Source of the DNA: a virus
Lineage: Duplodnaviria > Caudoviricetes
DNA: 58,664 bases
IMG/VR virus record: IMGVR_UViG_3300049725_000037
Location: 1 to 58,664 of that record
Reading direction: 5' to 3' (one strand)
Made by a program: the position numbers and the translations under genes. This document shows, in pieces, positions 1 through 58,664 of this stretch. Every line of letters begins with the position of its first letter. Positions within the stretch are counted from its first letter, which is position 1. Under the pieces are notes generated by a model. The model was given only the letters and a program-made list of their open reading frames with translations. It had not been told where the DNA came from and ran no database searches.

Positions 1-161
1 GATTCGAGTTGTGGCTGAAGAACCCATCGCCGCAATAGAACCTGTAAAGGGCGCCAACCCAATTTGTGGGGAAACCCGTGATCCAGCCGGAATCATAATT
101 GAAAGTTCCTGCGGCGCCTGGAGCCTTATTGATCACGTTTACTTCGGTCGTGCCATCGGCT
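1..161. repeat. Terminal direct repeat / circular overlap, copy 1
   Basis: 1-161 matches 58504-58664 except T127 vs C58630; an ORF reads through the junction, so the unit genome is about 58503 bp. Confidence 0.95.
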
Positions 162-619
162 TTGACGAGATTCACGCTCCAAGAAACAGCAGAAGGATCG
201 TGGCCAGTTGTGAGCGCAACGACGATTGTGGCCTGCACGCGAATGCACTTCGAGCCGCCAGACATCTTCATCGAAACTGTCTGCGCAAGGGATGCCGTCA
301 AGCACCCATAGGCATCACACATATTAAGGTTCGTCTCGCTCGTCGTCCAGGTATAGACCTGCCCATCCGGCGGGGACGACGGACATCCGGCGACCGGCCA
401 AGTGCCTTTGTAGACCGTGCCGGATTTTGCATCGTTCAGGTACTTCTTTGGCGGACTGCTCTTGTAACCCGTGTTCTCCGAGAAACCGCAGAGCGTCGCC
501 GACCCGGCCTTTACCTGATAGAATAGCCGGCAGACGAGCCCACAGTCGCAACCGACCTGTGTTGCGCAATCGCAACAGCCGCCGCCCGGAGCCGCCTGAA
601 CAAGAACTGGTGTGGACAT
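1..619 (-). CDS. 5' part of a 439-aa Cys/Thr-rich probable tail protein spanning the circular junction
   Basis: Manual translation from ATG at 619 (MSTPVLVQAAPGGGCCDC...) is open to position 1 and in frame with ORF 57803..58639; 619+701=1320 nt. Confidence 0.85.
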   Translation of the reverse strand, partial: MSTPVLVQAAPGGGCCDCATQVGCDCGLVCRLFYQVKAGSATLCGFSENTGYKSSPPKKYLNDAKSGTVYKGTWPVAGCPSSPPDGQVYTWTTSETNLNMCDAYGCLTASLAQTVSMKMSGGSKCIRVQATIVVALTTGHDPSAVSWSVNLVKADGTTEVNVINKAPGAAGTFNYDSGWITGFPTNWVGALYRFYCGDGFFSHNSN

Positions 620-620
620 T

Positions 621-1034
621 TCAATCGAGTGATGTCCCGATGACCCGGTAGGTGTGCAACTGGCCGTCGACGCACGCCTGGAGATCAACGCTTCCCCATA
701 TATTGATCCAATCGTTCGTCGGCCCTGGGTCTCCCTTCGCGCCAGGCCTTCCGGGAGCCCCTGGCCGGCCAGGCACCGCATCGAGGATTCCAGACGATCC
801 CGTTGTCGCTGCGCCGTTGGCGATCATGTCCAGCACCATCGCCGTCCCTTGGGGTGAACTGAGAAATGCCCGGATGCCGTCGCCGGGATCAATTAGGACG
901 TTGCTTTGCGTGCGATCGACTTGCCCCCCTGTGCCGCCGCCGGCTAGTTCCATCCGCCGGAACGATTCCTCGAATCTCCCGAGGATAGCCTTCAACCCCT
1001 CGACCTCCCGCCTTAGATCATCGATCTCGCTCAT
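621..1034 (-). CDS. Hypothetical virion protein with N-terminal coiled coil and short collagen-like stretch
   Basis: Abuts both neighbours; GRPGAPGRPGAKGDPGP; lies in the late arm. Confidence 0.75.
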   Translation of the reverse strand: MSEIDDLRREVEGLKAILGRFEESFRRMELAGGGTGGQVDRTQSNVLIDPGDGIRAFLSSPQGTAMVLDMIANGAATTGSSGILDAVPGRPGAPGRPGAKGDPGPTNDWINIWGSVDLQACVDGQLHTYRVIGTSLD

Positions 1035-1654
1035 TGGGGATTGATGTAGAGGGTTTCGCGGACCCAGATGTCACCCTTCCACTGCTTCACCACCGATTCC
1101 TTGATGATCTCGCCCTTGCCCTGGACAAGGGCAATGTATTCGTCGGCGCTCGGAATCGTGTTGTCATCGATCGTGGTGACTTCAACCCCCTGCTGGTCAG
1201 TCGGATGAAATTCCGGGTAGACCGGTATGTCCCTCGGGTTGGACAGGAAGTAGGCGCGGGCTAGGCGGCCGGAGGCCCACCGGGATACCTGGGTGTCTCG
1301 AAACCGGAAATCCGCCGGCGTGTAGAGCTTGCTCGGCGAGACCCCCGGGAAGGTGACCGCGCGCTCGATGTATTCGTCGTATGGCGTGGGCACCTCGGCG
1401 AAGACGCGCACGAGTTCACAGTCAGCATGATCCTCCGCTTTGGCCCGGATCTCCTGCCCAACGATGACTGCCGACGTGAAAACGGAATCGTAAAGGGTGG
1501 GATTGATCAGCGCAACGAGGTAGGACGCCTGATCCTCAATGCGCATCCGGAAGCGCCGCGTGATGACCCGGCAGTTTGTGCCGTTGCTTTGGATCCCGAG
1601 CGCGATGCCTTCGCCGACCCTTGGGCTCCCAATCTCCTGTAGCGGCGTTGGCAT
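1031..1654 (-). CDS. Hypothetical virion/tail protein
   Basis: ORF 1031..1693; ATG at 1654 directly follows the upstream stop; 4-bp overlap with the next gene. Confidence 0.75.
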   Translation of the reverse strand: MPTPLQEIGSPRVGEGIALGIQSNGTNCRVITRRFRMRIEDQASYLVALINPTLYDSVFTSAVIVGQEIRAKAEDHADCELVRVFAEVPTPYDEYIERAVTFPGVSPSKLYTPADFRFRDTQVSRWASGRLARAYFLSNPRDIPVYPEFHPTDQQGVEVTTIDDNTIPSADEYIALVQGKGEIIKESVVKQWKGDIWVRETLYINPQ

Positions 1655-1655
1655 C

Positions 1656-2852
1656 TCAGTAGGTCGGTATGGCCCCCAGCACAGCAAACCCACCCTGATA
1701 GAGCAGGCGGCCCGATCCGAAGATCTGAAGGTCCATCACGCAGGCCCGGCGGAAGGTGAGGACGGCATTGACGAAATCGGCGACGGGATTGAACGTCCCG
1801 GACCACGGATTCACGCCGGCCTGCGAGAGCGCGGCGGTTGCCACGAGAGACGGCCGGATGATCAGAAGGGAGTCATCGTAGACATTGACGCTGTTGAGCG
1901 TCTGACGCCCACGCCACCAGGGCACGGCCGCCACGGCGGTCTGAACCAAGATCGAAGAAGGATCACGGATGAATGGAACGCCATGCGTCTCGATCCCGGA
2001 CGCTTCCGCCTGGCCTCCATGATTGCCGGCAATCGTGACGGTCGGAAGGCTGGTGTAGCCGGCCCCGGTGTTTATCAAAGTGATTGACGCCAGGGTGCCA
2101 TCACTGGCTGCTAGCGCCGATCCGGAGGCAGGCAGGACGGTATTTAGGATCGTATCTGTTTGTCCAGCAAGGATCGCAGAAGCAGTGGCGCCATCGCCGT
2201 CACCGATGATCGTCACGCTTGGAGGTTCCGTGTAGCCCTGCCCGCCGTCTGTCAGGGCTATGATAACGACCTTTCCAGCCGCGACTGTAACCGTGGCTCC
2301 CGCCCCTCCACCCCCGCCGCCGGAGATAGATGCCGCTGCATAGGTGTAATCCTGCCCCTGGTTTCCAATGGCGATGTATGCGACGCTTGTTGGCTTCTGA
2401 GTGTCGTATGTCGTCAGGCTGCCCAACCCGCCAAAGAAAGAGATTCCGACAAAGCATCCCGCGCTATAACCCGATCCCTTCTCAGTGAGGTACAGTTTCC
2501 GCAACGAACTGCTTGGCGGGGTGCGCCCGCGAAGGAGCCATGCGCCATTGCCACCCATCACGTTCAGTGGATTCTCGTCCCACGTCAGGGACCCCGGCGC
2601 GCAGCCGGAGGAAATCGCGAAGCTCGCGACATGCTGGTTGTTCATCCGGTCGACCCACTTGAAGGCGTTCGTGTACGTGCCAGGGACAAGCCCGTTGACG
2701 TAGCCCACCCTCATCGAGACGGAAGTAGGGATCCAGAATGACGTTCCGTCGTAGAACTTCAGCGTCCAGTCGGTATCGTCACCAAGGATGAACGGCGGCA
2801 GTTCGCACACGCCAGGCTTGATCGGATCGGTATAGACGGTGAGCGTGCGCAT
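1656..2852 (-). CDS. Probable tail-associated protein with GxGYT-x-P-x-V repeats
   Basis: 398 aa; repeats such as GGQGYTEPPSVTIIGDGDGATASA and GAGYTSLPTVTI, typical of phage tail/receptor-binding proteins. Confidence 0.7.
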   Translation of the reverse strand: MRTLTVYTDPIKPGVCELPPFILGDDTDWTLKFYDGTSFWIPTSVSMRVGYVNGLVPGTYTNAFKWVDRMNNQHVASFAISSGCAPGSLTWDENPLNVMGGNGAWLLRGRTPPSSSLRKLYLTEKGSGYSAGCFVGISFFGGLGSLTTYDTQKPTSVAYIAIGNQGQDYTYAAASISGGGGGGAGATVTVAAGKVVIIALTDGGQGYTEPPSVTIIGDGDGATASAILAGQTDTILNTVLPASGSALAASDGTLASITLINTGAGYTSLPTVTIAGNHGGQAEASGIETHGVPFIRDPSSILVQTAVAAVPWWRGRQTLNSVNVYDDSLLIIRPSLVATAALSQAGVNPWSGTFNPVADFVNAVLTFRRACVMDLQIFGSGRLLYQGGFAVLGAIPTY

Positions 2853-2856
2853 GGGT

Positions 2857-3810
2857 TCATGTGTGCGAGGTCATGCAGGTGATCGGCCGCCGGCGCTGGT
2901 TGTTGCTCAGGCTGCGCAACTGCGCCTTGGCCGACTCCGCCATCATCGCAAGTTCCTTGATGTTCTCGCCGGAGTATTTCTTGTAGGTCATCGCCCACCT
3001 CCCGCGGATGATCGGAAGCAGAACGCGATTGACGAGGTCGGCCGGCAGCCGGGGCTTGTCGCTGTCGGCACTCAGGACCGGCGGCGCCATGAAGACCGAC
3101 ACGTTCCCGGTCACAACCATGCCGGGAAGCGGGCGGACCTCCATGCGCAGAACCATGGCGGCGGTGTCGAGGTAGGTCTCGCCGTTGATGAAATAGAACA
3201 TCGGTTGCCCGGAATCGTAGGTCTGCCCTCCGAATACCATCGAAGTAGCCCGCTGGTAGCCGTAGCCCGGCAGCGGACGGAAGCCGTCGAAGTAGTTCGA
3301 CCGGTATAGGATGTCGGTCTCGCGGCCGCTCATCGGCGACAGCGGACCCCAGCCGAGCACTTCCGGGGCCTCCAGCAGCTCGATGATCGAAGCGTCGAAG
3401 GTGTAACTCGAATGAAAGAACGTGCCGGTGTAGGAACCGGTCGGCTGGTCCCATGGCTCGATCAGCCGATAGACGTTGCCCGAATCCTGGCCGGCATAGC
3501 CAAAGAATTTGTCGCCCAGCTGCAGCTTGCTTCCCTCTGTGCCGGCGGGGAAGGTGAAGCCGGTGATGGCCGTGCTGCCGAGGGTCAGGCCAAGCGTGAC
3601 CGTGACGGGTGCCGAGAACTGAAAGCCGAGGGTCTTCCGGGCGAATCGGGGCCGGGCTGTGGTTTCCTGTGGGATGAAGACCTCGGTGTATGCCTCGTTG
3701 ATGCACTGCTGGGCTAGCGCGAGATCGCCCGGCGGCATGACAGTCACGCTCGCATGCCCGGAGAGGCGCGCGAGGCTCAGTTGAAGATCAGCGAAGTCGC
3801 CGGCGGCCAT
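2857..3810 (-). CDS. Probable head-tail adaptor protein
   Basis: 317 aa two genes downstream of the capsid gene; N-terminal helical 'AQQCINEAY' and C-terminal 'SDKPRLP...LL' layout resembles podovirus adaptors. Confidence 0.55.
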   Translation of the reverse strand: MAAGDFADLQLSLARLSGHASVTVMPPGDLALAQQCINEAYTEVFIPQETTARPRFARKTLGFQFSAPVTVTLGLTLGSTAITGFTFPAGTEGSKLQLGDKFFGYAGQDSGNVYRLIEPWDQPTGSYTGTFFHSSYTFDASIIELLEAPEVLGWGPLSPMSGRETDILYRSNYFDGFRPLPGYGYQRATSMVFGGQTYDSGQPMFYFINGETYLDTAAMVLRMEVRPLPGMVVTGNVSVFMAPPVLSADSDKPRLPADLVNRVLLPIIRGRWAMTYKKYSGENIKELAMMAESAKAQLRSLSNNQRRRPITCMTSHT

Positions 3811-3813
3811 GGT

Positions 3814-4314
3814 CTATTCAGCGAAGGTAGAGGGTTGGCTGCTCGCCGCCCTGGCTGGCTTCTTGGGCCGTTGGGGTTGCGCCGGCGGTGTTTGTTCCTG
3901 TGCGGCCAGGTGATGCACCCGGCCGAGAAAATAGGCGTTGAGCTGCGCCAGGACGGCTCGACGGCTGCCTGAATCGTCAGGCGCGAAGCCGCAATCAGCG
4001 CACAGCGCAACAAGCTCCTCCATGTCGTTCTTCTCGTAGAGTTCTTTCTTGACGAGTGGCGGGGGCGAGAAGATCGGCGTTGCCGACTTCACGTTGCCCT
4101 CGATCAACACCGGGAGGAAACGGTAGGGGAATTGCGGGAGCCGGAGCATATCAAAGATGTCCGAGATCTCGTCGTTGCTTTGGGGCAGGTAGACAAACGC
4201 TCCAACGAGTTTGTCCCATGTGAATTTGTAGCAGAGTCCAGATGCACCGGTGACGTCCAGGTGCCCGAGATCCGCGGAGGATTCGTTTGTGACCTTGAGT
4301 AGGATTCGACTCAT
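3814..4314 (-). CDS. Hypothetical protein downstream of the capsid gene
   Basis: 166-aa ORF tightly packed in the late operon. Confidence 0.7.
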   Translation of the reverse strand: MSRILLKVTNESSADLGHLDVTGASGLCYKFTWDKLVGAFVYLPQSNDEISDIFDMLRLPQFPYRFLPVLIEGNVKSATPIFSPPPLVKKELYEKNDMEELVALCADCGFAPDDSGSRRAVLAQLNAYFLGRVHHLAAQEQTPPAQPQRPKKPARAASSQPSTFAE

Positions 4315-4317
4315 AAG

Positions 4318-4358
4318 AGGGAAAGCGCGCCCCGCCCTGATGGCAGGACGGGGCCGCT
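4318..4358 (-). terminator. Hairpin after the major capsid gene (possible terminator or attenuator)
   Basis: Minus strand GCCCCGTCCTG-CCAT-CAGGGCGGGGGC followed by a short pyrimidine tract, about 20 nt after the capsid stop. Confidence 0.45.
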
Positions 4359-4379
4359 GTGAATCAAACGGAAACCGGT

Positions 4380-5870
4380 CTACCCGGTGTAGGCGACCGG
4401 ATTGACGCCGGGATACTTTCCAGCGCCCGCGATGAGCAGGTAGTTCTTCGGGAACGCCCGCGCGTCAACGAAGGGCTCCATGCCGCGGATACCCTGGATT
4501 CCGTAGCCAACCACGCGCTGCTCGCCCTTGTCGTTCGCGAAGCCGCCCGTCTTGACCAGGCGCTCAACCTCCGTCGAACCGACAGCGTGGAACAACGCCT
4601 CGGCACCCATGTGCAGTGCCCAGTTGAGGACAACGCCATTGATGGTGCAGGGAACGATGATCGCGCCGCGCGGATGCTGGTTGCTGAACCGGCTCCCAGC
4701 GGCCACGTTGTCTGCCGCGGCGTTGCCGGCGAAGTTGCCGTTGGTGCCACGGACCACGCCCGTCATCTGGTAGCCGGCCGCGGCGACACAGGTGGCGGTG
4801 TACGAGAAGATCTCGTACTTCTGATCGGTGGTGTGGTTGTAGATCATCGCGTAGTACGTCGTCGAGTCAGCCGGAAGGCTCTCGCCGTCGTAGATCTTCC
4901 ATGAGTAGCCACGGAAGTACCCGAAGTAGTCGCCGGCCCCGGAAACGATCGCAGCCGGGAGATGACCGCCGCCAACGATGGTCGTCACGCATCCGCTCGT
5001 GAGCGCGGTGCCGAGGTACGCCATTGGGTACAGCGGGCTGCCCTGGCGGCCGTCCGCATCGTCAGAGATGACATTGTGCACGAACATCACGTTGTTATCC
5101 CAGAGGGGATACTTGCCGGTGAACAACTCGTTGCCCGCGCCGCGCAGGCCGGCGTATTGCAGCGACGTCAGGTAGGCGGAGTTCGAGCGCAGCCGGCGCA
5201 TGAACTGGTCGGGAGCGAAGTAGATGTACTTCGGGATGTCGACGCCGTTGACGTCGGTTTCCATGCCCATGGGGGTCGCGCCCATGCCGATCAGCATGCC
5301 CTTGGTCGCCTCGATCTCCGACGGCGTGAGCGTATCGGTCGAGAGTATTGCCGCCTCGGTCGTCCGGCCTCCGATCCGATATTGGTTGGTGCCCGGATAG
5401 GTGAGCCGGGCGGCCTCGCGCAGCTTGATCTGGAAGTCGTCATCCTGACGGCGGCTCCACCAATCACCGAGCGCATCGCTTGACCACTGGTCGATGTTCC
5501 GACCGGCCGGGCCGATCTTCGCAAACGACTGGGTCCATGAGACGGCATGCGCGATGTAGTCCACGTTGACCGAGAACGAGCCGTTGAGCACCTTCTCCGT
5601 CGCCGTTTCGAGGGTGTTCTCACCCAGGGTTCCCTTGCCGCGGAGCTGGGCAACCGTGATGAACTTGACCATCTGGGCGGCGCCAACCGCGAGGTCCTGT
5701 TTCTTGACGATGGGCATGGCGGAGCTTTCCCCGCCAACGAAATGCTTGAAGATGAACCGCTCCCGGGTCGACTTGATGACTTTCTTCGCCCAGATGATCC
5801 CCTTCAGGTCACTGTTTGCACTGACAACATCCGAATACAGCGTGGCATTCGGAAGAATTGGGTCTGACAT
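4380..5870 (-). CDS. Major capsid protein, N4-gp56/DUF4043-like
   Basis: 496 aa; 'PIVKKQDL', 'LRGKGTLGENTLE', 'LGDWWSRRQDD' and 'NELFTGKYPLWDNNVMF' match the N4-like capsid pattern; follows a scaffold-like gene. Confidence 0.8.
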   Translation of the reverse strand: MSDPILPNATLYSDVVSANSDLKGIIWAKKVIKSTRERFIFKHFVGGESSAMPIVKKQDLAVGAAQMVKFITVAQLRGKGTLGENTLETATEKVLNGSFSVNVDYIAHAVSWTQSFAKIGPAGRNIDQWSSDALGDWWSRRQDDDFQIKLREAARLTYPGTNQYRIGGRTTEAAILSTDTLTPSEIEATKGMLIGMGATPMGMETDVNGVDIPKYIYFAPDQFMRRLRSNSAYLTSLQYAGLRGAGNELFTGKYPLWDNNVMFVHNVISDDADGRQGSPLYPMAYLGTALTSGCVTTIVGGGHLPAAIVSGAGDYFGYFRGYSWKIYDGESLPADSTTYYAMIYNHTTDQKYEIFSYTATCVAAAGYQMTGVVRGTNGNFAGNAAADNVAAGSRFSNQHPRGAIIVPCTINGVVLNWALHMGAEALFHAVGSTEVERLVKTGGFANDKGEQRVVGYGIQGIRGMEPFVDARAFPKNYLLIAGAGKYPGVNPVAYTG

Positions 5871-5904
5871 TTTTTAGAAGGATGAGAGTTGCAGGTGTAA
5901 CCCG

Positions 5905-6939
5905 CTACGCCCTTCTTGGGGTTGGGATTCCCAGCAAAGCGTCCAGTGCTGCCACTGAAATCTTTGGATCATCCACCGCCTTCAAAAGGCTTTCGCGGGT
6001 CGCTGTGAACGCGGCGGAACCTGGAGCCGAGGTGAGAACCTCAGCGGCGGGAGCCCGTGTCACTCTCGCATTGGGTGCGGTCGGCGGCGGCGTGGCGCCT
6101 GCAGCTGGCCTCAAGCCCCTTGCGCTAGCGTAATCGCGTGCGAGAATCAAAGGCCAGCGTGGGCTGAGGAACACGGACTCATAGTCCGGATCCTCGCGCT
6201 TGCTGACAATGAAGTCCTCAAGGCCCTTCCGTTCGGCGGATTTCACCTCACCGGCCTTCAATGGCCCGGCGAACTGCGGGAACTCCGCTATAGCCTGTCT
6301 GGATGCCTCGCCTGCTTTCTGCCGAAAAATGTTGTTCTCCTGCGTGTCCGCATCGTGCGCGACGGCGGCTTTCTCATCTGACAGCCGCTCGATCTTGCGC
6401 TCCTGACGCTGGAACTCGATCAATGCGTCCGCCTGGGCCTTCGTGTCGCCCTCATCGATCGCCTTGTCGATCTTCGCCCGGATAGTCGTGAGTTCCGTCT
6501 GGGCCGCGGTGATCTTGGTGTCGATCTCGGCCGCGGGCTCGGGCGCCGGCGGGGCGGCCACTGGCGCGGGCTTCGCGGCCTCGGCGCCGTAGATTCGAGC
6601 GTGCGCCGCATTTGGACCGATCTCCTTGGAGAGAAGATAGAACGCCGCGTCCTTGCGGCCCTCGGGTGTCGTTGGGTCAACATGCACCCGGATATTCTTG
6701 GGAAAATCCTCGTCCCCTGGTTCTGCCGGCGGCTCGGGGGGCGCGGGTGGCTCTGCGATTGATGCTGGAACTGCCGGCGGTGGCGCGGCTGGCGCCGCAT
6801 GAACGGCATGCCCGGGGCTTTCTCCAAGCAATGCGTCGAGGTCGATGCTCGACATTGTATCAGCGGCCTTTGCCACGTCAGCCGCAGTCGGTGGAGTCGC
6901 GGCCGGAGCCTGCGGCGCACTGGAAACCTCTTCACTCAT
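5905..6939 (-). CDS. Probable capsid scaffolding protein
   Basis: Pro/Ala-rich, acidic, coiled-coil protein directly upstream of the capsid gene; ATG at 6939 chosen within ORF 5905..6975. Confidence 0.65.
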   Translation of the reverse strand: MSEEVSSAPQAPAATPPTAADVAKAADTMSSIDLDALLGESPGHAVHAAPAAPPPAVPASIAEPPAPPEPPAEPGDEDFPKNIRVHVDPTTPEGRKDAAFYLLSKEIGPNAAHARIYGAEAAKPAPVAAPPAPEPAAEIDTKITAAQTELTTIRAKIDKAIDEGDTKAQADALIEFQRQERKIERLSDEKAAVAHDADTQENNIFRQKAGEASRQAIAEFPQFAGPLKAGEVKSAERKGLEDFIVSKREDPDYESVFLSPRWPLILARDYASARGLRPAAGATPPPTAPNARVTRAPAAEVLTSAPGSAAFTATRESLLKAVDDPKISVAALDALLGIPTPRRA

Positions 6940-7032
6940 GGAGTTTGGCAAAACGCTCGAATTGGGAAAAGTCAAAGGTTTGTTTCAATAACCATCGCCG
7001 CCGACCATGGGGTGAAGACCCTATTACGGGGG

Positions 7033-7452
7033 CTACGGCTTGCCCGTGCTGCTCTTGAGGTAGGCGAGCGCCCCAAGGACGCCGCCGATTACCACGACGG
7101 CCCACGCAAGGAAACCTCCGAAAGTGGTGATCGTCTTGAGGCCGCCCTTCGCTTCATTTCGTACCGTTGCGCGATCATTCTCCAGCTTCTCGATGCGGCC
7201 CCGGTTGCTCTCGGCGATGTCGATGAGGCCAGGGCGCTTCAAATCCGGTTCACCGACGATTGCACGCAGCGTCTTCTCGCCGCTGATCTCGATGCGCTGC
7301 AGCATCCCCTCCATCGCACCAAGCCGCTTGGAGTGTATGCTGCACGGCAGGTTCTCAAGGAACCGCTGGAGATTCGGAGGAATGTCGATTCCATCGAGGT
7401 CTGGAGTCTGCGGAAATCCGCAGGGAGGCGTGGGGGTGGAATCTTCGATCAT
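7033..7452 (-). CDS. Coiled-coil protein with C-terminal transmembrane helix (holin/antiholin-like)
   Basis: C-terminal hydrophobic stretch FGGFLAWAVVVIGGVLGALAYL. Confidence 0.65.
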   Translation of the reverse strand: MIEDSTPTPPCGFPQTPDLDGIDIPPNLQRFLENLPCSIHSKRLGAMEGMLQRIEISGEKTLRAIVGEPDLKRPGLIDIAESNRGRIEKLENDRATVRNEAKGGLKTITTFGGFLAWAVVVIGGVLGALAYLKSSTGKP

Positions 7453-7458
7453 GGTAGT

Positions 7459-7974
7459 CTATTTGCGCAGAACCAAAAAGATTGCGAGGGCGAGCGCTGC
7501 GAGGGAAATGAATGTGGTCAGGTTGAACTCGTTCTTGCCTCGTTCTTCCGTCTTCTTCACGCTGCTGCCTTCGTTCTGGTCGCGGGACTTACGCAGGTCT
7601 TCAAGCTCCTTGCTCAACTCACCACACCGGGCCTCCACGGCTGCGATCTTTGCCTCTGTCTCGCCACGCGGCATCGTCGCCTGCTGTTGCGCGTCCATCT
7701 TTGTCAGCAGACCATTGTGACCGGCGTCATAAACCTTCTGAGCCGTCTCGGCTTTGAGAATCGCTTTTTCTGATGCAGAATTTGCCTGGTCCACAAGGGC
7801 CTTGGCCGCGGCGAAACGTTCGCTGTATCGCAGATCCCGCTCGTTGTTCACCCGCTCGACCGTCTCAAGCCGGTCGGAGAACGACTGCTCCACCCGCTGA
7901 ATCCAAAGCGTGAAGTGGTCCCGGATGGATATTCCGGGGCCACCGTCAATAGGTTCGTCGCTGTGGGCGGTCAT
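7459..7974 (-). CDS. Coiled-coil protein with C-terminal transmembrane helix
   Basis: 171 aa; ends TTFISLAALALAIFLVLRK. Confidence 0.7.
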   Translation of the reverse strand: MTAHSDEPIDGGPGISIRDHFTLWIQRVEQSFSDRLETVERVNNERDLRYSERFAAAKALVDQANSASEKAILKAETAQKVYDAGHNGLLTKMDAQQQATMPRGETEAKIAAVEARCGELSKELEDLRKSRDQNEGSSVKKTEERGKNEFNLTTFISLAALALAIFLVLRK

Positions 7975-7980
7975 TAGCGG

Positions 7981-8184
7981 CTAGTGGACCCGAGGCACCT
8001 TGATGTCGCCGACGTTGCCGTTGCCGAGTAGGCCGAATGCGTACAGCAGCCACAGGACCACGGCGATGATGACAACGACGTTGAGGATCTGTTTGATCGG
8101 CGGGGCCATCGGGATGTACGTGTTCACGAGCCAGAGCAGCACGCCGACCACGATGAGGGTGACGACTAGGGAGATGAGTGACAT
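7981..8184 (-). CDS. Two-TM small membrane protein, Thivi_2564-like
   Basis: MSLISLVVTLIVVGVLLWLVNTYIPM...IKQILNVVVIIAVVLWLL pattern recognised from memory. Confidence 0.75.
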   Translation of the reverse strand: MSLISLVVTLIVVGVLLWLVNTYIPMAPPIKQILNVVVIIAVVLWLLYAFGLLGNGNVGDIKVPRVH

Positions 8185-8196
8185 TGCAGTTTTGGT

Positions 8197-8478
8197 TCAG
8201 GGTTTCGGAGGCGTAGAAGGATCTGCCGGGGCACCAATGCGCAGACGAATCAACGCCTCACCAGAGGCAACGGAAGCCTGCGTGACGATGCTGGCCTGAC
8301 CGCCCTCAAGCATTCCGACGAGCGGGAGCAGGGTGTTCTCGAAGATGCTGACGATCCCCTCGGCTGCCGGGACAACGGCTGCGGCTCCGGGAATGAACGC
8401 CGACGCTGCGGCGCCGAGCACCTCGGCGATGGTGGTGACTTCCGATGCGGTGATCTGGATTCCAGTGTTATTTGACAT
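8197..8478 (-). CDS. Small hydrophobic hypothetical protein
   Basis: ATG at 8478 overlaps the end of the upstream gene; within ORF 8197..8541. Confidence 0.6.
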   Translation of the reverse strand: MSNNTGIQITASEVTTIAEVLGAAASAFIPGAAAVVPAAEGIVSIFENTLLPLVGMLEGGQASIVTQASVASGEALIRLRIGAPADPSTPPKP

Positions 8479-8992
8479 GGGCGGATTGGAAGGCTGCGGC
8501 TTGGGTGAGGACGGCGGTGACGACGGCGAGGGCGCCGTCAAACTTGGCGCGAGCGGAGAGGACCGGAGTGTTGTCTGGTCCTATGGATACTGTGACACCC
8601 CCTCCACTGGGAAGAGGCCCGGATACGGCTGAAGCTGCGGCGACGGCAGATTTGTATGCCTTGGAGGCGACAATGTAAGCGTCTCGGGCTGCGGTCACGT
8701 CCCGCATCCAGCCATCCTGTTTGGCCTGAATGGTGGCGGCGAGGGTGGCAACTTCCGGCCACTGTGCCAGAAACGTCGCGTTGGCCTTCTGCCATGACAC
8801 GAAGGCGGTCAGGCTCGAATCGGCGATGACCGTGGCTTGGTCAATCTGGAAGAGCACAGGGTCAGTGTAAGATCCGCCGGGGGCAAGCGTGACCTGCGTT
8901 GTGGTGGCTGGACAGCCGGTCTCAAGGATGGCGACCGGAGCGGCCACGCAAAGCGCGACCGCGAGTATGAGGAATCTGAGTTTCGTTTTCAT
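8468..8992 (-). CDS. Secreted or lipoprotein-like protein (possible spanin component)
   Basis: Signal-like N-terminus MKTKLRFLILAVALCVAAPVAILETGC followed by amphipathic helices. Confidence 0.6.
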   Translation of the reverse strand: MKTKLRFLILAVALCVAAPVAILETGCPATTTQVTLAPGGSYTDPVLFQIDQATVIADSSLTAFVSWQKANATFLAQWPEVATLAATIQAKQDGWMRDVTAARDAYIVASKAYKSAVAAASAVSGPLPSGGGVTVSIGPDNTPVLSARAKFDGALAVVTAVLTQAAAFQSAHVK

Positions 8993-9002
8993 CGGTAATT
9001 GG

Positions 9003-9314
9003 TTAGCAACTTACGAGTCGGCCAGCGGTCATGTGACCGTGCCAGATTTCTTCGTTATTCATTCCGCGAGCCAGAATACTTGGTTTCAGGGTGGGCTTGT
9101 CCTTGTTACCATCCCACTCCCACGATGGATGGGTCTCCGCGACTCCGTTGCGCCGAATCGGGATAATCCGGAATCCGAGGTCGTCTGGGATCTCTCCCGG
9201 TAGCCACATGATAATTCTGAGCATACCATCACACTCAGAAAAACAGAAGTCACCCGGCTGTTTCACGTCAGCGGTAGTTGCTACCTGATGACAATCGCAA
9301 CTTGAGGTGTTCAT
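9003..9314 (-). CDS. DUF6527-like small protein
   Basis: Motif WEWDGNKDKPTLKPSIL...WHGHMTAGRL. Confidence 0.65.
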   Translation of the reverse strand: MNTSSCDCHQVATTADVKQPGDFCFSECDGMLRIIMWLPGEIPDDLGFRIIPIRRNGVAETHPSWEWDGNKDKPTLKPSILARGMNNEEIWHGHMTAGRLVSC

Positions 9315-9324
9315 TGAAAGAATT

Positions 9325-9633
9325 CTACGGCGCTGGGGGCGGCGTAGGAATGGGGTGAACTACCACGGGCGCGACGGGCGGTGGCGGAGCAATCGGAACC
9401 GTGGGCGGAGCGGCGGCACCCGCAGCGATGTCCGCTGCGGTCGAGCCGGGCACGTTCTGCGGCGTGTTGCCGTAGATCTGCTTTGCGACCGTGGCCACAA
9501 TGGAGCAGATGCCGAGGGTGATGGGTACCCAGGTGGCTGCCTGGATGGCGGGGATGGCGGTTATCGCGGCGGAAATGCCGGTGGCGATTTGGCCGATTTC
9601 GAGCGCGATGGCTGCAACTTGGTTTTTGTTCAT
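9325..9633 (-). CDS. Holin-like two-TM protein with Pro-rich tail
   Basis: Two hydrophobic segments followed by a Pro-rich C-terminus. Confidence 0.55.
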   Translation of the reverse strand: MNKNQVAAIALEIGQIATGISAAITAIPAIQAATWVPITLGICSIVATVAKQIYGNTPQNVPGSTAADIAAGAAAPPTVPIAPPPPVAPVVVHPIPTPPPAP

Positions 9634-9728
9634 GGGAAGAATGGCGATGGAACTTTGGCGCGGATGTCCGCGGAGATCCGGCGAATCCGAGCTAACTCCC
9701 GGCGGATCAGGTTGGTGAGTCTTTTCAT
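9630..9728 (-). CDS. 32-aa basic peptide
   Basis: MKRLTNLIRRELARIRRISADIRAKVPSPFFP fills the gap exactly, with an ATGA overlap at 9630-9633. Confidence 0.45.
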   Translation of the reverse strand: MKRLTNLIRRELARIRRISADIRAKVPSPFFP

Positions 9729-9730
9729 AA

Positions 9731-12628
9731 TCAGGAAGTCACGGCTTTGATGACCGCGAAGTTGATGACGATTGCCCCGGTCTCGGCTGTCACTGCGTCG
9801 GCGTTGTAGACCGTGATATTGAACGAGCCGGCGGCCACGGTCGTGACCTCCACGATGGTTTTGACGTTCGTTGCCCCGCTGCGCTTGCAGACCACCACCA
9901 CGTCGCCGATTGCAACGGCAGAATCCGTGACGGTGAATGTGGCGGCTGCGAGTGCAGCAAGGCTCGTGGTGTCGGTCTGGATCTTGCCGCATGGCGTGTT
10001 GATCGTGACCCCGGTTGCACGCGTGGTGATCTGCGTCACCGTTGCCCCGGCCCCAGTCGCGTATCCGATTCCCCCGGTCGAGGATGTGCTCGTGACTGAT
10101 CCTGCGAAGGTTGCCGCCTGTGCGCTGCTCAGGACGAGCGCCTGCAACGAGTACGCAACCGCGTCGAGTTGGCCTGTTGCCGCCTCCCCGGTGTTGTCCG
10201 TTGAGACGTAGAGGAAATTCCCGTCAGAGCGGACGACGGTGTAAGTTGCACTCGTCGCGTCCACGGTGAACGTCGTTCCCGGTATCGCAATGTTCGGCGA
10301 AAAAGACGTGACCGTGAAACGCCATATTCCGCTTGCAGCAGTTCGAGCCGAATAAGCGAAGTTCGCGGAGGCGTTGTTTGTGCCAAAACTGATTGATCCG
10401 GTTGCCGTCGAAGAGGCAATTTGAAGCATCCCGCTGCTGCCGCCGTAAAGCTCGATAAAAGCCTTGTTGGCCGTATTGCTGGCGCCGAAGCCGGATTGGA
10501 AATCGCTACAATAGAGCGCGGCGAAAGTGGGCTTCGACGTAGAAATCAGGCCGGGATAGTCGGCTTGCGCCGAGCAGATTGAAAGCACGCCGGTTGTCGT
10601 GGTGTTCTTCACCGCTCCTGTGCCGAGGGCGCCAAGGAACTGCGGTCCGCTCAGGCCAGCGTCTGCCGTGCCCTGTACCACAAACTTGTTTGCGAACGCG
10701 ACCGCAGCCGATCCGTCTACACTGTTTCCCGCGAGATTGACCGCAGCCGCCCACTTCGCGGCTTTCCCCGTCGTGTCCTGGTTCCATGTCGGTGGGACTA
10801 CGGATGTCCAGTTGGTGCCGTCCGAGACCAGCAGGTGCCCAGACGCTCCGGGGACTGGGTGAAGTTCGGTCGAGGCAATCCAGTTGGTGCCATCGCTGAC
10901 AATGATCTTGCGGGCAGTCGCCGACGCCGCCGTTGGAAATGTCGGAACGCTCCAGACCGGGGCAGCCGTAGTTCCACCACTAACAAGGATCTGCCCCGCG
11001 TTGCCGTTTGCGAGCAACCCCGTTGCGTTCACTGCTGTCTGGTATGGGATCTGACCACCGAGACCACCCGCGATGTTCGTGGCCTTCGTGGCCGTTCCTG
11101 TCGTGTCTTGGTTCAACGTCGGCACGTCCGCTGCCGCAATGGTGCCCCACGCGACCGCCCCCGTCGTGATCGTCGCCGCAAGGAAGTTGCGTGCCGCAGG
11201 TGTGCCGCTCGCCGGAGCCGTGCCGGCTGTGCCCGAAGCGCAAGCTGCGATCACGAGGTGGCTGCCGCTTGTGCCCGAACCGCTAAGAGGTGCATCTGCC
11301 GTCACTGTTGCCAGAGCTCCCACATTCGCCGCCGTAGGAGTGGAGTACGCAAGCACCCCAGCCCCGTCATTGTGAAGCCACCCAGACGCATTTGCCAGTG
11401 ACCCCATGCTTGTTAAGTTGGCATACGCCGCCTGCTTCCCGCTCCATGTGGTTGCGCTGGAAATATAGGTGTCACCTATCGCTGTTCCGTGCCATACTCC
11501 AGTTACTATCGTCCCCAAAGTGGTGATGTTCGACGTTCCCACCCACGTCGAAAGAGCAGTATTCTCGACGGCGCTTAGACCCACGTCGGTCTTCGATGGC
11601 GTGCTCCACGCATAGACCCCTCCTCCCGTGCTGTGATACCAGCCAGCCGCGTCTGCCAGAGCGGACAGACCCGCCAGCTTCGCGTTGTACGCTTGCACGT
11701 TGGTCCCGATGACCAGCCCAAGGGTCGTTGGAGTCACCGCAGCAGCAGCACCAGCCACGTCTGCCCCGACATCAGAATACGTCGGCGTTGAGTACGCCAG
11801 TGTCCCGGCATTATTGTGCAACCATCCCGTTGTGACGGTCGAAAGGTTCCCAAGGGTCGTTAGGATCGTGAACGCAGCCTGACGAGCCGCAGCCGCACCG
11901 GAAGCATCTGCCCCCACGTCACTGTAGGTCAGATTGCGGTCAGATGATAGATCAATGACACTCGTTATCTTGCGTGACGATGGAACACCACCAAGACCTG
12001 AAAGTGTGATCGCTGCTGCCGCACCGGCCACGTCGGCACCAACGTCTGAGTAGGTGTAGCTAGGCTTCGTGGCAGCTTTGGCCCAGGCGTATACGTCTGA
12101 GGCCACCCGCGAGTCTGACAGGCGTGCATCGTTGCCAACACAGGCTGTTGAACCGCTTGTACCAAATCCAGGAAATGAAACAGTTGAGGCCGGAGCCGCT
12201 CCGACTTGTGAATAAGTGGGCCATCCAATAGACCATGCACCGGTCGCCGTATCCTGAAGGCACCCAGCCGCGTCCGCCAAGTTCGCCAGCTTCAAAAGCA
12301 TGCCACCGACAGAGATCGTTCCCGATGTGGTAATCGGTCCGCCTGTGAGGCCCGTGCCGGTGGCAACACTCGTGACCGACCCTACTCCGCTGCCGACAGC
12401 AATCCCATTCCAGTAGAGCGCCCCGCCAATCTGGTAGAGCTTTCCACCCGTAGATGCCGGCGTGTAATTGCTCAAAACGACGTCCTGAAAAGTGATCGGC
12501 TTGTCGTCATTAACCATGAATGGCGCCGTCAGCACCCCGCCGGACTTCTGGATATTCGTCGGGATCGCGGTCTGCGCGTTCGCCGCAACAGAGCAAAGAA
12601 GAAAGGCTATCAGTCGAATGAGTCTCAT
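9731..12628 (-). CDS. Tail fibre / receptor-binding protein
   Basis: 965 aa, Ala/Thr/Gly-rich; GSVTSVATGTGLTGGPITTSGTIS, YSDVGAD repeats, C-terminal GATVTQITTRATGVTINTPCGKI...AIVINFAVIK. Confidence 0.8.
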   Translation of the reverse strand: MRLIRLIAFLLCSVAANAQTAIPTNIQKSGGVLTAPFMVNDDKPITFQDVVLSNYTPASTGGKLYQIGGALYWNGIAVGSGVGSVTSVATGTGLTGGPITTSGTISVGGMLLKLANLADAAGCLQDTATGAWSIGWPTYSQVGAAPASTVSFPGFGTSGSTACVGNDARLSDSRVASDVYAWAKAATKPSYTYSDVGADVAGAAAAITLSGLGGVPSSRKITSVIDLSSDRNLTYSDVGADASGAAAARQAAFTILTTLGNLSTVTTGWLHNNAGTLAYSTPTYSDVGADVAGAAAAVTPTTLGLVIGTNVQAYNAKLAGLSALADAAGWYHSTGGGVYAWSTPSKTDVGLSAVENTALSTWVGTSNITTLGTIVTGVWHGTAIGDTYISSATTWSGKQAAYANLTSMGSLANASGWLHNDGAGVLAYSTPTAANVGALATVTADAPLSGSGTSGSHLVIAACASGTAGTAPASGTPAARNFLAATITTGAVAWGTIAAADVPTLNQDTTGTATKATNIAGGLGGQIPYQTAVNATGLLANGNAGQILVSGGTTAAPVWSVPTFPTAASATARKIIVSDGTNWIASTELHPVPGASGHLLVSDGTNWTSVVPPTWNQDTTGKAAKWAAAVNLAGNSVDGSAAVAFANKFVVQGTADAGLSGPQFLGALGTGAVKNTTTTGVLSICSAQADYPGLISTSKPTFAALYCSDFQSGFGASNTANKAFIELYGGSSGMLQIASSTATGSISFGTNNASANFAYSARTAASGIWRFTVTSFSPNIAIPGTTFTVDATSATYTVVRSDGNFLYVSTDNTGEAATGQLDAVAYSLQALVLSSAQAATFAGSVTSTSSTGGIGYATGAGATVTQITTRATGVTINTPCGKIQTDTTSLAALAAATFTVTDSAVAIGDVVVVCKRSGATNVKTIVEVTTVAAGSFNITVYNADAVTAETGAIVINFAVIKAVTS

Positions 12629-13140
12629 CGGAATAGGAGTATGGTTTTCAACCAGATACTTTCCCAGAATAAATGCTCAACGTGGGAGTTCTGAATCTTT
12701 GGCTTGTCGGCATTCCCAAGCAGGATACGAACCGGCCGCCCATCGCTTCGACAGACATTTGCCAGCGTGGTCTCCCTCACACGGGCTCCGCCGCGATTCC
12801 CAATCACGATGTCATACTTCTTCCCTGGCCGGGTGATGGTGATGCCGATGAGGGTCACCCTTGATCCTTGAATCCGGATCGCGCCCTTCCGACCAGACTC
12901 GACGTGAATGTTGTGGGCGTGGCAGGCGTTGGTATCGGCATCAAAGTTCAGCCCGTAACCGGTGTTTTTCCCGCCACCGGCGAGCACCACGGATTCGATC
13001 CACGCGCCACACGCCTTCGAGACGTGCAGAATGTCCGTGAAATCGCTTGCGGCCAACCGGTTGTTCCGAGGGTCGATAGTCTCACCGATCAGCCGATGCG
13101 CGTCGGTTTCCGTGTGGATGATCTTGAATGCCCGTTTCAT
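12625..13140 (-). CDS. Hypothetical protein, beta-helix-like
   Basis: ATG at 13140 within ORF 12625..13260; repeated short beta-strand pattern; ATGA overlap with the fibre gene. Confidence 0.6.
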   Translation of the reverse strand: MKRAFKIIHTETDAHRLIGETIDPRNNRLAASDFTDILHVSKACGAWIESVVLAGGGKNTGYGLNFDADTNACHAHNIHVESGRKGAIRIQGSRVTLIGITITRPGKKYDIVIGNRGGARVRETTLANVCRSDGRPVRILLGNADKPKIQNSHVEHLFWESIWLKTILLFR

Positions 13141-13141
13141 G

Positions 13142-13495
13142 TCAGGCCGGGATCTGCGCCCGAAGGTAGTGCCATGTCCCGTTCTCAGAATAGAACTCGA
13201 TCGCCGCGGAGTTGCCGGAGCCATCGGTGAGAACGGACGTGATGATCGCGCCGCCGGCACTGCCGTTGCGGAAGACGATGTTGATGTCGGGCGTTGTTGG
13301 CAGAAGCAGAAGGACGGTCAGCCTCCAGTCGGTGCCGATGCCCGCCGTCGAGAGGATGATGTTTCGCGTGCCGGCCACCCCCGTTATCGTCAGAGTCACG
13401 CGAGAGAGCGGACTCGTGAGAACAATCGAGCCGTCTCCCCCGCTGTTGGCGGACGAGATCCCCGAGATCGGGTTTGCGGGCCAGACTGGTCTCAT
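13142..13495 (-). CDS. Hypothetical beta-rich virion protein
   Basis: 117 aa, packed in the late operon. Confidence 0.65.
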   Translation of the reverse strand: MRPVWPANPISGISSANSGGDGSIVLTSPLSRVTLTITGVAGTRNIILSTAGIGTDWRLTVLLLLPTTPDINIVFRNGSAGGAIITSVLTDGSGNSAAIEFYSENGTWHYLRAQIPA

Positions 13496-13513
13496 GGGTC
13501 ATTGCCGGGTTGC

Positions 13514-13810
13514 CTATACCTGCTGAAGGAAGTTTCCGTTCTGCCAGAAACCCCTGACACTGACGGAGACGCTGAGATGGTCGGCAGGTCGGACCTCGAC
13601 CTCGTTTGTGTTCCCGATGCAATCGAACGGGATGGACGCCCCCGTCGCGATCGTGAGGTAATCGGTGGCGCCGACACGGCGGACGTCGAGCGCCTGCGGT
13701 GCGTTCACGATCTGCATGCTGGTGGCCGGCTTGTCCCCAAAGGAGGTGAATTTGCCCCCATCCGACGCATCGGTCGTGAGTTTGAATGTGCTCCAAGGTG
13801 AATCTGTCAT
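13514..13810 (-). CDS. Hypothetical beta-rich virion protein
   Basis: 98 aa, packed in the late operon. Confidence 0.65.
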   Translation of the reverse strand: MTDSPWSTFKLTTDASDGGKFTSFGDKPATSMQIVNAPQALDVRRVGATDYLTIATGASIPFDCIGNTNEVEVRPADHLSVSVSVRGFWQNGNFLQQV

Positions 13811-13815
13811 GGCTG

Positions 13816-14100
13816 TTATCCTTGTTTGTTCCTGATACCTGACTTGTCGATCATGTGCTGGAAACGGGTTCTGTTCATCGCTAGCAGTTTCTCTGGGGAG
13901 AGTTCCATGTAGACGGCGCGGGAACGGCGCAGCGCGTTCGCCTCTTCATCCGGCGTATTCCCGTTGAGGATCAACGCCTCGATCTTGCGCATTTCCTCCG
14001 CGTGCCGTTCGCAAACAGCCTTCCATGCCGGCTGGTCGGCGAGCTCCCCGCATTTGGAAAGCAGCGTGTCGGCTTCCTGCCCTGTGAGTTCCTGCTTCAT
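13816..14100 (-). CDS. Small helical protein downstream of portal
   Basis: 94 aa; ATGA overlap with the portal stop. Confidence 0.7.
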   Translation of the reverse strand: MKQELTGQEADTLLSKCGELADQPAWKAVCERHAEEMRKIEALILNGNTPDEEANALRRSRAVYMELSPEKLLAMNRTRFQHMIDKSGIRNKQG

Positions 14101-16118
14101 GGCGCGGCGGTGACCGGCCCGGCGGCTGGCGGAGGTTCACCTGGCACGGGAGGGACCCCTGGTGCCGGCGGCTGACCGGGCGCACCCATGGGATCGGGCG
14201 GCAGCTCTGGTAATTGTGGTAGGGGGAGCAGTTCGTCGGTGTTCTTGAACCCCAACTCCTCAAGCAATTCGACACAGAGAGCACGGCGCATTGGCATCAG
14301 CTGCGGGGGGGTCTCCATGTATTTATCCTGGACCTCAAGGGCCTGTTTGATCGCCGCGGCCCGTTCCGCGCTGTATTGCTGGCTCAGGACGAGTTCGACG
14401 TTGATCTCGACGTTCCGGATCTGGTCCGCCGTCATCTTGGCGATGAGCCGGAGGTTGTTCGCCGTGAACTGGTATTCCTCCTCCGACCCGGGCTCGACGG
14501 TCGCCATCGCCAGCTGGACGAGCTTCAAAAGATGCTCCTCCATGGCTGTGATCACCCGGCGGATCCATCGGCGGGTCAGCTTGGAAGACTCGTGCAAGGT
14601 CGCCCGGACGCCTTCCGCCGTGTTGCTATCCGGCTGCTGCGAGTAATCCCCCTGGCCGATGTTCGAGATTCCGAGCCAGAGCTGTACGAGATACAGGAGG
14701 TATTCGAGCAGCTTTTGCGTGCGCTCATCCGTGTCCGGGATCTTCGCGTACTGGATCAGGTCGTTGATCGTCTTGCCGGCCCGCGTGCGATAGAACATCG
14801 TTGGGTCAAACTCGATGTTCTCCGGCTCCTCCTCGACGGCCTGCGGGTCGCCGCCCTTCGGGGGATTGGCAACCTGCAGCTGCCGATAAAACTGCCCGTT
14901 CCATAACCGGTCAATCGACTGCTGAATGTCGTGAACCAGCTCGGGAATCGAATAGCCCCACCACCGCTGCTTGCCCTTCGCGACTGCGATCGTGGTGTAC
15001 GGCCGGTTGCCGTCGTAGCAGACGTTCGATTGGAACTCGTACCAGACCAGCCGCCTCTTCTCCTCTTCGTAATAGACAACGATCTCCTGCGGTTCACCCC
15101 ACCCAAGAATATCGCGACGGAGCCAGCACTCGATCACCTTGCGCTTCGGGTTCTTGTTGTCGAAGCTGAGCGCCTCGTTCGACATTTCCTTGCGGTCGCC
15201 CTCTGTCTTCGCCGCCGCGTCCCCCTGGCTGTATTCCGCGGCCAAGGCCTCCCATTTGAGCCATTCACGGTCGAGCCATGTCTTCTTGAACCAGAAGAAA
15301 TCCCGGTCCTGAAGCTCCATGACGCAATCCGCCTCGTCAAACGAGCGGGCATCGCTCGGCGCCAGGATGCGGTCATAGTCGATCAACTCGGAGCGTGGGC
15401 CGCGGTAGATGACATCGCGACGGCGCAGGCCGTCTTTCGTCGGCCGGAACTCATGCTTCGCCGGATCCACCACAAAGGTCTTGTCGCGGTCCAGGTGCAG
15501 GCGGGTCGGGAAACTTCCGTCGGGCCGCGGTTCGCCGGCGGGATCCTGTATCTCAGTCAGGGCATCCTCGTTTTCGATGATCGGCTTGCCTGAGATCATC
15601 ACCGGTTCATTCGTCCCCTTGTCGTGCAAAATCTGGCTTTTCCGATCCACCCAGACCTTCGTGTCGTTCGCCATCACCGACTTGAGTATGCAGGCCCGCT
15701 GAACGAAAATCGCCATTTGCGCGTCTTGCAGGTTGCGGCGGACCTTTCCCTTCACGTCCAGCTTCCAGTTGTAGTAGGCGTTGTATTGGGTCGCCAGCTC
15801 CACGGTTGCGGCGCCGACCGGTTCAAAGTGGAAATAGGGGGACTCAGCCGTCGTCTCGTCCTCTGTCTTGCTGACGAAATACTGCACCACCATCGGGATG
15901 ATGGGCAGGAAGACATTCGACAGATTGAAGATCGACTTGGCCGTCGCCTCCCGGTCCTTGATGTTGTTCTCGACCGGCTCGGATTCCTTCCATGCCCGGC
16001 GGTCCCGCAGGATCCGCTCATTGTTGTCCTGGACGAGCGAAGTCTTTCGCTGCTCCAGGTAGGTCAGAAGTTCATTCTCCTGGTCCTGCGTCATTACCAA
16101 ATTGGAGAACATTGGCAT
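14097..16118 (-). CDS. Portal protein
   Basis: 673 aa; 'PYTTIAV...WWGYSIPELVHDIQQSIDRLWN', 'LGISNIGQG', 'SNTAEGV' and a Pro-rich tail match podovirus-type portals. Confidence 0.85.
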   Translation of the reverse strand: MPMFSNLVMTQDQENELLTYLEQRKTSLVQDNNERILRDRRAWKESEPVENNIKDREATAKSIFNLSNVFLPIIPMVVQYFVSKTEDETTAESPYFHFEPVGAATVELATQYNAYYNWKLDVKGKVRRNLQDAQMAIFVQRACILKSVMANDTKVWVDRKSQILHDKGTNEPVMISGKPIIENEDALTEIQDPAGEPRPDGSFPTRLHLDRDKTFVVDPAKHEFRPTKDGLRRRDVIYRGPRSELIDYDRILAPSDARSFDEADCVMELQDRDFFWFKKTWLDREWLKWEALAAEYSQGDAAAKTEGDRKEMSNEALSFDNKNPKRKVIECWLRRDILGWGEPQEIVVYYEEEKRRLVWYEFQSNVCYDGNRPYTTIAVAKGKQRWWGYSIPELVHDIQQSIDRLWNGQFYRQLQVANPPKGGDPQAVEEEPENIEFDPTMFYRTRAGKTINDLIQYAKIPDTDERTQKLLEYLLYLVQLWLGISNIGQGDYSQQPDSNTAEGVRATLHESSKLTRRWIRRVITAMEEHLLKLVQLAMATVEPGSEEEYQFTANNLRLIAKMTADQIRNVEINVELVLSQQYSAERAAAIKQALEVQDKYMETPPQLMPMRRALCVELLEELGFKNTDELLPLPQLPELPPDPMGAPGQPPAPGVPPVPGEPPPAAGPVTAAP

Positions 16119-16155
16119 CGTCGGAGGTGTGAAAGGGTTTCAGTGAAAATGCAAG

Positions 16156-19100
16156 TTACGGGTTAAACGGGTTGAAGAAGGACCGTTTCGCTTTCGGCTG
16201 ATGCCGGGCGATCGCCTGGATGACATCAACGGCGTTCTGGGACTCTTCGGCGGTGACGGCCTCCACTTCCTTCGCGAACTCCTCCGGCGTCATGCCGCGC
16301 AGTGAATCGATCTCGCCTGTCAGCTTGGTGTGAATAGCCTGCCCGCTGATCCGGTTGTACTCGTTGCGCTCGTGCGGGGTCATCTCCCGGCCGCCCGGCT
16401 CGGCGTCGGTGTAGATCTTCGTGCGCTCGTGCGGATCCCCGACCGCCACCTTGTTCTTAATCAGCAGCAGGCGCAGCGGATCGTTCGTCATGGTCTTAGT
16501 GAACCGGTCGAGAGGGCTGGATTGAGCTTCCTCGCCAAGGCGCTCGAATTTTGGTTCCCCGAGACGGCGGACACCCGGGACCTGTGAGAGAGCCGGCGCG
16601 CCGGCCGGGGGGAGACGCACAGGCGACGGATCGGTCAGCCGGTCAAGGAAGCTGAGGAATGAGCTGCCAATCGGGGTGTAGGGCTCGGCGCCGAGAATGA
16701 CACGGGCCAGGAACGCCTCTGCCGCCTGTGGATTGGTCCCGGTCTTGATATGCTCCAGCAACCCGCTGAACGTGGATAGGGTTGGAAGGTTGAAGATCGA
16801 TGTCGGCGCGTTCACAATCGCTGCCGAGATCCTCGACATAATCGCACTATCGTCTGTCTTCCGGTATCGAAGATCGTCGAGCAGCATGCCCGCGATGCCG
16901 AGGTGAACGACAAGCGGGCTGTGCCCGAAGAAGTGGTAGTTGTTCCCGGCACCGATCTTTATAGACCACGGCATGATGCCAGCAGTGCGCAATTGGTCAC
17001 GCAGATGCGGGCTCCGTGGTCCTGGTCCTGTGATGTCGAACCAGCGTTTCTTGGGGTCGTCATCCTGATTCAGCGCCGCCGCGACAACAGCGCCGAGCAT
17101 CATCGATCCTGCGACCGCAGCGAAGAACTTCCGATGCTGTTCCTCGGATGAATACTGCCGGTATTTGCCAGTGCCGGGAATCCGCGTGCGCCCGCTGGCG
17201 GCCGATGCAAACCCGATGGGAGACCAATCCATGCCCACGTTTGTCAGGTTTGTCATCACGTTCGTAAACATGAAGAACGGCTTCAGAACAGGTACTCCCT
17301 GAATCTTGGCTTCGCCGACCGCCTTCTGGAGGTGGTAGTTAATGATCCCCGCGATCCCCTCCGGCTTGTTGATCATCGCAACCGAGAGGGCAAAGCGTGT
17401 CGCTCCTTCCGCCACCGCCGCGCCGGCGGGACCGAGCGCCGCAAGATTCCGGTCGCGCTTCTGCATAAGGATTTGATGAACCCGCGCACTCAAATCCAAG
17501 TCCTTCCAGCCCTCGGATTCCGCCTGTGCCTTCGCGTCCGTGAAGTCCGATGGCGACATTGCCAGGGTTTCCCGGACCTGCTTCGCCAACTGCGGGCCGC
17601 GGTATTCTGCACGCAACAACCGGTCCACCATCACGGCCTCGTAAACATCATGCGCGGAATGGAAAAAGGCGGTGTGGGCCGCACGCATCACGCGACCGAC
17701 GTGCTTGAAAATATCGGCGTTCAGGTCGATGAGTCCCTTGAGCGGAACCCACTTTGGGAATACCTGGGCTGCCCGAACTTTCCCAAGGATGCTTGGAATG
17801 ATCTGCGCGTCCTCAGTCAGGTCGCGCAATCCCTCCCCTGTCTTCAGGATCATCCTCGCGTCCGTCAAGGCCCTCGGGAAAGTTTCGAGCCACGTCCGGA
17901 CCGCCATGGGCGCCGCCGTCGGATTGGTGCCCAGTAGCGACCCCAGAGACATGAGATTGCTGACGGTGTTGCCCGTGAGCACGACACCCCAGGTGCCCGG
18001 CCCGCTCAGCCATTTCGCCGCCATCATCGAGACCATGAAGTCCACCGGTGACACGCCGCGGGCAAGTCTCAACGTCTTCGCCAGCTCGATCTGCGCCCGT
18101 GCCTTCATCATCTCGTTGGGCGCGGTCTCGACCTCACCGGCCAGCCGGCCAACCTCCTTCATCTGTTCTGGCGTGACCTGCGGCAGTTTGAGTTCCTTCG
18201 CCACAACGTCGCGCATGTCAGCCTGATCCATCGCCCCGTAGTTTGAAAGGCGGATGGCTTTCTGAACCGCTGTCAGTGCCTTCCTCGCCGGCGCCGTGGC
18301 GGTCGCCCTGTTCTTGAGCCGCTCTAGGGCCTTCTGCTTCGCGTCCTTCGTCAGGGCGGTCATGCTTTTCTCCAGATCGTCAGCGACTTGCGCGGCGTCC
18401 GCAATGCTCATCCCGCCGTCGTGGACAAAGGCATCCGCCAGACTCCGGTTGATCCGGTTCGCGTTCGTCCAGTGTTCCTTCGCGATCTCAACAACCGACG
18501 TGCCCATCTGCTCGTGAAGCTCGTGCCCAACCTTGTCGAGCAACCGCTTGCTGTACGGGCGCAGGCCAAGATTTCCGAGCGCCTCGTCGATCGCGTCGAC
18601 AGCCTCCGGCGCGGCGTTCTTCGCGAAGTCATCCCGCATGGTTTTCACCACGTCGGCATACTTCTCCTTGTTCGCCATGGCCTCGCGAAGCACGTCAGAC
18701 GCGGACGGCGGAGGGGTTCCGGGAGGCTTCTCGCCAACGATACCCTGCTCCTTCATCCGGTCCTTGATCGTTTGCACAACCCGGCTCGTGAACTCCTGCA
18801 CAGGCGCTTTGTCGGCCGGCGGCTTCGACTGGTTATCGATCCAGTCAAAGATCCGGTTCGCCGCATCCTCCCGGTATTTCTGCCAAAGGGGTTTACCCAC
18901 CCGAACCTTGCGCAACGCCTGGTTGAGATTCTTCGTCGCCTCGTCGACCGCCTTCTCATCGACCGACTTCATCGCGTCTCCCGCCTCCTTCAGCGTGTCG
19001 GTATACGCCCCCGTCCCGCCCATCTGCGCGTCCTGGTTGGTGTTTGTCTGGCGGGTGAGCACGTCCCGGGCACCGGCCTTCGTGCCGAGGAACTGCTGGT

Positions 19101-19641
19101 TCATTGAGGTCGTCTGCCCCATCTCGGTCAGCTCGGGATTGCGATTGGTGGAAAGCCTCTGCATCTCCCGTTGGAGTTTCGCCCGCTCAACCCCCTGCGC
19201 AGAATCGTACTGGTCGTTGAGCCTCTTTTGAAGCTGCACGTAGATCGCCTGACGGAAGACCTGATCGACGCCGTTGTCCTTCGGATCCAGCACCAGTTGC
19301 GCGGCATGCTCCGTGCCGACGGTGTTGATGATCTCGTCTGCAGTCTCGATGTCCGGCTTCTGCCCGCGCCGCTTGAAAGTCTGCCGGGCAACCTCAATGT
19401 CGGCCATGCGCTCGGTCTCCGGTCCCCTCCGGTAGAAGTGCCCTGGTTTCCCCTCAACAGGTTCGTTGCCCTTTGGCCGCCCGGTCTCCGTGGATGGCCT
19501 GGCATCGAACATCCGCTGCGCCTGCTCGACCGTGGGGATGTCCTGCGCCCGGTCGAACGCCAGAAATGCCTTGGCCTCGCCGACCGCGTCGACGAGCTTC
19601 TTCCAATCCGCATGATGAATGTTGGGGCAGATGATCGCCAT
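16156..19641 (-). CDS. Large probable internal virion/ejection protein (1161 aa)
   Basis: ATG at 19641 (MAIICPN...) follows the upstream stop; mostly helical with hydrophobic C-terminal segments. Confidence 0.75.
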   Translation of the reverse strand: MAIICPNIHHADWKKLVDAVGEAKAFLAFDRAQDIPTVEQAQRMFDARPSTETGRPKGNEPVEGKPGHFYRRGPETERMADIEVARQTFKRRGQKPDIETADEIINTVGTEHAAQLVLDPKDNGVDQVFRQAIYVQLQKRLNDQYDSAQGVERAKLQREMQRLSTNRNPELTEMGQTTSMNQQFLGTKAGARDVLTRQTNTNQDAQMGGTGAYTDTLKEAGDAMKSVDEKAVDEATKNLNQALRKVRVGKPLWQKYREDAANRIFDWIDNQSKPPADKAPVQEFTSRVVQTIKDRMKEQGIVGEKPPGTPPPSASDVLREAMANKEKYADVVKTMRDDFAKNAAPEAVDAIDEALGNLGLRPYSKRLLDKVGHELHEQMGTSVVEIAKEHWTNANRINRSLADAFVHDGGMSIADAAQVADDLEKSMTALTKDAKQKALERLKNRATATAPARKALTAVQKAIRLSNYGAMDQADMRDVVAKELKLPQVTPEQMKEVGRLAGEVETAPNEMMKARAQIELAKTLRLARGVSPVDFMVSMMAAKWLSGPGTWGVVLTGNTVSNLMSLGSLLGTNPTAAPMAVRTWLETFPRALTDARMILKTGEGLRDLTEDAQIIPSILGKVRAAQVFPKWVPLKGLIDLNADIFKHVGRVMRAAHTAFFHSAHDVYEAVMVDRLLRAEYRGPQLAKQVRETLAMSPSDFTDAKAQAESEGWKDLDLSARVHQILMQKRDRNLAALGPAGAAVAEGATRFALSVAMINKPEGIAGIINYHLQKAVGEAKIQGVPVLKPFFMFTNVMTNLTNVGMDWSPIGFASAASGRTRIPGTGKYRQYSSEEQHRKFFAAVAGSMMLGAVVAAALNQDDDPKKRWFDITGPGPRSPHLRDQLRTAGIMPWSIKIGAGNNYHFFGHSPLVVHLGIAGMLLDDLRYRKTDDSAIMSRISAAIVNAPTSIFNLPTLSTFSGLLEHIKTGTNPQAAEAFLARVILGAEPYTPIGSSFLSFLDRLTDPSPVRLPPAGAPALSQVPGVRRLGEPKFERLGEEAQSSPLDRFTKTMTNDPLRLLLIKNKVAVGDPHERTKIYTDAEPGGREMTPHERNEYNRISGQAIHTKLTGEIDSLRGMTPEEFAKEVEAVTAEESQNAVDVIQAIARHQPKAKRSFFNPFNP

Positions 19642-19643
19642 GG

Positions 19644-20030
19644 CTACCTTCTTGGCGGGCAGAGTTTGTCGATCTCGCCGGCGTAGGTTTTCCAGTCGAT
19701 GCCGAGTTCCTTGCAAATCAGTTTCTCGATCCGGGTCGCAAACTTGTGCTCGCGCCGGTACGGGGCCTTCGGATCGTCGCCAGGCTCTCCGTCGCCGCGG
19801 TAATGATCGTCGAATCTGTCGACGGCACTCTCCCGGATTCCACGCTCCCGGCACAGAGCCTCCTCGATCAGTTCATGCACGAGAACGAGAACGTGGTAGC
19901 TGTGCTTCCCGGATTGCGCCACCTCGAAATGATGGCACCCGTAAGCATCAAGGAACCAGTTGCCGCATTGCTGGTTGCGCAGATGCCTCTGCTCAAGGAT
20001 CTGGACTTCGATGGTCGGTTTGTTGGGCAT
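19644..20030 (-). CDS. Small putative zinc metallopeptidase-like protein
   Basis: 128 aa; VLVHELIE plus downstream EHKFATRIE give His/Glu ligand candidates. Confidence 0.6.
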   Translation of the reverse strand: MPNKPTIEVQILEQRHLRNQQCGNWFLDAYGCHHFEVAQSGKHSYHVLVLVHELIEEALCRERGIRESAVDRFDDHYRGDGEPGDDPKAPYRREHKFATRIEKLICKELGIDWKTYAGEIDKLCPPRR

Positions 20031-20032
20031 GG

Positions 20033-21295
20033 TTAGAATATCTTGATCCCGAATTTCTCTGCCTTCTCGATCTCCTCCTGCGCCTGGTCGAAGGACTCGG
20101 TCTTGACCTCGATGTAATAGCCGCGGACCTCCTTCGCGATCTTGGTCACCATGTCGATCGCGGCCTGCATCGTGTTTCCAAACCCCACGACGGCGCCGAT
20201 CTCAGGGAGCCCGACGGCTTGCGGGATGGCGTAGTAGCGGCCGGCGATCCTGGTCGGGTTGCGCAGCTTGATGAACTTCCGGTACTCCTCCGGGAAGTCG
20301 ACGGGCTGCCAGTTCTTGTCGGCCCATGCGGAATGGATCAACGCCTCGGCGCCGTACTTGGCGACCGGCTCGGGGTCAACGCAGATGCCGTGCGCTCCCT
20401 GCCAGATGATCTCAGAGATGTTCTTGTAGAACTCCTGGTAGAGCTCATTCGGAGGACTGCCGGCCCGGGCGCAGAAGTCGATCATGTACGGCACCTGATC
20501 TTTGCCGATCCGGACCTCCGTTGAGTAGAACCCGCGGTAACCGTAGCGCCGCATCACAGGCGAGATAACCCGGTCGAAGCGCGTGACCGGCTCCGGGATC
20601 TTGTCGTAGTCGGCGAAGATGCCGACATAGCCCACATCCTTGATCTCGACGCCTGTGAGGGTCTTTGTCGGGAACTGGCCGTCAATGCAGTAGCAGTCGA
20701 CGCCGACCTCGAACCGATCCGGCAGGTCATCCTCGACAACGAAGTCGATCACGTTTTTGAACGCGCCCAGGTCATGCTCCATGTCGTCCAGCACCGGCTC
20801 GACCATCTTGTAGTCGATCGCCTGGAACGTCTCCCGGATGCCGCGGAAGTAGGAGATCTTCACCCAGACGTTCTTCTTAGACTTCAGGTAGCCGCGCAGG
20901 TTGTCCATGCCATGCACAACCTCGTAGTGGCCGACCGGCAGCCCGAGCTTGGTGAACAGCTTCTTTGATCCGGGCCGGTCGAGTTCAAGCTGCTCGCCCA
21001 TGCGCGACCCCCAGACGTATTTCCCCTGTGATTCGAGCCGGGTCTGCAACTCGCCGAAATAGACGTCCGGGAAAATCCAGATGTCCGCCTTGTCGTAGAC
21101 GTCGCCAAACGGATCGTTGATCACTTCGATCCCGTCAATGCCCTTGCCGACCCATGAGATATTGGGCTTCGGGAAGCCGCTGTAGGCCGGCGCCCAATAG
21201 TAGACCTTGCCGAAGTCTCGGCCAAGGCGCGCGGCCAGATCACAGAACAAGCCGTTGTCCACCACGATAGCTGTCTTTGATTTCAGGTCGATCAT
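20033..21295 (-). CDS. ATP-grasp ligase, PurD (GAR synthetase)-like
   Basis: 420 aa; WGS..GEQLELDR..SKKLFTKLGLPV..Y and YRGFYSTEVRI...MIDFCARAGSP parallel the PurD ATP-grasp motifs. Confidence 0.75.
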   Translation of the reverse strand: MIDLKSKTAIVVDNGLFCDLAARLGRDFGKVYYWAPAYSGFPKPNISWVGKGIDGIEVINDPFGDVYDKADIWIFPDVYFGELQTRLESQGKYVWGSRMGEQLELDRPGSKKLFTKLGLPVGHYEVVHGMDNLRGYLKSKKNVWVKISYFRGIRETFQAIDYKMVEPVLDDMEHDLGAFKNVIDFVVEDDLPDRFEVGVDCYCIDGQFPTKTLTGVEIKDVGYVGIFADYDKIPEPVTRFDRVISPVMRRYGYRGFYSTEVRIGKDQVPYMIDFCARAGSPPNELYQEFYKNISEIIWQGAHGICVDPEPVAKYGAEALIHSAWADKNWQPVDFPEEYRKFIKLRNPTRIAGRYYAIPQAVGLPEIGAVVGFGNTMQAAIDMVTKIAKEVRGYYIEVKTESFDQAQEEIEKAEKFGIKIF

Positions 21296-24200
21296 TCGAG
21301 TGCGTTGTAGATGTTTCTCCCGCCCTTGCCCTTGCAGAAGATGCGCCGCAGGAACTCATCGCGGGTCTCGCTGGCGTCCTTGAGGGACTTCTCGGCGAAC
21401 TCCTTTTCAAACTGCTCGGGTGACTCAAAGCCGCCGTCCTTGACGGGGTCGAGGGTCATGGGAGTTTCCGGCACGGAAGGGGCGGCAGTGGCATCGGCTG
21501 CTGGAGTTTCAGCCAGGGAATCCGCGGGCTGCGGCGCGAGGGATAGCGCCTCTTGCGGTTCAAGTTCCTCTGGCGTTTCAACTCGCAGCGTCCGCAGCAT
21601 CGCCCGCCCGGCCTGCTCGTTCGTCAGGGTGTCCATCCCAAAAATGTTCTTCAGCCACCGCTTGACGGCCTCGACGATTCGCTGCCAGAGGGAGGGATTC
21701 TTTTCCGCGTTCTGCGCTGCCCACTCTTCAACGATCCGGTTTCGATAGTCCTCACCCGACTCGCCTTCCTGTTGCGCGTACCTTGATTTCAGGTCGGTGA
21801 TCTCGCTGGCCGGGATCTCCCGCAGCGCGAAAGCGGTAATGGCGGCACGTCCCCGCCGGCTGTCGAGAGTCGCATGCGCCCACTCGTGGTTGGCGATCTC
21901 GGCGACCGTGGCGGCATCGCCAGCGTAGGCGGCGTTGATCGTGAGCTTGCCGTCAACGTACTGGCCGCGCACGCCACGCCCGTTCTCCGTCGTGGTCGGC
22001 TCGTTGACCACTTCGATCTTGGGCGCTCGCGGGTTGGCCTTTGCGAAGGCGTCAACGGCGGTCTGCACGTCGGCGACGGGCATGGACGGCGAGTAGGTGG
22101 ATTCGAGGGAGGACAGACGCACCGGCATCGTGACGCTCAGGAACTTCTTTCCGTCGGTGATGGTGACAGATGAACTCGTATCCTTCACGATCAGTCGAAC
22201 CTTCTCCAGACCCATTGCGCGGGCCTGCGCGAGAGCGTCGGCCAAGAACTCAGGATTGACCGCTACCCTTCCGCCAGTAGCGACCCCCGCCTTGGTTTCA
22301 GTCACACCTTCCGAGTGATACCCGCCGAAATCCGGAGACTCGCTTGAGAACCCAATTCCGCCACCCTCAATAGGATGAATCTTAATGATGTGCCACCATC
22401 TCGACTTCTCAGACGTGACCAGCGAAGCCATGCGGGCCAGCCGGTACGTCTCGCCTGTGTCAACGGTGGTGTCGATTGTGACCTCGCCGGGATCGCCGAC
22501 CTTAAGTTGCCCACCTTCAACCTTCACGTAGTTGGGGACAACCTGCCGCCAGTTGGGATACTGGATTGGGTAGAACGTGCGTTTCTTTGTCTTTGGGTCT
22601 TCGCTCCACGTACCAGCGATCTTTCCGTTCTTGTCCAGCACTTGGCCTTTGCTGTTCAGCTTTTCGCCATCCCCACCGACTGCGACCGTCAGCCTCCGTC
22701 CATCTGTTGCGATGGTGAATTTCCCATCGTTCACAACGCGATTAAGAACATAGAGGGTTTCATCATTCGACTGAGCCAACCCCACCGCCTTCGTGATCTC
22801 CGCTGGCGATGGCTTCTCATTCAGCGCCGGAATCGGGCTGTTCTTTGGGACCGTGCGGGTCGTCTCCGATTCCGAGAATGGCGGCGGAACCGTCACACGG
22901 TCCCTGCCCTTGCCAAACGAATACTGCTTTCCAAAGCGGTCCCCGATGGTGTCCTGAAAGCGTTGCAGCGCCTCCTGCGTGTGCGGGATTCGGAATGTCC
23001 CGTCGCCCGGAACTTCGATTGTGACGTGCTCGCCGTGCTGGCGGGTGATGCCTTGGCGGATCGCTTCCTCGATACGCGAAGCCGTGCGCCACGAGGTTGC
23101 GCCAATCTCAATCGGGTGCCCCGGTTCAAGGCTCTCCATCGTCGAAGCCTCAGTGTCGTGAAGATCCGTGTATTTCTTCACCAACGGTTCGAGCGCGTCA
23201 AGTTTGGCCTCATCAGCGGCTTTCCGTCTCTCGTCTCCATCTTTGCCGTAGGGCAAATCATTCGTGGCGGAACGGTGCTGGTCCTCGATGTCAGCCAGCT
23301 TCTTCAAATCGACTTTGGCTTGCTCGGCATGAACCTGTGTCTCCGGCGCGTCCTTCTTCGCTGCCTCGACCGCATCGGCCAGAAATTCCTTCTGCGCCTT
23401 GATCTGCTTTCGATCTGACAGCTTGGCGATGTTGCGTTCCTTGGCCGCCGTCGGCTCGACCTTCGGCCCCTGCGGCGTCTCCGTGACCGTGGCACCGGGG
23501 GGCGGCTCGGGCGTGGCGGCTTTCGCAGCGGGTGCCTCGGCGGGCGGGGCGGGCCTGAGTCTCTCAAGAGCTTTCTCAGTGTTGACGCCTCCCCATTTCT
23601 CTTCCTGTTCAGCAGCGGCAGCAACCTTGCGCAGATTCGCAATTCGCTCTTGGGTCGCCTTCGCTAATTTCTGTGACTCCTCCGGCCAGTATTCTTTCCC
23701 GTTGGTTAAAGTCTTCCGCTCATTAGTGAACCGATTAAGGTCCGCTTCAAGTCGCTTCAACTGATCCGCAATGGGATCTGTGCTGCCGGTCTTCTGCTTG
23801 AGAATCCTACTGACGCTCTGGAAATCTTCGGCCTCCTTTTTCTTTGCCGCACGTTCGGCATTCTCAGTGTCGCGCTTCGCCTGCGCTTCCTTGAAGTCGG
23901 ATTCACGCTTTGCGATGGCTTGCGCCTCTTCGTCAGCTTTAGCCTTCCATCCTTCGTTCACCTTGGAAACGACATCATCCGTCGCCTTTGCGAGCATGGA
24001 ATCGAACGCCTTCGACTTCTGCGCGATGGTTCCTGTTTTCTCGTCAGACATCCACGCCTGCCATGTCTCATCGTCGCGGACGTGTTCGTTTAGGGTATTC
24101 TGAACGAGCTGGCGCAGTTTGTCGGGTTCTTCCTTATAGAGCGACTCATACTCATCCAGACGTTCCTTAATCGCGCCCAACGTGTGCTGAACGTCGAACT

Positions 24201-27200
24201 TGGGCGCGGGTGCCTCGGAGGGCTTCTCCGGCGCAGCGGGCGCTTCCGCCTTGGGTGCAGGGGCCGGAGTCGAACCGGCTGCGTCGGCCTTATGAGGGCC
24301 AACTGCTGCCGTAGCTCCCTGCTGTGAAAGCTCCTCAGAAGTTGCTGGATAATATCCAAATTCTTCAATCGCATCTCCCGCCCATCGAACATCACTCGCC
24401 TTCACCTTGAAGGCATGAACAGGAATGTCCTCCGATGGATTATCAGCCATTCCGTGTTGTTTAGAATACGCCCGCGAAAAAGAGACCCAATCTCCGCTGT
24501 TGAGCGTAGCCTTAGGGGCGGCACGATACACCGTAACGATGGCATCCGGCTTCCCCCTGATTCGCTTCAATGCTGCAACACTTTCCTTGTAACCAACACT
24601 TCCTGGTTCGCCTGTGTATAGATCAGGACGGTCATAAATATCACGAGGGGCAAGGTCAGTCGAAAGCAAGTCGTGCGCCGGAGGGCCTTCGCTGTTTGGC
24701 CGATGTTGGCCTTGATAACTCGGTTCCTGCGCCGGCTGAACAGCCTCCGCCTCAGCGGCCTTCCCGCCCTTCGCCGCGATCAGATACTCCGCATAATCCA
24801 TCGCGGTCTTACTGATCTGAGATTCGTCCCGATATGAGCCATTCGGTTTTTGTAGCCTTCGCAGCCCCGCCTTACTTTGCACAACAGTCGCTCCTGCCGC
24901 CACATCACTTTCAACAAGCTCCCTGCGGGTATGAGGCATCCCCTCTGCGGTGACTGACTGCGCGAGCGCCATCTGTGCCCGCTTGGCCTGCATCGGGTTC
25001 ATGCCTGCCGTGAACTCATCCTTTGCTGGCTCTATCTTTGGAGTCGGCTCCGCAGTGTCACCAATGCGCTTTGTGCCGTTGGCGATACGCTCCCTCTCCG
25101 CCTTGACGGCCTCCATCTTCGCCGCAATCCTCCCCTCCACGTCTGCCATCGCAGCCTGATTTCCCCAGATGATCTGCTGCCGCTGGGTGGGCTTAACCTC
25201 GACGCCGGCCGCCGCCGCACGGGAAAACAGTTCAGTCGCTTCAGGTGGTTCCGCCTTTGCGACCGGGGCGACCGAAGGCTTCACAGCCTCACGCGCCACC
25301 TTTTCCGCCTGTTCACCCTTTGGGGCGAGCGCGTTGTATTGCGCCTTCACCTCGTTCCACTTCGCCTGAAGCTCAGCCATGCGCTTCTCATCGCCCTTCA
25401 GCTTCGCGTTGCCCATGCTCGCCTCGATCACCTTCATCTGCGTGGCGAGCTTGCGGGCCTTCGGCGTCTTCTGCCATGGCGTCACTTCTCCCGCAGGTAC
25501 TCCGGCAGCGGCTTGTGCGGGTGCGACGCCTTGAACGACTGGCGCGCCTGGTTGAACGCCGCCGCCAGGCTTTGCTTCGGCGAGTGGCCGGCTGCCCTCA
25601 TCTCCTTCGCGTTGTGGCCGATCGATTGTCTGCTGTATCCCTTCTTGAGTGGCATGGATTGGTTCTCCGGTTGTGACTGGTTCGCCCTTCGGAAGCGTGG
25701 CAAGATCGTATCCCTCCTTTTGAAGCGTGTCTTCGTCCACCGTGCGCATCCCCCGTGGTGAACCGGGATCGGGCACCTGGTAGTAGCGGTGCCCACCCTG
25801 CTCGTACATGAACAGCGCTTCCTTCGGGACAGGCTTGCCGGCCGGCGCGGCTTCCGCTGGCTTTGCGGGCTCGACGGCTGCCGCAGGTTCCGGCTCGACT
25901 TCGATCTCCTTCAAGAGTTCCGGGTCAATCAGGTCGGACCCGGAGGGCTCGGCGTCCGGTGCGGGTTTCGGTGCCGGCCCCTTGGGTGCGGCGAGCTCTC
26001 CAGCGGCCGGCGGTTCCTCGCCGGGCGGAGTCTTCTTCGTGCTTGCGAGTCCGATGCCAGCCTTCTCCGCGGCTTCCGGCTGGCGCTTGATCCAGTCAAC
26101 AAGGTCTCCCACCGTTCGCCCATTGAATCCCTGCTCACGCGCCTTCGCCATCGCCTCCGGTCCTGGGACCCACAAACCGGTTTCAATCGCCTTGATGTCG
26201 CTTGGCAGCCGGGCAACCGACAACCCTGTGCGAAGAAGCAACTGTATAAGCGCCATGTCTCGCCCTGTCTCCATAACGCCCTGGGTGATCGGACGGTCGG
26301 GATCGTAAGTGAGCTTAGCCCCAATGTTCTGGCCGTACTGCATTCCCCCGCCTGCCGCAAAATCAACCCCCACATGCGCCGGCAACTTCGCTGCCAGCTT
26401 CACACCCGGACCGCGAAGCCATCGCATCGCCCCGGCAATCCCCTCTCGATCGGTGGCAACCGCCAAGCCCGACAGGAATATCCGCCCGGAAGGCTCCGCA
26501 GACAGAAGCCGTATCCCCCGGCTAAACGGAACCGCCATCCCCGTTCCGATCGCGGTGCCTGCGATTTCTGCAACCCCGCGCGCGGTGTTGAATTCCTTCT
26601 GTGTGATCTTGCCGGCTAGAAGCTGTGGGCGGAGTTTGTCTGTCGCTTCTTGGCGCATTGAATTGCCAATGACCCCGGCGCCGGAGACGCCTGACGCAAC
26701 TGTAGCGAGCGTATTCGCTGTGCCTGTTGTAAGTCCCGCGGCAAGGCCTATTCCCTGCGTCACCATCGCCGCCGCCCAGATAGGAACCAACCCGCCGGCA
26801 AACGGGGCAATCCTGCCGACAATGATGTTCTGGTCCGCTTTGGCGACCACCTGCTCCGGCAAATCGAGGTTCCAACTCTTGGCCTCCGTTTGAAGGTCTC
26901 CAAAAAACTTCGCGGTCTTGTCCTGCAAATAGTCGGTGGCCCCCTGGTATTGGGTGAGATTCTGCTTCGCCAGTTCCCCTGCCGGTCCGGGCAAAAGCGA
27001 GGCCGTCAACTTGGACGTGAACCCCGGCCCCGAAGCCCGGATCAGATTTCGGGCGAGCCATTCCTTTATGTTCAAGGAAGCCTCTTCCTCTCCTTGGAAT
27101 GCACGCAGACCGGCCTGCTTGGTTTCCTCCCAGACAGTAGGATCGCGGACCTGATCCCAGAGCCCGCCCTCCTTGAGCATCGGCTCCTTGTCCTTCATCG

Positions 27201-28641
27201 CCTGCCGCAGGACATCGCGCTCATCGCGGAGCGGCTTCTTCATCTTCTCAGTCGCCCCGGGATGGGAGATCAGCCCGTCGACTTCCTTCAGCCGGTTCTG
27301 GGCGAGGCTGTAGGTACTCAGCAGCTTCGCCCCGTTCACAGCGTCCTCCCCGCCGAACTGGGAGATCAGTTTTTCAATCGGCTCGCCCCCGACCGTCTTG
27401 TTCCCGGCATCCCGGAGATTTGCCAGCCGCGCCATCGCCGCATGAAAAACCGGAGCGTTGTGAATGTCCGCATGGTCCCTCGCCTGGTCGATGAAATCCT
27501 TGTTCGACACGTCATCAACCTTCGATTGCGCCAAAGCCTTTGCCCCCTCCTGCAAGGAATCCCATGCGCCGATCCCGACATTCGCCAACTGTGTTGCCTT
27601 TATGGCGGCGGCCTCGGTCGGCGTGACTAGGCCGAGATTTGGAAATCCTTCCTCGTGGCTGGCTTCTCTTTCGTCGACCGGAGGATCCACGGCAGCCCCG
27701 CGCTTCGGCAAATGCTGCATGATCGTCTTCGGGTCGATCAGACGCTGCCCGCGCGCCCGCCGGTAGTCGTTCACCTGCTTGATCCGTCCGGCAACCCAGT
27801 CATCGGGACCGGTCGGGACGGGATCAGGATAGTCGATCAACGGTTCCCCGGCCGCCTGCCTCTGCTGGTTCACGGCGCCCGTTGCCGCGGCAATCGCCTT
27901 GTCGTTGATCGTGAGCGTCTGTTCGGCAAGCCCCCCATAGCGGATCTTCTCATCCTCGAGCGCCTTCTTCACCCTGTCGTGTTCATCGACAATGCGCTTG
28001 CGACGGTCCTGCGCATCCTTGATCGCAGCCGCCGCCTTCTCTGCTTCGGATTTCTCTCCGGGCAGCCGGCCGGCGGCAGCAACGGCATCCGGGGTCGGGT
28101 CGCCGCGCTTGCGGCTGGTGAACATCGCCCCGAAAACTCCAGTCGTATCCTTCGCCGCCTCTTCATCGGAAGGAATCGCGGCCCCCACCTTCGCAAGATC
28201 ATCCAGCGACGGACGGCCGGCAGCCTTCGCCGCAAGATCCGCTTTGGCTCTCGCTGCTTCCCGTGCGGTCCCTGTCTTGCCCTTGATCAGGTCGGGAAGC
28301 AAATCGGTATTCTGCTGGTCGAACTCGTCGAGCATCGCCTTCCGCGCCTGAAGATCCGCCTCCAGCAAAGTCTTCCGGGTTTTGGATTGCTTCATCTGCC
28401 GGGGCAAAGCGTGGTTGGCGAGAAGATCACCAAGGTCGTCGACCTCGCTCCGCTGCGGCGCGAGCCGTTGCCCCAGTGATTGCCCCTGAGAAAACGCCGT
28501 CGTCTTCGCCTGCCGTTGCAGTGCCCTGCGGCGGCGCTGCTCCGCCGTGTCATCGAACGCGAATGGATCAGCCGCGAGGCTTCCGGGTGCATTCGCTACC
28601 GCCGTCGCGGAATCCGCATAAGGATCGAAGTCGTCGGGCAT
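21292..28641 (-). CDS. Giant polyvalent probable ejection protein (2449 aa): hydrophobic region, ART-like module, beta-clamp-like module, HExxH peptidase
   Basis: Gly/Ala hydrophobic helices; VTVYRA...GDWVSFSRAYSKQHG...EFGYYP; IATDGRRL...YPNWRQVVP...VNPEFLADAL...VTMPVRL; ANHEWAH. Confidence 0.85.
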   Translation of the reverse strand: MPDDFDPYADSATAVANAPGSLAADPFAFDDTAEQRRRRALQRQAKTTAFSQGQSLGQRLAPQRSEVDDLGDLLANHALPRQMKQSKTRKTLLEADLQARKAMLDEFDQQNTDLLPDLIKGKTGTAREAARAKADLAAKAAGRPSLDDLAKVGAAIPSDEEAAKDTTGVFGAMFTSRKRGDPTPDAVAAAGRLPGEKSEAEKAAAAIKDAQDRRKRIVDEHDRVKKALEDEKIRYGGLAEQTLTINDKAIAAATGAVNQQRQAAGEPLIDYPDPVPTGPDDWVAGRIKQVNDYRRARGQRLIDPKTIMQHLPKRGAAVDPPVDEREASHEEGFPNLGLVTPTEAAAIKATQLANVGIGAWDSLQEGAKALAQSKVDDVSNKDFIDQARDHADIHNAPVFHAAMARLANLRDAGNKTVGGEPIEKLISQFGGEDAVNGAKLLSTYSLAQNRLKEVDGLISHPGATEKMKKPLRDERDVLRQAMKDKEPMLKEGGLWDQVRDPTVWEETKQAGLRAFQGEEEASLNIKEWLARNLIRASGPGFTSKLTASLLPGPAGELAKQNLTQYQGATDYLQDKTAKFFGDLQTEAKSWNLDLPEQVVAKADQNIIVGRIAPFAGGLVPIWAAAMVTQGIGLAAGLTTGTANTLATVASGVSGAGVIGNSMRQEATDKLRPQLLAGKITQKEFNTARGVAEIAGTAIGTGMAVPFSRGIRLLSAEPSGRIFLSGLAVATDREGIAGAMRWLRGPGVKLAAKLPAHVGVDFAAGGGMQYGQNIGAKLTYDPDRPITQGVMETGRDMALIQLLLRTGLSVARLPSDIKAIETGLWVPGPEAMAKAREQGFNGRTVGDLVDWIKRQPEAAEKAGIGLASTKKTPPGEEPPAAGELAAPKGPAPKPAPDAEPSGSDLIDPELLKEIEVEPEPAAAVEPAKPAEAAPAGKPVPKEALFMYEQGGHRYYQVPDPGSPRGMRTVDEDTLQKEGYDLATLPKGEPVTTGEPIHATQEGIQQTIDRPQREGDEGSRPLAEAKPGGGVQPGAPVVQGVAPAQAAAGVPAGEVTPWQKTPKARKLATQMKVIEASMGNAKLKGDEKRMAELQAKWNEVKAQYNALAPKGEQAEKVAREAVKPSVAPVAKAEPPEATELFSRAAAAGVEVKPTQRQQIIWGNQAAMADVEGRIAAKMEAVKAERERIANGTKRIGDTAEPTPKIEPAKDEFTAGMNPMQAKRAQMALAQSVTAEGMPHTRRELVESDVAAGATVVQSKAGLRRLQKPNGSYRDESQISKTAMDYAEYLIAAKGGKAAEAEAVQPAQEPSYQGQHRPNSEGPPAHDLLSTDLAPRDIYDRPDLYTGEPGSVGYKESVAALKRIRGKPDAIVTVYRAAPKATLNSGDWVSFSRAYSKQHGMADNPSEDIPVHAFKVKASDVRWAGDAIEEFGYYPATSEELSQQGATAAVGPHKADAAGSTPAPAPKAEAPAAPEKPSEAPAPKFDVQHTLGAIKERLDEYESLYKEEPDKLRQLVQNTLNEHVRDDETWQAWMSDEKTGTIAQKSKAFDSMLAKATDDVVSKVNEGWKAKADEEAQAIAKRESDFKEAQAKRDTENAERAAKKKEAEDFQSVSRILKQKTGSTDPIADQLKRLEADLNRFTNERKTLTNGKEYWPEESQKLAKATQERIANLRKVAAAAEQEEKWGGVNTEKALERLRPAPPAEAPAAKAATPEPPPGATVTETPQGPKVEPTAAKERNIAKLSDRKQIKAQKEFLADAVEAAKKDAPETQVHAEQAKVDLKKLADIEDQHRSATNDLPYGKDGDERRKAADEAKLDALEPLVKKYTDLHDTEASTMESLEPGHPIEIGATSWRTASRIEEAIRQGITRQHGEHVTIEVPGDGTFRIPHTQEALQRFQDTIGDRFGKQYSFGKGRDRVTVPPPFSESETTRTVPKNSPIPALNEKPSPAEITKAVGLAQSNDETLYVLNRVVNDGKFTIATDGRRLTVAVGGDGEKLNSKGQVLDKNGKIAGTWSEDPKTKKRTFYPIQYPNWRQVVPNYVKVEGGQLKVGDPGEVTIDTTVDTGETYRLARMASLVTSEKSRWWHIIKIHPIEGGGIGFSSESPDFGGYHSEGVTETKAGVATGGRVAVNPEFLADALAQARAMGLEKVRLIVKDTSSSVTITDGKKFLSVTMPVRLSSLESTYSPSMPVADVQTAVDAFAKANPRAPKIEVVNEPTTTENGRGVRGQYVDGKLTINAAYAGDAATVAEIANHEWAHATLDSRRGRAAITAFALREIPASEITDLKSRYAQQEGESGEDYRNRIVEEWAAQNAEKNPSLWQRIVEAVKRWLKNIFGMDTLTNEQAGRAMLRTLRVETPEELEPQEALSLAPQPADSLAETPAADATAAPSVPETPMTLDPVKDGGFESPEQFEKEFAEKSLKDASETRDEFLRRIFCKGKGGRNIYNALE
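24252..24323 (-). tRNA. tRNA-like cloverleaf with CAT anticodon, nested on the sense strand of the 2449-aa CDS
   Basis: AGCAGGG-A-GCT ACGGC AGC-AGT-TGGCC CTCATAA GGCCG-ACGCA-GCCGG TTCGACT CCGGC-CCCTGCA-C-CCA; good acceptor, anticodon and T arms, reduced D arm. Confidence 0.6.
25482..25655 (-). CDS. Overprinted 57-aa basic protein (MPLKKG... family) in an alternative frame of the giant gene
   Basis: MPLKKGYSRQSIGHNAKEMRAAGHSPKQSLAAAFNQAR...; start context CCAATCC-ATG like other genes here. Confidence 0.65.
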   Translation of the reverse strand: MPLKKGYSRQSIGHNAKEMRAAGHSPKQSLAAAFNQARQSFKASHPHKPLPEYLREK

Positions 28642-28656
28642 GATGATCTCAATTCC

Positions 28657-29565
28657 CTACTGATGAAACACTTCGGCGTCGGAAGAATCAGACCCGCTGG
28701 TGCCGCCACCCAAGTCCCCGTAAACAGGAAGGGCGGATGGTTTCTTTGGATCGTACACCCGTCCTGACGCACTGACATCCGCGAATGTCGGCGCCGCGCC
28801 GCCTGCTCCAGCCGCGGGGTCGTTGAAGGGATTGTAACCGGATTTGTCCCGATTCGCCTTCAGTCGAAGCCTAGCCGTGGCGTCCTCCGGCTTCAATTCC
28901 ATCAGTTTGTCCCGGTCCCCTGGACTGAGCCTGAAGAACGCATTCCGCATCTCCGCCGAAAAGTGCATCGCATATCTGTTATGACTCAGTTCAGAAACGG
29001 TTGTCGGAGCGTCCGGCCGGGTAAGAAGCCCAGCGGCTGGCGATCCGGCAGCGACATTCGAAAGAAGGTGTTCATCCTGGGCAGGCTGCCCGCCTGAAAA
29101 CTGGCTAAGCAATTCCTGACTGGCTGGATGCCGGTATTGAGGCGTCATCCCACTGGCAGGATCAAACCCCTGCGCCGCGTTCGCGCGCATCGTATCCCTG
29201 TCCGTCCATTGGTGCCCCGTGCCCATGGACGCATCCCGGGCGTTCCGCACGAGTTCAGACGGCGCCGGCCGGCTCATCGATCGGTACGCATCCGCCCCCA
29301 GCATCGTGATATTCTCAGGCTGGATCAGCCCGGCGCCTCCACCCATGGTCTCATACCTCTTCCTGGCATCAGCCCTCTTCTTTAGAAGATCGCGCTGCTG
29401 TTGCGCTAGACGCACCATGCGACCTCGAAGAAGCCGGGGGCTGGCGTGGCCGCTGCGGGCTTCCCGAAGATCAAGCCGGTCCTGCGCTGCCTGATTTTCC
29501 TCGTCGAACGCCGCCTGATCCGGTGCAAGCAGCTTGTCGAGTGCGCTCTCAGTGATGATCGCCAT
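28657..29565 (-). CDS. Probable internal virion protein
   Basis: 302 aa, low complexity, between terminase and the giant gene. Confidence 0.7.
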   Translation of the reverse strand: MAIITESALDKLLAPDQAAFDEENQAAQDRLDLREARSGHASPRLLRGRMVRLAQQQRDLLKKRADARKRYETMGGGAGLIQPENITMLGADAYRSMSRPAPSELVRNARDASMGTGHQWTDRDTMRANAAQGFDPASGMTPQYRHPASQELLSQFSGGQPAQDEHLLSNVAAGSPAAGLLTRPDAPTTVSELSHNRYAMHFSAEMRNAFFRLSPGDRDKLMELKPEDATARLRLKANRDKSGYNPFNDPAAGAGGAAPTFADVSASGRVYDPKKPSALPVYGDLGGGTSGSDSSDAEVFHQ

Positions 29566-29633
29566 GGTAGATGCCGGCGGGACAGTTCCCCGCCCGGAAT
29601 TAACCTGGGTCGTGCAATCACGCCGATGCTGCC

Positions 29634-29662
29634 CAAGTAAGGCGACCGTCGGACTATGTAAA
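29634..29662 (-). promoter_or_regulatory. Possible sigma70-type promoter upstream of the internal-protein genes
   Basis: Minus strand TTTACA-17 nt-TACTTG in the intergenic gap. Confidence 0.3.
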
Positions 29663-29675
29663 GGAAAACCTTATC

Positions 29676-31430
29676 TCACCCCATCTGCCAGCCTCCGGCC
29701 GCCCGGGCCTTCTGAATGTCGATCTTCCGGCGGTGTTCCTTCAACTCGGTCGCCGACGCCTGCACGTTGTAGAAGCCGATCGCCGAGAAAAGAACCCCGT
29801 CATCGTGCGTGCCCGACATCGCCTCCGGCCGGCTGTTCCGGCTGATGATGAATGTCTTCATCTGCCCCAGAATCCATGGGTGGGGTATGTCGATTGTCGG
29901 CTCCTGCGGATTCCACTCGTTCACCATCTGGGCGAGGTGGTCGATGATCGTCTTGCGCGTCGTCTCGTTCGTCAGCCAGCCGAGCTGCTTGTCTGTGGTG
30001 CCGGCGGTCTTGTTGATGATCCTCCGGGAGTAGACCGAAATGCCGATCTCGTTCAGCTTCTTCACCATCGTCAGGCCGCAGTTGTTGACCTCCGGGAAAA
30101 CGATGCACCGACCGTAGTAGATGCTGAGTGCGGCCATGATGTTCGCCGCGACGTACTGCTCGACCCTCGACCAGTGGAACGCGACGACGCGCGGGCATAA
30201 CCAGAAGCCGCGGGTGTCCCGGTAACCTGCCCGGATGATACCGAGCGCATGGTAATCCGGGTCGGCCTGCGGCTTGTCGCTCACCTGATCCTCGCCGGTC
30301 ATCGTGTCGCCGATTCCGATATACCGGCATCCGATCTTGGGGTCTTCGTAGATGTCAATGCTGCCAGCCGGGTCTGGCGTGAACGACGCGCGCATGTCGT
30401 CGAGCAGCGTCAGTTCCCCGCGCTTCGGCGTGATCCGATCCGCCAGCTTCTCCATCTCCGTGATCTTCGTCACGTTGAAGCGGAATCGGGACGATCGGAA
30501 GAAGCAGCTGATGTCGTCCGACGGATATTCGCTTCGGAACTTTTCGACGTCCCCCTCGCACTTGACCTTGATCATCCGCCGGCGCCACGCCAGTTGCTCC
30601 AGGCTGAGTTTGAACTTCAGCTGCTCCTCGCGCTCGTCGTCGGTCATCGACCGCCGGAACTCCTCCGTCTCATCGGGATCGGAGAACGCCTTGATGTGAT
30701 CCGGCTCGCAGAACCACGGGATAAAGATTTTCGTCCATCCATTATCCTTGTTCATCCAGTATTTGAAGAAGGTTCCGAACGGTCCGTTGGGAGTCGAGTC
30801 CATGACTCCAAGCGTTGTCTCGCCCTCCGTCGATAGGGAGTTCAGAAATGCGAGCGCCGGGTCTTTCTCGCCGCGGGGGAAGAACGCCACCTCCGTCGTG
30901 TTCGCGACCTGCACGGTCCCGGAACGGCCGGCGTTCTTCGACATTGCCGTCTCCTTCCCGTAGTGGCTCCCGTTGCCAAGGGTGATGTCATCGTCGAGGT
31001 CGGCCTCGATCGGAAGTCCCCACTTGAAATGGTCATTCCTTGCCAGCCACTGAAAGATGCCAAAGACAGTGTCGGACGTGCCGGCGATGTCCCCCATGAC
31101 CGCGCCGTTGAGCCCCGGAAACTTTTGCAGGTGATGATAGATCAGCGCCTGGACACCGGTTGACCCGCCGTCCTGCCTCGGCTTCAGCAACATGATCAAG
31201 CAAGGCTTGTGCTGCTTCCGGCATTCCCGGTAGGCCCGGAACAACTCAATCTGGCAGACGCGCGGGCGAATAACCGGACCGCGAATCACCATCCCTTCCT
31301 TGGTTTTGATCTCGGCGCACTGACGGAACCAAAACTCGGGGTCCGCCCGGATCAGGGCGTCGAGGGTGGATGCGCCAGCGACGGCTTCCATGTGAGAATC
31401 CTCCCTGTGTTCGTCTCGACTGTCACGCAC
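29676..31430 (-). CDS. terL: Terminase large subunit
   Basis: LKPRQDGGST (Walker A region), TTEVAFF (Walker B), DSTPNG coupling motif, nuclease GIGD...PEVNN...HDDGV; true start may be 31391. Confidence 0.9.
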   Translation of the reverse strand: MRDSRDEHREDSHMEAVAGASTLDALIRADPEFWFRQCAEIKTKEGMVIRGPVIRPRVCQIELFRAYRECRKQHKPCLIMLLKPRQDGGSTGVQALIYHHLQKFPGLNGAVMGDIAGTSDTVFGIFQWLARNDHFKWGLPIEADLDDDITLGNGSHYGKETAMSKNAGRSGTVQVANTTEVAFFPRGEKDPALAFLNSLSTEGETTLGVMDSTPNGPFGTFFKYWMNKDNGWTKIFIPWFCEPDHIKAFSDPDETEEFRRSMTDDEREEQLKFKLSLEQLAWRRRMIKVKCEGDVEKFRSEYPSDDISCFFRSSRFRFNVTKITEMEKLADRITPKRGELTLLDDMRASFTPDPAGSIDIYEDPKIGCRYIGIGDTMTGEDQVSDKPQADPDYHALGIIRAGYRDTRGFWLCPRVVAFHWSRVEQYVAANIMAALSIYYGRCIVFPEVNNCGLTMVKKLNEIGISVYSRRIINKTAGTTDKQLGWLTNETTRKTIIDHLAQMVNEWNPQEPTIDIPHPWILGQMKTFIISRNSRPEAMSGTHDDGVLFSAIGFYNVQASATELKEHRRKIDIQKARAAGGWQMG

Positions 31431-33262
31431 CGGTCATCATACAGGCGGGCCATCGCGAAATCCTTCGTGGCGGTGACGTCGAGGGTCTGGCCGATGTGCT
31501 TCAGGCACCATGCGTCAATCACTTCGCGAGCCCGGATCGACTCATTCACGTCGCGTTGCGGACCCACCCGGGCCGTGAATATCTTCACCGTCTTGCCCCG
31601 GGCAATCCAGTTTTTCACCCGTGCCACCATCGCCGGCACCGGATCGCCGATCTTGTCGATTCCACCCCATTTGCCGTAGCTGGCGAGAGTGCCGTCAAGG
31701 TCGACGCCGATCCAGCCCGAGAGTGATTGCCGTGCCGGCGCGCCACCAGGGAATCCGAGCGCGGTGAGAGCGGCCAGCACCTGCCCGACCGTCACGGAAC
31801 GGATGCACGTCCCGTCGCCTTCGACACGAGTTTTCCCCGTCGACGTGTTCCGCACCCCGTAATCGGTTCCATCCTTGCGGCCGACAACGCCTGCGTGAAT
31901 GGAGCCCTTCGTCATCACAAACTCAGGCAGGGAGCCCCCGAAGATTCCGACCGCCGTAGTCCCGACCGCCTGCGCGACATGGAGAGGCATGCTGTCGATC
32001 CCAATGAAAAGCCCGCACCGGCTGAGCACGGCCGCGAGCGTTCCGATGGTCGTCCGCCCGATGAGCGAGAGGTCGCACGGCACAGACACCGACTCCCCAC
32101 CGACCAGGATAACCCGCCAGCCGAGTTTCCGCAGGCCATTAGCAAGAAAGATGAAGTTTTGGATCGGCCAGTCCCGGCAGGCCCAGTGGGTCGGCCCGCA
32201 GTGGATCGCGCACCAGCATCCGTCGGATTCTCCATCCTCCTCCTCCATGGCGGAATCCGCCCATGCCGCCTGCTCGCGCGTGAAATAGATCTCCGTCAGG
32301 TGCTCGATCGGTCCGGCCAGACCAGCGGCCTCGGCGTAGGCGTCGATGTAGTGCCGACCCGGCCGGTTCTCATAGGCCATGTCGAGGTCGATCACCCAGG
32401 CATCCCGGGGGATGACCGCCGGCGCCGGGGTCGCATAGGGATGATTCGCGAGAACATCCGGAACGAGGGTCTTGTAGTGGATGGGACAGAGCGGCCACTC
32501 GGCATGAAGCCTGCGGATCAGCGCCGTTGTGAGCAGCACGTCGCCAAAGGCCCCCGCGCGCTTGATCACGATGGGGAAATCCATCCGGCGGGCCTTCAGG
32601 TACGGCGCCCACACCTTGCAGAGCACGGAATGGTTCTCCCTCCAGATGTTCTCGATGCCGGGAACCATCTTCGAAGTCTGCCCCCCATGGTGGAACACGT
32701 TGATCCGGACCGCGTGGATCGTGTACCCGATCCGGCGCATGCGGAGCGACAGGTCGGAATCCTCGCCGTAGGCGAAATGCAGATACGGGGCGAACAGACC
32801 ATGCTTGCGCACGATTGACGCCTTCGCCATGAGACACGCCCCGTCGACATATTCGAGCTTCGCCCCGCCACGGCCGTAGAAGTTGTCCTGGAGTTCGCAG
32901 CAGCACCCCTCGCGGCCGACCAGGGCCGCCGTCGGATTCATCTTGAACGCCGCCTCCATCACCTGAAGCCAGCCGGCCGGAACCTCCGTGTCGTTGTTCA
33001 GCATCACGAAGTACTCCCCGCCGGCAACGTCCAGGGCCATCTTATTCGGTTCCTCGAAGCCGAGGTTGCTCGGATAGTGAACCACCCGCACGTTGGCGTT
33101 CTCCCGGACAACCGTGTCGAAGAACGCGCCCACGCCGTCCGTGGATCCGTTGTCGCTCAGGATCAATTCGAAGTCGTCCCCACTGTTTGCCAGCACCGTT
33201 GACAGGCACCGCCGCGTCAGGTCGAGGTTGTTGAACGCCAGGATGGAGATTGAGAACTTCAT
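31352..33262 (-). CDS. Triple fusion: GT2 glycosyltransferase + GT9-like glycosyltransferase + HAD phosphatase
   Basis: SDNGSTDG, LNNDT, YGEDSDL (GT2); GAFGDVLL, FIGIDSMPLHVAQAVG (GT9); WIGVDLDGTLA...YDDR (HAD). Confidence 0.85.
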   Translation of the reverse strand: MKFSISILAFNNLDLTRRCLSTVLANSGDDFELILSDNGSTDGVGAFFDTVVRENANVRVVHYPSNLGFEEPNKMALDVAGGEYFVMLNNDTEVPAGWLQVMEAAFKMNPTAALVGREGCCCELQDNFYGRGGAKLEYVDGACLMAKASIVRKHGLFAPYLHFAYGEDSDLSLRMRRIGYTIHAVRINVFHHGGQTSKMVPGIENIWRENHSVLCKVWAPYLKARRMDFPIVIKRAGAFGDVLLTTALIRRLHAEWPLCPIHYKTLVPDVLANHPYATPAPAVIPRDAWVIDLDMAYENRPGRHYIDAYAEAAGLAGPIEHLTEIYFTREQAAWADSAMEEEDGESDGCWCAIHCGPTHWACRDWPIQNFIFLANGLRKLGWRVILVGGESVSVPCDLSLIGRTTIGTLAAVLSRCGLFIGIDSMPLHVAQAVGTTAVGIFGGSLPEFVMTKGSIHAGVVGRKDGTDYGVRNTSTGKTRVEGDGTCIRSVTVGQVLAALTALGFPGGAPARQSLSGWIGVDLDGTLASYGKWGGIDKIGDPVPAMVARVKNWIARGKTVKIFTARVGPQRDVNESIRAREVIDAWCLKHIGQTLDVTATKDFAMARLYDDRCVTVETNTGRILTWKPSLAHPPSTP

Positions 33263-33687
33263 TTGGTGGGAAGCCTGCGCATGTCCTTGCAGGACTCGAA
33301 GCCGAGCTTCGCGTAGAATGTCATGCTGTTGCGGGTCGCCAGCCGGCAGGCCGTACCTTTCACCGCGTCATGCCGGATGACGCGCGCCATGAGAAAGCTC
33401 CCGAGGCCCTTCCCCCGAAGCTCCTTGTCGATCACCACGTCGCAGAGCCATGAGAAGGTCGCGCAATCCGACACCACCCGGGCAAACCCAACCTGTTTAC
33501 TGGTCGCCGACTCATAGAGCCCGAAGCAGATCGACGGCGGGGCAAGCGACCGGAGGATGACCGCATCGCTCCGCCAGGCCCCGAAGTAGGTCTGCTGGAT
33601 TGTCCGCGTGATCCAAACGACGTCCAGCAACGCAGCATCCGTGCTGACGAAGAACTGTGACGGCGGATCCTGGTCGATCTCGTTCAT
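33259..33687 (-). CDS. GNAT-family N-acetyltransferase
   Basis: QVGFARVVSD...LCDVVIDKELRGKGLG...FYAKLGF; ATG at 33687. Confidence 0.9.
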   Translation of the reverse strand: MNEIDQDPPSQFFVSTDAALLDVVWITRTIQQTYFGAWRSDAVILRSLAPPSICFGLYESATSKQVGFARVVSDCATFSWLCDVVIDKELRGKGLGSFLMARVIRHDAVKGTACRLATRNSMTFYAKLGFESCKDMRRLPTK

Positions 33688-34292
33688 TCCCGCTTCTCCC
33701 ATCCGTCGAGCGGCACGCAGTACGCCATGTTGGCGAAGATCGCCTGCGGCATCAGGCGCTTCTCGATGATCGCCGGCTGCACCCCGGGCCCGTGGTGAAG
33801 ATCGAAGTCATCGAAGAAGAAGTGCCGCACCCCAAGACGCTGACCGAGCTCGATGTCCGCCGCCACGTCCTCCCGCATGTGCCCGCCGTCAATGAAGATC
33901 GCGGCAGGCCGGCAGCCCGCAAGGAACTCGTCTGTCAACTCCCGCCGGAACTTGAACTCGAACCGCGATCCGAATTGCTCCCGCACCGCCGCCACCCCAG
34001 CCCGCAGCAAGGGATCGTTCTCCCGGACGTCCACGCTCGTCACCCGCTCCACCCCGAGGTTCAGCCAGAGCATCGACGAGTGCCCAAGGTTGAACCCGAT
34101 CTCCAGCAGGTGAACCGGATGAACAAGATTCAGGAACAGCCGGAACTTGTTCACGTTCGGCGCCCCGCAGTGGTACGGCGTCAGTTCACTGCGCTTCGGT
34201 AGCATCGCCGTCCACTTCGCGAAGTCCGCCGCATCCGCCTCCGTCGAGAAGTACGTCGTCTTGAAAAACCAGTCGTTCGGGTCGAAGCTCAT
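33684..34292 (-). CDS. Class I SAM-dependent methyltransferase (Methyltransf_24-like)
   Basis: LLEIGFNLGHSS, IFIDGGH, FFDD; ATG at 34292. Confidence 0.85.
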   Translation of the reverse strand: MSFDPNDWFFKTTYFSTEADAADFAKWTAMLPKRSELTPYHCGAPNVNKFRLFLNLVHPVHLLEIGFNLGHSSMLWLNLGVERVTSVDVRENDPLLRAGVAAVREQFGSRFEFKFRRELTDEFLAGCRPAAIFIDGGHMREDVAADIELGQRLGVRHFFFDDFDLHHGPGVQPAIIEKRLMPQAIFANMAYCVPLDGWEKRE

Positions 34293-35047
34293 GGCTCGTA
34301 CCCCCGCGCCCGCAGCCATTCGTGGATCGCCGCCGGATGCTCCCCCTTGAACTCGTCCAGCTTCAGATCCCCGTGAATCAGGCTCCACCAGGGGGCGCCC
34401 GTCGCCTCCGCCTCCGTCAGCCGCGGGTCATACGTCCCAAGCACCGCCTCGTGCATCACCTTCGACTTCGCGAAGAACGCCGCCGGCCGCCGCAAAAACC
34501 CGTAGTGGTACACGTTCAACCCCTCCACCCACTTCGCCCGGCTGTGCACCTCCATGTCCCGCGGATCCGGTTCGTCCGACACCATCCACAACGCCGTCGG
34601 CGCAAGCCGCGCCACCCGCCAGCCGCAGATGTATCCCCGCGGGATCGTGTGCTGAGCGTCCCGCCAGAAGTTCCACCGGTCGAAGTACCGGCAGCCACCC
34701 TCCTCCACCGCCGCCCGGATCAGCGCATGCGACTCCACCCCGATCAGTTCATCCGCGTCGAGCGTGATCTGCATGTCGAACTGCGCCGACTCCCGGATGA
34801 AGTTCAGCCACTTCGGCAGAAACTGCCCATCCTTGTGCGGGTCCGGCCAGGGACGGTTCATCACCCGGATCTTCCCCTCCACCACGGACAACGCCTCCAT
34901 CGCCTCCCGCGTCCCGTCCGTCGAATCAGAATCGCACAGGATCAACTCGTCCACCACCGGCAGAAGCGACCGCGCCGCCTCGATCCAGCAGTAGTCCAGC
35001 GAAAGCCCGTTTCGCACCGGAATGTATCCCGTCAGTCCATGCTTCAT
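34289..35047 (-). CDS. GT2 glycosyltransferase
   Basis: DELILCDSDSTDGT, LDADE, VYHYGF. Confidence 0.85.
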   Translation of the reverse strand: MKHGLTGYIPVRNGLSLDYCWIEAARSLLPVVDELILCDSDSTDGTREAMEALSVVEGKIRVMNRPWPDPHKDGQFLPKWLNFIRESAQFDMQITLDADELIGVESHALIRAAVEEGGCRYFDRWNFWRDAQHTIPRGYICGWRVARLAPTALWMVSDEPDPRDMEVHSRAKWVEGLNVYHYGFLRRPAAFFAKSKVMHEAVLGTYDPRLTEAEATGAPWWSLIHGDLKLDEFKGEHPAAIHEWLRARGYEP

Positions 35048-35193
35048 AGTTTTGCCTTCCGCCTCTTCATCTTCAACGCCCGCAAAAACGCAAGCCCCCG
35101 GTAATACTCCCGGTCACCGCGCACCTTCGACTTCCCGCGAGCACGGCCGCCAATGCGCCCCCACACCGCCAGATATTGGCTCGTGCGCTTCAT
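35044..35193 (-). CDS. 49-aa basic peptide
   Basis: Manual translation MKRTSQYLAVWGRIGGRARGKSKVRGDREYYRGL...; ATGA overlap with the GT2 start. Confidence 0.5.
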   Translation of the reverse strand: MKRTSQYLAVWGRIGGRARGKSKVRGDREYYRGLAFLRALKMKRRKAKL

Positions 35194-35199
35194 GCACAA

Positions 35200-35547
35200 T
35201 CAGAGTTGAATCGCCCCCCGCAGGTCCGAGATCTGCGCGCACAGGCATTCGATCTGCCGCGTGTGATCCTCGATGATACCCAGAACCTGAGTCGGCAGGG
35301 GTGCGGGGCATTCTCCGGGGGTTGGACTGACGGGCCCTAGATCCACGAGAGGTTGGCACTTCACCCGAAGTTCTTGAAACTGCCCAAACGCTTCGTTGAT
35401 CATCTTCTCCTGCCCCTCCAGCACAGTGAGAATCGTCTTCTTGGATGGTGCCGTCGCTCCTTCAGGATAATCCCTCGATGAAACAAGGACCGCAGCACCG
35501 CTGCGCGTCCGCCTTTCTTCTGCAATTGCCATTAGGTGGTTTTTCAT
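35200..35547 (-). CDS. Hypothetical protein
   Basis: 115 aa, packed between neighbours. Confidence 0.6.
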   Translation of the reverse strand: MKNHLMAIAEERRTRSGAAVLVSSRDYPEGATAPSKKTILTVLEGQEKMINEAFGQFQELRVKCQPLVDLGPVSPTPGECPAPLPTQVLGIIEDHTRQIECLCAQISDLRGAIQL

Positions 35548-35549
35548 AG

Positions 35550-35774
35550 CTAAGGTATCTCCAGGCTCAACGGCATCCGCTTCTGCCGCTCCCGCATCCG
35601 CTTCGCCATCTTCTCTTTGTTCGTGTAGTCACTCCCCCGCACCCGCGTCCCCGGCTGCGCCAGCGCCATCTTCCCCCGCGCCATCAGCCATTCCCGGTCG
35701 TACCGCGTCAGCGCCGGTATTTCCACCGCCATCGCGTGACGCTCCAGCAGCCGCAGAAACCCCAGGTCGATCAT
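35550..35774 (-). CDS. Hypothetical protein
   Basis: 74 aa; ATGA overlap with the upstream GT9 gene. Confidence 0.6.
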   Translation of the reverse strand: MIDLGFLRLLERHAMAVEIPALTRYDREWLMARGKMALAQPGTRVRGSDYTNKEKMAKRMRERQKRMPLSLEIP

Positions 35775-36931
35775 GGCCGCAGCCTTTCCACCGCCGCGAA
35801 GATCCGGCCAACCCCCGGCACCTGCACGATCCGTGTCTTCCCCTCGCCGGCCGGCACCTCCCGAGACTCCGTCCCGCCGTTCCAGCGCATCTCCTCACAC
35901 TGCCCCGTCTTCGCGCACGGCCCGTTCTCCGGGTAGTGCATCGGGTTCTTCGGCCAGTGGTGACACGGCGCCAGCGGGCACTTCCCCGACGTCAGGGCGA
36001 ACGTCCGACGGTAGAACCGCGTCCGCAGCATCCAGGACTCCGACCCGTACAACGCCACCGCCGGCAGTCCCAGGGCGCCCGCAACGTGCGTCCAGACTGA
36101 ATCCGGGGCGAGCACCGCGTCCGACGTCGCCACCACGGCCGCCGACTCCCGGAAGCTCAGCCGATCATGCGCGCAATTTATGACCCCCATCGACAAATCC
36201 TCACGGCTGTTCTCGCCCGGCACCGTCCCCGGCAGGCCGAGCAGCATCACCTCCCAGCCGCGACCCGTCAGCTTGCCCACGAGCTGCTTGGTCAGGTCCA
36301 GCGGGTACGACCGCGCCGCAGCGGAGCCGAACACCTGCAGGGCCAGCCTGGGCCGCGCGCTCCGCGGATACCGCAGGAGGATCGCCTCCCGCTCGAGCTC
36401 GGACACGCAGAACGCCGGCACCCGAGCCGCGTCCGCCTCCGGCAGCTCGATCCCGGCCGCCCGGGCAAAGGCATCCGCCGCGTGCAGCCGCGTCGCGTCC
36501 GGTCCGTACTCGGTCGCTCCTTCGAGGGGGATGACCACGTCGTACTCCTTCAGCCGATCCGCCGGCAGCGGGTATGGCTCGATCGCGTCGGGATACGGCA
36601 TGCCTCGGAACACCTCGGCGCCGCCCGGCGCGCAGGACACCGCGACAACGCTCTCCGGCCATCGGTGCTTGATCTCCCGGACCACGCAGCCGACGAACAT
36701 CAAGGCGCCCAGGCCGCCGGGCCGGATGAGCAGCACGCGACCAGGAGCGCAGCCGGCGGAGAGGATGCCTGTGCCAACTACGGTGTTGACCCGAGCGGTC
36801 CCCGGCGTGGAGAGGTAGGCGAGCTCCCATGCGTTGCGGTCCTCGACCAAGTAGGAGCCGGGCTCCAGGGAGGATGGATCTCCGGTCGGCGAGGTGTAGG
36901 CGAGATGTGCGGACAGCGTCAGCAGATGCAC
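35771..36931 (-). CDS. GT9-like (heptosyltransferase-like) glycosyltransferase
   Basis: RVLLIRPGGLG, VLAPDSVWTHVAGALGLPAVALYG, CPLAPCH; GTG at 36931 chosen within ORF 35771..37147. Confidence 0.8.
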   Translation of the reverse strand: MHLLTLSAHLAYTSPTGDPSSLEPGSYLVEDRNAWELAYLSTPGTARVNTVVGTGILSAGCAPGRVLLIRPGGLGALMFVGCVVREIKHRWPESVVAVSCAPGGAEVFRGMPYPDAIEPYPLPADRLKEYDVVIPLEGATEYGPDATRLHAADAFARAAGIELPEADAARVPAFCVSELEREAILLRYPRSARPRLALQVFGSAAARSYPLDLTKQLVGKLTGRGWEVMLLGLPGTVPGENSREDLSMGVINCAHDRLSFRESAAVVATSDAVLAPDSVWTHVAGALGLPAVALYGSESWMLRTRFYRRTFALTSGKCPLAPCHHWPKNPMHYPENGPCAKTGQCEEMRWNGGTESREVPAGEGKTRIVQVPGVGRIFAAVERLRP

Positions 36932-37240
36932 GAGCCCCAGTGAGAGCAGCTTACGCCGGAGCGCAAGCCTTTTCTGGGGCAGAAGAAAGCCGGCGGTCAC
37001 GCCTATGACGCGCCGCCGGCCCTCAACGAGAAGACACCAAACCAACTGAGGCGAGGATGGGGCAGATGGCGGCCGGATGTCGAGAGAAAACACATCCCTA
37101 GACGGTCTAGGTGTCTGTCGCACAATGTCTAATCTGTCTAATCGCAAACACTTGCAACTCGCGAGCGCAAGCCTATTTGCACAAAAACGCAGAATTATTG
37201 AACGCGCCAGCTTTTGTAACTCGTTGGTAATCGTCGAAAA

Positions 37241-37708
37241 TCACGGCAATTCGATCGACTCTGGCTCAGTTGGCCGAGCCTCGACTTCGACCACCGGCGC
37301 CGGCCCGGGCCCCAACTGCGCGACGTAGCTCTCGACTACCCCCTTCAGATCCATCCCTTGCGCCTGCAGGTCGCGCAGCACCGCGGCAACGTCCGGCGAC
37401 TTCTCAACCTCCCCGATCGCCTGCGTGATGATCCGCTTCACCGGCTCGCCCTCCATGTGCGCCAGGATCGCTTCAGCCGCCGACAGCCGCGTCTTCGCGT
37501 CGACTTCAGCCACCCATAGCTTCGATTCCTTGTCGAAGTGCGATGAATGAGCCGTCAGCGCATCCTTGAACGCCGCGACCATCAACCCGATGAACTCAGA
37601 ATCGGCGATGAGCGCATCGGCGATTTGCCGGCCGATCCCGCGACCAGCAGCCGGGGCGAGAAAATCTTGGGGCTTCGCGGAAAGCTCGCGCGTGCGTTGA
37701 GGTCTCAT
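37241..37708 (-). CDS. Hypothetical protein, possible terminase small subunit
   Basis: First gene of the late arm; helical; 'DAKTRLSAAEAILAHMEGEP'; assignment rests mainly on position. Confidence 0.4.
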   Translation of the reverse strand: MRPQRTRELSAKPQDFLAPAAGRGIGRQIADALIADSEFIGLMVAAFKDALTAHSSHFDKESKLWVAEVDAKTRLSAAEAILAHMEGEPVKRIITQAIGEVEKSPDVAAVLRDLQAQGMDLKGVVESYVAQLGPGPAPVVEVEARPTEPESIELP

Positions 37709-37760
37709 GTGAGGTGGGGGATTCTCGCGGCTGTCTGGTCTGGATGTAAAGATCGATCTT

Positions 37761-37946
37761 CCGCCAACGCCAACGTAGCCTTTCGCCATGCCACGCCGCC
37801 TATAGCGGCGGTGGCAAGTGGCGAAGATGGCGAGGAATGGCGAGGAATTGGCATGCCAAAGGCACGAGTTGGCGAGAGGTTTTCATAGGTAAAAGGCAAA
37901 TTGAGCCAACTCCGGCCAAGCCATAGATAATGGGATAATGCCAACT
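37761..37946. repeat. Cluster of TGGC(G)A / TCGCCA short repeats around a palindrome (possible origin, pac or operator array)
   Basis: TGGC at 37812, 37819, 37828, 37838, 37849, 37870; GCCA copies on both flanks; imperfect palindrome TGCCAC-GCCGC-CTATA-GCGGC-G-GTGGCA at 37789-37816. Confidence 0.55.
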
Positions 37947-37966
37947 CAGGACAACGAAATCCAGAA

Positions 37967-37996
37967 TTGACACCCAAAAAAGGGGTGATATTGGTT
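37967..37996 (+). promoter_or_regulatory. Probable early promoter with operator-like inverted repeat
   Basis: Perfect TTGACA at 37967; CACCC-N7-GGGTG overlapping the spacer; weak -10; lies just upstream of the first plus-strand gene. Confidence 0.45.
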
Positions 37997-38001
37997 GGGT
38001 A

Positions 38002-38484
38002 ATGAAAGGCTATATCATGGTCACTGTGAGTGAGGCGGAGCTCGACGCATGGGAGCGGGCTCGGTGGGAATGGGCGAAGACGCGGGCAGGCCGGCGGGGC
38101 ATGGCGACGTGGTGCCGGCATGTTTGTTCGGCGGCGGCTGGGGTGGCTGTGCCGAGCGTTGGGTATGTGCGGCGGGCGAACGATCCGCACCCCAAGGATC
38201 CGGTGACTGACTGCGCAGCGGTGGTGCGGGCGGTGAAGGATCTGACGGGTGCGCGGCGGCATGGCGGGGCGGCGCGGACAAGCGAGATCATCGCGCAGCT
38301 GGAGAACCGGGCGGAAGGTTGGAGCGCGCGGACGATCGCGAGGCGCCTAGGCGAGGCGGTTCGGGCTGGGTTGCTGGCGACAGGCCCGCGTGGCAGCTAC
38401 TGGGTGACGGAGCGGGGCATGACCGGGGCTGCAGTGGAGATCGCGGAAGCCGCGCCGTCCGTGCCGGCCTCCCTGGAACTGTAG
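38002..38484 (+). CDS. DNA-binding protein with C-terminal winged HTH
   Basis: RTSEIIAQL...SARTIARRLGEAVRAGLL...PRGSYWVT; paralogous to the C-terminus of 52373..54088. Confidence 0.7.
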   Translation: MKGYIMVTVSEAELDAWERARWEWAKTRAGRRGMATWCRHVCSAAAGVAVPSVGYVRRANDPHPKDPVTDCAAVVRAVKDLTGARRHGGAARTSEIIAQLENRAEGWSARTIARRLGEAVRAGLLATGPRGSYWVTERGMTGAAVEIAEAAPSVPASLEL

Positions 38485-38626
38485 TCCCGCCCCGGATACG
38501 ATCGAATAAAATCCGCGCAGGCTCCGAGGTGGGATCAACGGCTTGCGGATGTGTCGTCAAAAAGAATACGTTTTTTCTCGACTCGCGGTGGTGGTGGGTT
38601 AGGGTGTGTCCCGTCAACCGAACCCA

Positions 38627-39079
38627 ATGAAAATCTACAACCTCAGCCTGCATTACGAATTTGTTCGCGAAGACCCATCGGAAAGAGTCGATTCGCCAGA
38701 GAGAATCGCGGCATACATGCAAGACGCCTTTGCGATCAACCCAGAGCAGGAATCGCTCTGGGTCATCATCCTTGACCGAAAGAACCAGCCGAAAGGCCGG
38801 ATCATGGTCACGCTCGGCACAGCTACCGGAAGCCTTGTTCATCCGCGTGAAGTGTTCCGGCCCGCAATTCTCGGCTCGGCGTGCGCGATCGTTGTCTGCC
38901 ACAATCATCCCAGCGGCGATCCGGCGCCAAGTGCTGCGGACATGCAAGTGACCCGGCGTTTGCGCGAGGCGGCCATCGCCATCGACATCGACTTGCTTGA
39001 CCATGTGATTTGCGGCAACAAAACCGGCGATCCGGCTGGTCGCGGTTATTACAGCTTCCGCGAAGCAGGAACGCTTTGA
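38627..39079 (+). CDS. radC: RadC-like JAB domain protein
   Basis: VHPREVFRPAI, HNHPSGDPAPSAAD, LLDHVI. Confidence 0.92.
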   Translation: MKIYNLSLHYEFVREDPSERVDSPERIAAYMQDAFAINPEQESLWVIILDRKNQPKGRIMVTLGTATGSLVHPREVFRPAILGSACAIVVCHNHPSGDPAPSAADMQVTRRLREAAIAIDIDLLDHVICGNKTGDPAGRGYYSFREAGTL

Positions 39080-39090
39080 ACCTACCCCAC

Positions 39091-39160
39091 CGCCCGGAGC
39101 GATCCGGGCGCTTGCTCCGCCTTACCCGCGACGGGCCGGGCGAACCAAGCGAGTCAACCA
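39091..39160 (+). ncRNA. Two-hairpin structured leader element, copy A
   Basis: CGCCCGGA-GCGA-TCCGGGCG, then CGCC-TTA-CCCG-CGA-CGGG-CCG-GGCG, then AGTCAACCA. Confidence 0.55.
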
Positions 39161-39177
39161 TTCAACCACAGACCCCC

Positions 39178-39360
39178 ATGACAATCCTGAACATCATCAC
39201 CTACACGCAGCAAGACTCAGCCGGCAACATCCACGAGATCGAGCAGCGTCTGTCTCGCGGCTACAAGCTGACGCGCCGGGGTGCGCTGCGGATCATCAAA
39301 GCCGCAGGCGTCCGTGCTCTGTCAGTGATCCGCGTCGAGACCTTTATCGACGAGCGTTAA
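39178..39360 (+). CDS. Small early hypothetical protein (60 aa)
   Basis: ATG after a C-rich leader; within ORF 39010..39360. Confidence 0.65.
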   Translation: MTILNIITYTQQDSAGNIHEIEQRLSRGYKLTRRGALRIIKAAGVRALSVIRVETFIDER

Positions 39361-39381
39361 ACATCCAGACACCCCCCACCC

Positions 39382-39870
39382 ATGAAGACACCCACCACCT
39401 CACCCACCACGCCGGCAGCGCAGGCGACGCCGACGCCGTGGAGCATTCAAGAGCGCGCCGACGGCCTCGGCTCCTTGGTGAATCGTAACTCCCTTGAGAT
39501 TGTCCACAACTACTTGCCCGCAGGCGGGCAGCAAGTTATCGTCGGAAAACACACTGGTATTGACTGCCTCACGCCAGCCAACGCGGCCTTGATCGTCGAG
39601 TCCGTGAACTCCCACGCCGGGCTGGTCGCGCGGGTCGCGGAGCTTACCCATGCGCTGGACCGGACCGCAGGAAGGCTCGAAACCGTGCTGCGATACCATG
39701 CGGCAAAAGGCTCGATCAATTGCGCGGTACCGATCGACGTGATGATCGCAACTCACCCCGATTTGGTTGCCGCCCGTGCAACGCTGAAGGGAGGCGCGAA
39801 GTCGAGCAAGCCTCGGCCCTATCTGCCTCTGATAGATGAGGTATGCGAGCAGGCGGCGCAGGGAGCCTGA
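39382..39870 (+). CDS. Early hypothetical protein
   Basis: TPTPW...ANAALIVESVNSH motif recalled from phage early proteins. Confidence 0.75.
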   Translation: MKTPTTSPTTPAAQATPTPWSIQERADGLGSLVNRNSLEIVHNYLPAGGQQVIVGKHTGIDCLTPANAALIVESVNSHAGLVARVAELTHALDRTAGRLETVLRYHAAKGSINCAVPIDVMIATHPDLVAARATLKGGAKSSKPRPYLPLIDEVCEQAAQGA

Positions 39871-39878
39871 CGACCGCC

Positions 39879-39950
39879 CGCCCGGCTGCGGCCGGGCGCT
39901 GGCTCGGGCTTACCGCGAATGCGGCCGGCCCGGTCCAACGAAGTCAACCA
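39879..39950 (+). ncRNA. Two-hairpin structured leader element, copy B
   Basis: CGCCCGGC-TGCG-GCCGGGCG, then CGGGC-TTA-CCGC-GAAT-GCGG-CCG-GCCCG, then AGTCAACCA. Confidence 0.55.
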
Positions 39951-39968
39951 CGAAACCAAATCGACCCC

Positions 39969-40244
39969 ATGACCGCCGAAGCCTACCTTGCCAGCCTGCG
40001 CCGCCCAGGCGAAACGATCCTCTCATGCGAGGACCGGCGCTTGGCCGAGCGGGCCGACCACTTGGCCGGGGTCGCGCTGCCGGCTCTGCGCGTGATCTGC
40101 TCGTGGTGCCGCCGGGAAATGCCGCCGGTGCCGTGTCTGCCGGCCCACGCGGGGCAGGTGGGTCACACGATCTGCCCGGAGTGCCGGGCGAAGTATTTCC
40201 CCTCAACTGTCAGACAACCAGAACCCCCATGCTCAACGCCCTGA
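39969..40244 (+). CDS. Small zinc-binding protein
   Basis: ICSWC...GHTICPEC. Confidence 0.65.
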   Translation: MTAEAYLASLRRPGETILSCEDRRLAERADHLAGVALPALRVICSWCRREMPPVPCLPAHAGQVGHTICPECRAKYFPSTVRQPEPPCSTP

Positions 40245-40372
40245 AAATCACCCTCGCCATCGTCTGCTTCCTCGGCCTCTGCGGCCTGGTCGGCGCCTGG
40301 CTGTTTGCCGTGCTCGACGTCCGGCCGCTGCCCGATGATCCCAACGCGGACCGCGCGGATGACTCTCCATAG
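40229..40372 (+). CDS. 47-aa single-TM membrane peptide
   Basis: MLNALKITLAIVCFLGLCGLVGAWLFAVL; C-rich leader. Confidence 0.55.
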   Translation: MLNALKITLAIVCFLGLCGLVGAWLFAVLDVRPLPDDPNADRADDSP

Positions 40373-40402
40373 TGACGGGCAAACGCTCGCCACGCCCTAC
40401 AA

Positions 40403-40451
40403 CCGGCCCCCGCGTTGCCTCAGAATAGAGCGCCGGGGCCGGCTTCTTTTT
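40403..40451 (+). terminator. Possible terminator
   Basis: CCGGCCCC...GGGGCCGG followed by CTTCTTTTT; loop is long. Confidence 0.35.
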
Positions 40452-40503
40452 GCCCACCGAAATATCTTGCAATCGTATGCAAACGCATTCAAACACTGAA
40501 CCC

Positions 40504-40797
40504 ATGCCTTCCTCGTGTGACCCGATGGAGACGGTCCTGCCCGTCCGCATCACCTCCGAAATGGCCGACGTGCTGAAGCAAATCGGCGCTCACACCGGCT
40601 CGACGGTCTCGACCGTGATCCGGATTGCGCTCCGGAAGGGCGCCCAGGCGGCTTGTGACGCGCTCTGCGTCGCCAACGACCGGCCGTTTTTGACTCTCAG
40701 ACTCGAAACGCTCAACCAACAAAAGCCATGTCCGACACCCAATCCATGCCCGAAGCAACAGAAGCCCCGCCCGCCGAAAATCCGGCCGGGCAAGTAG
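40504..40797 (+). CDS. Ribbon-helix-helix-like regulator
   Basis: VLPVRITSEMADVLKQIGAHTGSTVSTVIRIALRKG. Confidence 0.6.
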   Translation: MPSSCDPMETVLPVRITSEMADVLKQIGAHTGSTVSTVIRIALRKGAQAACDALCVANDRPFLTLRLETLNQQKPCPTPNPCPKQQKPRPPKIRPGK

Positions 40798-42266
40798 AGA
40801 CACGCGGCGCCCGCGCGCTGCAGATACGCGAACAGCAGCCGCCGTTGCTGGCGAAGTTCGAGGCGGCCAGCACGCAGGAGAAGATCCGCGCGCTGCTGCC
40901 CTCGACCCTGTCCTTTGACCGGTTCGCCCGGCTGACCGTCGGACTCATCTACCGGCAGCCCGAGCTGTCCGAGTGCGACCCGGTATCCTTCTTCAGCTGC
41001 CTCTCTGACTGCGCTCTCATCGGTATCTATCCCGAGGCGGTCACCGGCAAGTGCTACCTCATTCCGAGGTGGAACAAGAAGCTGAAGCGGAAGGTATGCA
41101 CCCTCTTGGTGGGCTACAAGGGCTTGCGCGAGATCGCCCTGCGCTCGCCTGAGATCCTGGACCTATGGACCGGCGTGGTCCGCAACGGCGACACCTTCCG
41201 CATTATCCGGGCGCCGCGGCAGGAGCTGCAGCACGAGCCGATGCCGCAGGAAACAGGGGAGATCGTCGGTATCTACTCCATCGCGGCCCTGCGCAACGGG
41301 CTGACGTCGTTCGAGTGGATGACCATTGGCGACCTGGAGAAGGTCAGGAACCAGAGCCAGGCCGGGCTCGAAGCATGGCAGGTCGAGAGCTCGCCCTGGT
41401 CGACCTGGTTCACAGAGATGGCCCGGAAGACGGTTTTCCGCCGGCATTTCAAGTCTTTGCCGATCCGGTCTGAGGATCAGGAGGTGCTCACCAAGGAGGC
41501 GGAAGGCGAGGAACGGGCGATCAAGAACGTGACCGCGACCGTCGAAGGCCCGTCCGAACCGTCCGGGGAAGCCCCCGCTAGCCGTCCTGAGATGCCCGCG
41601 CGCCGCGGTGGGGCCCGGGCGGTAGCGGAGGCCGCGCAACCGGCCTTGCCAGCCCCGTCCGAACCGTCCGGGACGCCCGAGGAGGCACCCAAGCCGGAAC
41701 CCGCCAAACCGACGGCGCCGGCCGCAGGGGTATCAACACCCGCACCGACCCGCCGGAGGCCCGCAGCGGCCACGGTAGCCCCTGCCACACCCCCGCCGGC
41801 GGAATCATCGCCCCCGGCAGCGGTGGAAGCGGCGAAAACCGTTTCCAAGACCGTTTCCACGCCACCCCCGGCCGCATCCGGCCCCATCGGCGAGAAGTCG
41901 AAGTGCCCGGAGATCGCGCCCGGCGTGACCCTGGCCGGTTTTCACGGCAAGGCGTGGCCCCAGGTGATCCAATTCGAGGTTGTTGAGGCCGTCGCGGCAC
42001 CGTATGGCTCGAAGTCCGCCCTGGTGGACATCAAGGTCACGGCGGACGGCTACAAGGGCCATGTGTTCTGCATGGAGGGCGCTGCGCTGAACGAACAGGG
42101 TGCTCCGATGCTGACATCGAAGATCCTGAAGCCCGGCGCGCTCCTCGAGGCCAACTGGAACGCGGTGCCCAGGTCGACGGGCGGCGTGACCAACTACACC
42201 CGGCCGCCGGTGATCGTGATTTCGGCGATCGATGTGCAGAAGGAAGACAGCCCCTTCAGAGGGTAA
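40728..42266 (+). CDS. recT: RecT-family recombinase with Pro-rich linker and extra C-terminal domain
   Basis: PELSECDPVSF, CYLIPR, GYKGLREIALRS, PWSTWFTEMARKTVFRRHFKSLP. Confidence 0.9.
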   Translation: MSDTQSMPEATEAPPAENPAGQVETRGARALQIREQQPPLLAKFEAASTQEKIRALLPSTLSFDRFARLTVGLIYRQPELSECDPVSFFSCLSDCALIGIYPEAVTGKCYLIPRWNKKLKRKVCTLLVGYKGLREIALRSPEILDLWTGVVRNGDTFRIIRAPRQELQHEPMPQETGEIVGIYSIAALRNGLTSFEWMTIGDLEKVRNQSQAGLEAWQVESSPWSTWFTEMARKTVFRRHFKSLPIRSEDQEVLTKEAEGEERAIKNVTATVEGPSEPSGEAPASRPEMPARRGGARAVAEAAQPALPAPSEPSGTPEEAPKPEPAKPTAPAAGVSTPAPTRRRPAAATVAPATPPPAESSPPAAVEAAKTVSKTVSTPPPAASGPIGEKSKCPEIAPGVTLAGFHGKAWPQVIQFEVVEAVAAPYGSKSALVDIKVTADGYKGHVFCMEGAALNEQGAPMLTSKILKPGALLEANWNAVPRSTGGVTNYTRPPVIVISAIDVQKEDSPFRG

Positions 42267-42267
42267 A

Positions 42268-42540
42268 ATGAAGCGCACTATCATCATACAGCAGGCCGAT
42301 GACGGATGGTACAACGTCATCCTTGGGGACCGGTTCAGCGGCTCCTTGTCGTGGGATGAGTGCCTTGGGGTCATCGCCCACCTTCTTGTCGGAGGGCCAG
42401 CTTCCGACGTTCCGTTGCGCGGGCGGATGGAAACGATTGATGAAATGGAGCATCGGCTGACAGCCGAGATCCGCACTGAAGTGGAAAGGGATCTGCGGCC
42501 CGTCGACCGATTATTGCTCGCAGCAAAACGAAAGGCTTAA
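42268..42540 (+). CDS. Hypothetical protein
   Basis: 90 aa between recT and the next gene; 'LSWDECLG' motif. Confidence 0.65.
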   Translation: MKRTIIIQQADDGWYNVILGDRFSGSLSWDECLGVIAHLLVGGPASDVPLRGRMETIDEMEHRLTAEIRTEVERDLRPVDRLLLAAKRKA

Positions 42541-42541
42541 C

Positions 42542-43354
42542 ATGAGCACCATTGACCTTGAAGTCGTCCAGAACATGCCGCCGATGCCGCTGCTGGTGGT
42601 TGGCGGCGATACCCTGGCCCGCATCGACACCCTTGCAGCCTCGGCCAAGACGCTGACCATCGCGACCGCGGCAGACGCGGATCGATGCGCAAGCATCATG
42701 CGGCAGGCCGCGGACTTGGCGTCGGCGATCGAACTGACGCGCGTTGCGCTGAAGGCCCCGGTTTTGGAGCTGGGGCGGAAGATCGACGCCGCGGCGGCAG
42801 GCCCGCTGGAGAAGCTGCGCGCGGTCCGGGCGGCGGTGGACGGCCAGTTACGCCAGTGGGCAGCGGCCGAGCAGAGGAGGCTGGCTGAAGAGACCCGCCG
42901 GCGGCAGGAAGAGGCTGACCGGATCGCGGCTGAGCGAGTCCGGGTCGAGAAGGAGCGTGTCCGGCTGGCTGAGGAGGAAGCAGCGCGTCAGCGGCTTGCT
43001 GCTGAGAGCCCGGAGGCACCCGAGGCACCCGAGGAACCGGAGTTGTTCGAGGATTTCTCTGACATCGCCGTGTCATCGAACGCGAACCAGGCCGCGGAAC
43101 TTGCCCACCAGGAAGCGGCGCTGCAGGCCCCGGCGCCCGTCTTCGTCCGGCCCGCCGGCGTGACATTCCGGACGACGCTCAAGTTCGAGGTGACGAATCT
43201 CGACGCCCTGCCGAAGATCTACGTGACGCGCACGGTCAACGAGGTCGCAATCCGCTCGACGTGCTGCACGGGATGGAAAGAGGGGATGGCACTGCCGATC
43301 GTGCCGGGCATCCGGTTCTACGCGCAGAAGGATCCGATCACAGCCAGACGCTAA
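42542..43354 (+). CDS. Coiled-coil phage protein of the recombination module
   Basis: RVALKAPVLELGRKID...FEVTNLDALP...VPGIRFY pattern. Confidence 0.75.
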   Translation: MSTIDLEVVQNMPPMPLLVVGGDTLARIDTLAASAKTLTIATAADADRCASIMRQAADLASAIELTRVALKAPVLELGRKIDAAAAGPLEKLRAVRAAVDGQLRQWAAAEQRRLAEETRRRQEEADRIAAERVRVEKERVRLAEEEAARQRLAAESPEAPEAPEEPELFEDFSDIAVSSNANQAAELAHQEAALQAPAPVFVRPAGVTFRTTLKFEVTNLDALPKIYVTRTVNEVAIRSTCCTGWKEGMALPIVPGIRFYAQKDPITARR

Positions 43355-43361
43355 TCCTCCC

Positions 43362-43733
43362 ATGACCCCCCGCATCACCGCCCGCCCACGCGCGCAGAAG
43401 CCGCGCAAACCTACCGCGAGTAATCTTCCCAGAGTGATGTGGTTTGCCCCACGATGGGAAATCTGCCTAACAGAATCCGAGAAACTTGAGGCCACTGAGA
43501 CTCAAAACGGTAAAGTGACCGTAGAGCCCATCAAGGTCATCGTGCTCGACCTCTCTCCCGACTCGCTGGCCGCGCTGCAAGAGCGCGTGGCGAGGGCGAT
43601 CTATGAAGCCTCACCATACATGCAGCCGAACGGCTGGGCACTCGCCACTCCAGAGAAGAAGCAATTGGGCCTCATGTACGCCCGCGCGGCACTCGCCGCC
43701 ATCAGCCGCCACCTAACACCGCACGCGAAATGA
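43362..43733 (+). CDS. Hypothetical protein
   Basis: 123 aa; ERVARAIYEA motif; ATGA overlap with the next gene. Confidence 0.7.
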   Translation: MTPRITARPRAQKPRKPTASNLPRVMWFAPRWEICLTESEKLEATETQNGKVTVEPIKVIVLDLSPDSLAALQERVARAIYEASPYMQPNGWALATPEKKQLGLMYARAALAAISRHLTPHAK

Positions 43734-43908
43734 GCCGCACGACGATCAACTACGTGGACTACAGTTTCAATCCGTGGATCGGCTGCACGCTGGTCTCTCC
43801 GGGGTGTCAACACTGCTTTGCAGAACGGTATGGCCGACGCTTTGGCGTTGCGTGGGGTCCGGGGAAGCCCCGTCGCCGCACGAGCGCCGCGAACTGCCCG
43901 CGCCCTGA
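43730..43908 (+). pseudogene. Internally deleted DUF5131 (Gp37Gp68-like) gene
   Basis: FNPWIGCTLVSPGCQHCFAE...RRRTSAAN then breaks off; RELPAP-stop follows in another frame. Confidence 0.7.
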
Positions 43909-43918
43909 CTTTCCCACC

Positions 43919-44152
43919 ATGATAAACTACTCAGCAGTCAATAGAGGAGACATCCTGAAAATCGTTGGCGTTGGCGCTCCCGGCTACGCGCAACTCGGAG
44001 ATTTGGTTCGCGTGACCGAAATCCACGCCAATTCTGTGTCGGTCGAGAACCGCGACGGACATCCCTGCGAGTTCATATATAATTGCGGTGCGGCACGCTT
44101 GGAACCGACTGAATGGAAGAACGATTTCCCAGTCACTCCACCTACCGCTTGA
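43919..44152 (+). CDS. Small hypothetical protein (77 aa)
   Basis: Own ATG after TTTCCCACC leader, in frame with the DUF5131 remnant. Confidence 0.65.
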   Translation: MINYSAVNRGDILKIVGVGAPGYAQLGDLVRVTEIHANSVSVENRDGHPCEFIYNCGAARLEPTEWKNDFPVTPPTA

Positions 44153-44162
44153 ACCTTTCGCC

Positions 44163-44486
44163 ATGAAAGTCATAACTGCTGGTCATAAATACGAACTCGA
44201 TCACTTCGAGTCATACGGGTTGCCGGGAGTTCCTGTGCAGACCCTTCAGTTCATCGAAAAGGTTCCGGTTACCGAAGGCTCGACGGAACTCCGCACCGTC
44301 AACGACGGAACCACCAACGAGGAAGTCCTTCGCGTTTTGGTGGACCGACTCAACTACCTTCAAGCGAAATTCCCGTGCCGTGAGAACGCGCTTGCGATCA
44401 CGAAACTGGAAGAGGCGCAGCATTGGCTGGCCCATCGCACCGCCAACCGCAAGGCGCGTGGCGTCGAAGGTAAGTCAACCGCCTGA
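44163..44486 (+). CDS. tad1: Tad1-like anti-defence (nucleotide signal sponge) protein
   Basis: GHKY...QF...GTTNEEVLRVLVDRLNYLQAKFPCRENALAITKLEEAQHWL..RT..R..RGVEG matches the Tad1 pattern as recalled. Confidence 0.7.
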   Translation: MKVITAGHKYELDHFESYGLPGVPVQTLQFIEKVPVTEGSTELRTVNDGTTNEEVLRVLVDRLNYLQAKFPCRENALAITKLEEAQHWLAHRTANRKARGVEGKSTA

Positions 44487-44522
44487 ACAGGCTGACAGCC
44501 GGGAAAGACCGGCACCCTTTCA

Positions 44523-44753
44523 ATGGCCTATTCCGATGCCTACCAAGCCAAGCGATGCGCCACTCTGAGGCGCGTCCGGTCTTTCCTGATCGCCCACCCC
44601 GGATCGACAAACGATGAAATCCAAGCGGCTTGCGATGGTGGCCCGATGGCCCTTCAGGAACGCGGACTCGCTTACTGGACGCGAAACGCCGCAGGCAAAG
44701 CCGTCTGGTTTGCAAAGCCGGGACTGGCGTACCCACCAAAGCCCGCGCCCTGA
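44523..44753 (+). CDS. Small HTH-like protein
   Basis: 76 aa; VRSFLIAHPGSTNDEI. Confidence 0.55.
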   Translation: MAYSDAYQAKRCATLRRVRSFLIAHPGSTNDEIQAACDGGPMALQERGLAYWTRNAAGKAVWFAKPGLAYPPKPAP

Positions 44754-44779
44754 CCACCAAAGCAATCCACGAACTCACC

Positions 44780-45088
44780 ATGAGCACAAACGACCCCGCG
44801 ATCACCCGCGACAACCAGCCTCCAGCACCGTATGGCGTGATGGATATTACTGCGGATGAACTCACCCGCCTTCGCGCCAACCTTGCCGAGATTTCCCGCC
44901 ACGCCGGAATCGAGGTCTTTGAGGCGAATGAGGAGGTGTTGAAGCTGACCACCGAACTTGCCGCAGCCAAAGCTGCCCACCTAGAATCCGAGAAACAACT
45001 GCGCTGTTGGCAAGATAAGTACGCCTCCGTCACAACCGAGCGGGACGCGCTGCTTGCCGAGCGGGACGCGCTGCTTGCCGAGCGGTGA
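44780..45088 (+). CDS. Coiled-coil hypothetical protein ending in ERDALLA x2
   Basis: ATG at 44780; 21-bp tandem repeat near the 3' end. Confidence 0.6.
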   Translation: MSTNDPAITRDNQPPAPYGVMDITADELTRLRANLAEISRHAGIEVFEANEEVLKLTTELAAAKAAHLESEKQLRCWQDKYASVTTERDALLAERDALLAER

Positions 45089-45133
45089 CGCATGAGAGAA
45101 AATAGCCTTTTTCACTTTCTCACCCTAAATCCA

Positions 45134-45469
45134 ATGAAATCAAAAGTTCAAATTCACTACCGCCAGGGCGATGTGCTGATTGAGCGCGTTCCCTCTCTGC
45201 CCGCAAATCGAACGAAGCTCGCGCGTGAAAACGGCCGCGTGATCCTCGCTCATGGCGAGGTCACCGGCCACGCCCATGCGATCTCCGCTGCCAACGCCGA
45301 TCTCTATTCGGCGGTCGATTCCGGAGATGTGACCTTCCTCGAAATCCGGGACGCCATGGTCGAACTCGAGCACGATGAGCATGCCACGGTGACGCTCCCG
45401 CCAGGCAATTACGTCGTGCGACGTCAGCGCGAATACACCCCGGAGGAAATTCGCCGTGTCGCAGACTAA
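45134..45469 (+). CDS. Conserved His-motif protein (RQGDV...GEVTGHAH...HDEH...RRQREY), copy 1
   Basis: Motifs recalled as the usual partner of DUF6745 genes. Confidence 0.85.
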
Positions 45470-46502
45470 TTACAGTCCGGAAGTCCAGGCATTGCTCGAT
45501 CGCCACGCGACGGCTTGCGAGCTGAAGATGCCGGTTGATCGCGAGCGCATCGCCGATCGCTTGACGGCCTGTCTGGCGGGCGTTTCGCGAGAAAAGTTGC
45601 AGGTCCGCTTCCTCGACCGAGCCGATGAAATCAGCTCGGTCGTCATAAAGGCCAGGGCTGCCTGGGATGCCAGGGCTGCCAGGGATGCCAGGGATGCCTG
45701 GGCTGCCAGGGCTGCCTGGGATGCCAGGGCTGCCAGGGATGCCAGGGCTGCCTGGGATGCCAGGGCTGCCAGGGCTGCCAGGGCTGCCAGGGCTGCCTGG
45801 GATGCCAGGGCTGCCTGGGCTGCCTGGGATGCCTGGGATGCCTGGGATGCCAGGGCTGCCTGGGATGCCTGGGATGCCTGGACTGCCAGTTGGGATTGCA
45901 GTTGGTTGCCCGTAATTTCGATCGGTGCGCTAGAGCGCGCCGACAGAAAGCTGCACAGCATTTGGCTGCCTCTGCTGGAGGCATTCGAGGCTGGCGCCTG
46001 GCTATTCTGGATTACGGCGGACGAACTGGTGGTCGCCGAGCGTCCCTCTGCGGTACGCACCGACGATCGCCGGCGTCTACATCATGCGTCCGAGCCGGCG
46101 TTTTCCTGGCTCAGCGATATCCGCGAGTTCTATATTCACGGCGTCCATGTTCCGAGCTACATCATCGAGCAGCCGGAAACGATCACCATTACCGAGATCG
46201 AATCGGAACGAAATGCCGAGGTGCGACGGGTGATGATCGAGCGTTACGGCCGGGCGCGGTTCTTGACCGAGTCCGGGGCCGCTCAGATCCATGCCGATGA
46301 TTTCGGGATTCTCTACAGGAAGGAGGTCACTGGAGATGAGCCAATCGTGATGGTGAAGGTGATAAACGCCACGCCGGACCCGGCTGGCACGTTCAAAGAC
46401 TACTTCCTGCGCGTTCCTCCGACGATGCGGACGGCCCGCGAGGCGGTCGCCTGGACGTTCGAGAAGGAAGCCGACGCTTATGCGCCGGCAGTCCAAACAT
46501 GA
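45456..46502 (+). CDS. DUF6745-like protein with A(R/W)(A/D) repeats, copy 1
   Basis: [13 protein letters not shown]...[41 protein letters not shown]. Confidence 0.8.
45651..45884 (+). repeat. 9-bp coding minisatellite GCC(A/T)GGG(C/A)T, 25 units plus 1 degenerate, copy 1
   Basis: Read directly; encodes ARA/ARD/AWA/AWD. Confidence 0.95.
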
Positions 46503-46554
46503 TCAGGGAAACCGATCTTTTCGGCGCCGGCCGGCACGGCGCATCCGGCAAGCC

Positions 46555-46686
46555 ATGAAACCTACTTTCCGCTGCTCGGAACTCGGTCAAGTCCTCTGGT
46601 GCCCCGGCTCGAAGGCGCTTGGGGCCAAGGGTCACAACCGAGCGGGACGCGCTGCTTGCCGAGCGGTGACGCATGAGAGAAAATAG
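46555..46686 (+). pseudogene. Truncated 5' copy of the Cas4-like nuclease gene at the duplication junction
   Basis: MKPTFRCSELGQVLWCPGSKALGAK identical to the start of 48136..49284, then diverges at 46631. Confidence 0.85.
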
Positions 46687-46714
46687 CCTTTTTCACTTTC
46701 TCACCCTAAATCCA

Positions 46715-47050
46715 ATGAAATCAAAAGTTCAAATTCACTACCGCCAGGGCGATGTGCTGATTGAGCGCGTTCCCTCTCTGCCCGCAAATCGAACGAAGCT
46801 CGCGCGTGAAAACGGCCGCGTGATCCTCGCTCATGGCGAGGTCACCGGCCACGCCCATGCGATCTCCGCTGCCAACGCCGATCTCTATTCGGCGGTCGAT
46901 TCCGGAGATGTGACCTTCCTCGAAATCCGGGACGCCATGGTCGAACTCGAGCACGATGAGCATGCCACGGTGACGCTCCCGCCAGGCAATTACGTCGTGC
47001 GACGTCAGCGCGAATACACCCCGGAGGAAATTCGCCGTGTCGCAGACTAA
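46715..47050 (+). CDS. Conserved His-motif protein, copy 2
   Basis: Translation identical to 45134..45469. Confidence 0.8.
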
Positions 47051-48083
47051 TTACAGTCCGGAAGTCCAGGCATTGCTCGATCGCCACGCGACGGCTTGCG
47101 AGCTGAAGATGCCGGTTGATCGCGAGCGCATCGCCGATCGCTTGACGGCCTGTCTGGCGGGCGTTTCGCGAGAAAAGTTGCAGGTCCGCTTCCTCGACCG
47201 AGCCGATGAAATCAGCTCGGTCGTCATAAAGGCCAGGGCTGCCTGGGATGCCAGGGCTGCCAGGGATGCCAGGGATGCCTGGGCTGCCAGGGCTGCCTGG
47301 GATGCCAGGGCTGCCAGGGATGCCAGGGCTGCCTGGGATGCCAGGGCTGCCAGGGCTGCCAGGGCTGCCAGGGCTGCCTGGGATGCCAGGGCTGCCTGGG
47401 CTGCCTGGGATGCCTGGGATGCCTGGGATGCCAGGGCTGCCTGGGATGCCTGGGATGCCTGGACTGCCAGTTGGGATTGCAGTTGGTTGCCCGTAATTTC
47501 GATCGGTGCGCTAGAGCGCGCCGACAGAAAGCTGCACAGCATTTGGCTGCCTCTGCTGGAGGCATTCGAGGCTGGCGCCTGGCTATTCTGGATTACGGCG
47601 GACGAACTGGTGGTCGCCGAGCGTCCCTCTGCGGTACGCACCGACGATCGCCGGCGTCTACATCATGCGTCCGAGCCGGCGTTTTCCTGGCTCAGCGATA
47701 TCCGCGAGTTCTATATTCACGGCGTCCATGTTCCGAGCTACATCATCGAGCAGCCGGAAACGATCACCATTACCGAGATCGAATCGGAACGAAATGCCGA
47801 GGTGCGACGGGTGATGATCGAGCGTTACGGCCGGGCGCGGTTCTTGACCGAGTCCGGGGCCGCTCAGATCCATGCCGATGATTTCGGGATTCTCTACAGG
47901 AAGGAGGTCACTGGAGATGAGCCAATCGTGATGGTGAAGGTGATAAACGCCACGCCGGACCCGGCTGGCACGTTCAAAGACTACTTCCTGCGCGTTCCTC
48001 CGACGATGCGGACGGCCCGCGAGGCGGTCGCCTGGACGTTCGAGAAGGAAGCCGACGCTTATGCGCCGGCAGTCCAAACATGA
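47037..48083 (+). CDS. DUF6745-like protein, copy 2
   Basis: Translation identical to 45456..46502. Confidence 0.8.
47232..47465 (+). repeat. 9-bp coding minisatellite, copy 2
   Basis: Same unit order as 45651-45884. Confidence 0.95.
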
Positions 48084-48135
48084 TCAGGGAAACCGATCTT
48101 TTCGGCGCCGGCCGGCACGGCGCATCCGGCAAGCC

Positions 48136-49284
48136 ATGAAACCTACTTTCCGCTGCTCGGAACTCGGTCAAGTCCTCTGGTGCCCCGGCTCGAAGGCGCT
48201 TGGGGCCAAGGCGAAGCCGCGCGCCAGGGATTCCACTCAAGCTACTGCCGGTCAGTGGTGTCACGCCCGTGCGGCACAACGCCTGCGCGACGAAGAAAGC
48301 GCGACAGGCCCCGCGATCGTCTTGCCGGAACTCAAGGCCGACCGCTTCAAGGAGTGGATCGTGTCCTACTACCTCGACACCGTCCGCATGTACGTCGAGG
48401 CGGACATGGCGATCGAGTACGAGGCGGCGCTCGAATGGGAGTTCCCTCGCTTCATCCTGACCGGCCACATGGACGTTCTCGCGCTCAACGCCGACGCGAC
48501 GGAGTTTGTCGGCTTGGATCTGAAATCCGGGACGGACCCCGTCACCCCTGCGGAGGACAACGCCCAGGGACTTGGGTATCAGGCGCTCGTTGCGCTCAAT
48601 TACCCGACCGTGCAGCGCAGCACGTTCGCCCTCGTGCAACCGACCAACAACCCGGATGACGGCCTGGAGCGCGTGACCGTGGCACGATCCGAGACCCGCG
48701 GCGCACTCGATGCACAGGTCACATACCTTGAGCGCGAACTGAACCACGTTCTCGACGCCGCCGGCGAACTGAACACCGGCTGGCGCCAGTGCCATTACTG
48801 CCCGGCCGCCCTCATCTGCCCAGCCTTCGAAGCCGACGCCGATCTTATTATGAGAATGATCCTCACCCCTGAACAGCTCGCCGCGATCCCGGACGAGCCT
48901 GACATCGAAAAGCTATTCGTCTTCGAGGCTGCCCGGAAGCAGTTCGAGGAACCGCTCAAACTGGCCCACGAAACGCTGAAGGCGCGCGTGGCCGAGATGG
49001 GCGGCGCCGAGCTATCCGACGGGACCAAGCTCCTGGTCATCGACCGGCCCGGCGCGCGGACCATCACGGACAACGCAGCGGCGACGGCCGCGCTCAACGA
49101 CCTGCCGGAAACCCTCTGGCACACCTGCTACAAATTCCGGCCGGGCGAGATCGAGATTGCCCTGGCGGAGTTCCTCAGCCTGCCGAAGACGTCGAAGAAA
49201 GGCCCGAGCGGGGCGAGCGCCTACAAGGACCGGCTGGGACACATAACCGTCTCGGCGGTCAACAAGGTGCTCAAGATCGCGTGA
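48136..49284 (+). CDS. PD-(D/E)xK Cas4-like exonuclease (DUF2800-like)
   Basis: WCPGS, GHMD...DLKSG, QGLGY, QCHYCPAALICP. Confidence 0.8.
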   Translation: MKPTFRCSELGQVLWCPGSKALGAKAKPRARDSTQATAGQWCHARAAQRLRDEESATGPAIVLPELKADRFKEWIVSYYLDTVRMYVEADMAIEYEAALEWEFPRFILTGHMDVLALNADATEFVGLDLKSGTDPVTPAEDNAQGLGYQALVALNYPTVQRSTFALVQPTNNPDDGLERVTVARSETRGALDAQVTYLERELNHVLDAAGELNTGWRQCHYCPAALICPAFEADADLIMRMILTPEQLAAIPDEPDIEKLFVFEAARKQFEEPLKLAHETLKARVAEMGGAELSDGTKLLVIDRPGARTITDNAAATAALNDLPETLWHTCYKFRPGEIEIALAEFLSLPKTSKKGPSGASAYKDRLGHITVSAVNKVLKIA

Positions 49285-49294
49285 CTTTCCCACC

Positions 49295-49651
49295 ATGAAA
49301 AAAGAAACCACCGTTAAGACCCCGATGCCCGTCAAGCCGGTGCATCCTGACAAAGAAATCGAAATCCAACTCGAATACATCACCAAAGCGTCCACGGAAT
49401 ACCTGAGTGAGGAAGTCGATAAAGAAGGAAAATCACGGCAGGAAAATAACTACGGTTTCACGAAGCACAGCACACGCGGGGCGTGGCTCATTGAAAAGCA
49501 CTTAAAGGCGCGGATTTCTGAACTGCTCGTCAGCGGTATCAACGAAGCCCACGCCGCACTCGCGAAAATGATTGAGGATGAAGTCAAGGGAGCCCTCCAA
49601 CGCACGTTCACGACGATTACTGTTGCGACGAAAACGCAGATTCGAGAATAG
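49295..49651 (+). CDS. Hypothetical protein
   Basis: 118 aa; C-rich leader. Confidence 0.65.
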   Translation: MKKETTVKTPMPVKPVHPDKEIEIQLEYITKASTEYLSEEVDKEGKSRQENNYGFTKHSTRGAWLIEKHLKARISELLVSGINEAHAALAKMIEDEVKGALQRTFTTITVATKTQIRE

Positions 49652-49678
49652 GCCGGCAACTCTCAACCGCACCCTACC

Positions 49679-49909
49679 ATGATCCCCCTACTCATCATCA
49701 CCCCCATCATAGCCGCGCTGCTCGGCTACTTCCTTGGCTATCACACCGCCAAGAGCCTCTGGCAGCGCACCGCCGACTTGTACCGCCTCCGCAACGAGCG
49801 GCTGCTCTCCGGCCTTCGCGGCGTGCTGTGCGGCCTGCCGGGCTTCACCCTGCGCGGCGTGCTGGACCGCTACTACGCCGACATCCGCGACGAGAAAGAA
49901 CTACCCTGA
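49679..49909 (+). CDS. Small protein with N-terminal TM helix
   Basis: MIPLLIITPIIAALLGYFLGY. Confidence 0.65.
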   Translation: MIPLLIITPIIAALLGYFLGYHTAKSLWQRTADLYRLRNERLLSGLRGVLCGLPGFTLRGVLDRYYADIRDEKELP

Positions 49910-49913
49910 CGCC

Positions 49914-50354
49914 ATGCCCCGCCGCAGACCAGACCAGTACCCGCAAGCGATTCACGACCAGATCGAGGCGCAACTGGCGCATACTACCGATTTAACCACC
50001 GCAAGTGCGCCGTTTGTACGGCACCAATTCTCCTTTCATCCCCATGCTCACGCTCACAGTCTACTACCGGACCCCGAGCCTCAACGTCACCAAGCGGCAG
50101 CATTGGGCCGTGCAGATGCAGGAGAAACAGAAGGCATTCCGCGCGCTCGCGTCCGCTTTGTTGGATACCGCGTCCGACCCCTCGACCCGGACAACTTCGC
50201 CGGAAGTGTCAAAGACCTGCTCGACGGCCTACGTCACGCTCATCTCATACATGGAGACGAACCATGGCGCATCCGGCTCGAAACGGAACAGGTCAAAGTC
50301 GCGCATGAATCTGACGAGCGAACAGTTATTGAGATTGGCGCTGCCGATTGCTGA
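49914..50354 (+). CDS. RusA-like resolvase, catalytic C-terminal half
   Basis: RVRFVGYRVRPLDPDNFAGSVKDLLDGLRHAHLIHGD...RTVIEI (DxDN...K...D...GD). Confidence 0.7.
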   Translation: MPRRRPDQYPQAIHDQIEAQLAHTTDLTTASAPFVRHQFSFHPHAHAHSLLPDPEPQRHQAAALGRADAGETEGIPRARVRFVGYRVRPLDPDNFAGSVKDLLDGLRHAHLIHGDEPWRIRLETEQVKVAHESDERTVIEIGAADC

Positions 50355-50367
50355 CGCGCCTGAATAA
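50044..50367 (+). CDS. RusA-like resolvase, N-terminal half in an overlapping frame
   Basis: MLTLTVYYRTPSLNVTKRQHWAVQMQEKQKAFRALASALL; start context CATCCCC-ATG. Confidence 0.6.
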   Translation: MLTLTVYYRTPSLNVTKRQHWAVQMQEKQKAFRALASALLDTASDPSTRTTSPEVSKTCSTAYVTLISYMETNHGASGSKRNRSKSRMNLTSEQLLRLALPIADAPE

Positions 50368-50459
50368 GCCTTGCTCCCTCGACCCTTCCGGGCCACCCTG
50401 CCCCTTGGCTGGAGAAAGTGACCATGCTCCGCCAACCCAGAACACCCTTCTAACCCTCT

Positions 50460-50545
50460 GCCGTCGCGTCGGGGTTCCATTCGGCCGGGCTGTCTCAACA
50501 GCCGACCGCTTTGGAGGTCACCGTCGGCGCGGCGGCTCTTTTTTC
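50460..50545 (+). terminator. Long imperfect hairpin with T-tract
   Basis: GCCGTCGCGTCG...GGCTGT-CTCA-ACAGCC...CGGCGCGGCGGC-TCTTTTTT. Confidence 0.4.
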
Positions 50546-50547
50546 CT

Positions 50548-50718
50548 ATGATCCTCCCTGACGACGAACGCTGCATTGAGATTCTTGAGGCGCTTCAGGA
50601 TGAGCCGAACCTGACTCCATGGGAATCTGATTTCATCGAGAGCAACCTCGACAGGACCAGCTTCAGCCCAAAGCAACGTGATGTATTCGGCCAACTAGAA
50701 GACAAGTACGACGTATGA
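50548..50718 (+). CDS. 56-aa acidic protein
   Basis: Manual translation MILPDDERCIEILEALQDEPNLTPWESDFIESN...SPKQ; ATGA overlap with the helicase. Confidence 0.65.
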   Translation: MILPDDERCIEILEALQDEPNLTPWESDFIESNLDRTSFSPKQRDVFGQLEDKYDV

Positions 50719-52376
50719 CCCTCCGCGACTACCAGGTCCGTTGCCTCGACGCCATCCGCGAAGGATGGAAGCAGTGGCGAACACAGTTTGTCGTGGCCGC
50801 AACAGGCGTGGGTAAGACAGAGATCTTTGCCCGTCTGGCCGGCGAATGGGTGCAGCATGGCGGGCGGGTGCTGATCGTCGCTGACACCGAGGAGCTTGTC
50901 GCGCAGTCCATCGCCAAGGTCCATCGCTCGACGGGTATCCTCCCCGGCATGGAGAAGGCCGAGAGTGTGGCGAGCCTTTCAGATAAGATCGTTGTGGCGT
51001 CCATCCAGACGATTTCCCGTCCTAACCGATTGAGTGTGTGGCCGGCGGATCACTTCGCCCTCATCATCATCGACGAGGCGGACAAGGGGATCGCGCCGAG
51101 CTACAAGACGATATTAGAGCACTTCACGGCGCGGGTTTGCGGATTCTCCGCAAACGCGGATCGTGGCGACAAACGCAACATCGCGGAGGTGTTCGAGAAC
51201 ATCGCTTTCGAGTATAACCTTGCGGACGCAGTGCGCGACGGCTGGCTCGTGCGCCCGATAGTTGAGACGGTGCCGGTCAAGATCGACATGAAGGGTGTCG
51301 GCAGCCGGCGCACCAAGGAGGGGTCGGACTATGACGAAACCGAGGTAAACAATCGGCTAGAACCCCTGATATCCGCCATGTGTGCGGAGCTGGTGAGGAA
51401 GATCGGGAACCGGCGCACGCTGGTCTATCTGACATCGATCCACCTCTGTAAGATTGCAGCAGAGGCGGTCAACATGCTTGGGGTGCCGGCGCAGTACGTG
51501 ACCGGCGTATGTGATGACCGCACAGAGAAAGTCGCGGCGATCCGCACGGATTCGGTGCAGGTTACATTCAACTGCTCGCTCTTGTCCCGAGGCTACGATG
51601 AGGACAGTATCCGGTGCATCTCAGTTTGGCGGCCAACCAAGATCCGTAGTGTGTTGCTCCAAGCAGTTGGCCGGGCAACCCGTCCACTCCAGTGCATCGT
51701 CGAGCGGCTGAACGCGGAGCCGAGCTTCACGGCTCGCCAGCAGATCATCAAGGAATCGGAGAAGGGCGATGCCCTGATTCTCGATTTTCTCTGGCTGACC
51801 GACACCCTTGCCCTCGTCCGCCCGACGGATCTGGTTGTCACGAACACTGAGATCGCTGAGCACGCGAAGAAGCTGCCCCAGCAGGGCGACTTGCTCGAAC
51901 TGGCGGAGTTTGCCGGCCGGGACTACCTGAAGGCGCTGGAGAAGCGCATGAGGGAGGTCGCCAATCGCAAGGCCCGTGTGATTGATCCGCTGGTCTTTGC
52001 CGTGCAGACAAACGATGAGTCCCTTGAGACCTACGAGCCGTCGAGCCGGTGGGAGATCGGACAGCCGACAGGACCGCAGGTGAAACTCCTCGGCCAACTT
52101 GGCATCGATCCCAGTAAGGTCACGTCAAGCGGATACGCTTCGAAGCTGATCACGCGGCTGCTGGCCCGGCGGAAAGAAGGTCTCGCGAGCGTGCAGCAAA
52201 TGTCCTTCTTGGGCCGGCTGGGTGTGCATGGCACGGACCGGATGACCCGCGATGAGGCCAAGGCCCGGATCGATGCACGCTTGGCGGAGTTGCGCGGCTG
52301 GTCTCCGCAGGCGAAGAAGCCGGAACCACAACTGGAACTGCGCATGGAGCCCGTTATGTCGCTGGAGATCCCATGA
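50715..52376 (+). CDS. Superfamily 2 (DEAD-like) helicase
   Basis: LRDYQ, ATGVGKT, IIIDEAD, LSRGYD, QAVGRATR. Confidence 0.92.
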   Translation: MTLRDYQVRCLDAIREGWKQWRTQFVVAATGVGKTEIFARLAGEWVQHGGRVLIVADTEELVAQSIAKVHRSTGILPGMEKAESVASLSDKIVVASIQTISRPNRLSVWPADHFALIIIDEADKGIAPSYKTILEHFTARVCGFSANADRGDKRNIAEVFENIAFEYNLADAVRDGWLVRPIVETVPVKIDMKGVGSRRTKEGSDYDETEVNNRLEPLISAMCAELVRKIGNRRTLVYLTSIHLCKIAAEAVNMLGVPAQYVTGVCDDRTEKVAAIRTDSVQVTFNCSLLSRGYDEDSIRCISVWRPTKIRSVLLQAVGRATRPLQCIVERLNAEPSFTARQQIIKESEKGDALILDFLWLTDTLALVRPTDLVVTNTEIAEHAKKLPQQGDLLELAEFAGRDYLKALEKRMREVANRKARVIDPLVFAVQTNDESLETYEPSSRWEIGQPTGPQVKLLGQLGIDPSKVTSSGYASKLITRLLARRKEGLASVQQMSFLGRLGVHGTDRMTRDEAKARIDARLAELRGWSPQAKKPEPQLELRMEPVMSLEIP

Positions 52377-54088
52377 CCGCCCTACCCCGATCGCTGGAGA
52401 TCCCTGATGACTTTCCGCCGGAGCCGCAGGTACAGCCGAAGGCTACTCCAAGGACGGAGCCCAAGCCGGTAGCCCGGAGCGCCGCGCCCATCCTGACCCC
52501 TCAGCCGGTCAACGGCATTGGACGCGAGCCGCCGCACAGTGCCGAGGTCGAGGAATACCTGCTTTCGTGCTGTCTCCTGGATGGCGGGGAAACACTCGCG
52601 AAGTGCGATATTCTCTCGCCGGATGCGTTCTATTCTGCGGTCAACCGGGTCGTCTTCAACGCGATGCGGGCGGAGAGCAAGGAGAAGCCGCCCCTCACGA
52701 TTGAGGGGTTGGTCGAAAGGTTGCGGGATTCCAAGCAGCTCTCCGACATCGGCGGGCTGCCGTACCTCATGCGGGTCAGTGCGCGCATTCCAACGACCGC
52801 CCAGGCGATCAACTTCCGGGACAAGGTGCATCAACTGCATATGCTGCGGGAGTTCATCAAGCTGAACACCACGGCAGTAGAAAACGCCTATGCTTTCTCC
52901 GGGGAGTTGCCGGAACTCATGTCGACTTTCCGCCGGCAGGTCGAATCGCTTGACTCACGGGTATCGAGCCAGGCGGCAGGCTACACGATTTGGACGCTCG
53001 ATGACTTGGAGAATTTCGTCCCGCCGACCGACTGGGGCATCCTAGCGGAGCACGATACGCACCCCGTCTGGAGTCTTTCCCGGCTGGCGACGCTGATTGG
53101 AGCCGGCGGCATCGGGAAAAGCCGGCTGGCACTGTCCTTCGCCGTCTCTCAGATTATCAACACTCACTGGTGCGGCTTGCTGACCATTCCCCCGGCCCGG
53201 AAATGGCTCTTTGTCGGTAACGAGAACTCCACAACCCGGCTGAAGAGTGACCTCATCCCAATGACGGCGGGGCTCAAGAAGGCGCAGATCGAAGCCGTGA
53301 AGAAGCACCTGTTTATTCAGGTGCTCGGGACAACAGAGGACTCGTTCATCACACTCGACGATCCCTTGGCCGGAGCCCGCTGGCGAGCCACGCTGGCGAA
53401 GATCAAGCCGGACATCCTCGTGATCGATCCATGGGAGAGCGTGATCATCGGAGGGGACGTAAACGACGCGGCGGCAACCCGCGAGACGTGGAGGGTCATC
53501 CAGGGATACATGCTCGGGGCGGGTCTGGTGCCGACGGTCTTGGTGGTTCATCACGCGAAGACCGGGGCCGATGCGACCCGGAGCGCCGTGGGCTACGACG
53601 CCGCGAGCTTCGCGAAGGGCAGCAAGACCCTATTCTCCATTTCCCGGCTGCAAATCAACGTGGCGGCCGGCGACGACGAGGACGGCGGGAAACTCGTGAT
53701 CGCCTGCGGAAAGTGCAACGATGCGAAGGTTTTCACCACACGGGGGGTTGCGCTGAACGAAGAGACGCAGCACTACGAGATCGACACGGGTTTCGATCTT
53801 CAGAACTGGATTGACGACGTCGAGGGGAAGCGGAGCGGAGGGTCGGTCACGATCCAAGATTGCGTGGAGGCGATCAAATCAGGGAAGACGCGGGCCGGCG
53901 ACATCGTCGAGTACCTGAAGCAGCAAGGCGGGGGCAGCGCGCGGACGATCGCACGCAGGCTTGGCGAGGCGTGCAAGCGGGGGTATCTACAGGGGACGAT
54001 GCCGCGGGGGTCCTACACACTTGGAGAGAAGAAACTTGATGCGCCGGTGCCGCCTGAAGTGGCCCGGTCGCCGTACAACGAAGGGTAA
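52373..54088 (+). CDS. Replication helicase: DnaB N-terminal domain + RepA/AAA_25 ATPase + winged HTH
   Basis: PPHSAEVEEYLLSCCLLD...FY...IGGLPYL; GAGGIGKS; LVIDP; VVHHAKTG; C-terminal SARTIARRLGEA. Confidence 0.85.
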   Translation: MTALPRSLEIPDDFPPEPQVQPKATPRTEPKPVARSAAPILTPQPVNGIGREPPHSAEVEEYLLSCCLLDGGETLAKCDILSPDAFYSAVNRVVFNAMRAESKEKPPLTIEGLVERLRDSKQLSDIGGLPYLMRVSARIPTTAQAINFRDKVHQLHMLREFIKLNTTAVENAYAFSGELPELMSTFRRQVESLDSRVSSQAAGYTIWTLDDLENFVPPTDWGILAEHDTHPVWSLSRLATLIGAGGIGKSRLALSFAVSQIINTHWCGLLTIPPARKWLFVGNENSTTRLKSDLIPMTAGLKKAQIEAVKKHLFIQVLGTTEDSFITLDDPLAGARWRATLAKIKPDILVIDPWESVIIGGDVNDAAATRETWRVIQGYMLGAGLVPTVLVVHHAKTGADATRSAVGYDAASFAKGSKTLFSISRLQINVAAGDDEDGGKLVIACGKCNDAKVFTTRGVALNEETQHYEIDTGFDLQNWIDDVEGKRSGGSVTIQDCVEAIKSGKTRAGDIVEYLKQQGGGSARTIARRLGEACKRGYLQGTMPRGSYTLGEKKLDAPVPPEVARSPYNEG

Positions 54089-54093
54089 CCGCC

Positions 54094-54348
54094 ATGATAC
54101 CGCCACACCGCTTCACCCGCGTTCTCTGGGCCGTCGCGCTGGAATCTCGACCGGACGCGCCGCGGTTTCTCGGCGCCAATTGGGACAGCCTGCGCAAGGA
54201 TCACTACGTCGGCGAGCCGCCCCGGATGCTGCTGTTCCGGACTCGCCGGCGGGCCCGCGCGTGGTGCAATGCGAGGCCTAATGTGTGGGCACCTTACTGG
54301 CGCTTCCGCGTGGTGCGTGTGCGCGAAACCGTGAGGGCGCTGCCATGA
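54094..54348 (+). CDS. Hypothetical protein
   Basis: 84 aa; LFRTRRRARAW...VVRVRETV. Confidence 0.65.
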   Translation: MIPPHRFTRVLWAVALESRPDAPRFLGANWDSLRKDHYVGEPPRMLLFRTRRRARAWCNARPNVWAPYWRFRVVRVRETVRALP

Positions 54349-54557
54349 ACGACATAGAAGTCCGACTTTTCTGCACATGCGGAGGTTATCGCTTCGGATG
54401 GCTGCCGACACCCACAGCAGCGGCGATTCAAGCCGACTGGGATCAGCAGCACAGTGGTAAGGGACACGCTGCCTGCACGCGGGAGGTTTGCGCACGCAAT
54501 CGGCGGAGAATCGAGAAATATGAGGATGAAAAACGCAGAAAGGCAGACACGCCATGA
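54345..54557 (+). CDS. Small Cys/His-containing protein
   Basis: ATGA overlap at 54345; CTCG...HSGKGH..C. Confidence 0.6.
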   Translation: MNDIEVRLFCTCGGYRFGWLPTPTAAAIQADWDQQHSGKGHAACTREVCARNRRRIEKYEDEKRRKADTP

Positions 54558-54608
54558 CGCCGCTGCCGCAGACCTCGCCGCGCCTTTTAGCCTGATACCT
54601 ATTTACCC

Positions 54609-55478
54609 ATGAAAAATATAGTCATTTATCATTCGGCGGACTTCGACGGCATATTTTGCCGCGAGATAGCCCGCTTACACTTCGGTCCTGACGCCATTTA
54701 TCTCGGCTGGGATTACGGCCAGCCTTTGCCCGGTGTCACCCCTGACGTTGAGCGAATCTACATGCTGGACATTTCGGTTGATGGGCTGATGGGCGATCCG
54801 CGCCTGACTTGGATTGACCACCACAAGAGCGCGATCGACAAATACCCAGCGACGATTCGCGGGTATCGGATCGACGGCGTTGCCGCGTGTCGGCTGGCGT
54901 GGCAGTGGTTCTTCCGAGATACGCCGGGCGACATTGCCGGCGAGAGTATGCCAGACAAACGTGAATACTTTGAACACGTTGTAGCGGAACCGCTGGCAGT
55001 ACGATTGGCTGGCGAATATGACGTCTGGGATCGACGCGACCCCAACGCGGAACTCTTCCAGCATGGCCTGAGAAGTTGCGACCTTGACGCTTTATGGCCC
55101 CTGATTCTCAACGATAGGGCAAAGTCGAACATTATTGTCCAAGGGCTATTGGACGCCGGGAAGATGCTCCAGTACGTCAAGACGAACGAGAACGCCAACA
55201 TTGCCAGCCACTTCGCGTTCGACATCGAGTTTGAGGGACTGAAGTTCTGCGCAATCAATCATGCACGCTACAACAGTCACCTTTTCGACGCGGCAATCCG
55301 CCCCGACCATGACGGCTGCTTTGGTTTCAACTGGACCGGCAAAGAATGGCGCGTGTCACTTTATCATTCGCCGCACAAGACCAACATCGACCTGTCGGTG
55401 ATCGCGGTTAAATACGGTGGCGGCGGACACCGTGGAGCGTGTGGATTTAGATGCGCGAAGCTGCCGTTTATCCCTTGA
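54609..55478 (+). CDS. DHH/DHHA1 phosphoesterase
   Basis: YHSADFDG, WIDHHKS, YGGGGHRGACGF. Confidence 0.9.
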   Translation: MKNIVIYHSADFDGIFCREIARLHFGPDAIYLGWDYGQPLPGVTPDVERIYMLDISVDGLMGDPRLTWIDHHKSAIDKYPATIRGYRIDGVAACRLAWQWFFRDTPGDIAGESMPDKREYFEHVVAEPLAVRLAGEYDVWDRRDPNAELFQHGLRSCDLDALWPLILNDRAKSNIIVQGLLDAGKMLQYVKTNENANIASHFAFDIEFEGLKFCAINHARYNSHLFDAAIRPDHDGCFGFNWTGKEWRVSLYHSPHKTNIDLSVIAVKYGGGGHRGACGFRCAKLPFIP

Positions 55479-55690
55479 TGACACTATCCTCCCACCCCGT
55501 GCCGCCGCGCCTTTTGGCGCGCTTTCTCGACCACGAGCCGGTGGAGCTGGCGCGGGGGCAGGATCACACGCAGTTGGCTGACATTCGCGCCCTGACCGCG
55601 CAGGCCGGGATCTGCTTGACACCGCCTACGCCGGAGCCCCCGGCAGCCAGTCGATCGACATGCCCGTCAGCATCGCCGGCGAGCCGTTGA
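55478..55690 (+). CDS. Hypothetical protein
   Basis: TGATG coupling to the DHH gene; overlaps the convergent gene end. Confidence 0.35.
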   Translation: MTLSSHPVPPRLLARFLDHEPVELARGQDHTQLADIRALTAQAGICLTPPTPEPPAASRSTCPSASPASR

Positions 55691-57455
55691 ACACGATCGC
55701 CACGACGCGCAAGGTCAGCCATCGGCCGGCGAGTTCAAGGGCCAGGATCGTCTCGTTATCCTCGTAGACCTTGCCGTACCACTGCGCGAACCGGGCTGTC
55801 TCGCTTTCCCCAACCAGGCCGACATAGGCGGCGCTGTTCCGGTGCCACTGGAGCCTCACCTGGCAGAACTCCTTCCAGACGGATGGGTCGCCGAAATCCT
55901 CGTTCTGGATCTCAAACACCGCTATCGTGGCGTTCTTAAAGAACGCATTCGGCCCGACGTCCGCCGTCGCGAAGTCCGCCCATGGCGTTGCGATCGAGAC
56001 CGTGCTGCCGTTGAGCACCTGTTTCAGGGCCGGGACGCAGCCCGATGAAATGCCGTCCGCCAGTGCCGCATACGGCAGGCCGGCATCCGGAGTCGGCGCC
56101 GTCGTCTTCTGGTCGTAGTCCGCCCCGAGGCTCGCGCCCGGAGCAGGCCAGTCGCTGATGTCCTGGGAGCCGACCTTATAGAGGTTGGAGAAGAGAAACA
56201 CGCCGTCCCGGGTTATCCCGGTGACCGTGCATCCAGGCAGTTCTTCGAGCTCAATCTTCGCGACTGAGAGGAAGTCAGGATACAGGATGGGGCCAACCGG
56301 GCCGAACGCCTGACCGCAATAACACCAAAGGGCCATGCGGGACGATGCAGCTAGCGGAGCAACGATCCAGAAGCGGTCATTCTTCTCGTCGTAGATGGTC
56401 GCGTAATCATCGCCGGACATCGGCTTGACCATGTCCCGATTCCAGTCTTCCGACCCGTGCGCGGTGATGATCTCCTCGTCGCGCGGCGCCTCCCTGTGGT
56501 GCCCCGGTGCCATCAGCGGCTTGTAGATCTCAAGGTCGCGGCCGAGGTAGTACGGCGCCAGCCGGGCTGTGCCCTGCACGCAGTTCTGGTTGATCGCCCC
56601 GGCGTTCACGATCAGAGCGAGCTGGCTGGCGCGCCAGCCGACCGTCGAGCCGTCGAGCCCCATGCCCGTCATCAGCACCGCGCCGCCGTAATCGAGGTGC
56701 GCCAGGAGGCCAACGCGGGTTACAGACAGGGCTGTGACCGCGGTGCCTTCCTTCATCGTCACGTCGCGGTAATTCTCTGCCGTTCGCAACCCCTCGTTGT
56801 AGGGATACGTCACGCTTGGCGGATCCGACCGCCAGACGCGAAGAGGATAGGTCACGTTGCCGGCGCTGAACACAACGCCTTGGTTATCGACAACGAACGC
56901 TTTGCAGGGCGGGAACTGGAATTGGGATGGATCGTCCGGTTCCGCGGGCGTTGACGCCGGGCCCAGGACGAACAGCGCACCCGATTTCCAAATCAGATTG
57001 CTGTCGGTGCCGTTGCCGAGCCAGAGGCTGTTGCCGACCCAGTTGCCGAACCAGCGCAGGCCCGCGGTCTTCCCTCGATACACCGTCGTATTGGGCGCCG
57101 TGATTGTGACGCTTCCCGTCCCCGAAAGGCTGGGATCTCCGGTCCCGCCGACATGCCAATGCCCGACGCTGCGGCCGGCGGTGTTGTCCCACGCCACGAG
57201 GAACGTGTGCCCGCCATTGGCGACGGTGACGAAATGCACACCGACGCCGGCGGCGCAACCGGAGGAAAGCGCGGCGGTGATTTGCGCACCGAGGTTCGAA
57301 AGGCCCCATGCTGTGCCCCACTTCGGGCCATTAGAGAGGGCTCCTATCGGCGAGGGGAGCAGCCCGAAGCACCGCTGCAGGGTGCCGCGGTTCTGATCGC
57401 TCGCCTCAATCTTGGTCTCGATGGCACTGAACCGGCGGATGGTGAATGTTTTCAC
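55626..57455 (-). CDS. Probable tail nozzle/stabilisation protein
   Basis: 609 aa, beta-rich; last gene of the late arm; assignment from size and position. Confidence 0.55.
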   Translation of the reverse strand: MKTFTIRRFSAIETKIEASDQNRGTLQRCFGLLPSPIGALSNGPKWGTAWGLSNLGAQITAALSSGCAAGVGVHFVTVANGGHTFLVAWDNTAGRSVGHWHVGGTGDPSLSGTGSVTITAPNTTVYRGKTAGLRWFGNWVGNSLWLGNGTDSNLIWKSGALFVLGPASTPAEPDDPSQFQFPPCKAFVVDNQGVVFSAGNVTYPLRVWRSDPPSVTYPYNEGLRTAENYRDVTMKEGTAVTALSVTRVGLLAHLDYGGAVLMTGMGLDGSTVGWRASQLALIVNAGAINQNCVQGTARLAPYYLGRDLEIYKPLMAPGHHREAPRDEEIITAHGSEDWNRDMVKPMSGDDYATIYDEKNDRFWIVAPLAASSRMALWCYCGQAFGPVGPILYPDFLSVAKIELEELPGCTVTGITRDGVFLFSNLYKVGSQDISDWPAPGASLGADYDQKTTAPTPDAGLPYAALADGISSGCVPALKQVLNGSTVSIATPWADFATADVGPNAFFKNATIAVFEIQNEDFGDPSVWKEFCQVRLQWHRNSAAYVGLVGESETARFAQWYGKVYEDNETILALELAGRWLTLRVVAIVFNGSPAMLTGMSIDWLPGAPA

Positions 57456-57476
57456 GGCGGGGCCTTTCTACTCACG

Positions 57477-57806
57477 TCAACCCGGCCAACGCGAGCCTTT
57501 TGGGTGCGGACACTTTGAAGTCAGCAGGTAGGTTTTCAGTTGGGTGCAACCGCAGCCGGGCGCGTGGCATTCTCCGAGGTGCCAGTTGCCGGCCGGATCG
57601 AAATACTCACAGTGCCGGCAGATCGCCTGACGCAACTTGCGCAATGACCGCGGCGTCCGAGGCCTGCCAGCGGCATTCCAGATTTTCAGTTCCTGCCTCA
57701 GCCGTGTGAACTTCGTTGGCAGGCTGGCATGCTCAAGCGCCGGCTGGCCGGGCGACCCAGTCGGCGCCGGATTGGTTACCACGTTCCATTTCTTGTGAAC
57801 GATCAT
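57477..57806 (-). CDS. Cys-rich small protein
   Basis: RQAICRHCEYF...ECHAPGCGC...KCPHPK..W. Confidence 0.7.
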   Translation of the reverse strand: MIVHKKWNVVTNPAPTGSPGQPALEHASLPTKFTRLRQELKIWNAAGRPRTPRSLRKLRQAICRHCEYFDPAGNWHLGECHAPGCGCTQLKTYLLTSKCPHPKGSRWPG

Positions 57807-58664
57807 TCGTTAAGTGCGATTGTGCAGGAGACCGCCGCGGTTTCCCAACCACTATCAGTTGTGATGTCGTGCCACGTCGCCGGACCGATTGGCTGGGCGG
57901 TGAAGCTGATGTAGTCGATGCTGTAATCGACAAACGGATTGGCAGTGCCGGCGAGTCTCCGCTGGATCTTCACCGTGGCGACGTATGCTTTGTTAGCGAT
58001 CAGTCCCGATTCGTCGATCGCATACTCTGATGCACGGAATGAAAGGGTGAACACGCCTGCACCCCGCAACGTCTTGTACGCCGAGCAGTCGGCGGGGGAG
58101 ACTGGGGCGCACCGCGTCCATTTGGTGATCAATGCCTTGGCCCGCTCAACGGCCGCGTCTTCGGTATCCTCTTGTGTTAGAGTTTCAGTAAGCCCCCCAC
58201 TGACTTGGGCATACACTCCGCCGCCAACCGCCGTGCAACCACTTCCGCTGACGGTTCGCGTTATCGCAGTGAGTGTCGTAGTGACAAGGCCAGTGTAGTC
58301 GCTCTCGCTTGGCGCTCCCACCGCCGTCCCTCCTGTCGTGAGTGGATACGCGCCGAATTGTTCATCAAAGCGCGCGGAAGTATCCGTTGCGGACAACGAG
58401 CAGACGATTGGGGTTAGGGAGTATTGACCGTTGAAGCTCCAAACATCCCGGAAAGAATCCAGTGTGCCGGAAGTGAGGAATGGCGCGGTGGCATACCGCC
58501 ATCGATTCGAGTTGTGGCTGAAGAACCCATCGCCGCAATAGAACCTGTAAAGGGCGCCAACCCAATTTGTGGGGAAACCCGTGATCCAGCCGGAATCATA
58601 ATTGAAAGTTCCTGCGGCGCCTGGAGCCTCATTGATCACGTTTACTTCGGTCGTGCCATCGGCT
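57803..58664 (-). CDS. 3' part of the junction-spanning 439-aa probable tail protein
   Basis: Open from the window end to the stop at 57803; continues the frame starting at 619. Confidence 0.85.
   Translation of the reverse strand, partial: ADGTTEVNVINEAPGAAGTFNYDSGWITGFPTNWVGALYRFYCGDGFFSHNSNRWRYATAPFLTSGTLDSFRDVWSFNGQYSLTPIVCSLSATDTSARFDEQFGAYPLTTGGTAVGAPSESDYTGLVTTTLTAITRTVSGSGCTAVGGGVYAQVSGGLTETLTQEDTEDAAVERAKALITKWTRCAPVSPADCSAYKTLRGAGVFTLSFRASEYAIDESGLIANKAYVATVKIQRRLAGTANPFVDYSIDYISFTAQPIGPATWHDITTDSGWETAAVSCTIALNE
58504..58664. repeat. Terminal direct repeat / circular overlap, copy 2
   Basis: Matches 1-161 with one mismatch. Confidence 0.95.

What the first reader, a model, noticed from the sequence alone, without database searches (positions are those of the whole stretch)
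24252..24323. Initiator-like tRNA cloverleaf (CAU, encoded CCA) hidden in-frame in the giant gene
Seen: the sense strand has a 6-bp acceptor stem with a 1:72 mismatch, a CTCATAA anticodon loop on a 5-bp stem, a perfect GCCGG-TTCGACT-CCGGC T arm and a terminal CCA. The D arm is reduced, and the ORF reads through it as QQGATAAVGPHKADAAGSTPAPAP. It sits at the edge of the ART-like module. Established: a 1:72 mismatch marks bacterial initiator tRNA, and several toxins cut tRNA-fMet. Inference: it could be an RNase P/Z processing signal in the mRNA, a decoy for anticodon nucleases, or a scar of module capture at a tRNA gene.
Basis: partly seen in the sequence, partly recalled or inferred. Interest (0 to 1): 0.8.

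Follow-up and report, generated by a model that had tools for sequence, protein, structure and literature searches.

The report
tRNA gene nested inside phage gene
A compact methionine tRNA gene lies in frame inside a giant phage structural gene, so the same 72 bases probably serve both as a protein linker and as a tRNA, which is a rare double use of DNA.

Summary
ARAGORN calls tRNA-Met(CAU) at exactly 24252-24323 on the sense strand of a 2449-codon ORF in a 58.7-kb peat phage.

General tRNA models rate it poorly: ARAGORN is barely above threshold and Rfam gives 19 bits. That is a property of its class, not noise. Patterns taken from it retrieved dozens of phage and MAG sequences with the same 72-nt layout: A at position 8, a 3-4 bp D stem, a 3-5 nt D loop ending in GG, and all other arms canonical.

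- All four helices covary across the class.
- Some members are the only CAU tRNA in the fetched part of phage arrays of 18-26 tRNAs.
- A model built without the window scores it 78.5 bits (E 6e-18), within the range of independent members.
- Its acceptor stem, A72, C73 and CCA match chromosomal initiator-type tRNAs of Opitutaceae MAGs.
- It sits exactly at a junction of two protein modules that are permuted in the nearest homologue.
- At least four other unrelated phage genes carry class members in the same reading frame.

Best reading: an intact nested tRNA gene that doubles as linker codons. RNA processing is inferred, not shown. This scan has noted nested tRNAs in other phages before. The one published precedent found is selC inside selB.

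The parts
24252..24323 (-). 72-nt tRNA-Met(CAU)-type gene with a miniature D arm, nested in frame. It corresponds to the third base of codon 1440 (residue Q1440) plus residues Q1441-P1464 of the giant ORF.
   Evidence: ARAGORN call. Class model R2, built without it, scores it 78.5 bits, E 5.8e-18; the next best hit in the window is 12.2 bits. Fold of -36 kcal/mol, z = -3.67.
24317..24323 (-). Acceptor stem, 5' strand (AGCAGGG). A1 faces A72 as a mismatch.
   Evidence: Position 1:72 is unpaired in 12 of 13 class members.
24305..24315 (-). Miniature D arm: GCTA-CGG-CAGC, with three Watson-Crick pairs, one A/C pair and a loop that keeps GG. It is preceded by A at position 8.
   Evidence: D-stem pairs 10:18, 11:17 and 12:16 covary across the class. 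The same A12/C16 with loop CGG occurs in L081, L082 and L086.
24284..24302 (-). Anticodon arm: a 6-bp stem TTGGCC/GGCCGA and the loop CTCATAA. The anticodon CAT lies at 24292-24294 and is read in frame as His1451.
24263..24279 (-). T arm: GCCGG-TTCGACT-CCGGC.
   Evidence: Together with the 3' acceptor strand, it matches 35 viral contigs exactly (23 specified bases of the 24-position pattern); 31 of these lie in ARAGORN tRNA calls.
24252..24262 (-). Acceptor stem 3' strand CCCTGCA, discriminator C73 and encoded CCA.
   Evidence: These 11 nt are identical to canonical initiator-type tRNAs L091, L093 and L096 from genomes of the family of an Opitutaceae MAG.
21292..28641 (-). Giant ORF of 2449 aa (P0001), between the terminase-like and portal genes. 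It is continuous through the tRNA.
   Evidence: Contigs from three other studies span the tRNA with 0 differences (records 3, 13, 17).
24337..24744 (-). Protein module upstream of the tRNA (aa 1300-1435). It ends 4-5 codons before the tRNA.
   Evidence: phrog_2579, E 7e-25. 51% identity to P0003 residues 1135-1276. No Pfam or PDB match.
24181..24336 (-). Pro/Ala-rich linker (aa 1436-1487) that contains the tRNA. It is absent from the homologues P0003-P0008.
22108..24204 (-). Protein block downstream of the tRNA (aa 1480-2178). It begins 16 codons after the tRNA.
   Evidence: 28% identity, E 2e-55, to P0003 residues 439-1133. In P0003 this block lies immediately before the homologue of the upstream module, so the order is permuted.

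Best explanation
The 72 bases are an intact gene of a phage-borne class of methionine tRNAs (anticodon CAU) with a miniature D arm and an initiator-type acceptor end. The gene is nested in frame at a module junction of the giant virion-module gene.

The same DNA is read two ways:
1. Ribosomes translate it as a 24-residue flexible Pro/Ala/Gly linker.
2. Transcripts, or parts of them, that fold into the cloverleaf are cut by RNase P at the 5' end and trimmed back to the encoded CCA. This releases a tRNA that adds to, or stands in for, the host's initiator tRNA late in infection, at the cost of that mRNA copy.

Shown: class membership, structural integrity, nesting in a real ORF, recurrence of nesting in other phage genes, and the host-like acceptor end.

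Inferred: transcription as part of the giant mRNA, processing, charging, and use in initiation.
For: (1) It belongs to a real RNA class.
- A pattern taken from the window's acceptor and T-arm motifs found 23 viral, 22 genome and (with the CCCA tail added) 9 metagenome loci. Most are 72-75 nt with the same layout.
- In 13 distinct 72-mers, 92% of pair cells are paired. 11 of 22 pairs change on both sides. There are 47 compensatory cells against 16.6 in shuffles (0 of 500 shuffles reach this). The covariation score is 0.47, against at most 0.076 for slid partners. The mini D stem covaries in 3 of 4 pairs.

(2) Members behave as tRNA genes. In the fetched stretches they are the only CAU tRNA of arrays of 24, 18 and 26 tRNAs (L040, L060, L065). 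Others lie next to canonical tRNAs (L056, L037, L058).

(3) The window copy is intact. R2, built from 12 members without it, gives 78.5 bits. Independent 72-nt members score 72-85 bits, training members 63-88, and the apparently decaying copy L086 scores 62.9. Among columns invariant or at least 90% conserved in the other members, the departures are column 69 (the discriminator, invariant A in the 12; C in the window) and the pair 26:36, which is C:G rather than G:C but still paired.

(4) That C73, together with CCCTGCA and CCA, equals the 3' end of canonical initiator-type tRNAs (A11:T24 D arm) of three genomes in the family of an Opitutaceae MAG. Elongator-type tRNA-Met genes there end in ACCA.

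(5) The ORF is real on both sides. Homology to P0003 ends within about 5 residues upstream of the tRNA and resumes 16 residues downstream.

(6) Nesting recurs in the same frame in other genes, supported by more than an open frame:
- a conserved roughly 280-aa protein (L088, L081, L082, L086);
- a ClpP-type head protease (L039, L050);
- a 335-aa protein with its ATG 43 codons upstream (L041, L048);
- a PALP enzyme gene whose only start codons lie before or inside the tRNA in 4 loci.

(7) In the roughly 280-aa family the tRNA is 79-86% identical, without gaps, between distant members whose flanks are 59-72% identical. Pair 22:40 switches from C:G to G:C.

(8) Nested copies alone still covary: 93% of cells paired, 34 compensatory cells against 11.2 in shuffles, 0 of 500.
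Against: - There is no RNA evidence. The only RNA-library contig lies at 23802-24069 and cannot show ends.
- There is no divergence to test selection in this lineage. All 9 cluster members and all laid contigs are identical across the element, and no relative of the phage was found.
- General tRNA models fail: Rfam gives 19.2 bits against a gathering score of 29 for RF00005 (47 for the matched family, tRNA-Sec), and ARAGORN loses the call at 104% of its threshold.
- U8, a normal D stem and loop, and the 15:48 pair partners are missing, so a canonical L-shape is doubtful.
- The canonical initiator marks A11:U24 and the three G:C pairs at 29-31:39-41 are absent.
- Covariation between copies in different genes may predate nesting.
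- The class was fished with 24 positions taken from the window, so those positions count for nothing in the scores.
- No minus-strand promoter-like site lies near the element. That is expected under co-transcription, but it means no independent transcription signal was found.
- Decay of nested copies does occur: L086.
Confidence: 0.55

Rival explanations
1. Recent relic. A once-working nested or neighbouring tRNA gene of this class is now only linker codons, and its stems survive because too little time has passed for decay.
For: - Decay inside a kept reading frame is seen elsewhere. The tRNA of L086 is 86% identical to that of L081 while the flanks are 92-97% identical. Its anticodon loop is deviant and it scores 62.9 bits.
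- Mukai 2021 reports remnant selC inside selB.
- The window copy has a rare discriminator for the class and lacks the GGG/CCC run common in other members.
- No RNA data exist.
Against: - All 21 expected pairs are standard except the class-typical 1:72 and 12:16 positions.
- The loops are canonical, and the score is in the range of independent intact members.
- The C73 'defect' matches candidate-host initiator tRNAs.
Confidence: 0.27
2. A structured RNA element that does not act in decoding. It could be an RNase P/RNase E cleavage site that splits or down-tunes the giant mRNA, or a bait for host nucleases that attack initiator tRNA.
For: - The acceptor/T-arm minihelix and CCA are perfect. That RNase P substrates need little more is recalled knowledge, not tested here.
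- Mukai 2021 proposes that processing of a nested tRNA represses the host ORF.
- Phage tRNAs as counters to tRNA-targeting defences are documented (PMC10264068, passages read; PMC11555353, abstract seen).
- The body of the tRNA departs from the canonical shape.
Against: - Class members stand as the only CAU tRNA in the fetched part of three of the four large tRNA arrays seen (L040, L060, L065; L058 holds a second CAU tRNA), which fits a decoding role.
- The anticodon loop and the host-like acceptor end are kept. A mere cleavage signal would not need them.
Confidence: 0.12
3. Chance cloverleaf produced by GC-rich Ala/Pro/Gly linker codons.
For: - The ARAGORN and Rfam scores are marginal.
- ARAGORN makes about 1 false call per 100 shuffled genomes of this composition.
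- GCC/GGN/CCG codons favour GC-rich palindromes.
Against: - The 24-position pattern from the T arm and acceptor strand (23 specified bases) occurs exactly in 35 viral contigs; 31 of them lie in tRNA calls, 29 of which carry anticodon CAT.
- The class model built without the window gives E 5.8e-18.
- Similarity to the other loci stops within at most 16 nt of the tRNA borders, and at the borders themselves in most.
- 0 of 300 synonymous shuffles keep the call on the sense strand.
Confidence: 0.02

Closest known systems
selC (tRNA-Sec) nested inside the selB ORF of Alphaproteobacteria (Mukai 2021, PMC8124441; abstract and passages read)
   Same: A whole tRNA, including its CCA, lies on the sense strand inside a protein ORF and is translated in frame. 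Remnant copies exist. Processing is proposed to compete with translation. Both cases are bioinformatic only.
   Different: That case is a bacterial chromosomal or megaplasmid gene. The tRNA forms a C-terminal extension, and the tRNA and the protein are functional partners. Here the element is in a phage, in a mid-gene linker at a module junction. It is a Met/initiator-type tRNA with a miniature D arm, with no evident link to the protein's function, and the same tRNA class is nested in several unrelated genes.
Bacterial initiator tRNA (tRNA-fMet). The canonical copies in genomes of the family of an Opitutaceae MAG are L091, L093 and L096.
   Same: Anticodon CAU with loop CTCATAA, acceptor pairs 2-7:66-71, A72, discriminator C73, encoded CCA, and a T loop of TTCGAnT type.
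   Different: A8 instead of T8. The D arm is 11 nt against about 17. 11:24 is C:G, not A:T. The anticodon stem has G:C, G:C, C:G, C:G rather than a G run. Position 1:72 is A/A here and T:A in those hosts. The window copy is 72 nt; those are 75-77 nt.
Phage-encoded tRNAs proposed or shown to offset tRNA-targeting host defences (van den Berg et al. 2023, PMC10264068, passages read; Azam et al. 2024, PMC11555353, abstract seen)
   Same: A phage copy of a host tRNA species whose body differs from the host's.
   Different: Those are free-standing canonical tRNA genes. PMC10264068 states that the phages it examined generally avoid encoding tRNA-fMet where the anticodon is the nuclease target. No defence link was tested here.
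D-arm-reduced mitochondrial tRNAs of animals (recalled; no call)
   Same: Shortened D arm with the other arms kept.
   Different: Those belong to organelle translation systems with adapted factors. Here the D loop keeps GG and the T loop is fully canonical, in a bacterial phage setting.
Earlier notes of this scan on tRNAs nested in phage genes (e1-5965788, e1-5872641, e1-6038251, e1-6042513, e1-785009). These are AI notes, unchecked by me.
   Same: A tRNA or tRNA-like element in frame in the linker codons of a phage, or Patescibacteria, gene.
   Different: Other tRNA species and other genes. No sequence like this one is indexed in the scan. One of those notes is marked as having partly fallen on later checking.

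Membership tests
tRNA as defined by Rfam (RF00005, clan CL00001) | Score at or above the gathering threshold (29 bits for RF00005) | tested here: not met
   The best clan hit is tRNA-Sec at 19.2 bits, E 0.55. Nothing reaches gathering score in the window. The 13 other mini-D copies tested also fail: 0 of 11 loci, plus L004 and L014. Canonical-D relatives score 46-69 bits.
tRNA (cloverleaf definition, ARAGORN) | Four-arm cloverleaf with a 7-nt anticodon loop and a T loop of TTCRANY type, above the program's threshold | tested here: met
   Called tRNA-Met(cat), but marginally: kept at 103% of the threshold and lost at 104%.
Mini-D-arm phage tRNA-Met(CAU) class (defined here) | 72-nt layout 7/1/4-3-4/2/6-7-6/4/5-7-5/7/4 with A8, a D loop ending in GG, anticodon CAU, and a score under a class covariance model built without the candidate | tested here: met
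   It aligns with 12 members without gaps. R2 gives 78.5 bits, E 5.8e-18, against 72-85 bits for independent 72-nt members. 24 of the 72 positions were fixed by the search pattern.
Mini-D-arm phage tRNA-Met(CAU) class | The helices are supported by covariation | tested here: met
   The acceptor stem and part of the T stem cannot vary, because the search pattern fixed them.
Bacterial initiator tRNA | Anticodon CAU | tested here: met
Bacterial initiator tRNA | No Watson-Crick pair at 1:72 | tested here: met
   A1/A72. Unpaired in 12 of 13 class members. The textbook case is C1/A72 (recalled).
Bacterial initiator tRNA | Three consecutive G:C pairs at 29-31:39-41 | tested here: not met
   The window has G:C at 29:41 and C:G at 30:40 and 31:39. 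Many other class members do have the G run.
Bacterial initiator tRNA | Purine 11 : pyrimidine 24 (A11:U24) | tested here: not met
   11:24 is C:G in the mini D stem. The canonical Opitutaceae-family copies have A:T.
Bacterial initiator tRNA | Acceptor end like the host's initiator and unlike its elongator tRNA-Met | tested here: inconclusive
   The 3' end CCCTGCACCCA is identical to L091, L093 and L096, while the elongator-type L095 and L097 end in ACCA. The host of this phage is not known.
Bacterial initiator tRNA | Charged by MetRS, formylated, and used in the P site | not testable with these tools
   Needs biochemistry.
Nested tRNA gene (in the sense of Mukai 2021) | The whole tRNA lies on the sense strand inside one uninterrupted ORF | tested here: met
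   Independent assemblies agree.
Nested tRNA gene | The ORF is genuine coding sequence on both sides of the tRNA | tested here: met
   phrog_2579 and a 51%-identity match to P0003 end at aa 1435-1445. A 28%-identity match (E 2e-55) starts at aa 1480. An open frame alone would not suffice: antisense frames through class members are about as often open.
Nested tRNA gene | Both products are made from the locus | not testable with these tools
   No informative RNA or protein data.

The most novel reading that the evidence does not exclude
The nesting is a sensor. While ribosomes traverse the giant late mRNA they keep the 72 bases unfolded, and the bases are read as linker codons. When initiation collapses, for example because a host defence destroys initiator tRNA, untranslated transcripts fold the cloverleaf. 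RNase P then releases a nuclease-resistant, miniature-D-arm initiator tRNA with the host's acceptor identity, and translation restarts. A companion idea is that the same stop-free, linker-encoding tRNA cassette serves as an in-frame joint at which phages shuffle protein modules. That would fit its position here, exactly at a permuted module junction.
Probability: 0.12. Interest if true: 0.9.

Novelty: new variant of a known kind. Interest (0 to 1): 0.75.

Why it matters
If it is real, three things follow.

1. One stretch of phage DNA is under two unrelated codes at once, protein and tRNA, in the middle of a gene. The only printed precedent I found is a bioinformatic prediction for selC inside selB.

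2. A whole class of phage methionine tRNAs with a miniature D arm escapes covariance-model annotation: 0 of 14 copies reach Rfam's threshold. ARAGORN catches them only marginally. Phage tRNA censuses would miss them, and gene callers that mask tRNAs would split real genes. The JGI/IMG protein on record for this cluster (P0009, seen on a contig of the window's length) starts just after the tRNA.

3. An initiator-type tRNA that keeps the host's acceptor identity on a remodelled body makes a testable question of how little tRNA body initiation needs, and whether phages use such tRNAs against initiator-tRNA-targeting defences.

Tried and rejected
**Relatives of this phage**
- Megablast of the giant gene against GenBank phages and PLSDB plasmids found nothing.
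- tblastn against phages found only the 122-aa module: 172 records, each covering 5% of the query.
- The search for related loci found nothing with the giant protein or the terminase in viral contigs, or with aa 1290-1700 in metagenome contigs.
- The 9 members of the protein cluster are the same phage. Differences number at most 7 residues, none in the linker.
- Conservation in this lineage therefore could not be tested.

**Reads**
- 20 of the 23 listed runs (peat, permafrost and lake-water metagenomes, plus one bioreactor RNA run at 0.12 of the words) hold at least part of the stretch.
- The three DNA runs laid are identical across the element. Low word shares reflected patchy coverage, not divergence.
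- The one RNA-library run gave a contig at 23802-24069 only, plus a poor match at 24650-24701. It says nothing about transcription or RNA ends.

**Other checks that led nowhere**
- A search for the same anticodon arm plus T stem in viral contigs found 0.
- The promoter scan found no minus-strand site near the tRNA.
- PDB and Pfam searches of the upstream module found nothing.

**Readings considered and dropped**
- A phage attachment-site fragment of a host tRNA. The element is a full-length cloverleaf, not a 3' piece, and lies in the middle of a structural gene. I did not search the window specifically for an integrase; none appeared among 20 ORFs scanned.
- A random decay product of a canonical 75-nt tRNA, which was my reading. 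The mini D arm proved to be a covarying class feature.

**Open frames as evidence of nesting: rejected on their own.** Across 49 mini-D contexts, frames open for at least 40 codons on both sides were found 20 times on the sense strand and 14 times on the antisense strand. I therefore count L051/L057, L054, L083/L084 and L038 only as possible cases.

**Literature**
- Searches for phage initiator tRNA phrases and for short-D-arm phrases combined with 'bacteriophage' found nothing relevant.
- The further searches added nothing.
- Supplementary files of papers were not consulted.
Full report
**Setting.** The window is a complete 58,664-base virus record with about 61% G+C. On the minus strand it carries terminase-like, portal, major-head and other virion genes. 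On the plus strand it carries RecT, exonuclease and helicase genes. Between the terminase-like gene and the portal module lies one uninterrupted ORF of 2449 codons, 21292..28641 on the minus strand (P0001). The finding lies on its sense strand.

**The observation.**
- ARAGORN calls a 72-nt tRNA-Met(cat) at exactly c[24252,24323]. It has a 6-bp acceptor stem with A1 opposite A72, a small D hairpin, the loop CTCATAA, a perfect T arm, discriminator C and CCA.
- It is the only tRNA call in the genome.
- The 72-mer alone folds into this cloverleaf at -36 kcal/mol (z = -3.67; 0 of 200 shuffles fold as well).
- It is translated as QQGATAAVGPHKADAAGSTPAPAP, with the anticodon read as His1451.

**General detectors are lukewarm.**
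- The ARAGORN call survives a threshold of 103% but not 104%. All 5 tRNAs of phage D29 survive to 110%.
- Rfam gives only 19.2 bits, to tRNA-Sec, and nothing at gathering score.
- Shuffles put ARAGORN's false-call rate at 4 per 400 genomes of this composition at the default threshold, and 0 per 400 at 103%.
- 0 of 300 synonymous shuffles of the gene kept a sense-strand call.
- On this alone the element could have been one of the many marginal calls a large scan must meet.

**What changed the picture.**
- A blastn of the element against 50,697 GenBank phage records hit 37 records, mostly inside annotated tRNA-Met genes, at 78-82% identity over about 50 nt (best E 1e-3).
- The 24-position pattern covering its T arm and 3' acceptor strand (23 specified bases) then matched 35 viral contigs exactly. 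31 of the matches lie in ARAGORN tRNA calls: 29 with anticodon CAT and 2 labelled Phe(aaa). All of these start with NGCAGGG; 4 matches were not called.
- Members with a normal D arm score 46-69 bits in Rfam. Two loci, L004 and L014, had a 72-nt form with a short D arm like the window's and did not reach Rfam's threshold.
- At that point I read the window copy as a decayed tRNA. That was wrong.
- A pattern requiring GCAGGGAG (A at position 8) plus the T-loop and acceptor motifs found 23 viral contigs, 22 genome contigs (all MAGs, of many phyla) and, with the CCCA tail added, 9 metagenome contigs.
- Most share one layout: acceptor 7, one A, a 4-position D stem with a 3-nt loop NGG (or 3 pairs with a 5-nt loop), 2 nt, a 6-bp anticodon stem, a 7-nt loop with CAT, 4 nt, a canonical T arm, acceptor 7, then a 4-nt tail. 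The window fits this layout without a gap.

**The class is a real structured RNA.**
- In 13 distinct 72-mers, 92% of pair cells form standard pairs. 11 of 22 pairs change on both sides. 47 cells are compensatory, against 16.6 in shuffles (0 of 500). The covariation score is 0.47, against at most 0.076 when partners are slid.
- The mini D stem itself covaries in 3 of 4 pairs.
- The acceptor stem and part of the T stem could not vary, because my pattern fixed them.
- Position 1:72 is unpaired in 12 of 13.
- None of the 14 mini-D copies tested reaches Rfam's tRNA threshold.
- ARAGORN of 23 at the default threshold but only 4 of 23 at 110%. The window's weak scores are therefore a class property.
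- Members behave as tRNA genes. In the fetched stretches they are the only CAU tRNA of arrays of 24, 18 and 26 tRNAs (L040, L060, L065). Others abut canonical tRNAs (L056, L037, L058).
- In 41 genomes of the family of G001 (record title: Opitutaceae bacterium), only G001 has a class-level hit. The class is therefore sporadic, as expected for phage or prophage cargo, and not a core bacterial tRNA.

**The window copy is an intact member.**
- A covariance model built from 12 members without the window scores it 78.5 bits (E 5.8e-18). The next best hit in the genome is 12.2 bits.
- Training members score 63-88 bits. Independent 72-nt members score 72-85. A copy that looks to be decaying (L086) scores 62.9. 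Normal-D relatives score 44-62.
- 24 of the 72 positions are shared by construction. The rest are not.
- The D-stem A12/C16 mismatch with loop CGG recurs in L081, L082 and L086.
- Its clearest departure from a conserved column is the discriminator, C instead of A; the 26:36 pair is also flipped to C:G but stays paired.
- That departure has an explanation. Canonical 75-77-nt initiator-type tRNAs (with the A11:T24 D arm) in G001 and two other genomes of its family end in CCCTGCACCCA, identical to the window's last 11 nt. The elongator-type tRNA-Met genes found there end in ACCA.
- Class members on Opitutaceae MAG contigs also carry C73.
- This hints that the host is a verrucomicrobial relative, in keeping with the peat, permafrost and lake-water runs that hold the phage. 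It is a hint only.

**The nesting is real.**
- Homology to P0003 covers P0001 residues 1304-1445 (51% identity, E 1e-45) and residues 1480-2178 (28% identity, E 2e-55). The tRNA occupies residues 1441-1464.
- In P0003 the two blocks are adjacent in the opposite order. The tRNA therefore sits exactly at a rearranged module junction, inside a Pro/Ala-rich linker that none of six homologues shares.
- Similarity between the window and all other loci stops within at most 16 nt of the tRNA's borders, and at the borders themselves in most.
- Contigs from three other studies span the element with no difference, so it is not an assembly artefact.
- The 962-aa JGI/IMG protein of this cluster (P0009), on record for a contig of the window's length, starts at residue 1488, just after the tRNA. 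The source annotation thus appears to split the giant gene.

**Nesting recurs, always in the frame that reads QG...H.P...GS.PAPA.** An open frame alone proves little here: frames open for at least 40 codons on both sides occur 20 times on the sense strand and 14 times on the antisense strand among 49 contexts. I therefore count only cases with further support.
- A conserved protein of about 280 aa has the tRNA about 35 codons after its ATG, with conserved peptides on both sides, in four diverged versions (L088/L061, L081, L082, L086).
- A ClpP-type head maturation protease has its frame running on through the tRNA (L039, L050).
- A 335-aa protein has its ATG 43 codons upstream and no other start codon within 60 codons (L041, L043, L047, L048).
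- A PALP-family enzyme gene begins at an ATGA or TTGA overlap with the upstream methylase gene. In four loci it has no ATG, GTG or TTG between the tRNA and the conserved GGTKARF motif. This context holds a 75-nt normal-D tRNA in 12 loci and the 72-nt form in 2, and the frame is kept in both.
- In these five contexts, counting the window, 2 or 3 of the tRNA's frames are stop-free, yet all use the same one. With n = 5 this is suggestive only.
- Within the roughly 280-aa family the tRNA is 79-86% identical and gap-free between distant members whose flanks are 59-72% identical with many gaps. Pair 22:40 switches from C:G to G:C.
- In the close pair L081/L086 the tRNA (86%) has diverged more than the flanks (92-97%), and L086 has a deviant anticodon loop. 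Both maintained and decaying nested copies therefore exist.
- Nested copies alone still covary, although differences between copies in different genes may predate nesting.

**Mechanism.**
- *Shown:* an intact member of a covarying tRNA class, with a host-initiator-like acceptor end, lies in frame in a genuine ORF at a module junction.
- *Inferred:* it is transcribed within the giant late mRNA, since no minus-strand promoter-like site is nearby (weak evidence). Transcripts that fold are cut by RNase P and trimmed to the encoded CCA. The product is charged by MetRS and used, most likely in initiation. Transcripts that are translated yield the full protein with a flexible 24-residue linker. Processing and translation of one RNA copy exclude each other, as Mukai proposed for selC in selB.
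- *Why a phage would carry such a tRNA is open.* Supplying or replacing initiator tRNA under host tRNA-targeting defences is plausible in the light of PMC10264068 and PMC11555353, but it is untested.
- *Against a decoding role:* no U8, a tiny D arm, no A11:U24, and no G run in the anticodon stem of this copy.

**Rivals.**
- A recent relic that now only codes (about 0.27).
- A processing, regulatory or decoy RNA that does not decode (about 0.12).
- Chance (about 0.02).

**Novelty.**
- Searches for nested or embedded tRNA phrases found only Mukai 2021.
- Searches for phage initiator tRNA phrases and for short-D-arm phrases combined with 'bacteriophage' found nothing relevant. The library lacks most subscription journals, and I saw no supplements.
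- Earlier AI notes of this scan describe other tRNAs nested in phage genes. One is marked as having partly fallen. None concerns this sequence. They led me to Mukai's paper, which I read in passages. I did not test their claims.

**Limits.**
- No RNA or protein data.
- No diverged relative of this phage.
- The class was retrieved with motifs from the window, so its breadth beyond the GCAGGG acceptor is unknown.
- The host is unknown.
- The identity of the tRNA (initiator, elongator Met, or a CAU tRNA read otherwise) is not settled.

Noticed in passing
window 45057-48218: An exact tandem duplication with 1581-nt spacing (copies of at least 300 nt at 45057 and 46638, 100% identical). It duplicates a 348-codon ORF (45456-46502 and 47037-48083). 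Each copy contains a run of 9-nt periodic repeats (about 45543-45986 and from 47124). It may be real, or an assembly artefact.
   Followed up: partly
window 21292-28641 (variants P0002, P0014, P0015): Other assemblies of the same phage carry a frameshifted version of the giant gene (1631 aa, diverging after residue 1611, on a 68,693-nt contig) and a version lacking residues 2081-2083 with a few substitutions.
   Followed up: partly
L025:3853-3927 and 11 similar loci (L002, L006, L012, L015, L018, L020, L028-L031, L036): A canonical 75-nt tRNA-Met (58 bits in Rfam for L025 and L012) is wedged between a DNA methylase gene, whose TGA stop abuts tRNA position 1, and a PALP-family enzyme gene. The enzyme gene's reading frame starts at an overlapping ATGA or TTGA and runs through the tRNA. 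In L015, L030, L031 and L036 no other start codon is available.
   Followed up: partly
L086:2926-2997: A nested copy that seems to be losing tRNA features (loop TGCATCC, mismatches, 62.9 bits) while the host ORF and its frame are kept.
   Followed up: partly
P0003 versus P0001 (window aa 1304-1445 and 1480-2178): The two modules flanking the tRNA are adjacent but in the opposite order in the 2819-aa homologue P0003, so the junction in the window is a rearrangement point.
   Followed up: partly
L091, L093, L096 (genomes G001, G027, G008): Canonical initiator-type tRNAs of this family (the record title of G001's locus reads Opitutaceae bacterium) have discriminator C73 and a T1:A72 pair. The elongator-type tRNA-Met genes have A73.
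   Followed up: no
L040:3829-7770, L058:72-4255, L060:7-2597, L065:668-5558: Dense arrays of 18-26 tRNA genes on viral or MAG contigs. Their tRNA-Met(CAU) is of the short-D-arm type. L058 has two adjacent CAU tRNAs.
   Followed up: no
window 21292-24180 (P0009): The JGI/IMG protein on record for a contig of the window's length (P0009, 962 aa) begins at residue 1488, just downstream of the tRNA. The source annotation therefore appears to split the giant gene, and the 1487 residues upstream are not part of that call.
   Followed up: partly
L032:2010-2080 and L045:13556-13623: Rfam gathering-level hits to DUF3800-IX RNA (38.8 bits) and int-alpA RNA (46.3 bits) in two of the fetched viral contigs.
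   Followed up: no

Follow-up and report, generated by a model that had tools for sequence, protein, structure and literature searches.

A divergent phrog_2423 gene nested out of frame inside a giant gene of a tailed phage

Results

Nested and giant reading frames

The DNA analysed (the window) is a stretch of 58,664 nucleotides, positions 1 to 58,664 of the IMG/VR virus record IMGVR_UViG_3300049725_000037 (Caudoviricetes). A complete open reading frame (ORF), running from an ATG at 25655..25653 to a TGA at 25484..25482 on the minus strand, was found inside a 2449-codon ORF (28641..21292) of the same strand, in the frame one base downstream (+1); the two form a nested pair (Table 1). Its translation was identical to the 57-aa peptide that the initial annotation had reported at 25482-25655, the strand being minus, and the giant frame reads ...HATQEGIQQTIDRPQREGDEGSRP... 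across it, the linker quoted in that annotation. The nested ORF is absent from all gene calls on record.

Table 1. Features of the nested-gene locus and of its surroundings in the window.
Feature	Position	Strand	Remarks
Nested small gene	25655..25482	minus	57 codons + TGA; phrog_2423 member, divergent
Putative translation initiation region	25599..25682	minus	Least structured RNA stretch of giant gene; GGAG 25668..25665
Main-frame linker, residues ~978-1055	25476..25709	minus	G/A/P/Q/E-rich, spans nested gene
'F(L/M)YEQGG...RG(S/M)RTVD' mini-domain, aa ~927-990	25672..25863	minus	Ends ~5 codons before nested ATG
ParB C-terminal-like domain, aa 1300-1435	24337..24744	minus	phrog_2579, E 7.1e-25
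Giant ORF, polyvalent-protein type	21292..28641	minus	2449 codons, 7.35 kb, between terminase and portal genes
Terminase-like gene	29676..31430	minus	Neighbour of giant ORF
Portal gene	14097..16118	minus	Neighbour of giant ORF
Major head gene (phrog_334)	4380..5870		~20 kb from nested gene

The main frame was stop-free throughout 28641..21292. A protein of exactly these 2449 aa is recorded in NCBI, Logan and ENA; other assemblies also supply a 2446-aa variant whose junction is identical. An independent contig (X11, depth 60) was identical to the window over 25055-27000 with zero indels, X14 and X13 agreed with the window over the parts covered, and seven more runs contained all sampled words of the stretch. 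At least 19 runs hold the stretch, and the phage is present in peat, permafrost and bioreactor samples. The ParB C-terminal-like domain was the only part of the giant protein to be matched, in 172 GenBank phage records, and was the sole named module detected; Pfam, NCBIfam and PDB sequence searches with the giant protein gave no match, none of the Pfam LPD or metallopeptidase models matched it, and a HEWAH motif near its C-terminus is without a model match.

In each of two distant collinear homologues, P0009 (3434 aa) and P0022 (2593 aa), a single polypeptide contains modules that lie on either side of the junction. The modules adjoining the junction are also found inside other giant proteins, the conserved mini-domain upstream of the nested ATG in four of them (P0047, P0058, P0074 and P0091). 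On this comparison the giant gene was probably already continuous, rather than formed from two genes fused by read-through. The proposal that the giant gene grew by reading through an intact small gene therefore holds in one respect, the giant frame crossing an intact copy, and is not favoured in the other, since both homologues are single chains and speak against a two-gene fusion. The alignment with P0009 ends at residue 990 of the giant protein, and the nested gene sits at the border between a conserved N-terminal 990 residues and a variable middle, a position which suggests capture during module shuffling.

Diverged relatives of the giant-gene junction were sought in several collections. 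None was found among GenBank phages by blastn, in IMG/VR with giant-protein residues 548-980, by a portal-based search, or among metagenome and genome contigs with residues 900-1200, and no DNA was found for the collinear homologue P0009; residues 1055-1500 returned four IMG/VR loci with single modules in common only. Among 160 proteins (~147 of them giant-protein homologues), the main-frame 'shadow' of the N-terminal octapeptide of the small ORF was seen only in this phage's own proteins. Two short candidates, P0005 (217 aa) and P0007 (146 aa), were rejected as diverged relatives, being noisy, frame-broken versions of this phage itself.

The small ORF and its phage family

The initial annotation had placed the peptide in a widespread stand-alone phage family, and such a family exists: the nested peptide matched phrog_2423 with an E value of 6.3e-10 (39.9 bits), residues 1-43 aligning with profile positions 1-43 of 52, tblastn gave hundreds of homologues, and at least 527 relatives were identified in IMG/VR from 599 pattern-matched stretches. 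A control set was made of the 74 alternative-frame stop-free stretches of at least 55 codons over the giant gene, and a PHROG match (E ≤ 0.01) was obtained for the nested ORF alone (1/74). Word-based protein searches with the peptide, at near and longer lengths, gave no match, a weak negative since tblastn gave hundreds.

Among 82 relatives whose loci were fetched, homology began in every case at an ATG aligned with residue 1; 80 were stand-alone genes of 43-72 aa and none was nested inside a long ORF. Members of the family are ~57 aa, basic and predicted to fold as a two-helix hairpin, and examples include UOF82831.1 (MW202867.1) and proteins of Burkholderia phage BcepF1 (A1Z025) and Ralstonia phage RSB1 (B5BTY3), all hypothetical proteins. 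The usual place of the gene is directly downstream of the major head gene; of 67 distinct loci, 39 have a phrog_283 major head protein as the upstream neighbour. The nested copy shares with these members its N-terminus, its predicted two-helix fold and the length range, but is embedded where they stand alone, lies ~20 kb from the major head gene of the window, and ends in a different tail. One relative (L072) with a 324-codon open alternative frame was considered as a second nested case and rejected, since its small gene stands by itself between the capsid gene and the next gene. A comparison of the nested ATG's upstream mini-domain with a ~110-aa family found 3' of the small gene in relatives led to rejection of homology between the two (hhalign probability 0.8%).

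At 57 aa the nested copy falls inside the family range. Its N-terminal octapeptide is invariant in all 53 aligned sequences, nested copy included, a figure biased by the partial use of the octapeptide pattern in gathering the relatives; the invariant columns N15, Q28, A31 and A37 are also retained. At 10 of the 15 nearly invariant columns its residue differs from the consensus, its C-terminus is FKASHPHKPLPEYLREK, and the Lys-rich tail of the family (consensus ...KAGKPSKAPK...K) is lost. With a leave-one-out profile of the 52 relatives the nested copy scored 66.8 bits, against 72.7 and 72.8 for the lowest stand-alone members, and is by this measure the most divergent of the 53; such divergence would also fit relaxed constraint.

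AlphaFold2, run with the family alignment, predicted a two-helix hairpin (helices 9-21 and 26-44, mean pLDDT 90.1), a prediction driven by that alignment. Fold matches in BFVD at a probability of 1.00 were uncharacterised without exception, the BcepF1 and RSB1 proteins among them. A PDB fold search with the nested peptide gave no match, Pfam, NCBIfam and PDB sequence and fold searches gave no informative match, and an Atlas search returned unnamed clusters plus a DUF6496 lead at 10%. Of the earlier description 'basic core protein', basic is correct by sequence; core protein is unproven, and this copy is without the Lys-rich tail. A head-associated, nucleic-acid-binding role would be a guess.

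Codon-level signals of two proposed coding layers

Over the 174 nt of the nested ORF, which the giant frame reads as linker residues 996-1053, the codon-usage log-likelihood of the nested frame exceeded that of the main frame by 14.7 nats, although the scoring gave one clear false positive over the ParB-like domain (nt 3864-3936 of the giant gene) and also favoured an alternative frame in 139 of 7302 control-gene windows. After the small stop codon the main frame was again strongly preferred, the alternative frames being lower by 20-47 nats. GC content at third codon positions (GC3) over the nested stretch was ~0.9 in the small frame and ~0.5 in the main frame, compared with a main-frame value of 0.69 overall (the phage norm). 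The +1 preference at nt 3864-3936 was rejected as a second nested gene; the 70-codon stretch is Arg-rich and has no usable start. Taken with the phylogenetic spread of the family, the local codon usage and GC3 make the nested frame look like the older coding layer.

The nested ORF contains no T-ending codon, where 6.3 would be expected from the phage's own codon usage, and none of 72 distinct relatives is devoid of them (minimum 3). Absence of T-ending codons from the small ORF keeps the giant frame open and polar. Correspondingly, 21 of 2391 58-codon windows of the giant ORF had no T at codon position 1, 20 of them starting at codons 978-997, and outside the linker the giant ORF has no long run of this kind. 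Only 10.9% of synonymous recodings of the nested ORF left the giant frame open. In 14 of the 82 stand-alone relatives the small gene had no stop in the phase corresponding to the giant frame, which indicates that read-through needs no adaptation, and the complete loss of T-ending codons could be reached in few steps, given GC-rich relatives with as few as 3.

The putative start region of the nested gene

The initial annotation had credited the ATG with a typical start context. A GGAG is indeed present 9 nt 5' of it; the motif is rare in this phage's genes, and a start-context matrix was uninformative, since scores as high as that of the nested ATG were reached by 124 of 622 internal ATGs. An SD-like motif occurs by chance at 5 of 65 out-of-frame ATGs of the giant gene, and both SD-type and position-matrix scoring were dropped as evidence for lack of discrimination.

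The predicted structure of the RNA gave a clearer signal. A 63-nt window on the nested ATG had a minimum free energy (MFE) of -4.7 kcal/mol, compared with a mean of -10.7 for the predicted true starts of the phage (n=46) and of -18.0 for internal ATGs (sd 5.1, n=560), only 0.2% of the latter being as open. Eight of the 12 least structured windows of the giant gene (of 2456) fall in the nested start region, and only 1.5% of GC-matched windows are as open. The nested start was more open than 98% of 63 stand-alone relatives' starts and than all 25 from contigs with a GC content of at least 0.57, which argues that its openness is not simply inherited.

A promoter and terminator scan found none, and no promoter-like site was seen upstream of the nested gene. 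One metatranscriptome run (X20) yielded two 151-nt contigs, at 25653-25803 and 25880-26030, neither of them over the small ORF, and these may be DNA.

Discussion

Genes nested within other genes are known in phages, and the usual account is that a new small gene is born within an old one. Here the polarity seems to be reversed: the small gene is widespread and the older of the two, and it lies unbroken within a younger part of the giant frame, where it serves as a linker.

On the reading that we lean towards, the older layer would be an intact, divergent phrog_2423 member, and the younger layer the frame of a giant virion-type (polyvalent-like) protein crossing it one base out of phase. Read in the giant frame, the small-gene stretch would yield a hydrophilic, probably disordered linker connecting the conserved N-terminal 990 residues with the variable middle modules. 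The small gene would have entered an already continuous giant gene by capture at a junction of module shuffling, and the third codon positions of the small gene would later have been tuned in a way that left the giant frame open and polar. Both products would come from a late virion-module mRNA, the giant protein by normal elongation and the small one by internal initiation at ATG 25655. The same DNA would then probably specify a small protein as well as a flexible linker within the giant one. The ORF, its homology, the unbroken giant frame and the signals in composition and RNA structure are observed; that the small protein is made, in what order the layers came together and what they do is inferred. 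The least structured start and the lack of T-ending codons suggest that both frames matter, and deliberate co-encoding, one of the two options offered in the initial annotation, is plausible. A stronger version, in which both layers are functional, the arrangement is selected, internal initiation at an unstructured site built for the purpose maintains the small gene, and giant injected or virion proteins of phages gain inter-module linkers by overprinting resident small genes, can be put forward only tentatively.

The principal competing explanation is a molecular fossil, the small gene having been swept in by illegitimate recombination during module shuffling and left unexpressed, with only the giant protein made; its ORF would be intact because the event is recent or because changes that break it are also unwelcome in the linker frame. 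We consider this rather unlikely, though it has to be taken seriously. The nested copy is the most divergent by the leave-one-out profile, with 10 of 15 nearly invariant columns altered and the Lys-rich tail gone, but stand-alone members such as L039 and L071 span a range that includes this divergence, and start codon, stop codon and family-typical length are all preserved. The location ~20 kb from the major head gene is outside the usual place of the family, 14 of the 82 relatives happen to have the giant-frame phase open, and the main-frame GC3 of ~0.5 has not moved towards the norm of 0.69, for which a recent event accounts as well as constraint does. That no internal promoter was found and that the SD-like motif is atypical for this phage also agree with a silent copy; the start region, however, is the most unstructured spot in the 7.35-kb gene and is open beyond all 25 starts of the GC-rich relatives (at least 0.57), which speaks against a fossil.

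It is improbable that the locus instead holds three genes, the small gene with one gene before and one after it, and that the giant frame is open merely owing to an error in the sequence or a mutation of very recent date. Such a layout could draw on an out-of-frame ATG at 25477..25475, 4 nt past the small stop, which has GGGAG 10 nt 5', a type of motif present at only 5 of the 65 out-of-frame ATGs; on a noisy ENA contig version (P0007), in which deletion of a single C brings this ATG into the downstream frame; and on the IMG gene call, which spans the last 962 aa only. The source contig of P0005 and P0007, however, has many frame breaks elsewhere, and its indels look like errors, while the 962-aa call starts just past an ARAGORN tRNA call that is without Rfam support. 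The main frame lacks any stop, independent assemblies are base-identical over the junction without indels, seven further runs contain all sampled words of the stretch, the 2449-aa protein and its 2446-aa variant are recorded from other assemblies, and the collinear homologues are single polypeptides. A GC content of ~61% makes long alternative-frame ORFs common (74 stretches of at least 55 codons over this gene alone), and an accidental ORF resembling a phage family might be envisaged; chance resemblance is effectively refuted by the match to phrog_2423 at 6.3e-10 from Met1, the identity of residues 1-8 with the family N-terminus, the retention of four more invariant columns and the single match among 74 control stretches.

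If both the small protein and the giant protein are expressed, genes from next door or from elsewhere can be taken up into giant modular phage proteins and still survive. Such genes would escape standard annotation, as the nested ORF has in the recorded gene calls, and frame-aware homology searches in giant ORFs could recover them. The locus also offers a concrete test case for dual-coding constraints, with its T-free shared codon phase and its unstructured internal start.

Several known systems bear comparison. In the Rz/Rz1 spanin genes of phage lambda, a small gene is wholly embedded in the +1 frame of a larger same-strand gene and is translated by internal initiation, and the embedded gene is a specialised, functionally linked partner of its host gene. 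Both that pair and the present one are embedded in the +1 frame on the same strand of a tailed phage; here, in contrast, the embedded gene is a widespread older one without a known functional link to the giant protein.

Another parallel is the overlap of the hepadnavirus polymerase spacer with the surface-protein gene, in which, in the part of the article available, one frame is hypothesised to have been born inside an older gene (PMC8227390). As here, the frame born in the older small gene forms a domain-joining linker of a large protein, and the ancestral frame was identified by sliding-window codon usage (PMC8227390, available part). The hepadnavirus case concerns an animal virus that replicates by reverse transcription and has a 3.2-kb genome; both products are proven there, and the overlap is family-wide (same part of PMC8227390). 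The present one concerns a single lineage of a dsDNA phage known from sequence alone, in which continuity of the giant gene probably predates the arrival of the small gene. If both layers are functional and selected, the locus would be, by analogy, a dsDNA-phage counterpart of the spacer/surface overlap.

In the 'ORgenes' of the E. coli pangenome, found by a network search, part of a protein is an alternative-frame reading of another gene family, and these ALT-derived regions are stated to be short and disordered (PMC8788219, available part). The linker described here, which appears short and disordered, resembles them; the donor of an ORgene, however, is usually not intact and co-resident (same part of PMC8788219), whereas the donor ORF here is complete.

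Polyvalent proteins of phages and conjugative elements, predicted to be packaged in the head, are described by Iyer et al. 2017 (PMC5512222, available part). The words 'overlapping', 'frameshift' and 'linker' do not occur in that part of the text, and nested genes accordingly appear to fall outside the description given there. Although no Pfam LPD or metallopeptidase model matched the giant protein, which may be multi-module, it resembles the polyvalent proteins of that available text (PMC5512222) in its giant size, in carrying a ParB-type module and in being encoded beside portal and terminase genes.

Position of the nested ORF within the giant gene

The coordinates and 57-aa peptide that the initial annotation had given for the nested ORF proved correct, the translation being identical letter for letter on the minus strand of the window (a 58,664-base virus record of IMG/VR, GC approximately 61%, CheckV completeness estimate 59). 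Across the nested ORF the main frame reads ...GEPIHATQEGIQQTIDRPQREGDEGSRPLAEAKPGGGVQPGAPVVQGVAPAQAAAGVPAGEV... and is rich in G, A, P, Q and E. The out-of-frame ATG that follows the nested stop becomes fused to the giant frame in the noisy ENA version P0007 when one C of a CCC run is lost; it could be the relic of a once-separate start, or chance.

Coordinates of the two ORFs and of additional features of the phage
Feature	Coordinates	Strand	Remarks
Giant ORF	28641-21292	minus	2449 codons; no main-frame stop found
Nested ORF	ATG 25655, TGA 25484..25482	minus	57 codons; one base downstream of the giant ORF phase
Out-of-frame ATG	25477..25475	minus	4 nt past the nested stop; GGGAG 10 nt upstream; 29-codon frame only
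tRNA-Met (CAT), ARAGORN call	24252-24323	minus	within the giant ORF
IMG gene call P0154	starts ~24180		962 aa; start just downstream of the ARAGORN tRNA call
Tandem duplication	45057-48218	plus	perfect; 1581-nt period; 45057-45356 = 46638-46937 at 100%
Identical ORF pair	45092-46502 and 46673-48083		each copy with a 9-nt periodicity run (~45543-45986)

Relationship of the small ORF to phrog_2423

The nested peptide matched phrog_2423 (E = 6.3e-10), with residues 1-43 aligned to positions 1-43 of the 52 in the profile, so that homology begins at the nested ORF's own methionine; no significant match was obtained in Pfam or NCBIfam. When all 74 alternative-frame stop-free stretches of at least 55 codons overlapping the giant gene were compared with PHROG as a control (threshold E<=0.01), a match to any PHROG was found in just one, the stretch containing the nested ORF. 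A pattern scan of IMG/VR returned 599 stretches, 527 of which encoded a relative by tblastn; with these relatives and the phrog_2423 match, the family membership proposed in the initial annotation, that of a widespread stand-alone phage protein, was borne out. The best 80 of the 527 were carried forward with two further records from GenBank phages, and in all 82 of these loci the ATG aligned to residue 1 is where the match starts. ORF lengths are 43-72 aa in 80 of the 82, while in the other two (L002, 6001-6582, and L056, 5907-6521) the module forms the N-terminus of a longer protein (193 and 204 aa). None of the 82 relatives was found nested in a long ORF. Locus L072 was considered as a second nested case and rejected, its layout being capsid gene, small gene, next gene.

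The N-terminal octapeptide was among the retrieval patterns, so the lack of variation in these residues is to some extent a product of the search; four more invariant columns (N15, Q28, A31 and A37) are conserved in the window copy. This copy has a non-consensus residue in 10 of 15 nearly invariant columns, it has no Lys-rich tail, and its leave-one-out profile score (66.8 bits) was the lowest of 53 (next lowest 72.7 and 72.8; median 109.5). Over residues 9-43 its identity is level with that of stand-alone members such as L039.

A phrog_283 major head protein was the upstream neighbour in 39 of 67 distinct loci, and in MW202867.1 the gene, annotated as a 60-aa hypothetical protein, immediately follows a P22-type coat gene. 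This head-gene neighbourhood, together with the tail of most members, which is basic and rich in Lys, suggests that the small protein is head-associated and possibly nucleic-acid-binding. AlphaFold2, run with the family alignment, confidently predicted a two-helix hairpin (pLDDT 90.1; helices 9-21 and 26-44), for which no match was found in the PDB by sequence or by fold; matches in BFVD were to uncharacterised proteins, e.g. of Burkholderia phage BcepF1 and Ralstonia phage RSB1. The module is also present in a few longer BFVD proteins, including proteins of 532-554 aa named Nudix hydrolase and prohead protease, and in MW202675.1 the genes around the fused-module gene include ones annotated as internal virion protein D and acetyltransferase.

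Continuity and modular structure of the giant gene

Among Logan sequencing runs, X11 (depth 60) was identical to the window over 25055-27000 without gaps, X14 was identical at the junction (25123-25585) and X13 showed one substitution over 25518-27000, outside the ORF; no indel was listed in any run. NCBI, Logan and ENA assemblies contain the 2449-aa protein in exactly this form, a recorded 2446-aa variant has an identical junction, and we think that the giant ORF is really one gene. The short proteins P0005 and P0007 were rejected as relatives, as they derive from a version of the contig in which the frame is broken many times, and their indels were read as errors. X11 also contains a 143-nt contig (depth 59) with 8 listed substitutions in 50 nt (25026-25075) and 12 over its whole length, the main contig being identical, which suggests that, at aa ~1189-1205, a diverged form of the giant gene occurs alongside the main one.

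A mini-domain at aa ~927-990, whose end lies approximately 5 codons upstream of the nested ATG, recurs internally in the giant proteins P0047, P0058, P0074 and P0091. The distant, collinear homologue P0009 (3434 aa) aligned to giant residues 122-990 and then 1698-2175, and P0022 (2593 aa) carries modules from both sides of the junction in one protein; a continuous giant protein is therefore the shared state. As the small gene is also positioned at the border between the conserved N-terminal part and the variable middle modules, its capture at a module-shuffling junction seems more likely than a fusion of two genes by read-through, and the proposal that the giant gene grew by reading through the small gene lost ground accordingly. 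Between its shared parts P0009 has a different middle, with two H-x-T/S-type motifs and one HExxH motif, which shows that middle modules of this family of giant proteins are exchanged like cassettes.

The giant gene is flanked by a terminase-like gene and a portal gene, and the sole named module of its product is a ParB C-terminal-like domain. This is the setting of phage polyvalent proteins, which, in the portion of Iyer et al. 2017 (PMC5512222) drawn on here, are predicted to be head-packaged; no Pfam model matched the giant protein, which is therefore only a candidate member of this class. Around the tRNA call within the giant ORF (23800-25900) Rfam gave no tRNA or other family at E<=1. The tRNA call is probably false, and it may be the reason why the giant gene was cut short in the public annotation.

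Relative age of the two frames

Stand-alone relatives number in the hundreds for the small frame, with none for the main-frame linker. In a representative protein search the linker was covered only by its own copies from the same phage, and the main-frame 'shadow' of the octapeptide was likewise found, among 160 stored proteins, only in proteins of that phage. With codon frequencies learned from 13 other genes of the window, the small frame scored 14.7 nats ahead of the main frame over the 174 nt; around the nested ORF the +1 frame was preferred only over the nested stretch, the main frame being preferred again directly after the stop. GC3 was approximately 0.9 in the small frame, and in the main frame approximately 0.5 locally against 0.69 overall. 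The codon-usage evidence is only moderate, because the +1 frame was also preferred at giant-gene nt 3864-3936, a bona fide ParB-like domain whose +1 reading is not gene-like, and an alternative frame was preferred in 139 of 7302 windows of control genes. By the phylogenetic criterion and codon usage there is thus a moderate, not decisive, case that the small frame is the older layer.

Start region and codon phase of the nested ORF

For the 63-nt segment with the nested ATG at its centre, the predicted minimum free energy was -4.7 kcal/mol, compared to means of -18.0 (sd 5.1) for 560 internal ATGs of predicted phage genes, 0.2% of which were equally open, and -10.7 for 46 predicted true starts. 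Eight of the 12 least structured of 2456 giant-gene windows were located at nt 2990-3011, right at the nested start, and 1.5% of GC-matched windows were equally open. Start regions of 63 stand-alone relatives had a mean of -10.7, and all 25 from contigs with a GC of at least 0.57 fell between -16.9 and -10.3, so the openness of the nested start was not simply inherited. Its context had been described as typical (GGAG 9 nt upstream); it is in fact atypical here, as most predicted starts have no such motif. Of the giant gene's 65 out-of-frame ATGs, 5 have a comparable SD-like motif by chance, and a position matrix for start contexts did not discriminate. No promoter-like site was found upstream, so any nested expression would be from the giant gene's own mRNA. 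Across the 51 predicted window genes most starts lack a Shine-Dalgarno motif, with leaders that are C/A-rich and G-poor (22% G upstream of starts vs 34% upstream of internal ATGs), many of them with CC just ahead of the ATG, which hints that the host uses SD-independent initiation.

The third codon position of the small frame is the first position of the giant frame. No T-ending codons were observed in the small ORF (6.3 expected from phage codon usage), a value reached by none of 72 distinct relatives (lowest 3), and when the small protein is recoded synonymously, the giant frame stays open in only 10.9% of cases. Only 21 of 2391 giant-frame windows of 58 codons have no codon with T as its first base, 20 of them beginning at codons 978-997. 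This fits a tuning of small-gene synonymous sites by which the giant frame avoids stops as well as aromatic, Cys and Ser(TCN) residues. As a caveat, the giant-frame phase is stop-free in 14 of the 82 stand-alone relatives (best 80 of 527 from IMG/VR plus GenBank), and GC-rich relatives are already T-poor at codon ends.

We lean, with little more than even confidence, towards a reading in which the giant gene is continuous and a younger stretch of it, coding for a linker, contains the older small gene, with both frames probably in use. Such dual use is plausible from two indirect signals, the open start region and the shared codon phase. The main rival, to which we give lesser but appreciable credence, is that the nested ORF is a recent, silent fossil. 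Near-identical copies of the junction in other runs are too similar for frame-specific dN/dS, and no diverged relatives of the junction were found in GenBank phages, IMG/VR, or metagenome and genome contigs.

Among tailed phages, the classic case of a gene embedded completely in the +1 frame of another is lambda Rz/Rz1, which differs from the pair described here in that the embedded gene there is the specialised member. The nearest conceptual parallel in the literature consulted is the hepadnavirus spacer/surface overlap, for which the sections of PMC8227390 used here put forward the hypothesis that the polymerase spacer is a new frame within an older short surface gene, a linker creating the multi-domain polymerase. 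The out-of-frame remodelled genes of E. coli, as presented in part of PMC8788219, provide a bacterial parallel.

Other features of the phage

The repeat on the plus strand may reflect either a genuine duplication, of a gene for a repeat protein, or an error of assembly. The region 24800-26300 was present at near identity in 19 runs from 15 studies, labelled as peat, permafrost, lake water and bioreactor metagenomes; this spread is unusually wide for one phage genotype, and could mean that the phage is cosmopolitan, that it infects a common contaminant or that material was carried over between samples.

Follow-up and report, generated by a model that had tools for sequence, protein, structure and literature searches.

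Bacteriophage T7 carries RNase III processing signals between its early genes. In the lambda-type nut site, which is composed of boxA and boxB, the loop of boxB is conserved and is read by the N protein. An integron attC site consists of one long, imperfect palindrome whose two ends carry inverted core sites, and an integron integrase is encoded close by. In T4-type phages, PeSL (promoter-early stem-loop) cassettes combine a stem-loop with an early promoter and mark borders of insertion, deletion or replacement between related phages. RNase III substrates are outlined in PMC1540722 as double helices that span about two turns and in which an internal loop often confines cleavage to one strand. 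The put RNA of phage HK022 is described as an RNA of ~70 nt with two bulged stem-loops, found as two sequence-sharing copies (putL and putR), with one site per operon just downstream of the early promoters; it binds the zinc-binding domain of RNA polymerase beta-prime and suppresses downstream terminators (according to the account in PMC9378689). Nut sites are mentioned in PMC11658703 and PMC4496710.

We analyzed a repeated intergenic unit in an uncultured, peat-derived podophage of 58.6 kb, whose host is probably a verrucomicrobium; the window is the whole stretch of DNA under study (58,664 nt). The two copies of the unit lie at 39090-39182 and 39878-39973 in plus-strand coordinates and are 788 bp apart. 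Each contains an 8-bp GC tetraloop hairpin (hairpin 1), then a 39-40-nt bulged hairpin (hairpin 2) and finally an unpaired C/A-rich leader that runs into an ATG. The unit resembles the RNase III sites of T7 in that hairpins are repeated in the gaps of an early polycistronic operon, the helix is interrupted by an internal loop, and the structure is kept while the stem sequence differs between copies; a hairpin left 3' of the upstream cistron would also protect that cistron. An intercistronic position in an early polycistronic transcript and several copies of like structure, both features of the T7 type, are found here. However, the sequence is unrelated to that of the T7 sites, hairpin 2 by itself is shorter than two turns (18 layers), its inner stem measures only 4 bp, and an additional, perfect tetraloop hairpin stands before it.

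A repeated unit in the early operon

All genes between 38002 and 55478 are on the plus strand. The presumed start of this early operon is a TTGACA-containing stretch of the plus strand in a divergent gap (37966-38001), which directly precedes the first plus-strand gene (38002-38484); it was read by eye and is unlisted by the promoter scan. The copies had been placed in early leaders by an earlier note on this DNA, but they are intercistronic and are located 1.1 and 1.9 kb downstream of this presumed promoter region. Copy 1 follows a RadC-like JAB-domain gene (38606-39079, plus strand; PF04002, E 6e-37) and precedes orf60 (39178-39360, plus strand), which encodes a small basic protein of no known family. 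Copy 2 follows orf162 (39382-39870, plus strand), a gene of no known family between the two copies, and precedes orf91 (39969-40244, plus strand), which encodes a small Cys-rich (CxxC...CxxC) protein. The genes orf60 and orf91 are unrelated to each other, and in the ESM Atlas they match only unnamed phage clusters (<0.9).

Both copies lie between a stop codon and the next start and fill the sole two 98-nt gaps of an otherwise tightly packed early plus-strand operon, separating three groups of early genes. One gene group is closed, 465 nt after copy 2, by a terminator-like hairpin of the canonical intrinsic type (40403-40452, plus strand) followed by CTTCTTTTTG, and a second hairpin with a T-run is found in the same operon at 50460-50547. 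A Shine-Dalgarno box is missing from all four starts in the segment from 39.1 to 40.3 kb. The phage encodes RecT, a PD-(D/E)XK nuclease and DnaB-like helicases, and its accessory early region also holds RadC-like and Acb2/Tad1-like genes.

The local alignment of the two copies scores 61, relative to at most 32 in 200 shuffles. The homology starts just 5' of hairpin 1, ~10 nt past the upstream stop codon, and ends in the ATGAC of the following gene, at +5 of that ORF. The unit is ~95 nt long, its copies are ~80% identical and the longest exact run is ~10-14 nt. The extent of 39091-39160 and 39879-39950 first given for the element located it correctly, but the homologous unit is longer in both copies. 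A covariance model built from copy 1 alone recovered copy 2 with 41.6 bits (E ~1e-9) when scanned against the window. Next in rank within the window came the two copies themselves on their reverse strands (17.4 and 13.1 bits), and the remaining 30 of the 34 listed matches scored at most 10.4 bits. No third copy was found in the window: the model scan without filters returned nothing above 10.4 bits outside the two loci, and the pattern scans agree.

Standard pairs occupy 44 of the 46 pair cells of the two copies on the plus strand, and both sides are changed in 6 of the 23 pairs, relative to 0-1 in slid registers. These values of pairing and double changes were reached in 10 of 500 shuffles. 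RNAalifold, unaided, predicted 20 pairs, six of them compensatory, and the z-scores of the minimum free energy on the plus strand are -3.0 and -2.0. The two-copy repeat is therefore real, structured and covarying. Its covariation constitutes one pairwise comparison, because a single phage species supplies the only two copies and no homologue was found. The contigs of two DNA runs cover copy 1 twice and copy 2 once with zero differences, and therefore yield no extra covariation and no readable signal of selection.

Structure of the unit and choice of strand

In copy 1, hairpin 1 (39091-39110, plus strand) has a GC-rich 8-bp stem and the loop GCGA, and it starts 11 nt 3' of the RadC stop codon. 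In copy 2 (39879-39898, plus strand) the 8-bp stem carries the loop UGCG and lies 8 nt 3' of the stop codon of orf162. The stem reads CGCCCGG followed by A in copy 1 or C in copy 2, with a closing pair that is A-T in the former and C-G in the latter. The compensatory closing pair and the tetraloop hairpin described in the earlier note are thus present at both places. The unit resembles the lambda nut site in that a small hairpin in early mRNA precedes a gene for a small basic protein, but it differs from boxB in that 7 of the 8 stem pairs are conserved whereas the loops differ at all four letters.

GNRA and UNCG are patterns of unusually stable RNA tetraloops. On the plus strand, GCGA fits the GNRA pattern and UGCG fits the UNCG pattern, while the corresponding loops of the minus strand (UCGC and CGCA) fit neither; by simple arithmetic, two random tetraloops would both fit GNRA or UNCG with a chance of ~0.2%. 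No U-tract follows hairpin 1: the next 8 nt contain three T in copy 1 and two in copy 2, and the terminator scan (threshold of 5 T in the 8 nt after the stem) does not list it. Hairpin 1 is no canonical terminator. A two-state switch was also considered, as the 5' arm of hairpin 1 in copy 1 can pair with 39136-39142, but it is not common to both copies because copy 2 lacks the matching letters.

Hairpin 2 is a 15-bp helix interrupted by a 1x1 C mismatch and a 2x2 UA/CC loop. In copy 1 (39111-39149, plus strand) it comprises an outer stem of 4 bp, a C/C mismatch, a middle stem of seven positions (one of them C.A), the 2x2 loop UA/CC, an inner stem of 4 bp and the loop CGA. Copy 2 (39899-39938, plus strand) folds in the same register with five pairs changed on both sides, keeps the UA/CC loop and the C mismatch, and ends in the loop GAAU. 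The second hairpin noticed earlier, with differing stems that still pair around TTA facing CC(G) between the outer and inner stems, is confirmed. The CT(T/G)GCT spacer is present in both copies (CTTGCT in copy 1 and CTGGCT in copy 2), but it is no free spacer: the 3' side contributes C-(A/C)-A-(G/A), which pairs with the C-U-(U/G)-G of this stretch, and hairpin 2 therefore begins directly after hairpin 1, with no linker between them. Hairpin 2 offers 18 stacked layers, and 26 are reached only if it is stacked on the 8 bp of hairpin 1.

The leader of copy 1 (39150-39182, plus strand) is unpaired and C/A-rich and contains AGTCAACCA and ATTCAACCA, then GACCCCCATGAC, with the ATG of orf60 at 39178. 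The leader of copy 2 (39939-39973, plus strand) is likewise unpaired and C/A-rich and contains AGTCAACCA, then AACCA and GACCCCATGAC, with the ATG of orf91 at 39969. The only two exact matches to AGTCAACCA in the window are those at 39152-39160 and 39942-39950, and this conserved tail, as previously noticed, precedes each start codon, at a distance of 17-18 nt. The helix ends 28-30 nt before the ATG in the two copies. Between the copies the stems drift, whereas the leader, the C mismatch and the unpaired UA/CC loop stay invariant, a pattern typical of sites that a factor recognizes.

Three other identities were rejected. Reading frames are open upstream of both ATGs (39010-39360 and 39843-40244), but the translated stretches share scattered residues only, and the only start available to copy 1 is a TTG inside RadC. 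A tRNA or tmRNA is dismissed, as ARAGORN finds one tRNA-Met only, elsewhere. Nothing favors an N4-type hairpin promoter: the two giant virion proteins (2449 and 1232 aa) have no match in Pfam or among PDB sequences, and the hairpin loops are 4 nt long and mutually unlike.

Pairing itself leaves the strand undecided, with 44 of 46 cells paired on the plus strand versus 43 of 46 on the minus strand, and a consensus folding energy of -44.45 kcal/mol on the minus strand versus -37.85 kcal/mol on the plus strand. Only the orientation of the genes and the GNRA/UNCG loops favor a plus-strand RNA, although action at the level of the messenger is the most likely. In two metatranscriptome runs, contig starts fall at 39132 and 39162, and the stretches 38818-39131 and 39759-40787 have no contig. 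These starts are no evidence of a cut or of a transcription start, because the contigs are of low depth, begin 30 nt apart and come from libraries that may contain DNA; moreover, the RNA runs were examined as contigs, which cannot reveal RNA ends.

Relatives of the unit

The Rfam and covariance-model searches proposed in the earlier note gave no match that explains the unit. None of the 4227 families of Rfam 15 reached its gathering score anywhere in the window. With lax filters, the region 38900-40100 returned only CC0196 (14.5 bits versus a gathering score of 35) and Yfr1 (13.9 versus 38). Both matches are at chance level (E 2.5 and 9.7 among the two) and fall on the generic GC hairpin of the unit. 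We searched 50,697 phage records with blastn and found no real homologue of the unit. Short blastn matches to hairpin 1 do occur in unannotated, presumably intergenic, stretches of other phages.

Exact-pattern scans were conducted on larger collections. One scan of IMG/VR gave 0 matches and another gave 15 stretches, with hairpin 1 in none of the 15. The GTDB species genomes yielded four stretches, the best with a model score of 12.4 bits, and the JGI metagenomes also yielded four, the best of which reached 17.1 bits only with insertions of 19-21 nt. These scans need exact letters and would therefore miss diverged relatives, and the collections were searched without records very near this genome. 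The covariance model found the unit in 0 of 27 related viral records (4 + 23). Across five Verrucomicrobiota MAGs with related portals, its best score was 20.3 bits, with alignments that lack the features of the motif, and the 151 genomes of the order of one such MAG gave a single match of 22.6 bits (E 0.05), which is at chance level.

Relatives were also sought through the neighboring genes. The relatives of orf162 include P0002, a variant of the same phage (88% identity), and the scans with P0002 found nothing. All others are at most 55% identical, except for one partial match on an 882-bp contig, which covers a quarter of the query at 80%. A 54% identical relative from IMG/VR has no such two-hairpin element. 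RecT gave no close relative: a RecT of 51% identity was found in one provirus record, with tightly packed genes upstream. No related phage was found with a different module in the place of orf60-orf162. The two-hairpin unit is thus an orphan with two copies, because no homologue was found in phage, viral, metagenome and genome collections, in 27 viral records and in 156 Verrucomicrobiota genomes. The earlier note had named a lack of further homologues as something that would speak against its proposal, and this came true in part, with none found in the collections searched.

Possible functions of the unit

Tentatively, we favor the explanation that the unit serves mRNA processing or stability as an intercistronic punctuation module, similar to the RNase III sites of T7. 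Both copies would act in cis in the early polycistronic plus-strand mRNA and punctuate it between cistrons. Hairpin 1 would form a very stable tetraloop hairpin 8-11 nt past the upstream stop codon, and together with hairpin 2 it would build a rod recognized by an RNA-binding factor such as an endoribonuclease, with RNase III as the classic example. If hairpin 2 were cut, within it or next to it, hairpin 1 would remain on the message of RadC or of orf60-orf162 as a protective 3' cap, and ribosomes could enter at orf60 and orf91 through the released, unstructured C/A-rich leader, in a segment whose starts lack Shine-Dalgarno boxes.

Several observations point to such a module: the exact fill of the only two 98-nt gaps among tightly packed early genes; a structure that is kept while the sequence drifts (6 of 23 double changes, 44 of 46 cells); the stable-loop patterns, found on the same strand as all genes from 38002 to 55478; the 18-layer hairpin 2 that adjoins the 8-bp hairpin 1 without linker; and a hairpin 1 without U-tract, whereas the hairpins at 40403-40452 and 50460-50547 carry T-runs. 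However, the two copies come from one phage species and 10 of 500 shuffles match their covariation, the pairing fits both strands with the lower consensus energy on the minus strand, and hairpin 2 on its own falls short of two helical turns. A palindromic site for a double-stranded DNA-binding protein would also look like hairpin 1, with its conserved stem and free center.

The lower energy of the minus strand (with 43 of its cells paired versus 44 of 46) would equally suit a minus-strand ssDNA site used for priming, replication or a recombinase, or else a recent intergenic duplication without function, whose pairing was kept only by the drift of palindromes. Taken together, these two readings are unlikely. 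They are consistent with a phage that encodes RecT, a PD-(D/E)XK nuclease and DnaB-like helicases, and with copies that are invariant in two DNA runs and so carry no signal of selection. But six double changes that keep pairing are unexpected without selection on a fold, the stable-tetraloop patterns occur on the plus strand only, and there are no iterons, AT-rich stretch or inverted partner as in known origins and ssi pairs.

The invariance of the unpaired letters relative to the variable stems could instead mark an operator for a phage- or host-encoded RNA-binding protein that controls the translation or stability of orf60 and orf91, with the internal loop and the mismatch of hairpin 2 as its recognition surface. 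Each copy stands directly 5' of a small gene, one basic (orf60) and one Cys-rich (orf91), and the leader is conserved up to the ATG. We nevertheless consider an operator rather unlikely: the helix ends 28-30 nt before the ATG, which would leave the start uncovered by a bound protein; the neighboring proteins showed no candidate RNA-binding family, and the two downstream genes are mutually unrelated.

A put-like antiterminator or anti-pause RNA acting on elongating RNA polymerase, with or without the assistance of a factor, is doubtful. Under this hypothesis, the nascent two-hairpin RNA would let polymerase pass 40403-40452 and later terminators to reach RecT and the replication genes. The analogy with HK022 put drawn in the earlier note holds only in outline, with two adjoining stem-loops (59-60 nt here), two covarying copies that share sequence like putL and putR, and an early region with terminators downstream (put as described in PMC9378689). 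The hairpins downstream are indeed of the canonical T-run kind in the same direction, and no N- or Q-like protein was recognized among the scanned ORFs. The analogy fails in position: here a single operon holds both copies between its cistrons, 1.1 and 1.9 kb from the presumed start, whereas put has one site per operon near the promoter. Compared by description only, the put stems have many bulges and stem I a triplex region, while hairpin 1 is perfect (PMC9378689). In addition, the homology extends through the translation start of the next gene, which an RNA that binds polymerase would not need, and no sequence relation to any catalogued RNA was found in Rfam. It is more doubtful still that the unit represents a new self-sufficient class of polymerase-modifying RNA, put-like, intercistronic, from a Verrucomicrobiota phage and unrelated in sequence to HK022 put, in which each gene group would re-arm polymerase past the terminators that guard the recombination and replication genes.

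It is improbable that hairpin 1 is a weak or conditional terminator, or an attenuator, that halts some polymerases after RadC and orf162 and so grades expression. The GC-rich stem of 8 bp, its stable tetraloop and its place directly behind a stop codon would fit, as would the short blastn matches in presumably intergenic stretches of other phages, but the U-tract is absent (three and two T in 8 nt), the scan leaves hairpin 1 unlisted, other terminal hairpins of the same genome are followed by T-runs, and hairpin 2 with its covariation and invariant loop would be left unexplained.

Equally improbable is a DNA-level linker, a PeSL-like patch of homology for swapping orf60-orf162 in which the RNA fold is secondary. 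Direct repeats do flank this two-gene orphan module in the accessory early region, and the homology ends sharply at gene borders. PeSLs, presented in PMC4122927 as composite intergenic motifs implicated in such exchange, resemble the unit as repeated stem-loop cassettes in an early region rich in small orphan genes, and the copies likewise bracket a gene module. In contrast to PeSLs, however, the unit has no promoter-like part (no sigma-70-like site is listed inside either copy by a scan covering such sites), is found in two copies only, and adds a second covarying hairpin and a translation leader. No contig in four runs joins the copies across the 788 bp or lacks the module, so no indel or exchange is seen, and no related phage with a comparable early region, or with a different module at the site, was found. 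With ~80% identity over ~95 bp and exact runs of ~10-14 nt, the copies would be a poor substrate for homologous exchange. Nothing supports the ssDNA site for recombination of gene cassettes suggested earlier, or an attC identity: the unit is two separate hairpins without attC-like core sites, its 3' tail has no inverted partner at the 5' end, no integrase was found among the 47 ORFs scanned against Pfam, and there are no contig joins.

At present, the unit is an orphan two-copy motif, of use mainly as a small and clean object on which to try end-mapping and RNase assays. If it proved to modify RNA polymerase, factor-independent antitermination would extend beyond the lambdoid phages. If it is a processing or stability signal, it would provide a further, sequence-unrelated example of phages punctuating their long early messages, and it would offer a first view of mRNA processing and of translation starts without a Shine-Dalgarno box in this phage group and its likely host phylum, Verrucomicrobiota.

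Structure and covariation of the two-copy unit

Local alignment of the two neighborhoods defined a homologous unit at 39090–39182 (copy 1) and 39878–39973 (copy 2) on the + strand; the alignment score was 61, whereas 200 shuffles averaged 21.5 and never exceeded 32. The 5′ edge of the unit lies about 10 nt past a stop codon (the TGA of the RadC-like gene at 39077–39079 for copy 1 and the TGA of orf162 at 39868–39870 for copy 2) and its 3′ edge corresponds to position +5 of the next ORF, whose ATG is at 39178 and 39969, respectively. A covariance model with a structure drawn by hand was derived from copy 1 only and used to scan both strands of the whole window with filters off. It gave 109.7 bits for copy 1 and 41.6 bits for copy 2 (E ~1e-9). 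On the opposite strands of these two loci the scores were 17.4 and 13.1 bits, and the remaining 30 of the 34 matches listed did not exceed 10.4 bits. Since all other matches are weak, the window contains exactly two copies.

Both helices are gap-free in the model-based alignment of the two copies. Hairpin 1 (39091–39110 and 39879–39898) has an 8-bp stem with seven pairs shared by both copies, a closing pair that is either A-U or C-G, and the loops GCGA and UGCG. Hairpin 2 (39111–39149 and 39899–39938) directly adjoins it, without a linker. It consists, in order, of an outer stem of four pairs, a mismatch (C/C or C/U), a middle stem of seven positions, the 2×2 loop UA/CC, an inner stem of four pairs and a terminal loop of 3 or 4 nt. 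Standard pairs were observed in 44 of the 46 pair cells and both-sided changes in 6 of the 23 pairs, this whole covariation signal being one pairwise comparison. Sliding the 3′ partners by 1–3 columns left 0–1 double-changed pairs and 27–51% pairing, and the observed values were matched by 10 of 500 column shuffles. RNAalifold recovered 20 pairs, 6 of them compensatory, without any supplied structure. For single-sequence folds, the + strand z-scores were −3.0 and −2.0 and those of the − strand −1.9 and −1.6. The earlier note had described these two stretches as copies of a covarying two-hairpin element, and the repeat and its fold are borne out by the alignment, the model scan and the covariation: the unit is genuine, structured and intercistronic, and present in two copies. 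In copy 1 (39091–39142), an alternative pairing is available between the 5′ arm of hairpin 1 and 39136–39142, a stretch on hairpin 2's 3′ side; copy 2 lacks this alternative, so that it is not a shared switch.

Search for relatives of the unit

The unit is uncatalogued and without detectable relatives. Rfam returned no family at the gathering score across the whole window and, with permissive filters over 38900–40100, only two chance-level matches to a generic GC hairpin. No relative was found in phage records, IMG/VR, GTDB, JGI metagenomes or related genomes, these collections being searched without the records closest to this genome. Against 50,697 phage records, blastn yielded nothing for a 1.8 kb query and only partial matches (19–38%), chiefly GC palindromes, for the units alone. 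Pattern scans, which demand exact letters, gave 0 matches in one scan of IMG/VR and 15 chance matches in another, as well as 4 chance matches each in GTDB genomes and JGI metagenomes. The model made from both copies (R2) was run on selected genomes rather than whole collections: it had no match in 4 + 23 viral records with related RadC, orf162 or portal genes, and yielded noise only in five MAGs with related portals and in 151 genomes of the order to which one of these MAGs belongs.

Among 5.8 billion proteins, orf162 matched a same-species variant (88%), a second protein only in part (80% across one quarter of the query) and otherwise relatives at 55% or less. Around a 54% relative from IMG/VR, the gaps are short and ordinary and the element is absent. 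In run X16, orf162 is missing a 19-nt segment at 39495 and carries a same-length insertion behind 39557, which shifts the frame between these positions; this difference seems to match P0002, the variant protein with 88% identity.

Genomic context and probable host

The first 161 bases of the 58,664-bp IMG/VR virus record (1–161) recur at its end (58504–58664) with 99% identity, which suggests that it is probably a complete genome, circularly assembled or terminally redundant. IMG/VR classifies the record as linear, with a CheckV completeness estimate of 59%. The − strand (~0.3–37.8 kb) encodes an SU10-type portal, a terminase-like protein, two giant proteins and a glycosyltransferase block, and early, recombination and replication genes occupy the + strand (38002–55478). 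The latter encode a weak regulator-like protein (orf160), a RadC-like JAB protein, orf60, orf162, orf91, a 47-aa membrane-like ORF, RecT, a DUF5131 protein, an Acb2/Tad1-hairpin protein, duplicated DUF6745 genes, a PD-(D/E)XK nuclease and two helicases. Genes are tightly packed, and the two 98-nt gaps bearing the copies are conspicuous in the first 2.4 kb of the operon. The copies are therefore intercistronic and not operon leaders, instead of the early-leader location given in the earlier note.

The divergent gap (37790–38001) is likely the control region. It contains a palindrome with a 10-bp stem (37790–37815), direct TGGCGAGGA-like repeats, four of them TGGCGA(G/A)GA-like (~37818–37880), and a TTGACA 30 nt upstream of the first + strand ATG, all likely operator and promoter sites. 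Further downstream, a hairpin followed by CTTCTTTTTG (40403–40452) closes the small-gene group, and a similar hairpin with TCTTTTTT is found at 50460–50547.

Several other features were observed. A tandem duplication of 1581 bp (45029–48083), with 100% identity across 300 nt or more, contains a 125-aa ORF and a 348-aa DUF6745 gene in two copies each. Both DUF6745 genes include a long 9-nt periodic repeat run (~45543–45986 and 47124 onward). A 132-aa early-region protein (44088–44486, + strand) matches the Acb2/Tad1 hairpin domain PF24729 (E 1.7e-6; 28.5 bits for a cut-off of 27) and is a candidate anti-CBASS/Thoeris signal sponge. ARAGORN called a tRNA-Met (CAT) at 24252–24323 on the − strand, inside a same-strand 2449-aa ORF (21292–28641) with a ParB C-terminal-like stretch at residues 1300–1435; the call is false unless this giant ORF comprises more than one gene. 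The − strand stretch that separates packaging genes from the early region carries an unusual cargo of glycosyltransferase genes (families 2 and 9, heptosyltransferase-like) with a methyltransferase-like gene (31352–37147), which might modify the virion or the surface of the host.

Portals with 29–46% identity were found in six loci of species-representative genomes, five of which are titled as Verrucomicrobiota (Didemnitutus, Opitutaceae, Opitutus, Opitutales and Verrucomicrobia), suggesting a likely, unproven, verrucomicrobial host. Near-identical DNA was present in sequencing runs whose labels are peat, permafrost, bioreactor and lake water. We compared contigs of two DNA runs (X14 and X16) and two RNA runs (X17 and X18); the RNA-run contigs begin at 39132 and 39162 and are of low depth, not decisive for mechanism.

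An obvious Shine-Dalgarno box is missing at most listed starts, where the upstream context is C-rich, CCC(C)ATG. Between 39.1 and 40.3 kb, all four starts (39178, 39382, 39969 and 40229) have a CCCC(C)ATG context, and of the 14 CAACCA words on the + strand, 5 are located 8–25 nt before starts in 39.1–40.8 kb. Based on these contexts and words, the most plausible role of the unit's 3′ tail is to serve as translation leader for the gene that follows, and initiation may be Shine-Dalgarno-independent in this probably verrucomicrobial host.

Possible roles of the unit

The unit consists of a very stable capped hairpin after a stop codon, a bulged helix whose unpaired letters are invariant and whose stems drift, and an unstructured leader. 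This layout matches expectation for an element that punctuates a polycistronic message, a role that we tentatively propose as the leading reading. The rod would be recognized by an endonuclease or a binding factor, with a 3′ hairpin retained by the upstream piece and the downstream leader held free of pairing with upstream sequence. RNase III, the textbook case, is a candidate agent. According to PMC1540722, E. coli RNase III substrates span about two turns, a length that stacked short helices can supply; internal loops limit cleavage to a single strand, and the hairpin that results shields against 3′ exonucleases. Compared to these substrates of about two turns, hairpin 2 alone has 18 layers, and 26 with hairpin 1 stacked.

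The two strands are not distinguishable by pairing: the + strand has 41 Watson-Crick, 3 G·U and 2 mismatched pair cells, the − strand 41, 2 and 3, and the consensus folding energy is lower on the − strand (−44.45 vs −37.85 kcal/mol). Three features favor a + strand RNA: the genes of this genome half are all on the + strand, the unit is bounded by a stop and a start codon, and both hairpin 1 loops fit the stable GNRA and UNCG classes on the + strand only, the closing pair having changed together with the loop. A single-stranded DNA site, or no function at all, is rather unlikely. An operator for an RNA-binding protein is unlikely. A palindromic double-stranded DNA protein site would likewise keep the arms of hairpin 1 with a free centre, but would not account for the five double changes in hairpin 2.

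A put-like antiterminator, the comparison drawn in the earlier note, is quite unlikely. The outline fits and terminators are present downstream, but the position does not: as described in PMC9378689, put sites of HK022 occur once per operon near promoters, in contrast to two intercistronic copies here. Hairpin 1 is not a canonical terminator, because only 3 (copy 1) and 2 (copy 2) T are found in the next 8 nt, it is missing from the terminator scan, and other hairpins of the same genome are followed by T-runs; a weak terminator is very unlikely. A recombination linker of the PeSL type, as outlined in PMC4122927, is just as doubtful.

Returning to punctuation, the unit would by analogy belong with an already known class, the hairpins that punctuate phage early operons.

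Follow-up and report, generated by a model that had tools for sequence, protein, structure and literature searches.

RusA of Escherichia coli, a resolvase of the DLP12 prophage and phage 82 (PDB entries 1Q8R, 2H8C, and 2H8E; Pfam PF05866), is the closest described system to the locus analyzed here. It is one chain of ∼120 amino acids, and its alpha/beta fold runs β1-α1-β2-α2-β3-β4 within that single polypeptide, two identical copies of which form a homodimer. Enzymes of this family cleave Holliday junctions in a Mg-dependent reaction and suppress ruv defects. The Rz/Rz1 spanin of phage lambda provides an embedded out-of-frame phage gene pair whose products belong to one complex, whereas dnaX is the type case of programmed -1 frameshifting, in which two reading frames are joined into one chain. 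A full-text literature search, with supplementary files outside it, returned no paper on a split or overlapping-frame RusA. A section of the PRFect paper (PMC10885494) names "RusA/RuvC" among genes "known to contain a frameshift," and the support given in that section is a 1991 ruvC paper, with no recoding study. In the relevant part of PMC5764923, RusA and the tail-chaperone frameshift are mentioned separately.

The window analyzed here is the whole 58,664-nucleotide stretch of an IMG/VR viral record (58.7 kb), and between positions 49914 and 50367 two ORFs of its forward strand overlap. ORF B (49914 to 50354, forward strand, 146 amino acids) starts at ATG 49914, 4 nt past the stop of an ORF at 49679 to 49909, and ends with a stop codon at 50352 to 50354. 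ORF A (50044 to 50367, forward strand, 107 amino acids; P0001 in our protein set) starts at ATG 50044 and stops at 50365 to 50367. The frame of B is -1 relative to that of A, A lying one base ahead. The first-pass annotation of the window had read this pair as a RusA-like resolvase, with the N-terminus in A and the catalytic half in B, and had offered either a two-chain split enzyme or an unusual recoding event as the explanation; it had also proposed to look for an assembly indel, to search other phages for the same layout, and to co-fold both products. Both ORFs and their assignment to the two halves were confirmed.

ORF A begins with a short hydrophobic strand (β1), followed by TPSLN (50071 to 50085), HW, and a Lys-rich amphipathic helix (α1), and its last 67 residues form a tail encoded by the catalytic half of B read in the +1 frame. 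Its conserved functional module, β1 plus α1, covers 50044 to 50160 on the forward strand, as delimited by A-phase variability and conservation of the helix. ORF B consists of an N-terminal peptide, a linker of ∼50 residues, and the catalytic half of the RusA-like fold. The part of B that lies 5' of A's start (49914 to 50043, forward strand) carries a motif of the ..P..Y.Q.I..QL type, and the catalytic half (50142 to 50351, forward strand; β2, α2, β3, and β4) corresponds to the last 70 residues, which read R.RVRFVGYRVRPLDPDN...K...DGL...GDE with DPDN at 50184 to 50195. The two modules meet in a dual-coded core of 19 nt (50142 to 50160, forward strand), which encodes the end of the A helix (..ALASAL) and the start of the first B strand (R.RVRF).

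The total coding size is similar to that of E. coli rusA, and both loci sit in a phage recombination/replication module. In contrast to RusA, strand 1 and helix 1 are placed here in a separate ORF one base out of frame, the ∼10-residue loop between helix 1 and strand 2 is missing, 19 nt code in both frames, and B has an extra N-terminal peptide and linker. As with lambda Rz/Rz1, almost all of one ORF is contained within another that is read in a different frame, and both products are here predicted to come from one mRNA and to bind each other. Rz and Rz1, however, are two different proteins, whereas the chains described here each represent one half of a single ancestral enzyme domain, and a portion of their overlap has a function in either frame.

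Genes for a RecT-like annealing protein (40728 to 42266), an exonuclease (48061 to 49284), and two helicases (50715 to 54088) surround the pair and make up the recombination/replication module. No sigma-70-like promoter was found in 49600 to 50800. A terminator-like hairpin with a T run stands 3' of the ORF pair (50521 to 50545, forward strand); it is a consensus match only, and one such site was found where 0.8 was expected by chance. Further upstream, the window holds a perfect 1,581-nt tandem duplication (45057 to 48218), the copies of which begin at 45057 and 46638 and are 100% identical over the 300 nt compared. It doubles a pair of ORFs of 125 amino acids (phrog_27831) and 348 amino acids, the latter with a long run of repeats of 9-nt period (45543 to 45986, and a second run from 47124 onward), and it could be real or an assembly artefact.

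Membership in the RusA family, as far as profile searches go, is weak. PHROGs 34 and 1682, both named "RusA-like Holliday junction resolvase," match ORF B of the window with E values of 0.011 and 0.023, and relatives are matched by a RusA-like PHROG down to an E value of 1.4e-7. Pfam gave no RusA match at E ≤ 1 for either window ORF or for 10 homologues and recognized three of seven single-frame relatives (best E value, 0.0012), while NCBIfam gave no match for the window ORFs. A profile of the B half searched against PDB sequences found no RusA and returned chance matches to Bet v 1-type allergens (E values of 0.04 and above). The ESM Atlas returned unnamed viral clusters at 0.93 to 0.94 and one cluster at 0.85 that carries RusA on 10% of its members, which we treat as a lead only. 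The catalytic signature is preserved: residues D91, D93, K100, D104, and D115 of ORF B are invariant in 69 homologues, and in the B half, D17, D19, N20, K26, D30, and D41 are invariant in 31 sequences (D-x-D-N...K...D). As in E. coli RusA, this Asp-x-Asp-Asn...Lys...Asp signature stands at the start of the second helix, and we take the invariant Asp/Lys set to be the counterpart, by signature, of the catalytic residues D70, D72, K76, and D91 of the E. coli enzyme. D70 appears in the titles of the PDB structures matched in the comparison below.

Structure prediction linked the family to RusA at the level of the fold. The model of a single-frame relative (P0114; pLDDT of 93) has a strand at residues 4 to 8, helices at 15 to 20 and 23 to 44, a loop at 45 to 54, and a strand at 55 to 63, followed by the catalytic helix and two strands. 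Its top seven PDB matches are all E. coli RusA (2h8c, 1q8r, and 2h8e; E values from 9e-5; TM scores of 0.60 to 0.73), so that the same alpha/beta fold is recovered, and the helix of the A module equals in length the helix at 23 to 44 of this model. For ORF B, AlphaFold2 with a 69-row alignment predicted strands at 78 to 86, 120 to 128, and 136 to 143 and a helix at 92 to 108, all at pLDDT values of 95 to 98, whereas a helix at 11 to 27 was of low confidence, residues 28 to 77 formed a coil linker, and nothing replaced β1 and α1 of A (pTM of 0.50). In these models B supplies β2-α2-β3-β4 and A supplies β1 and α1, which together give the full RusA order of elements. The models do not show that B needs A, given that the catalytic half of B folds confidently without it.

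We then co-folded the two pieces, using the first 41 residues of A and the last 72 of B with a 31-row alignment each. The front module of A docked onto the catalytic half of B with an ipSAE of 0.66, against 0.02 for the best of three controls; the mark set for docking is reached by 58 of 80 solved complexes and by 2 of 110 mismatched pairs. The runs agreed in at least 97% of contacts, with partner pLDDT values of at least 79. Residues 1 to 14 of A contact residues 61 to 68 of the B half, and residues 27 to 39 of A contact residues 8 to 12 and 20 to 37, so that the pose is that of RusA, with the A strand against the last strand of B and the A helix on the helix and first strand of B. This result supports binding of A to B without proving it and shows that the pieces are complementary, which does not make them separate chains; it may also only mirror the likeness to solved single-chain RusA. 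In the docking controls the pLDDT of the B half fell to 59 to 60 with unrelated partners. We considered this drop as proof that B needs A and ruled it out, as AlphaFold2 folds the B half alone at 95 to 98.

Searches with the frame-B half returned 583 cluster representatives at E ≤ 1e-3, 109 of them at E ≤ 1e-10. Among the 150 representatives listed, only three (P0114, P0121, and P0144) carry PSxN in frame with the catalytic half. The remaining ones show, upstream of the strand, a peptide like P-[DNH]-[PAST]-[EKQ/VI]-[P/A]-[QEK]-[RC]...ALG, which is the exact -1 reading of TPSLNVT[KR].QHW, and the alternatives EP and VA in this peptide match a switch of the Ser codon between AGC and TCG in frame A. 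The DNA of relatives was drawn from a metagenome, IMG/VR, and GTDB genomes, and 149 loci that include the catalytic motif together with 200 nt or more of upstream sequence were reduced to 111 distinct cores, of which 104 are split and 7 are single-frame (some counts below use 105 rows, namely the 104 split loci and the single-frame relative L061). The one-polypeptide fold of RusA is therefore absent from the window and from 104 of 111 distinct relatives.

In every split locus A is +1 relative to B. Measured between the PSLN Ser codon and the first Asp codon of DxDN, the spacing is 107 nt in 95 loci, 119 nt in four, 113 nt in two, and 128, 125, and 104 nt in one each, all values being 2 modulo 3, compared to 153 to 168 nt in single-frame relatives. 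The split loci cover at least 22 lineages under 70% nucleotide identity. Relatives with one continuous ORF, which the first-pass annotation had named as evidence against its reading, are absent among close relatives, and the only seven found are distant ones. Judged by these comparisons, the two-frame layout is a family-wide trait, beyond chance.

The frame-A tail (50128 to 50354) as the query recovered frame-A ORFs of relatives (P0002 and P0003), while another search with the same query gave chance matches only (E values of 0.9 to 4), and a scan of viral contigs with P0001 found no relative. Neither blastn of 49600 to 50800 nor tblastn of the frame-B half matched any of 50,697 phage records, so that no cultured phage with the gene is found there.

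Selection was assessed by codon phase in a gapless alignment of 32 sequences, less than 90% identical and anchored on the Asp codon, from which positions are counted here. The most variable codon position is the third of A from -144 to about -30 and the third of B from -18 onward. In the A module, P11, S12, and N14 are invariant and W21, K28, and L39 nearly so in 31 relatives, down to 25% identity, and in the B half R, L, D, D, N, K, D, D, Q, and T are invariant. These patterns place each frame under its own purifying selection and, as in an overlapping gene pair, both frames are open and each has its own start.

Between -42 and -24, which is 50142 to 50160 in the window, both frames are constrained in the 32 sequences. 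The helix positions of frame A are conserved up to the codon at 50158 to 50160 and the strand positions of frame B from 50142 onward, and the earlier claim that helix and strand share bases at about 50135 to 50165 is thereby supported and narrowed to the 19-nt core. Frame B has R at -42 in 30 of 32 sequences, V or I at -33 in 31, and I, F, or V at -27 in all 32; the helix codons of frame A are hydrophobic at -38 in 32 of 32, Ala or Gly at -29 in 27, and Leu at -26 in 32. At -27, all 32 sequences use NTT as the B codon, while other F, I, V, and L codons of B end in T in just 21% of cases (97 of 455), and the overlapping Leu codon of A is TTR in all 32, against 25% (31 of 122) for other Leu codons of A. 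This restriction is what dual coding predicts.

Frame B is open past the Ser codon of A, with an upstream ATG, GTG, or TTG, in 104 of 104 split loci, and synonymous resampling of the codons of A puts the chance of this openness at about 0.5 per locus, within a span of roughly 0.3 to 0.7. The N-termini of B fall into recurrent motif classes, counted with rough regular expressions among the 150 representatives listed: FP.AS in 26, W[TS].E in 9, the ..P..Y.Q.I..QL type of the window in 6 (in the frame-B N-termini of P0017, P0030, P0037, P0050, and P0060, for example), G[YF]...DG.Y in 5, and LRAMHR in 3. The FPNAS motif varies at the third positions of B in 11 distinct loci, which indicates that B is read from upstream of A. 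Two internal B starts were also considered, one at an NTG overlapping the Trp codon of A and one at -48, and were rejected as by-products of the TGG codons of A; an ATG or GTG occurs at -48 in only 4 of 42 loci.

For A, 66 of 105 rows have an ATG in the 75 nt preceding the Ser codon, and 38 have only GTG or TTG there. In lineages that use Shine-Dalgarno sites, GGAGG is placed 8 nt ahead of the start of A, which comes immediately behind a stop codon in frame A. Nine loci (L019, L022, L023, L025, L026, L028, L044, L056, and L059) use Shine-Dalgarno sites, with a GGAGG or AAGG core 5 to 9 nt before the start of A. They share a [G/T]TG-A-[A/G]TG motif ∼140 to 150 nt before the Asp codon, in which the upstream gene ends in a TGA that abuts the ATG or GTG of A and is overlapped by a frame-B NTG lying 4 nt before that start. 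A single Shine-Dalgarno site could possibly feed coupled initiation in both frames at these nine loci.

The window itself is different, as there is no Shine-Dalgarno site at ATG 49914 or at ATG 50044. Most of the 42 ORF starts inspected in this phage are likewise without a Shine-Dalgarno core. The sequence at these starts is typically a C-rich "..ccc ATG" or "..acc ATG," as would suit a host that initiates translation independently of Shine-Dalgarno sites. The good start contexts claimed in the first-pass annotation hold in the sense that both ATGs share the C-rich "..cc ATG" of the phage's other genes, although not in the sense of a ribosome-binding site. It is this likeness to other gene starts that suggests internal initiation at the ATG of A, which lies inside ORF B. 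In an RNA run (X19), coverage near the locus is confined to 49789 to 49955 and 50584 to 50700.

Three other explanations were weighed. Viewed in the window alone, the locus resembles a 1-nt frameshift in a RusA-like gene, and single-frame relatives do exist, as expected if the pair were a frameshift pseudogene or the product of an assembly indel. A 1.1-kb stretch of the locus is present in 20 public runs from 15 studies of peat, permafrost, lake, and bioreactor metagenomes, 8 of which runs may be the source of the record itself. Contigs of X9, X11, and X16, which come from three studies and are not marked as possible sources, span 50135 to 50165 with no differences and no indels. With these three independent assemblies identical and the layout present in 104 distinct loci at fixed spacing, with purifying selection on both halves, a broken gene is extremely improbable and, as far as sequence data go, refuted. 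The main rival is a programmed -1 ribosomal frameshift, or transcriptional slippage, in which translation would start at the ATG of A and slip near 50140 to 50165 into frame B to give one short RusA-like chain, the long upstream frame-B ORF being incidental or a second product. The -1 relation is invariable and, as in dnaX, joins two ORFs of one functional unit with Shine-Dalgarno-like strings upstream (AAGGAGG or CAGGAG in the Lys/Glu-rich helix of A, 20 to 40 nt 5' of the core in many loci). Heptamers of the type A aaa aag are present in 4 of 42 loci. In two lineages, with 125- and 119-nt spacing, the end of the helix and the start of the strand share hardly any sequence, and a fusion there would lose little; the docking result would suit a fused chain equally well. 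In contrast to dnaX, however, there is no conserved slippery heptamer and no downstream structure, and selection acts on the upstream part of the -1 frame, which is open and possesses a start codon. As the first-pass annotation had noted, frame A of the window holds no canonical heptamer, and none of the form X XXY YYZ is found between -89 and -15 in frame A of 38 of 42 distinct loci, the window included. Nucleotides -60 to -42 are variable, and the RNA of 50150 to 50260, with a minimum free energy of -28.4 kcal/mol, is no more stable than its shuffled versions, which average -29.8 (z = +0.40; 132 of 200 shuffles as good).

The dual-coded core weighs further against a frameshift, since no single product could retain both the end of the helix and the start of the strand. 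A fusion would be short by ∼18 residues, including part of the helix or the strand, because the A helix has canonical length, its end overlaps the first strand of B, and the loop is absent; the earlier claim that a single frameshift would lose one element thus stands. A fusion also has no need for a frame B that is open from upstream starts in all 104 loci or for an N-terminal motif selected in that frame. The protein library holds three variants in which the frames are joined, each at a position of its own and in one case beyond the catalytic DxDN, and these look like the result of errors or decay. We therefore regard the frameshift as unlikely. A double shift, from B to A and back to B, would give one chain as well and was set aside, as it needs two unsignalled recoding events. 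The remaining alternative is that chain B alone is the resolvase, with its own N-terminal peptide or a dimer partner in the place of β1 and α1, and that the product of ORF A is a small protein acting independently, such as a regulator, or a remnant of the front half kept for another role. All catalytic residues do lie on B, its catalytic half is modelled confidently without A, and its conserved N-terminal peptides, of at least five motif types, are absent from single-frame relatives. Yet purifying selection, traceable down to 25% identity, has kept in A the exact front-half pattern of RusA (strand, PSxN, W, K, and an amphipathic helix as long as the canonical one), and A is predicted to occupy the canonical place on B, whereas neither the low-confidence N-terminal helix of B nor its coil at 28 to 77 is modelled as a substitute for β1 and α1 (pTM of 0.50). 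This alternative appears quite unlikely to us.

The best explanation is a two-chain RusA-like resolvase made from overlapping genes, to which we give a probability close to 0.7. It is favored by the fixed family-wide spacing, the phase of purifying selection in each frame, and the dual coding of helix end and strand start, together with a frame B that is always open from an upstream start and the lack of a conserved frameshift signal; of the two options originally offered, the split enzyme is thus the better supported by layout, selection, and the open frame B. We infer that both starts are used. Ribosomes starting at 49914 would make chain B, composed of the N-terminal peptide, an unstructured linker obtained when the coding region of A is read in the -1 frame, and the catalytic half with its Asp/Asp/Lys/Asp set, and those starting at 50044 would make chain A, composed of β1, the PSLN turn, α1, and a tail that is probably disordered. 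The A strand would pair with the last strand of B and the A helix would pack on the helix and first strand of B, restoring the alpha/beta fold of RusA. Such AB units would in turn pair in the manner of the RusA homodimer, and the assembly would cut four-way junctions made by the neighboring RecT/exonuclease recombination module.

The open tail of A counts against the two-chain reading. Frame A stays open through the catalytic half of B (50164 to 50364 in the window), and the tail of A ends within 30 nt of the stop of B in 51 of 105 rows. This is more often than expected, the probability under synonymous resampling being about 0.2 per locus, within a span of roughly 0.1 to 0.45. The sequence of the tail is not conserved, since the third positions of B vary freely there. 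The two-chain model does not explain this excess openness.

Extended to the family, the two-chain reading makes it rather probable that a widespread clade of phage RusA-like enzymes, hundreds of clusters at 50% identity, are obligate hetero-oligomers. Their domain would be cut between helix 1 and strand 2 and encoded by overlapping out-of-frame genes with separate initiation, with the helix end and the strand start on the same 19 nt, and in some lineages one ribosome-binding site would serve two start codons that lie 4 nt from each other at the stop codon of the upstream gene.

If this is true, a small and well-understood nuclease fold can be split and remain functional, with both pieces kept in overlapping frames over deep divergence, down to 25 to 40% identity. 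It would be a natural case of fold complementation between overlapping-frame products that gene callers and family models have overlooked: gene callers would list the locus either as a "hypothetical protein" whose N-terminal stretch makes no sense or as two small ORFs with no relation to each other, and the split enzyme would escape Pfam and NCBIfam. The locus would also offer a natural system for the study of dual-coding constraints, of enzyme fragment complementation, and of out-of-frame initiation at internal sites, also in hosts that lack Shine-Dalgarno sites. The N-terminal peptides that recur on chain B may give a lead to its partners in phage recombination.

Two split relatives come from bacterial genomes in GTDB, one with 81% identity in the B half in a Chthoniobacteraceae metagenome-assembled genome and another in one of Candidatus Udaeobacter (loci L062 and L063; in L063 the spacing is 125 nt and the modules barely overlap). 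Because of these loci, the comparison suggests Verrucomicrobiota as hosts of the phage lineage of the window.

Some variants of the locus were seen in passing. One 60-nt contig of run X9 (depth of 5) joins 50110 straight to 50546 and omits 435 nt, a segment that takes in the greater part of the resolvase locus along with the spacer leading to the next ORF; the contig may represent a deletion carried by part of the population, or it may be a graph artefact. In L004 and L067, at the end of an IMG/VR contig, ∼150 nt of frame-B coding sequence are directly repeated, so that the strand-DPDN-DGLR stretch is doubled, probably as a terminal-repeat or assembly effect. A frame-B type ORF of 244 amino acids (P0049) carries an inserted HNH endonuclease domain (PHROG E value of 2e-34), which sits between the FP..S N-terminal motif and the RusA-like half.
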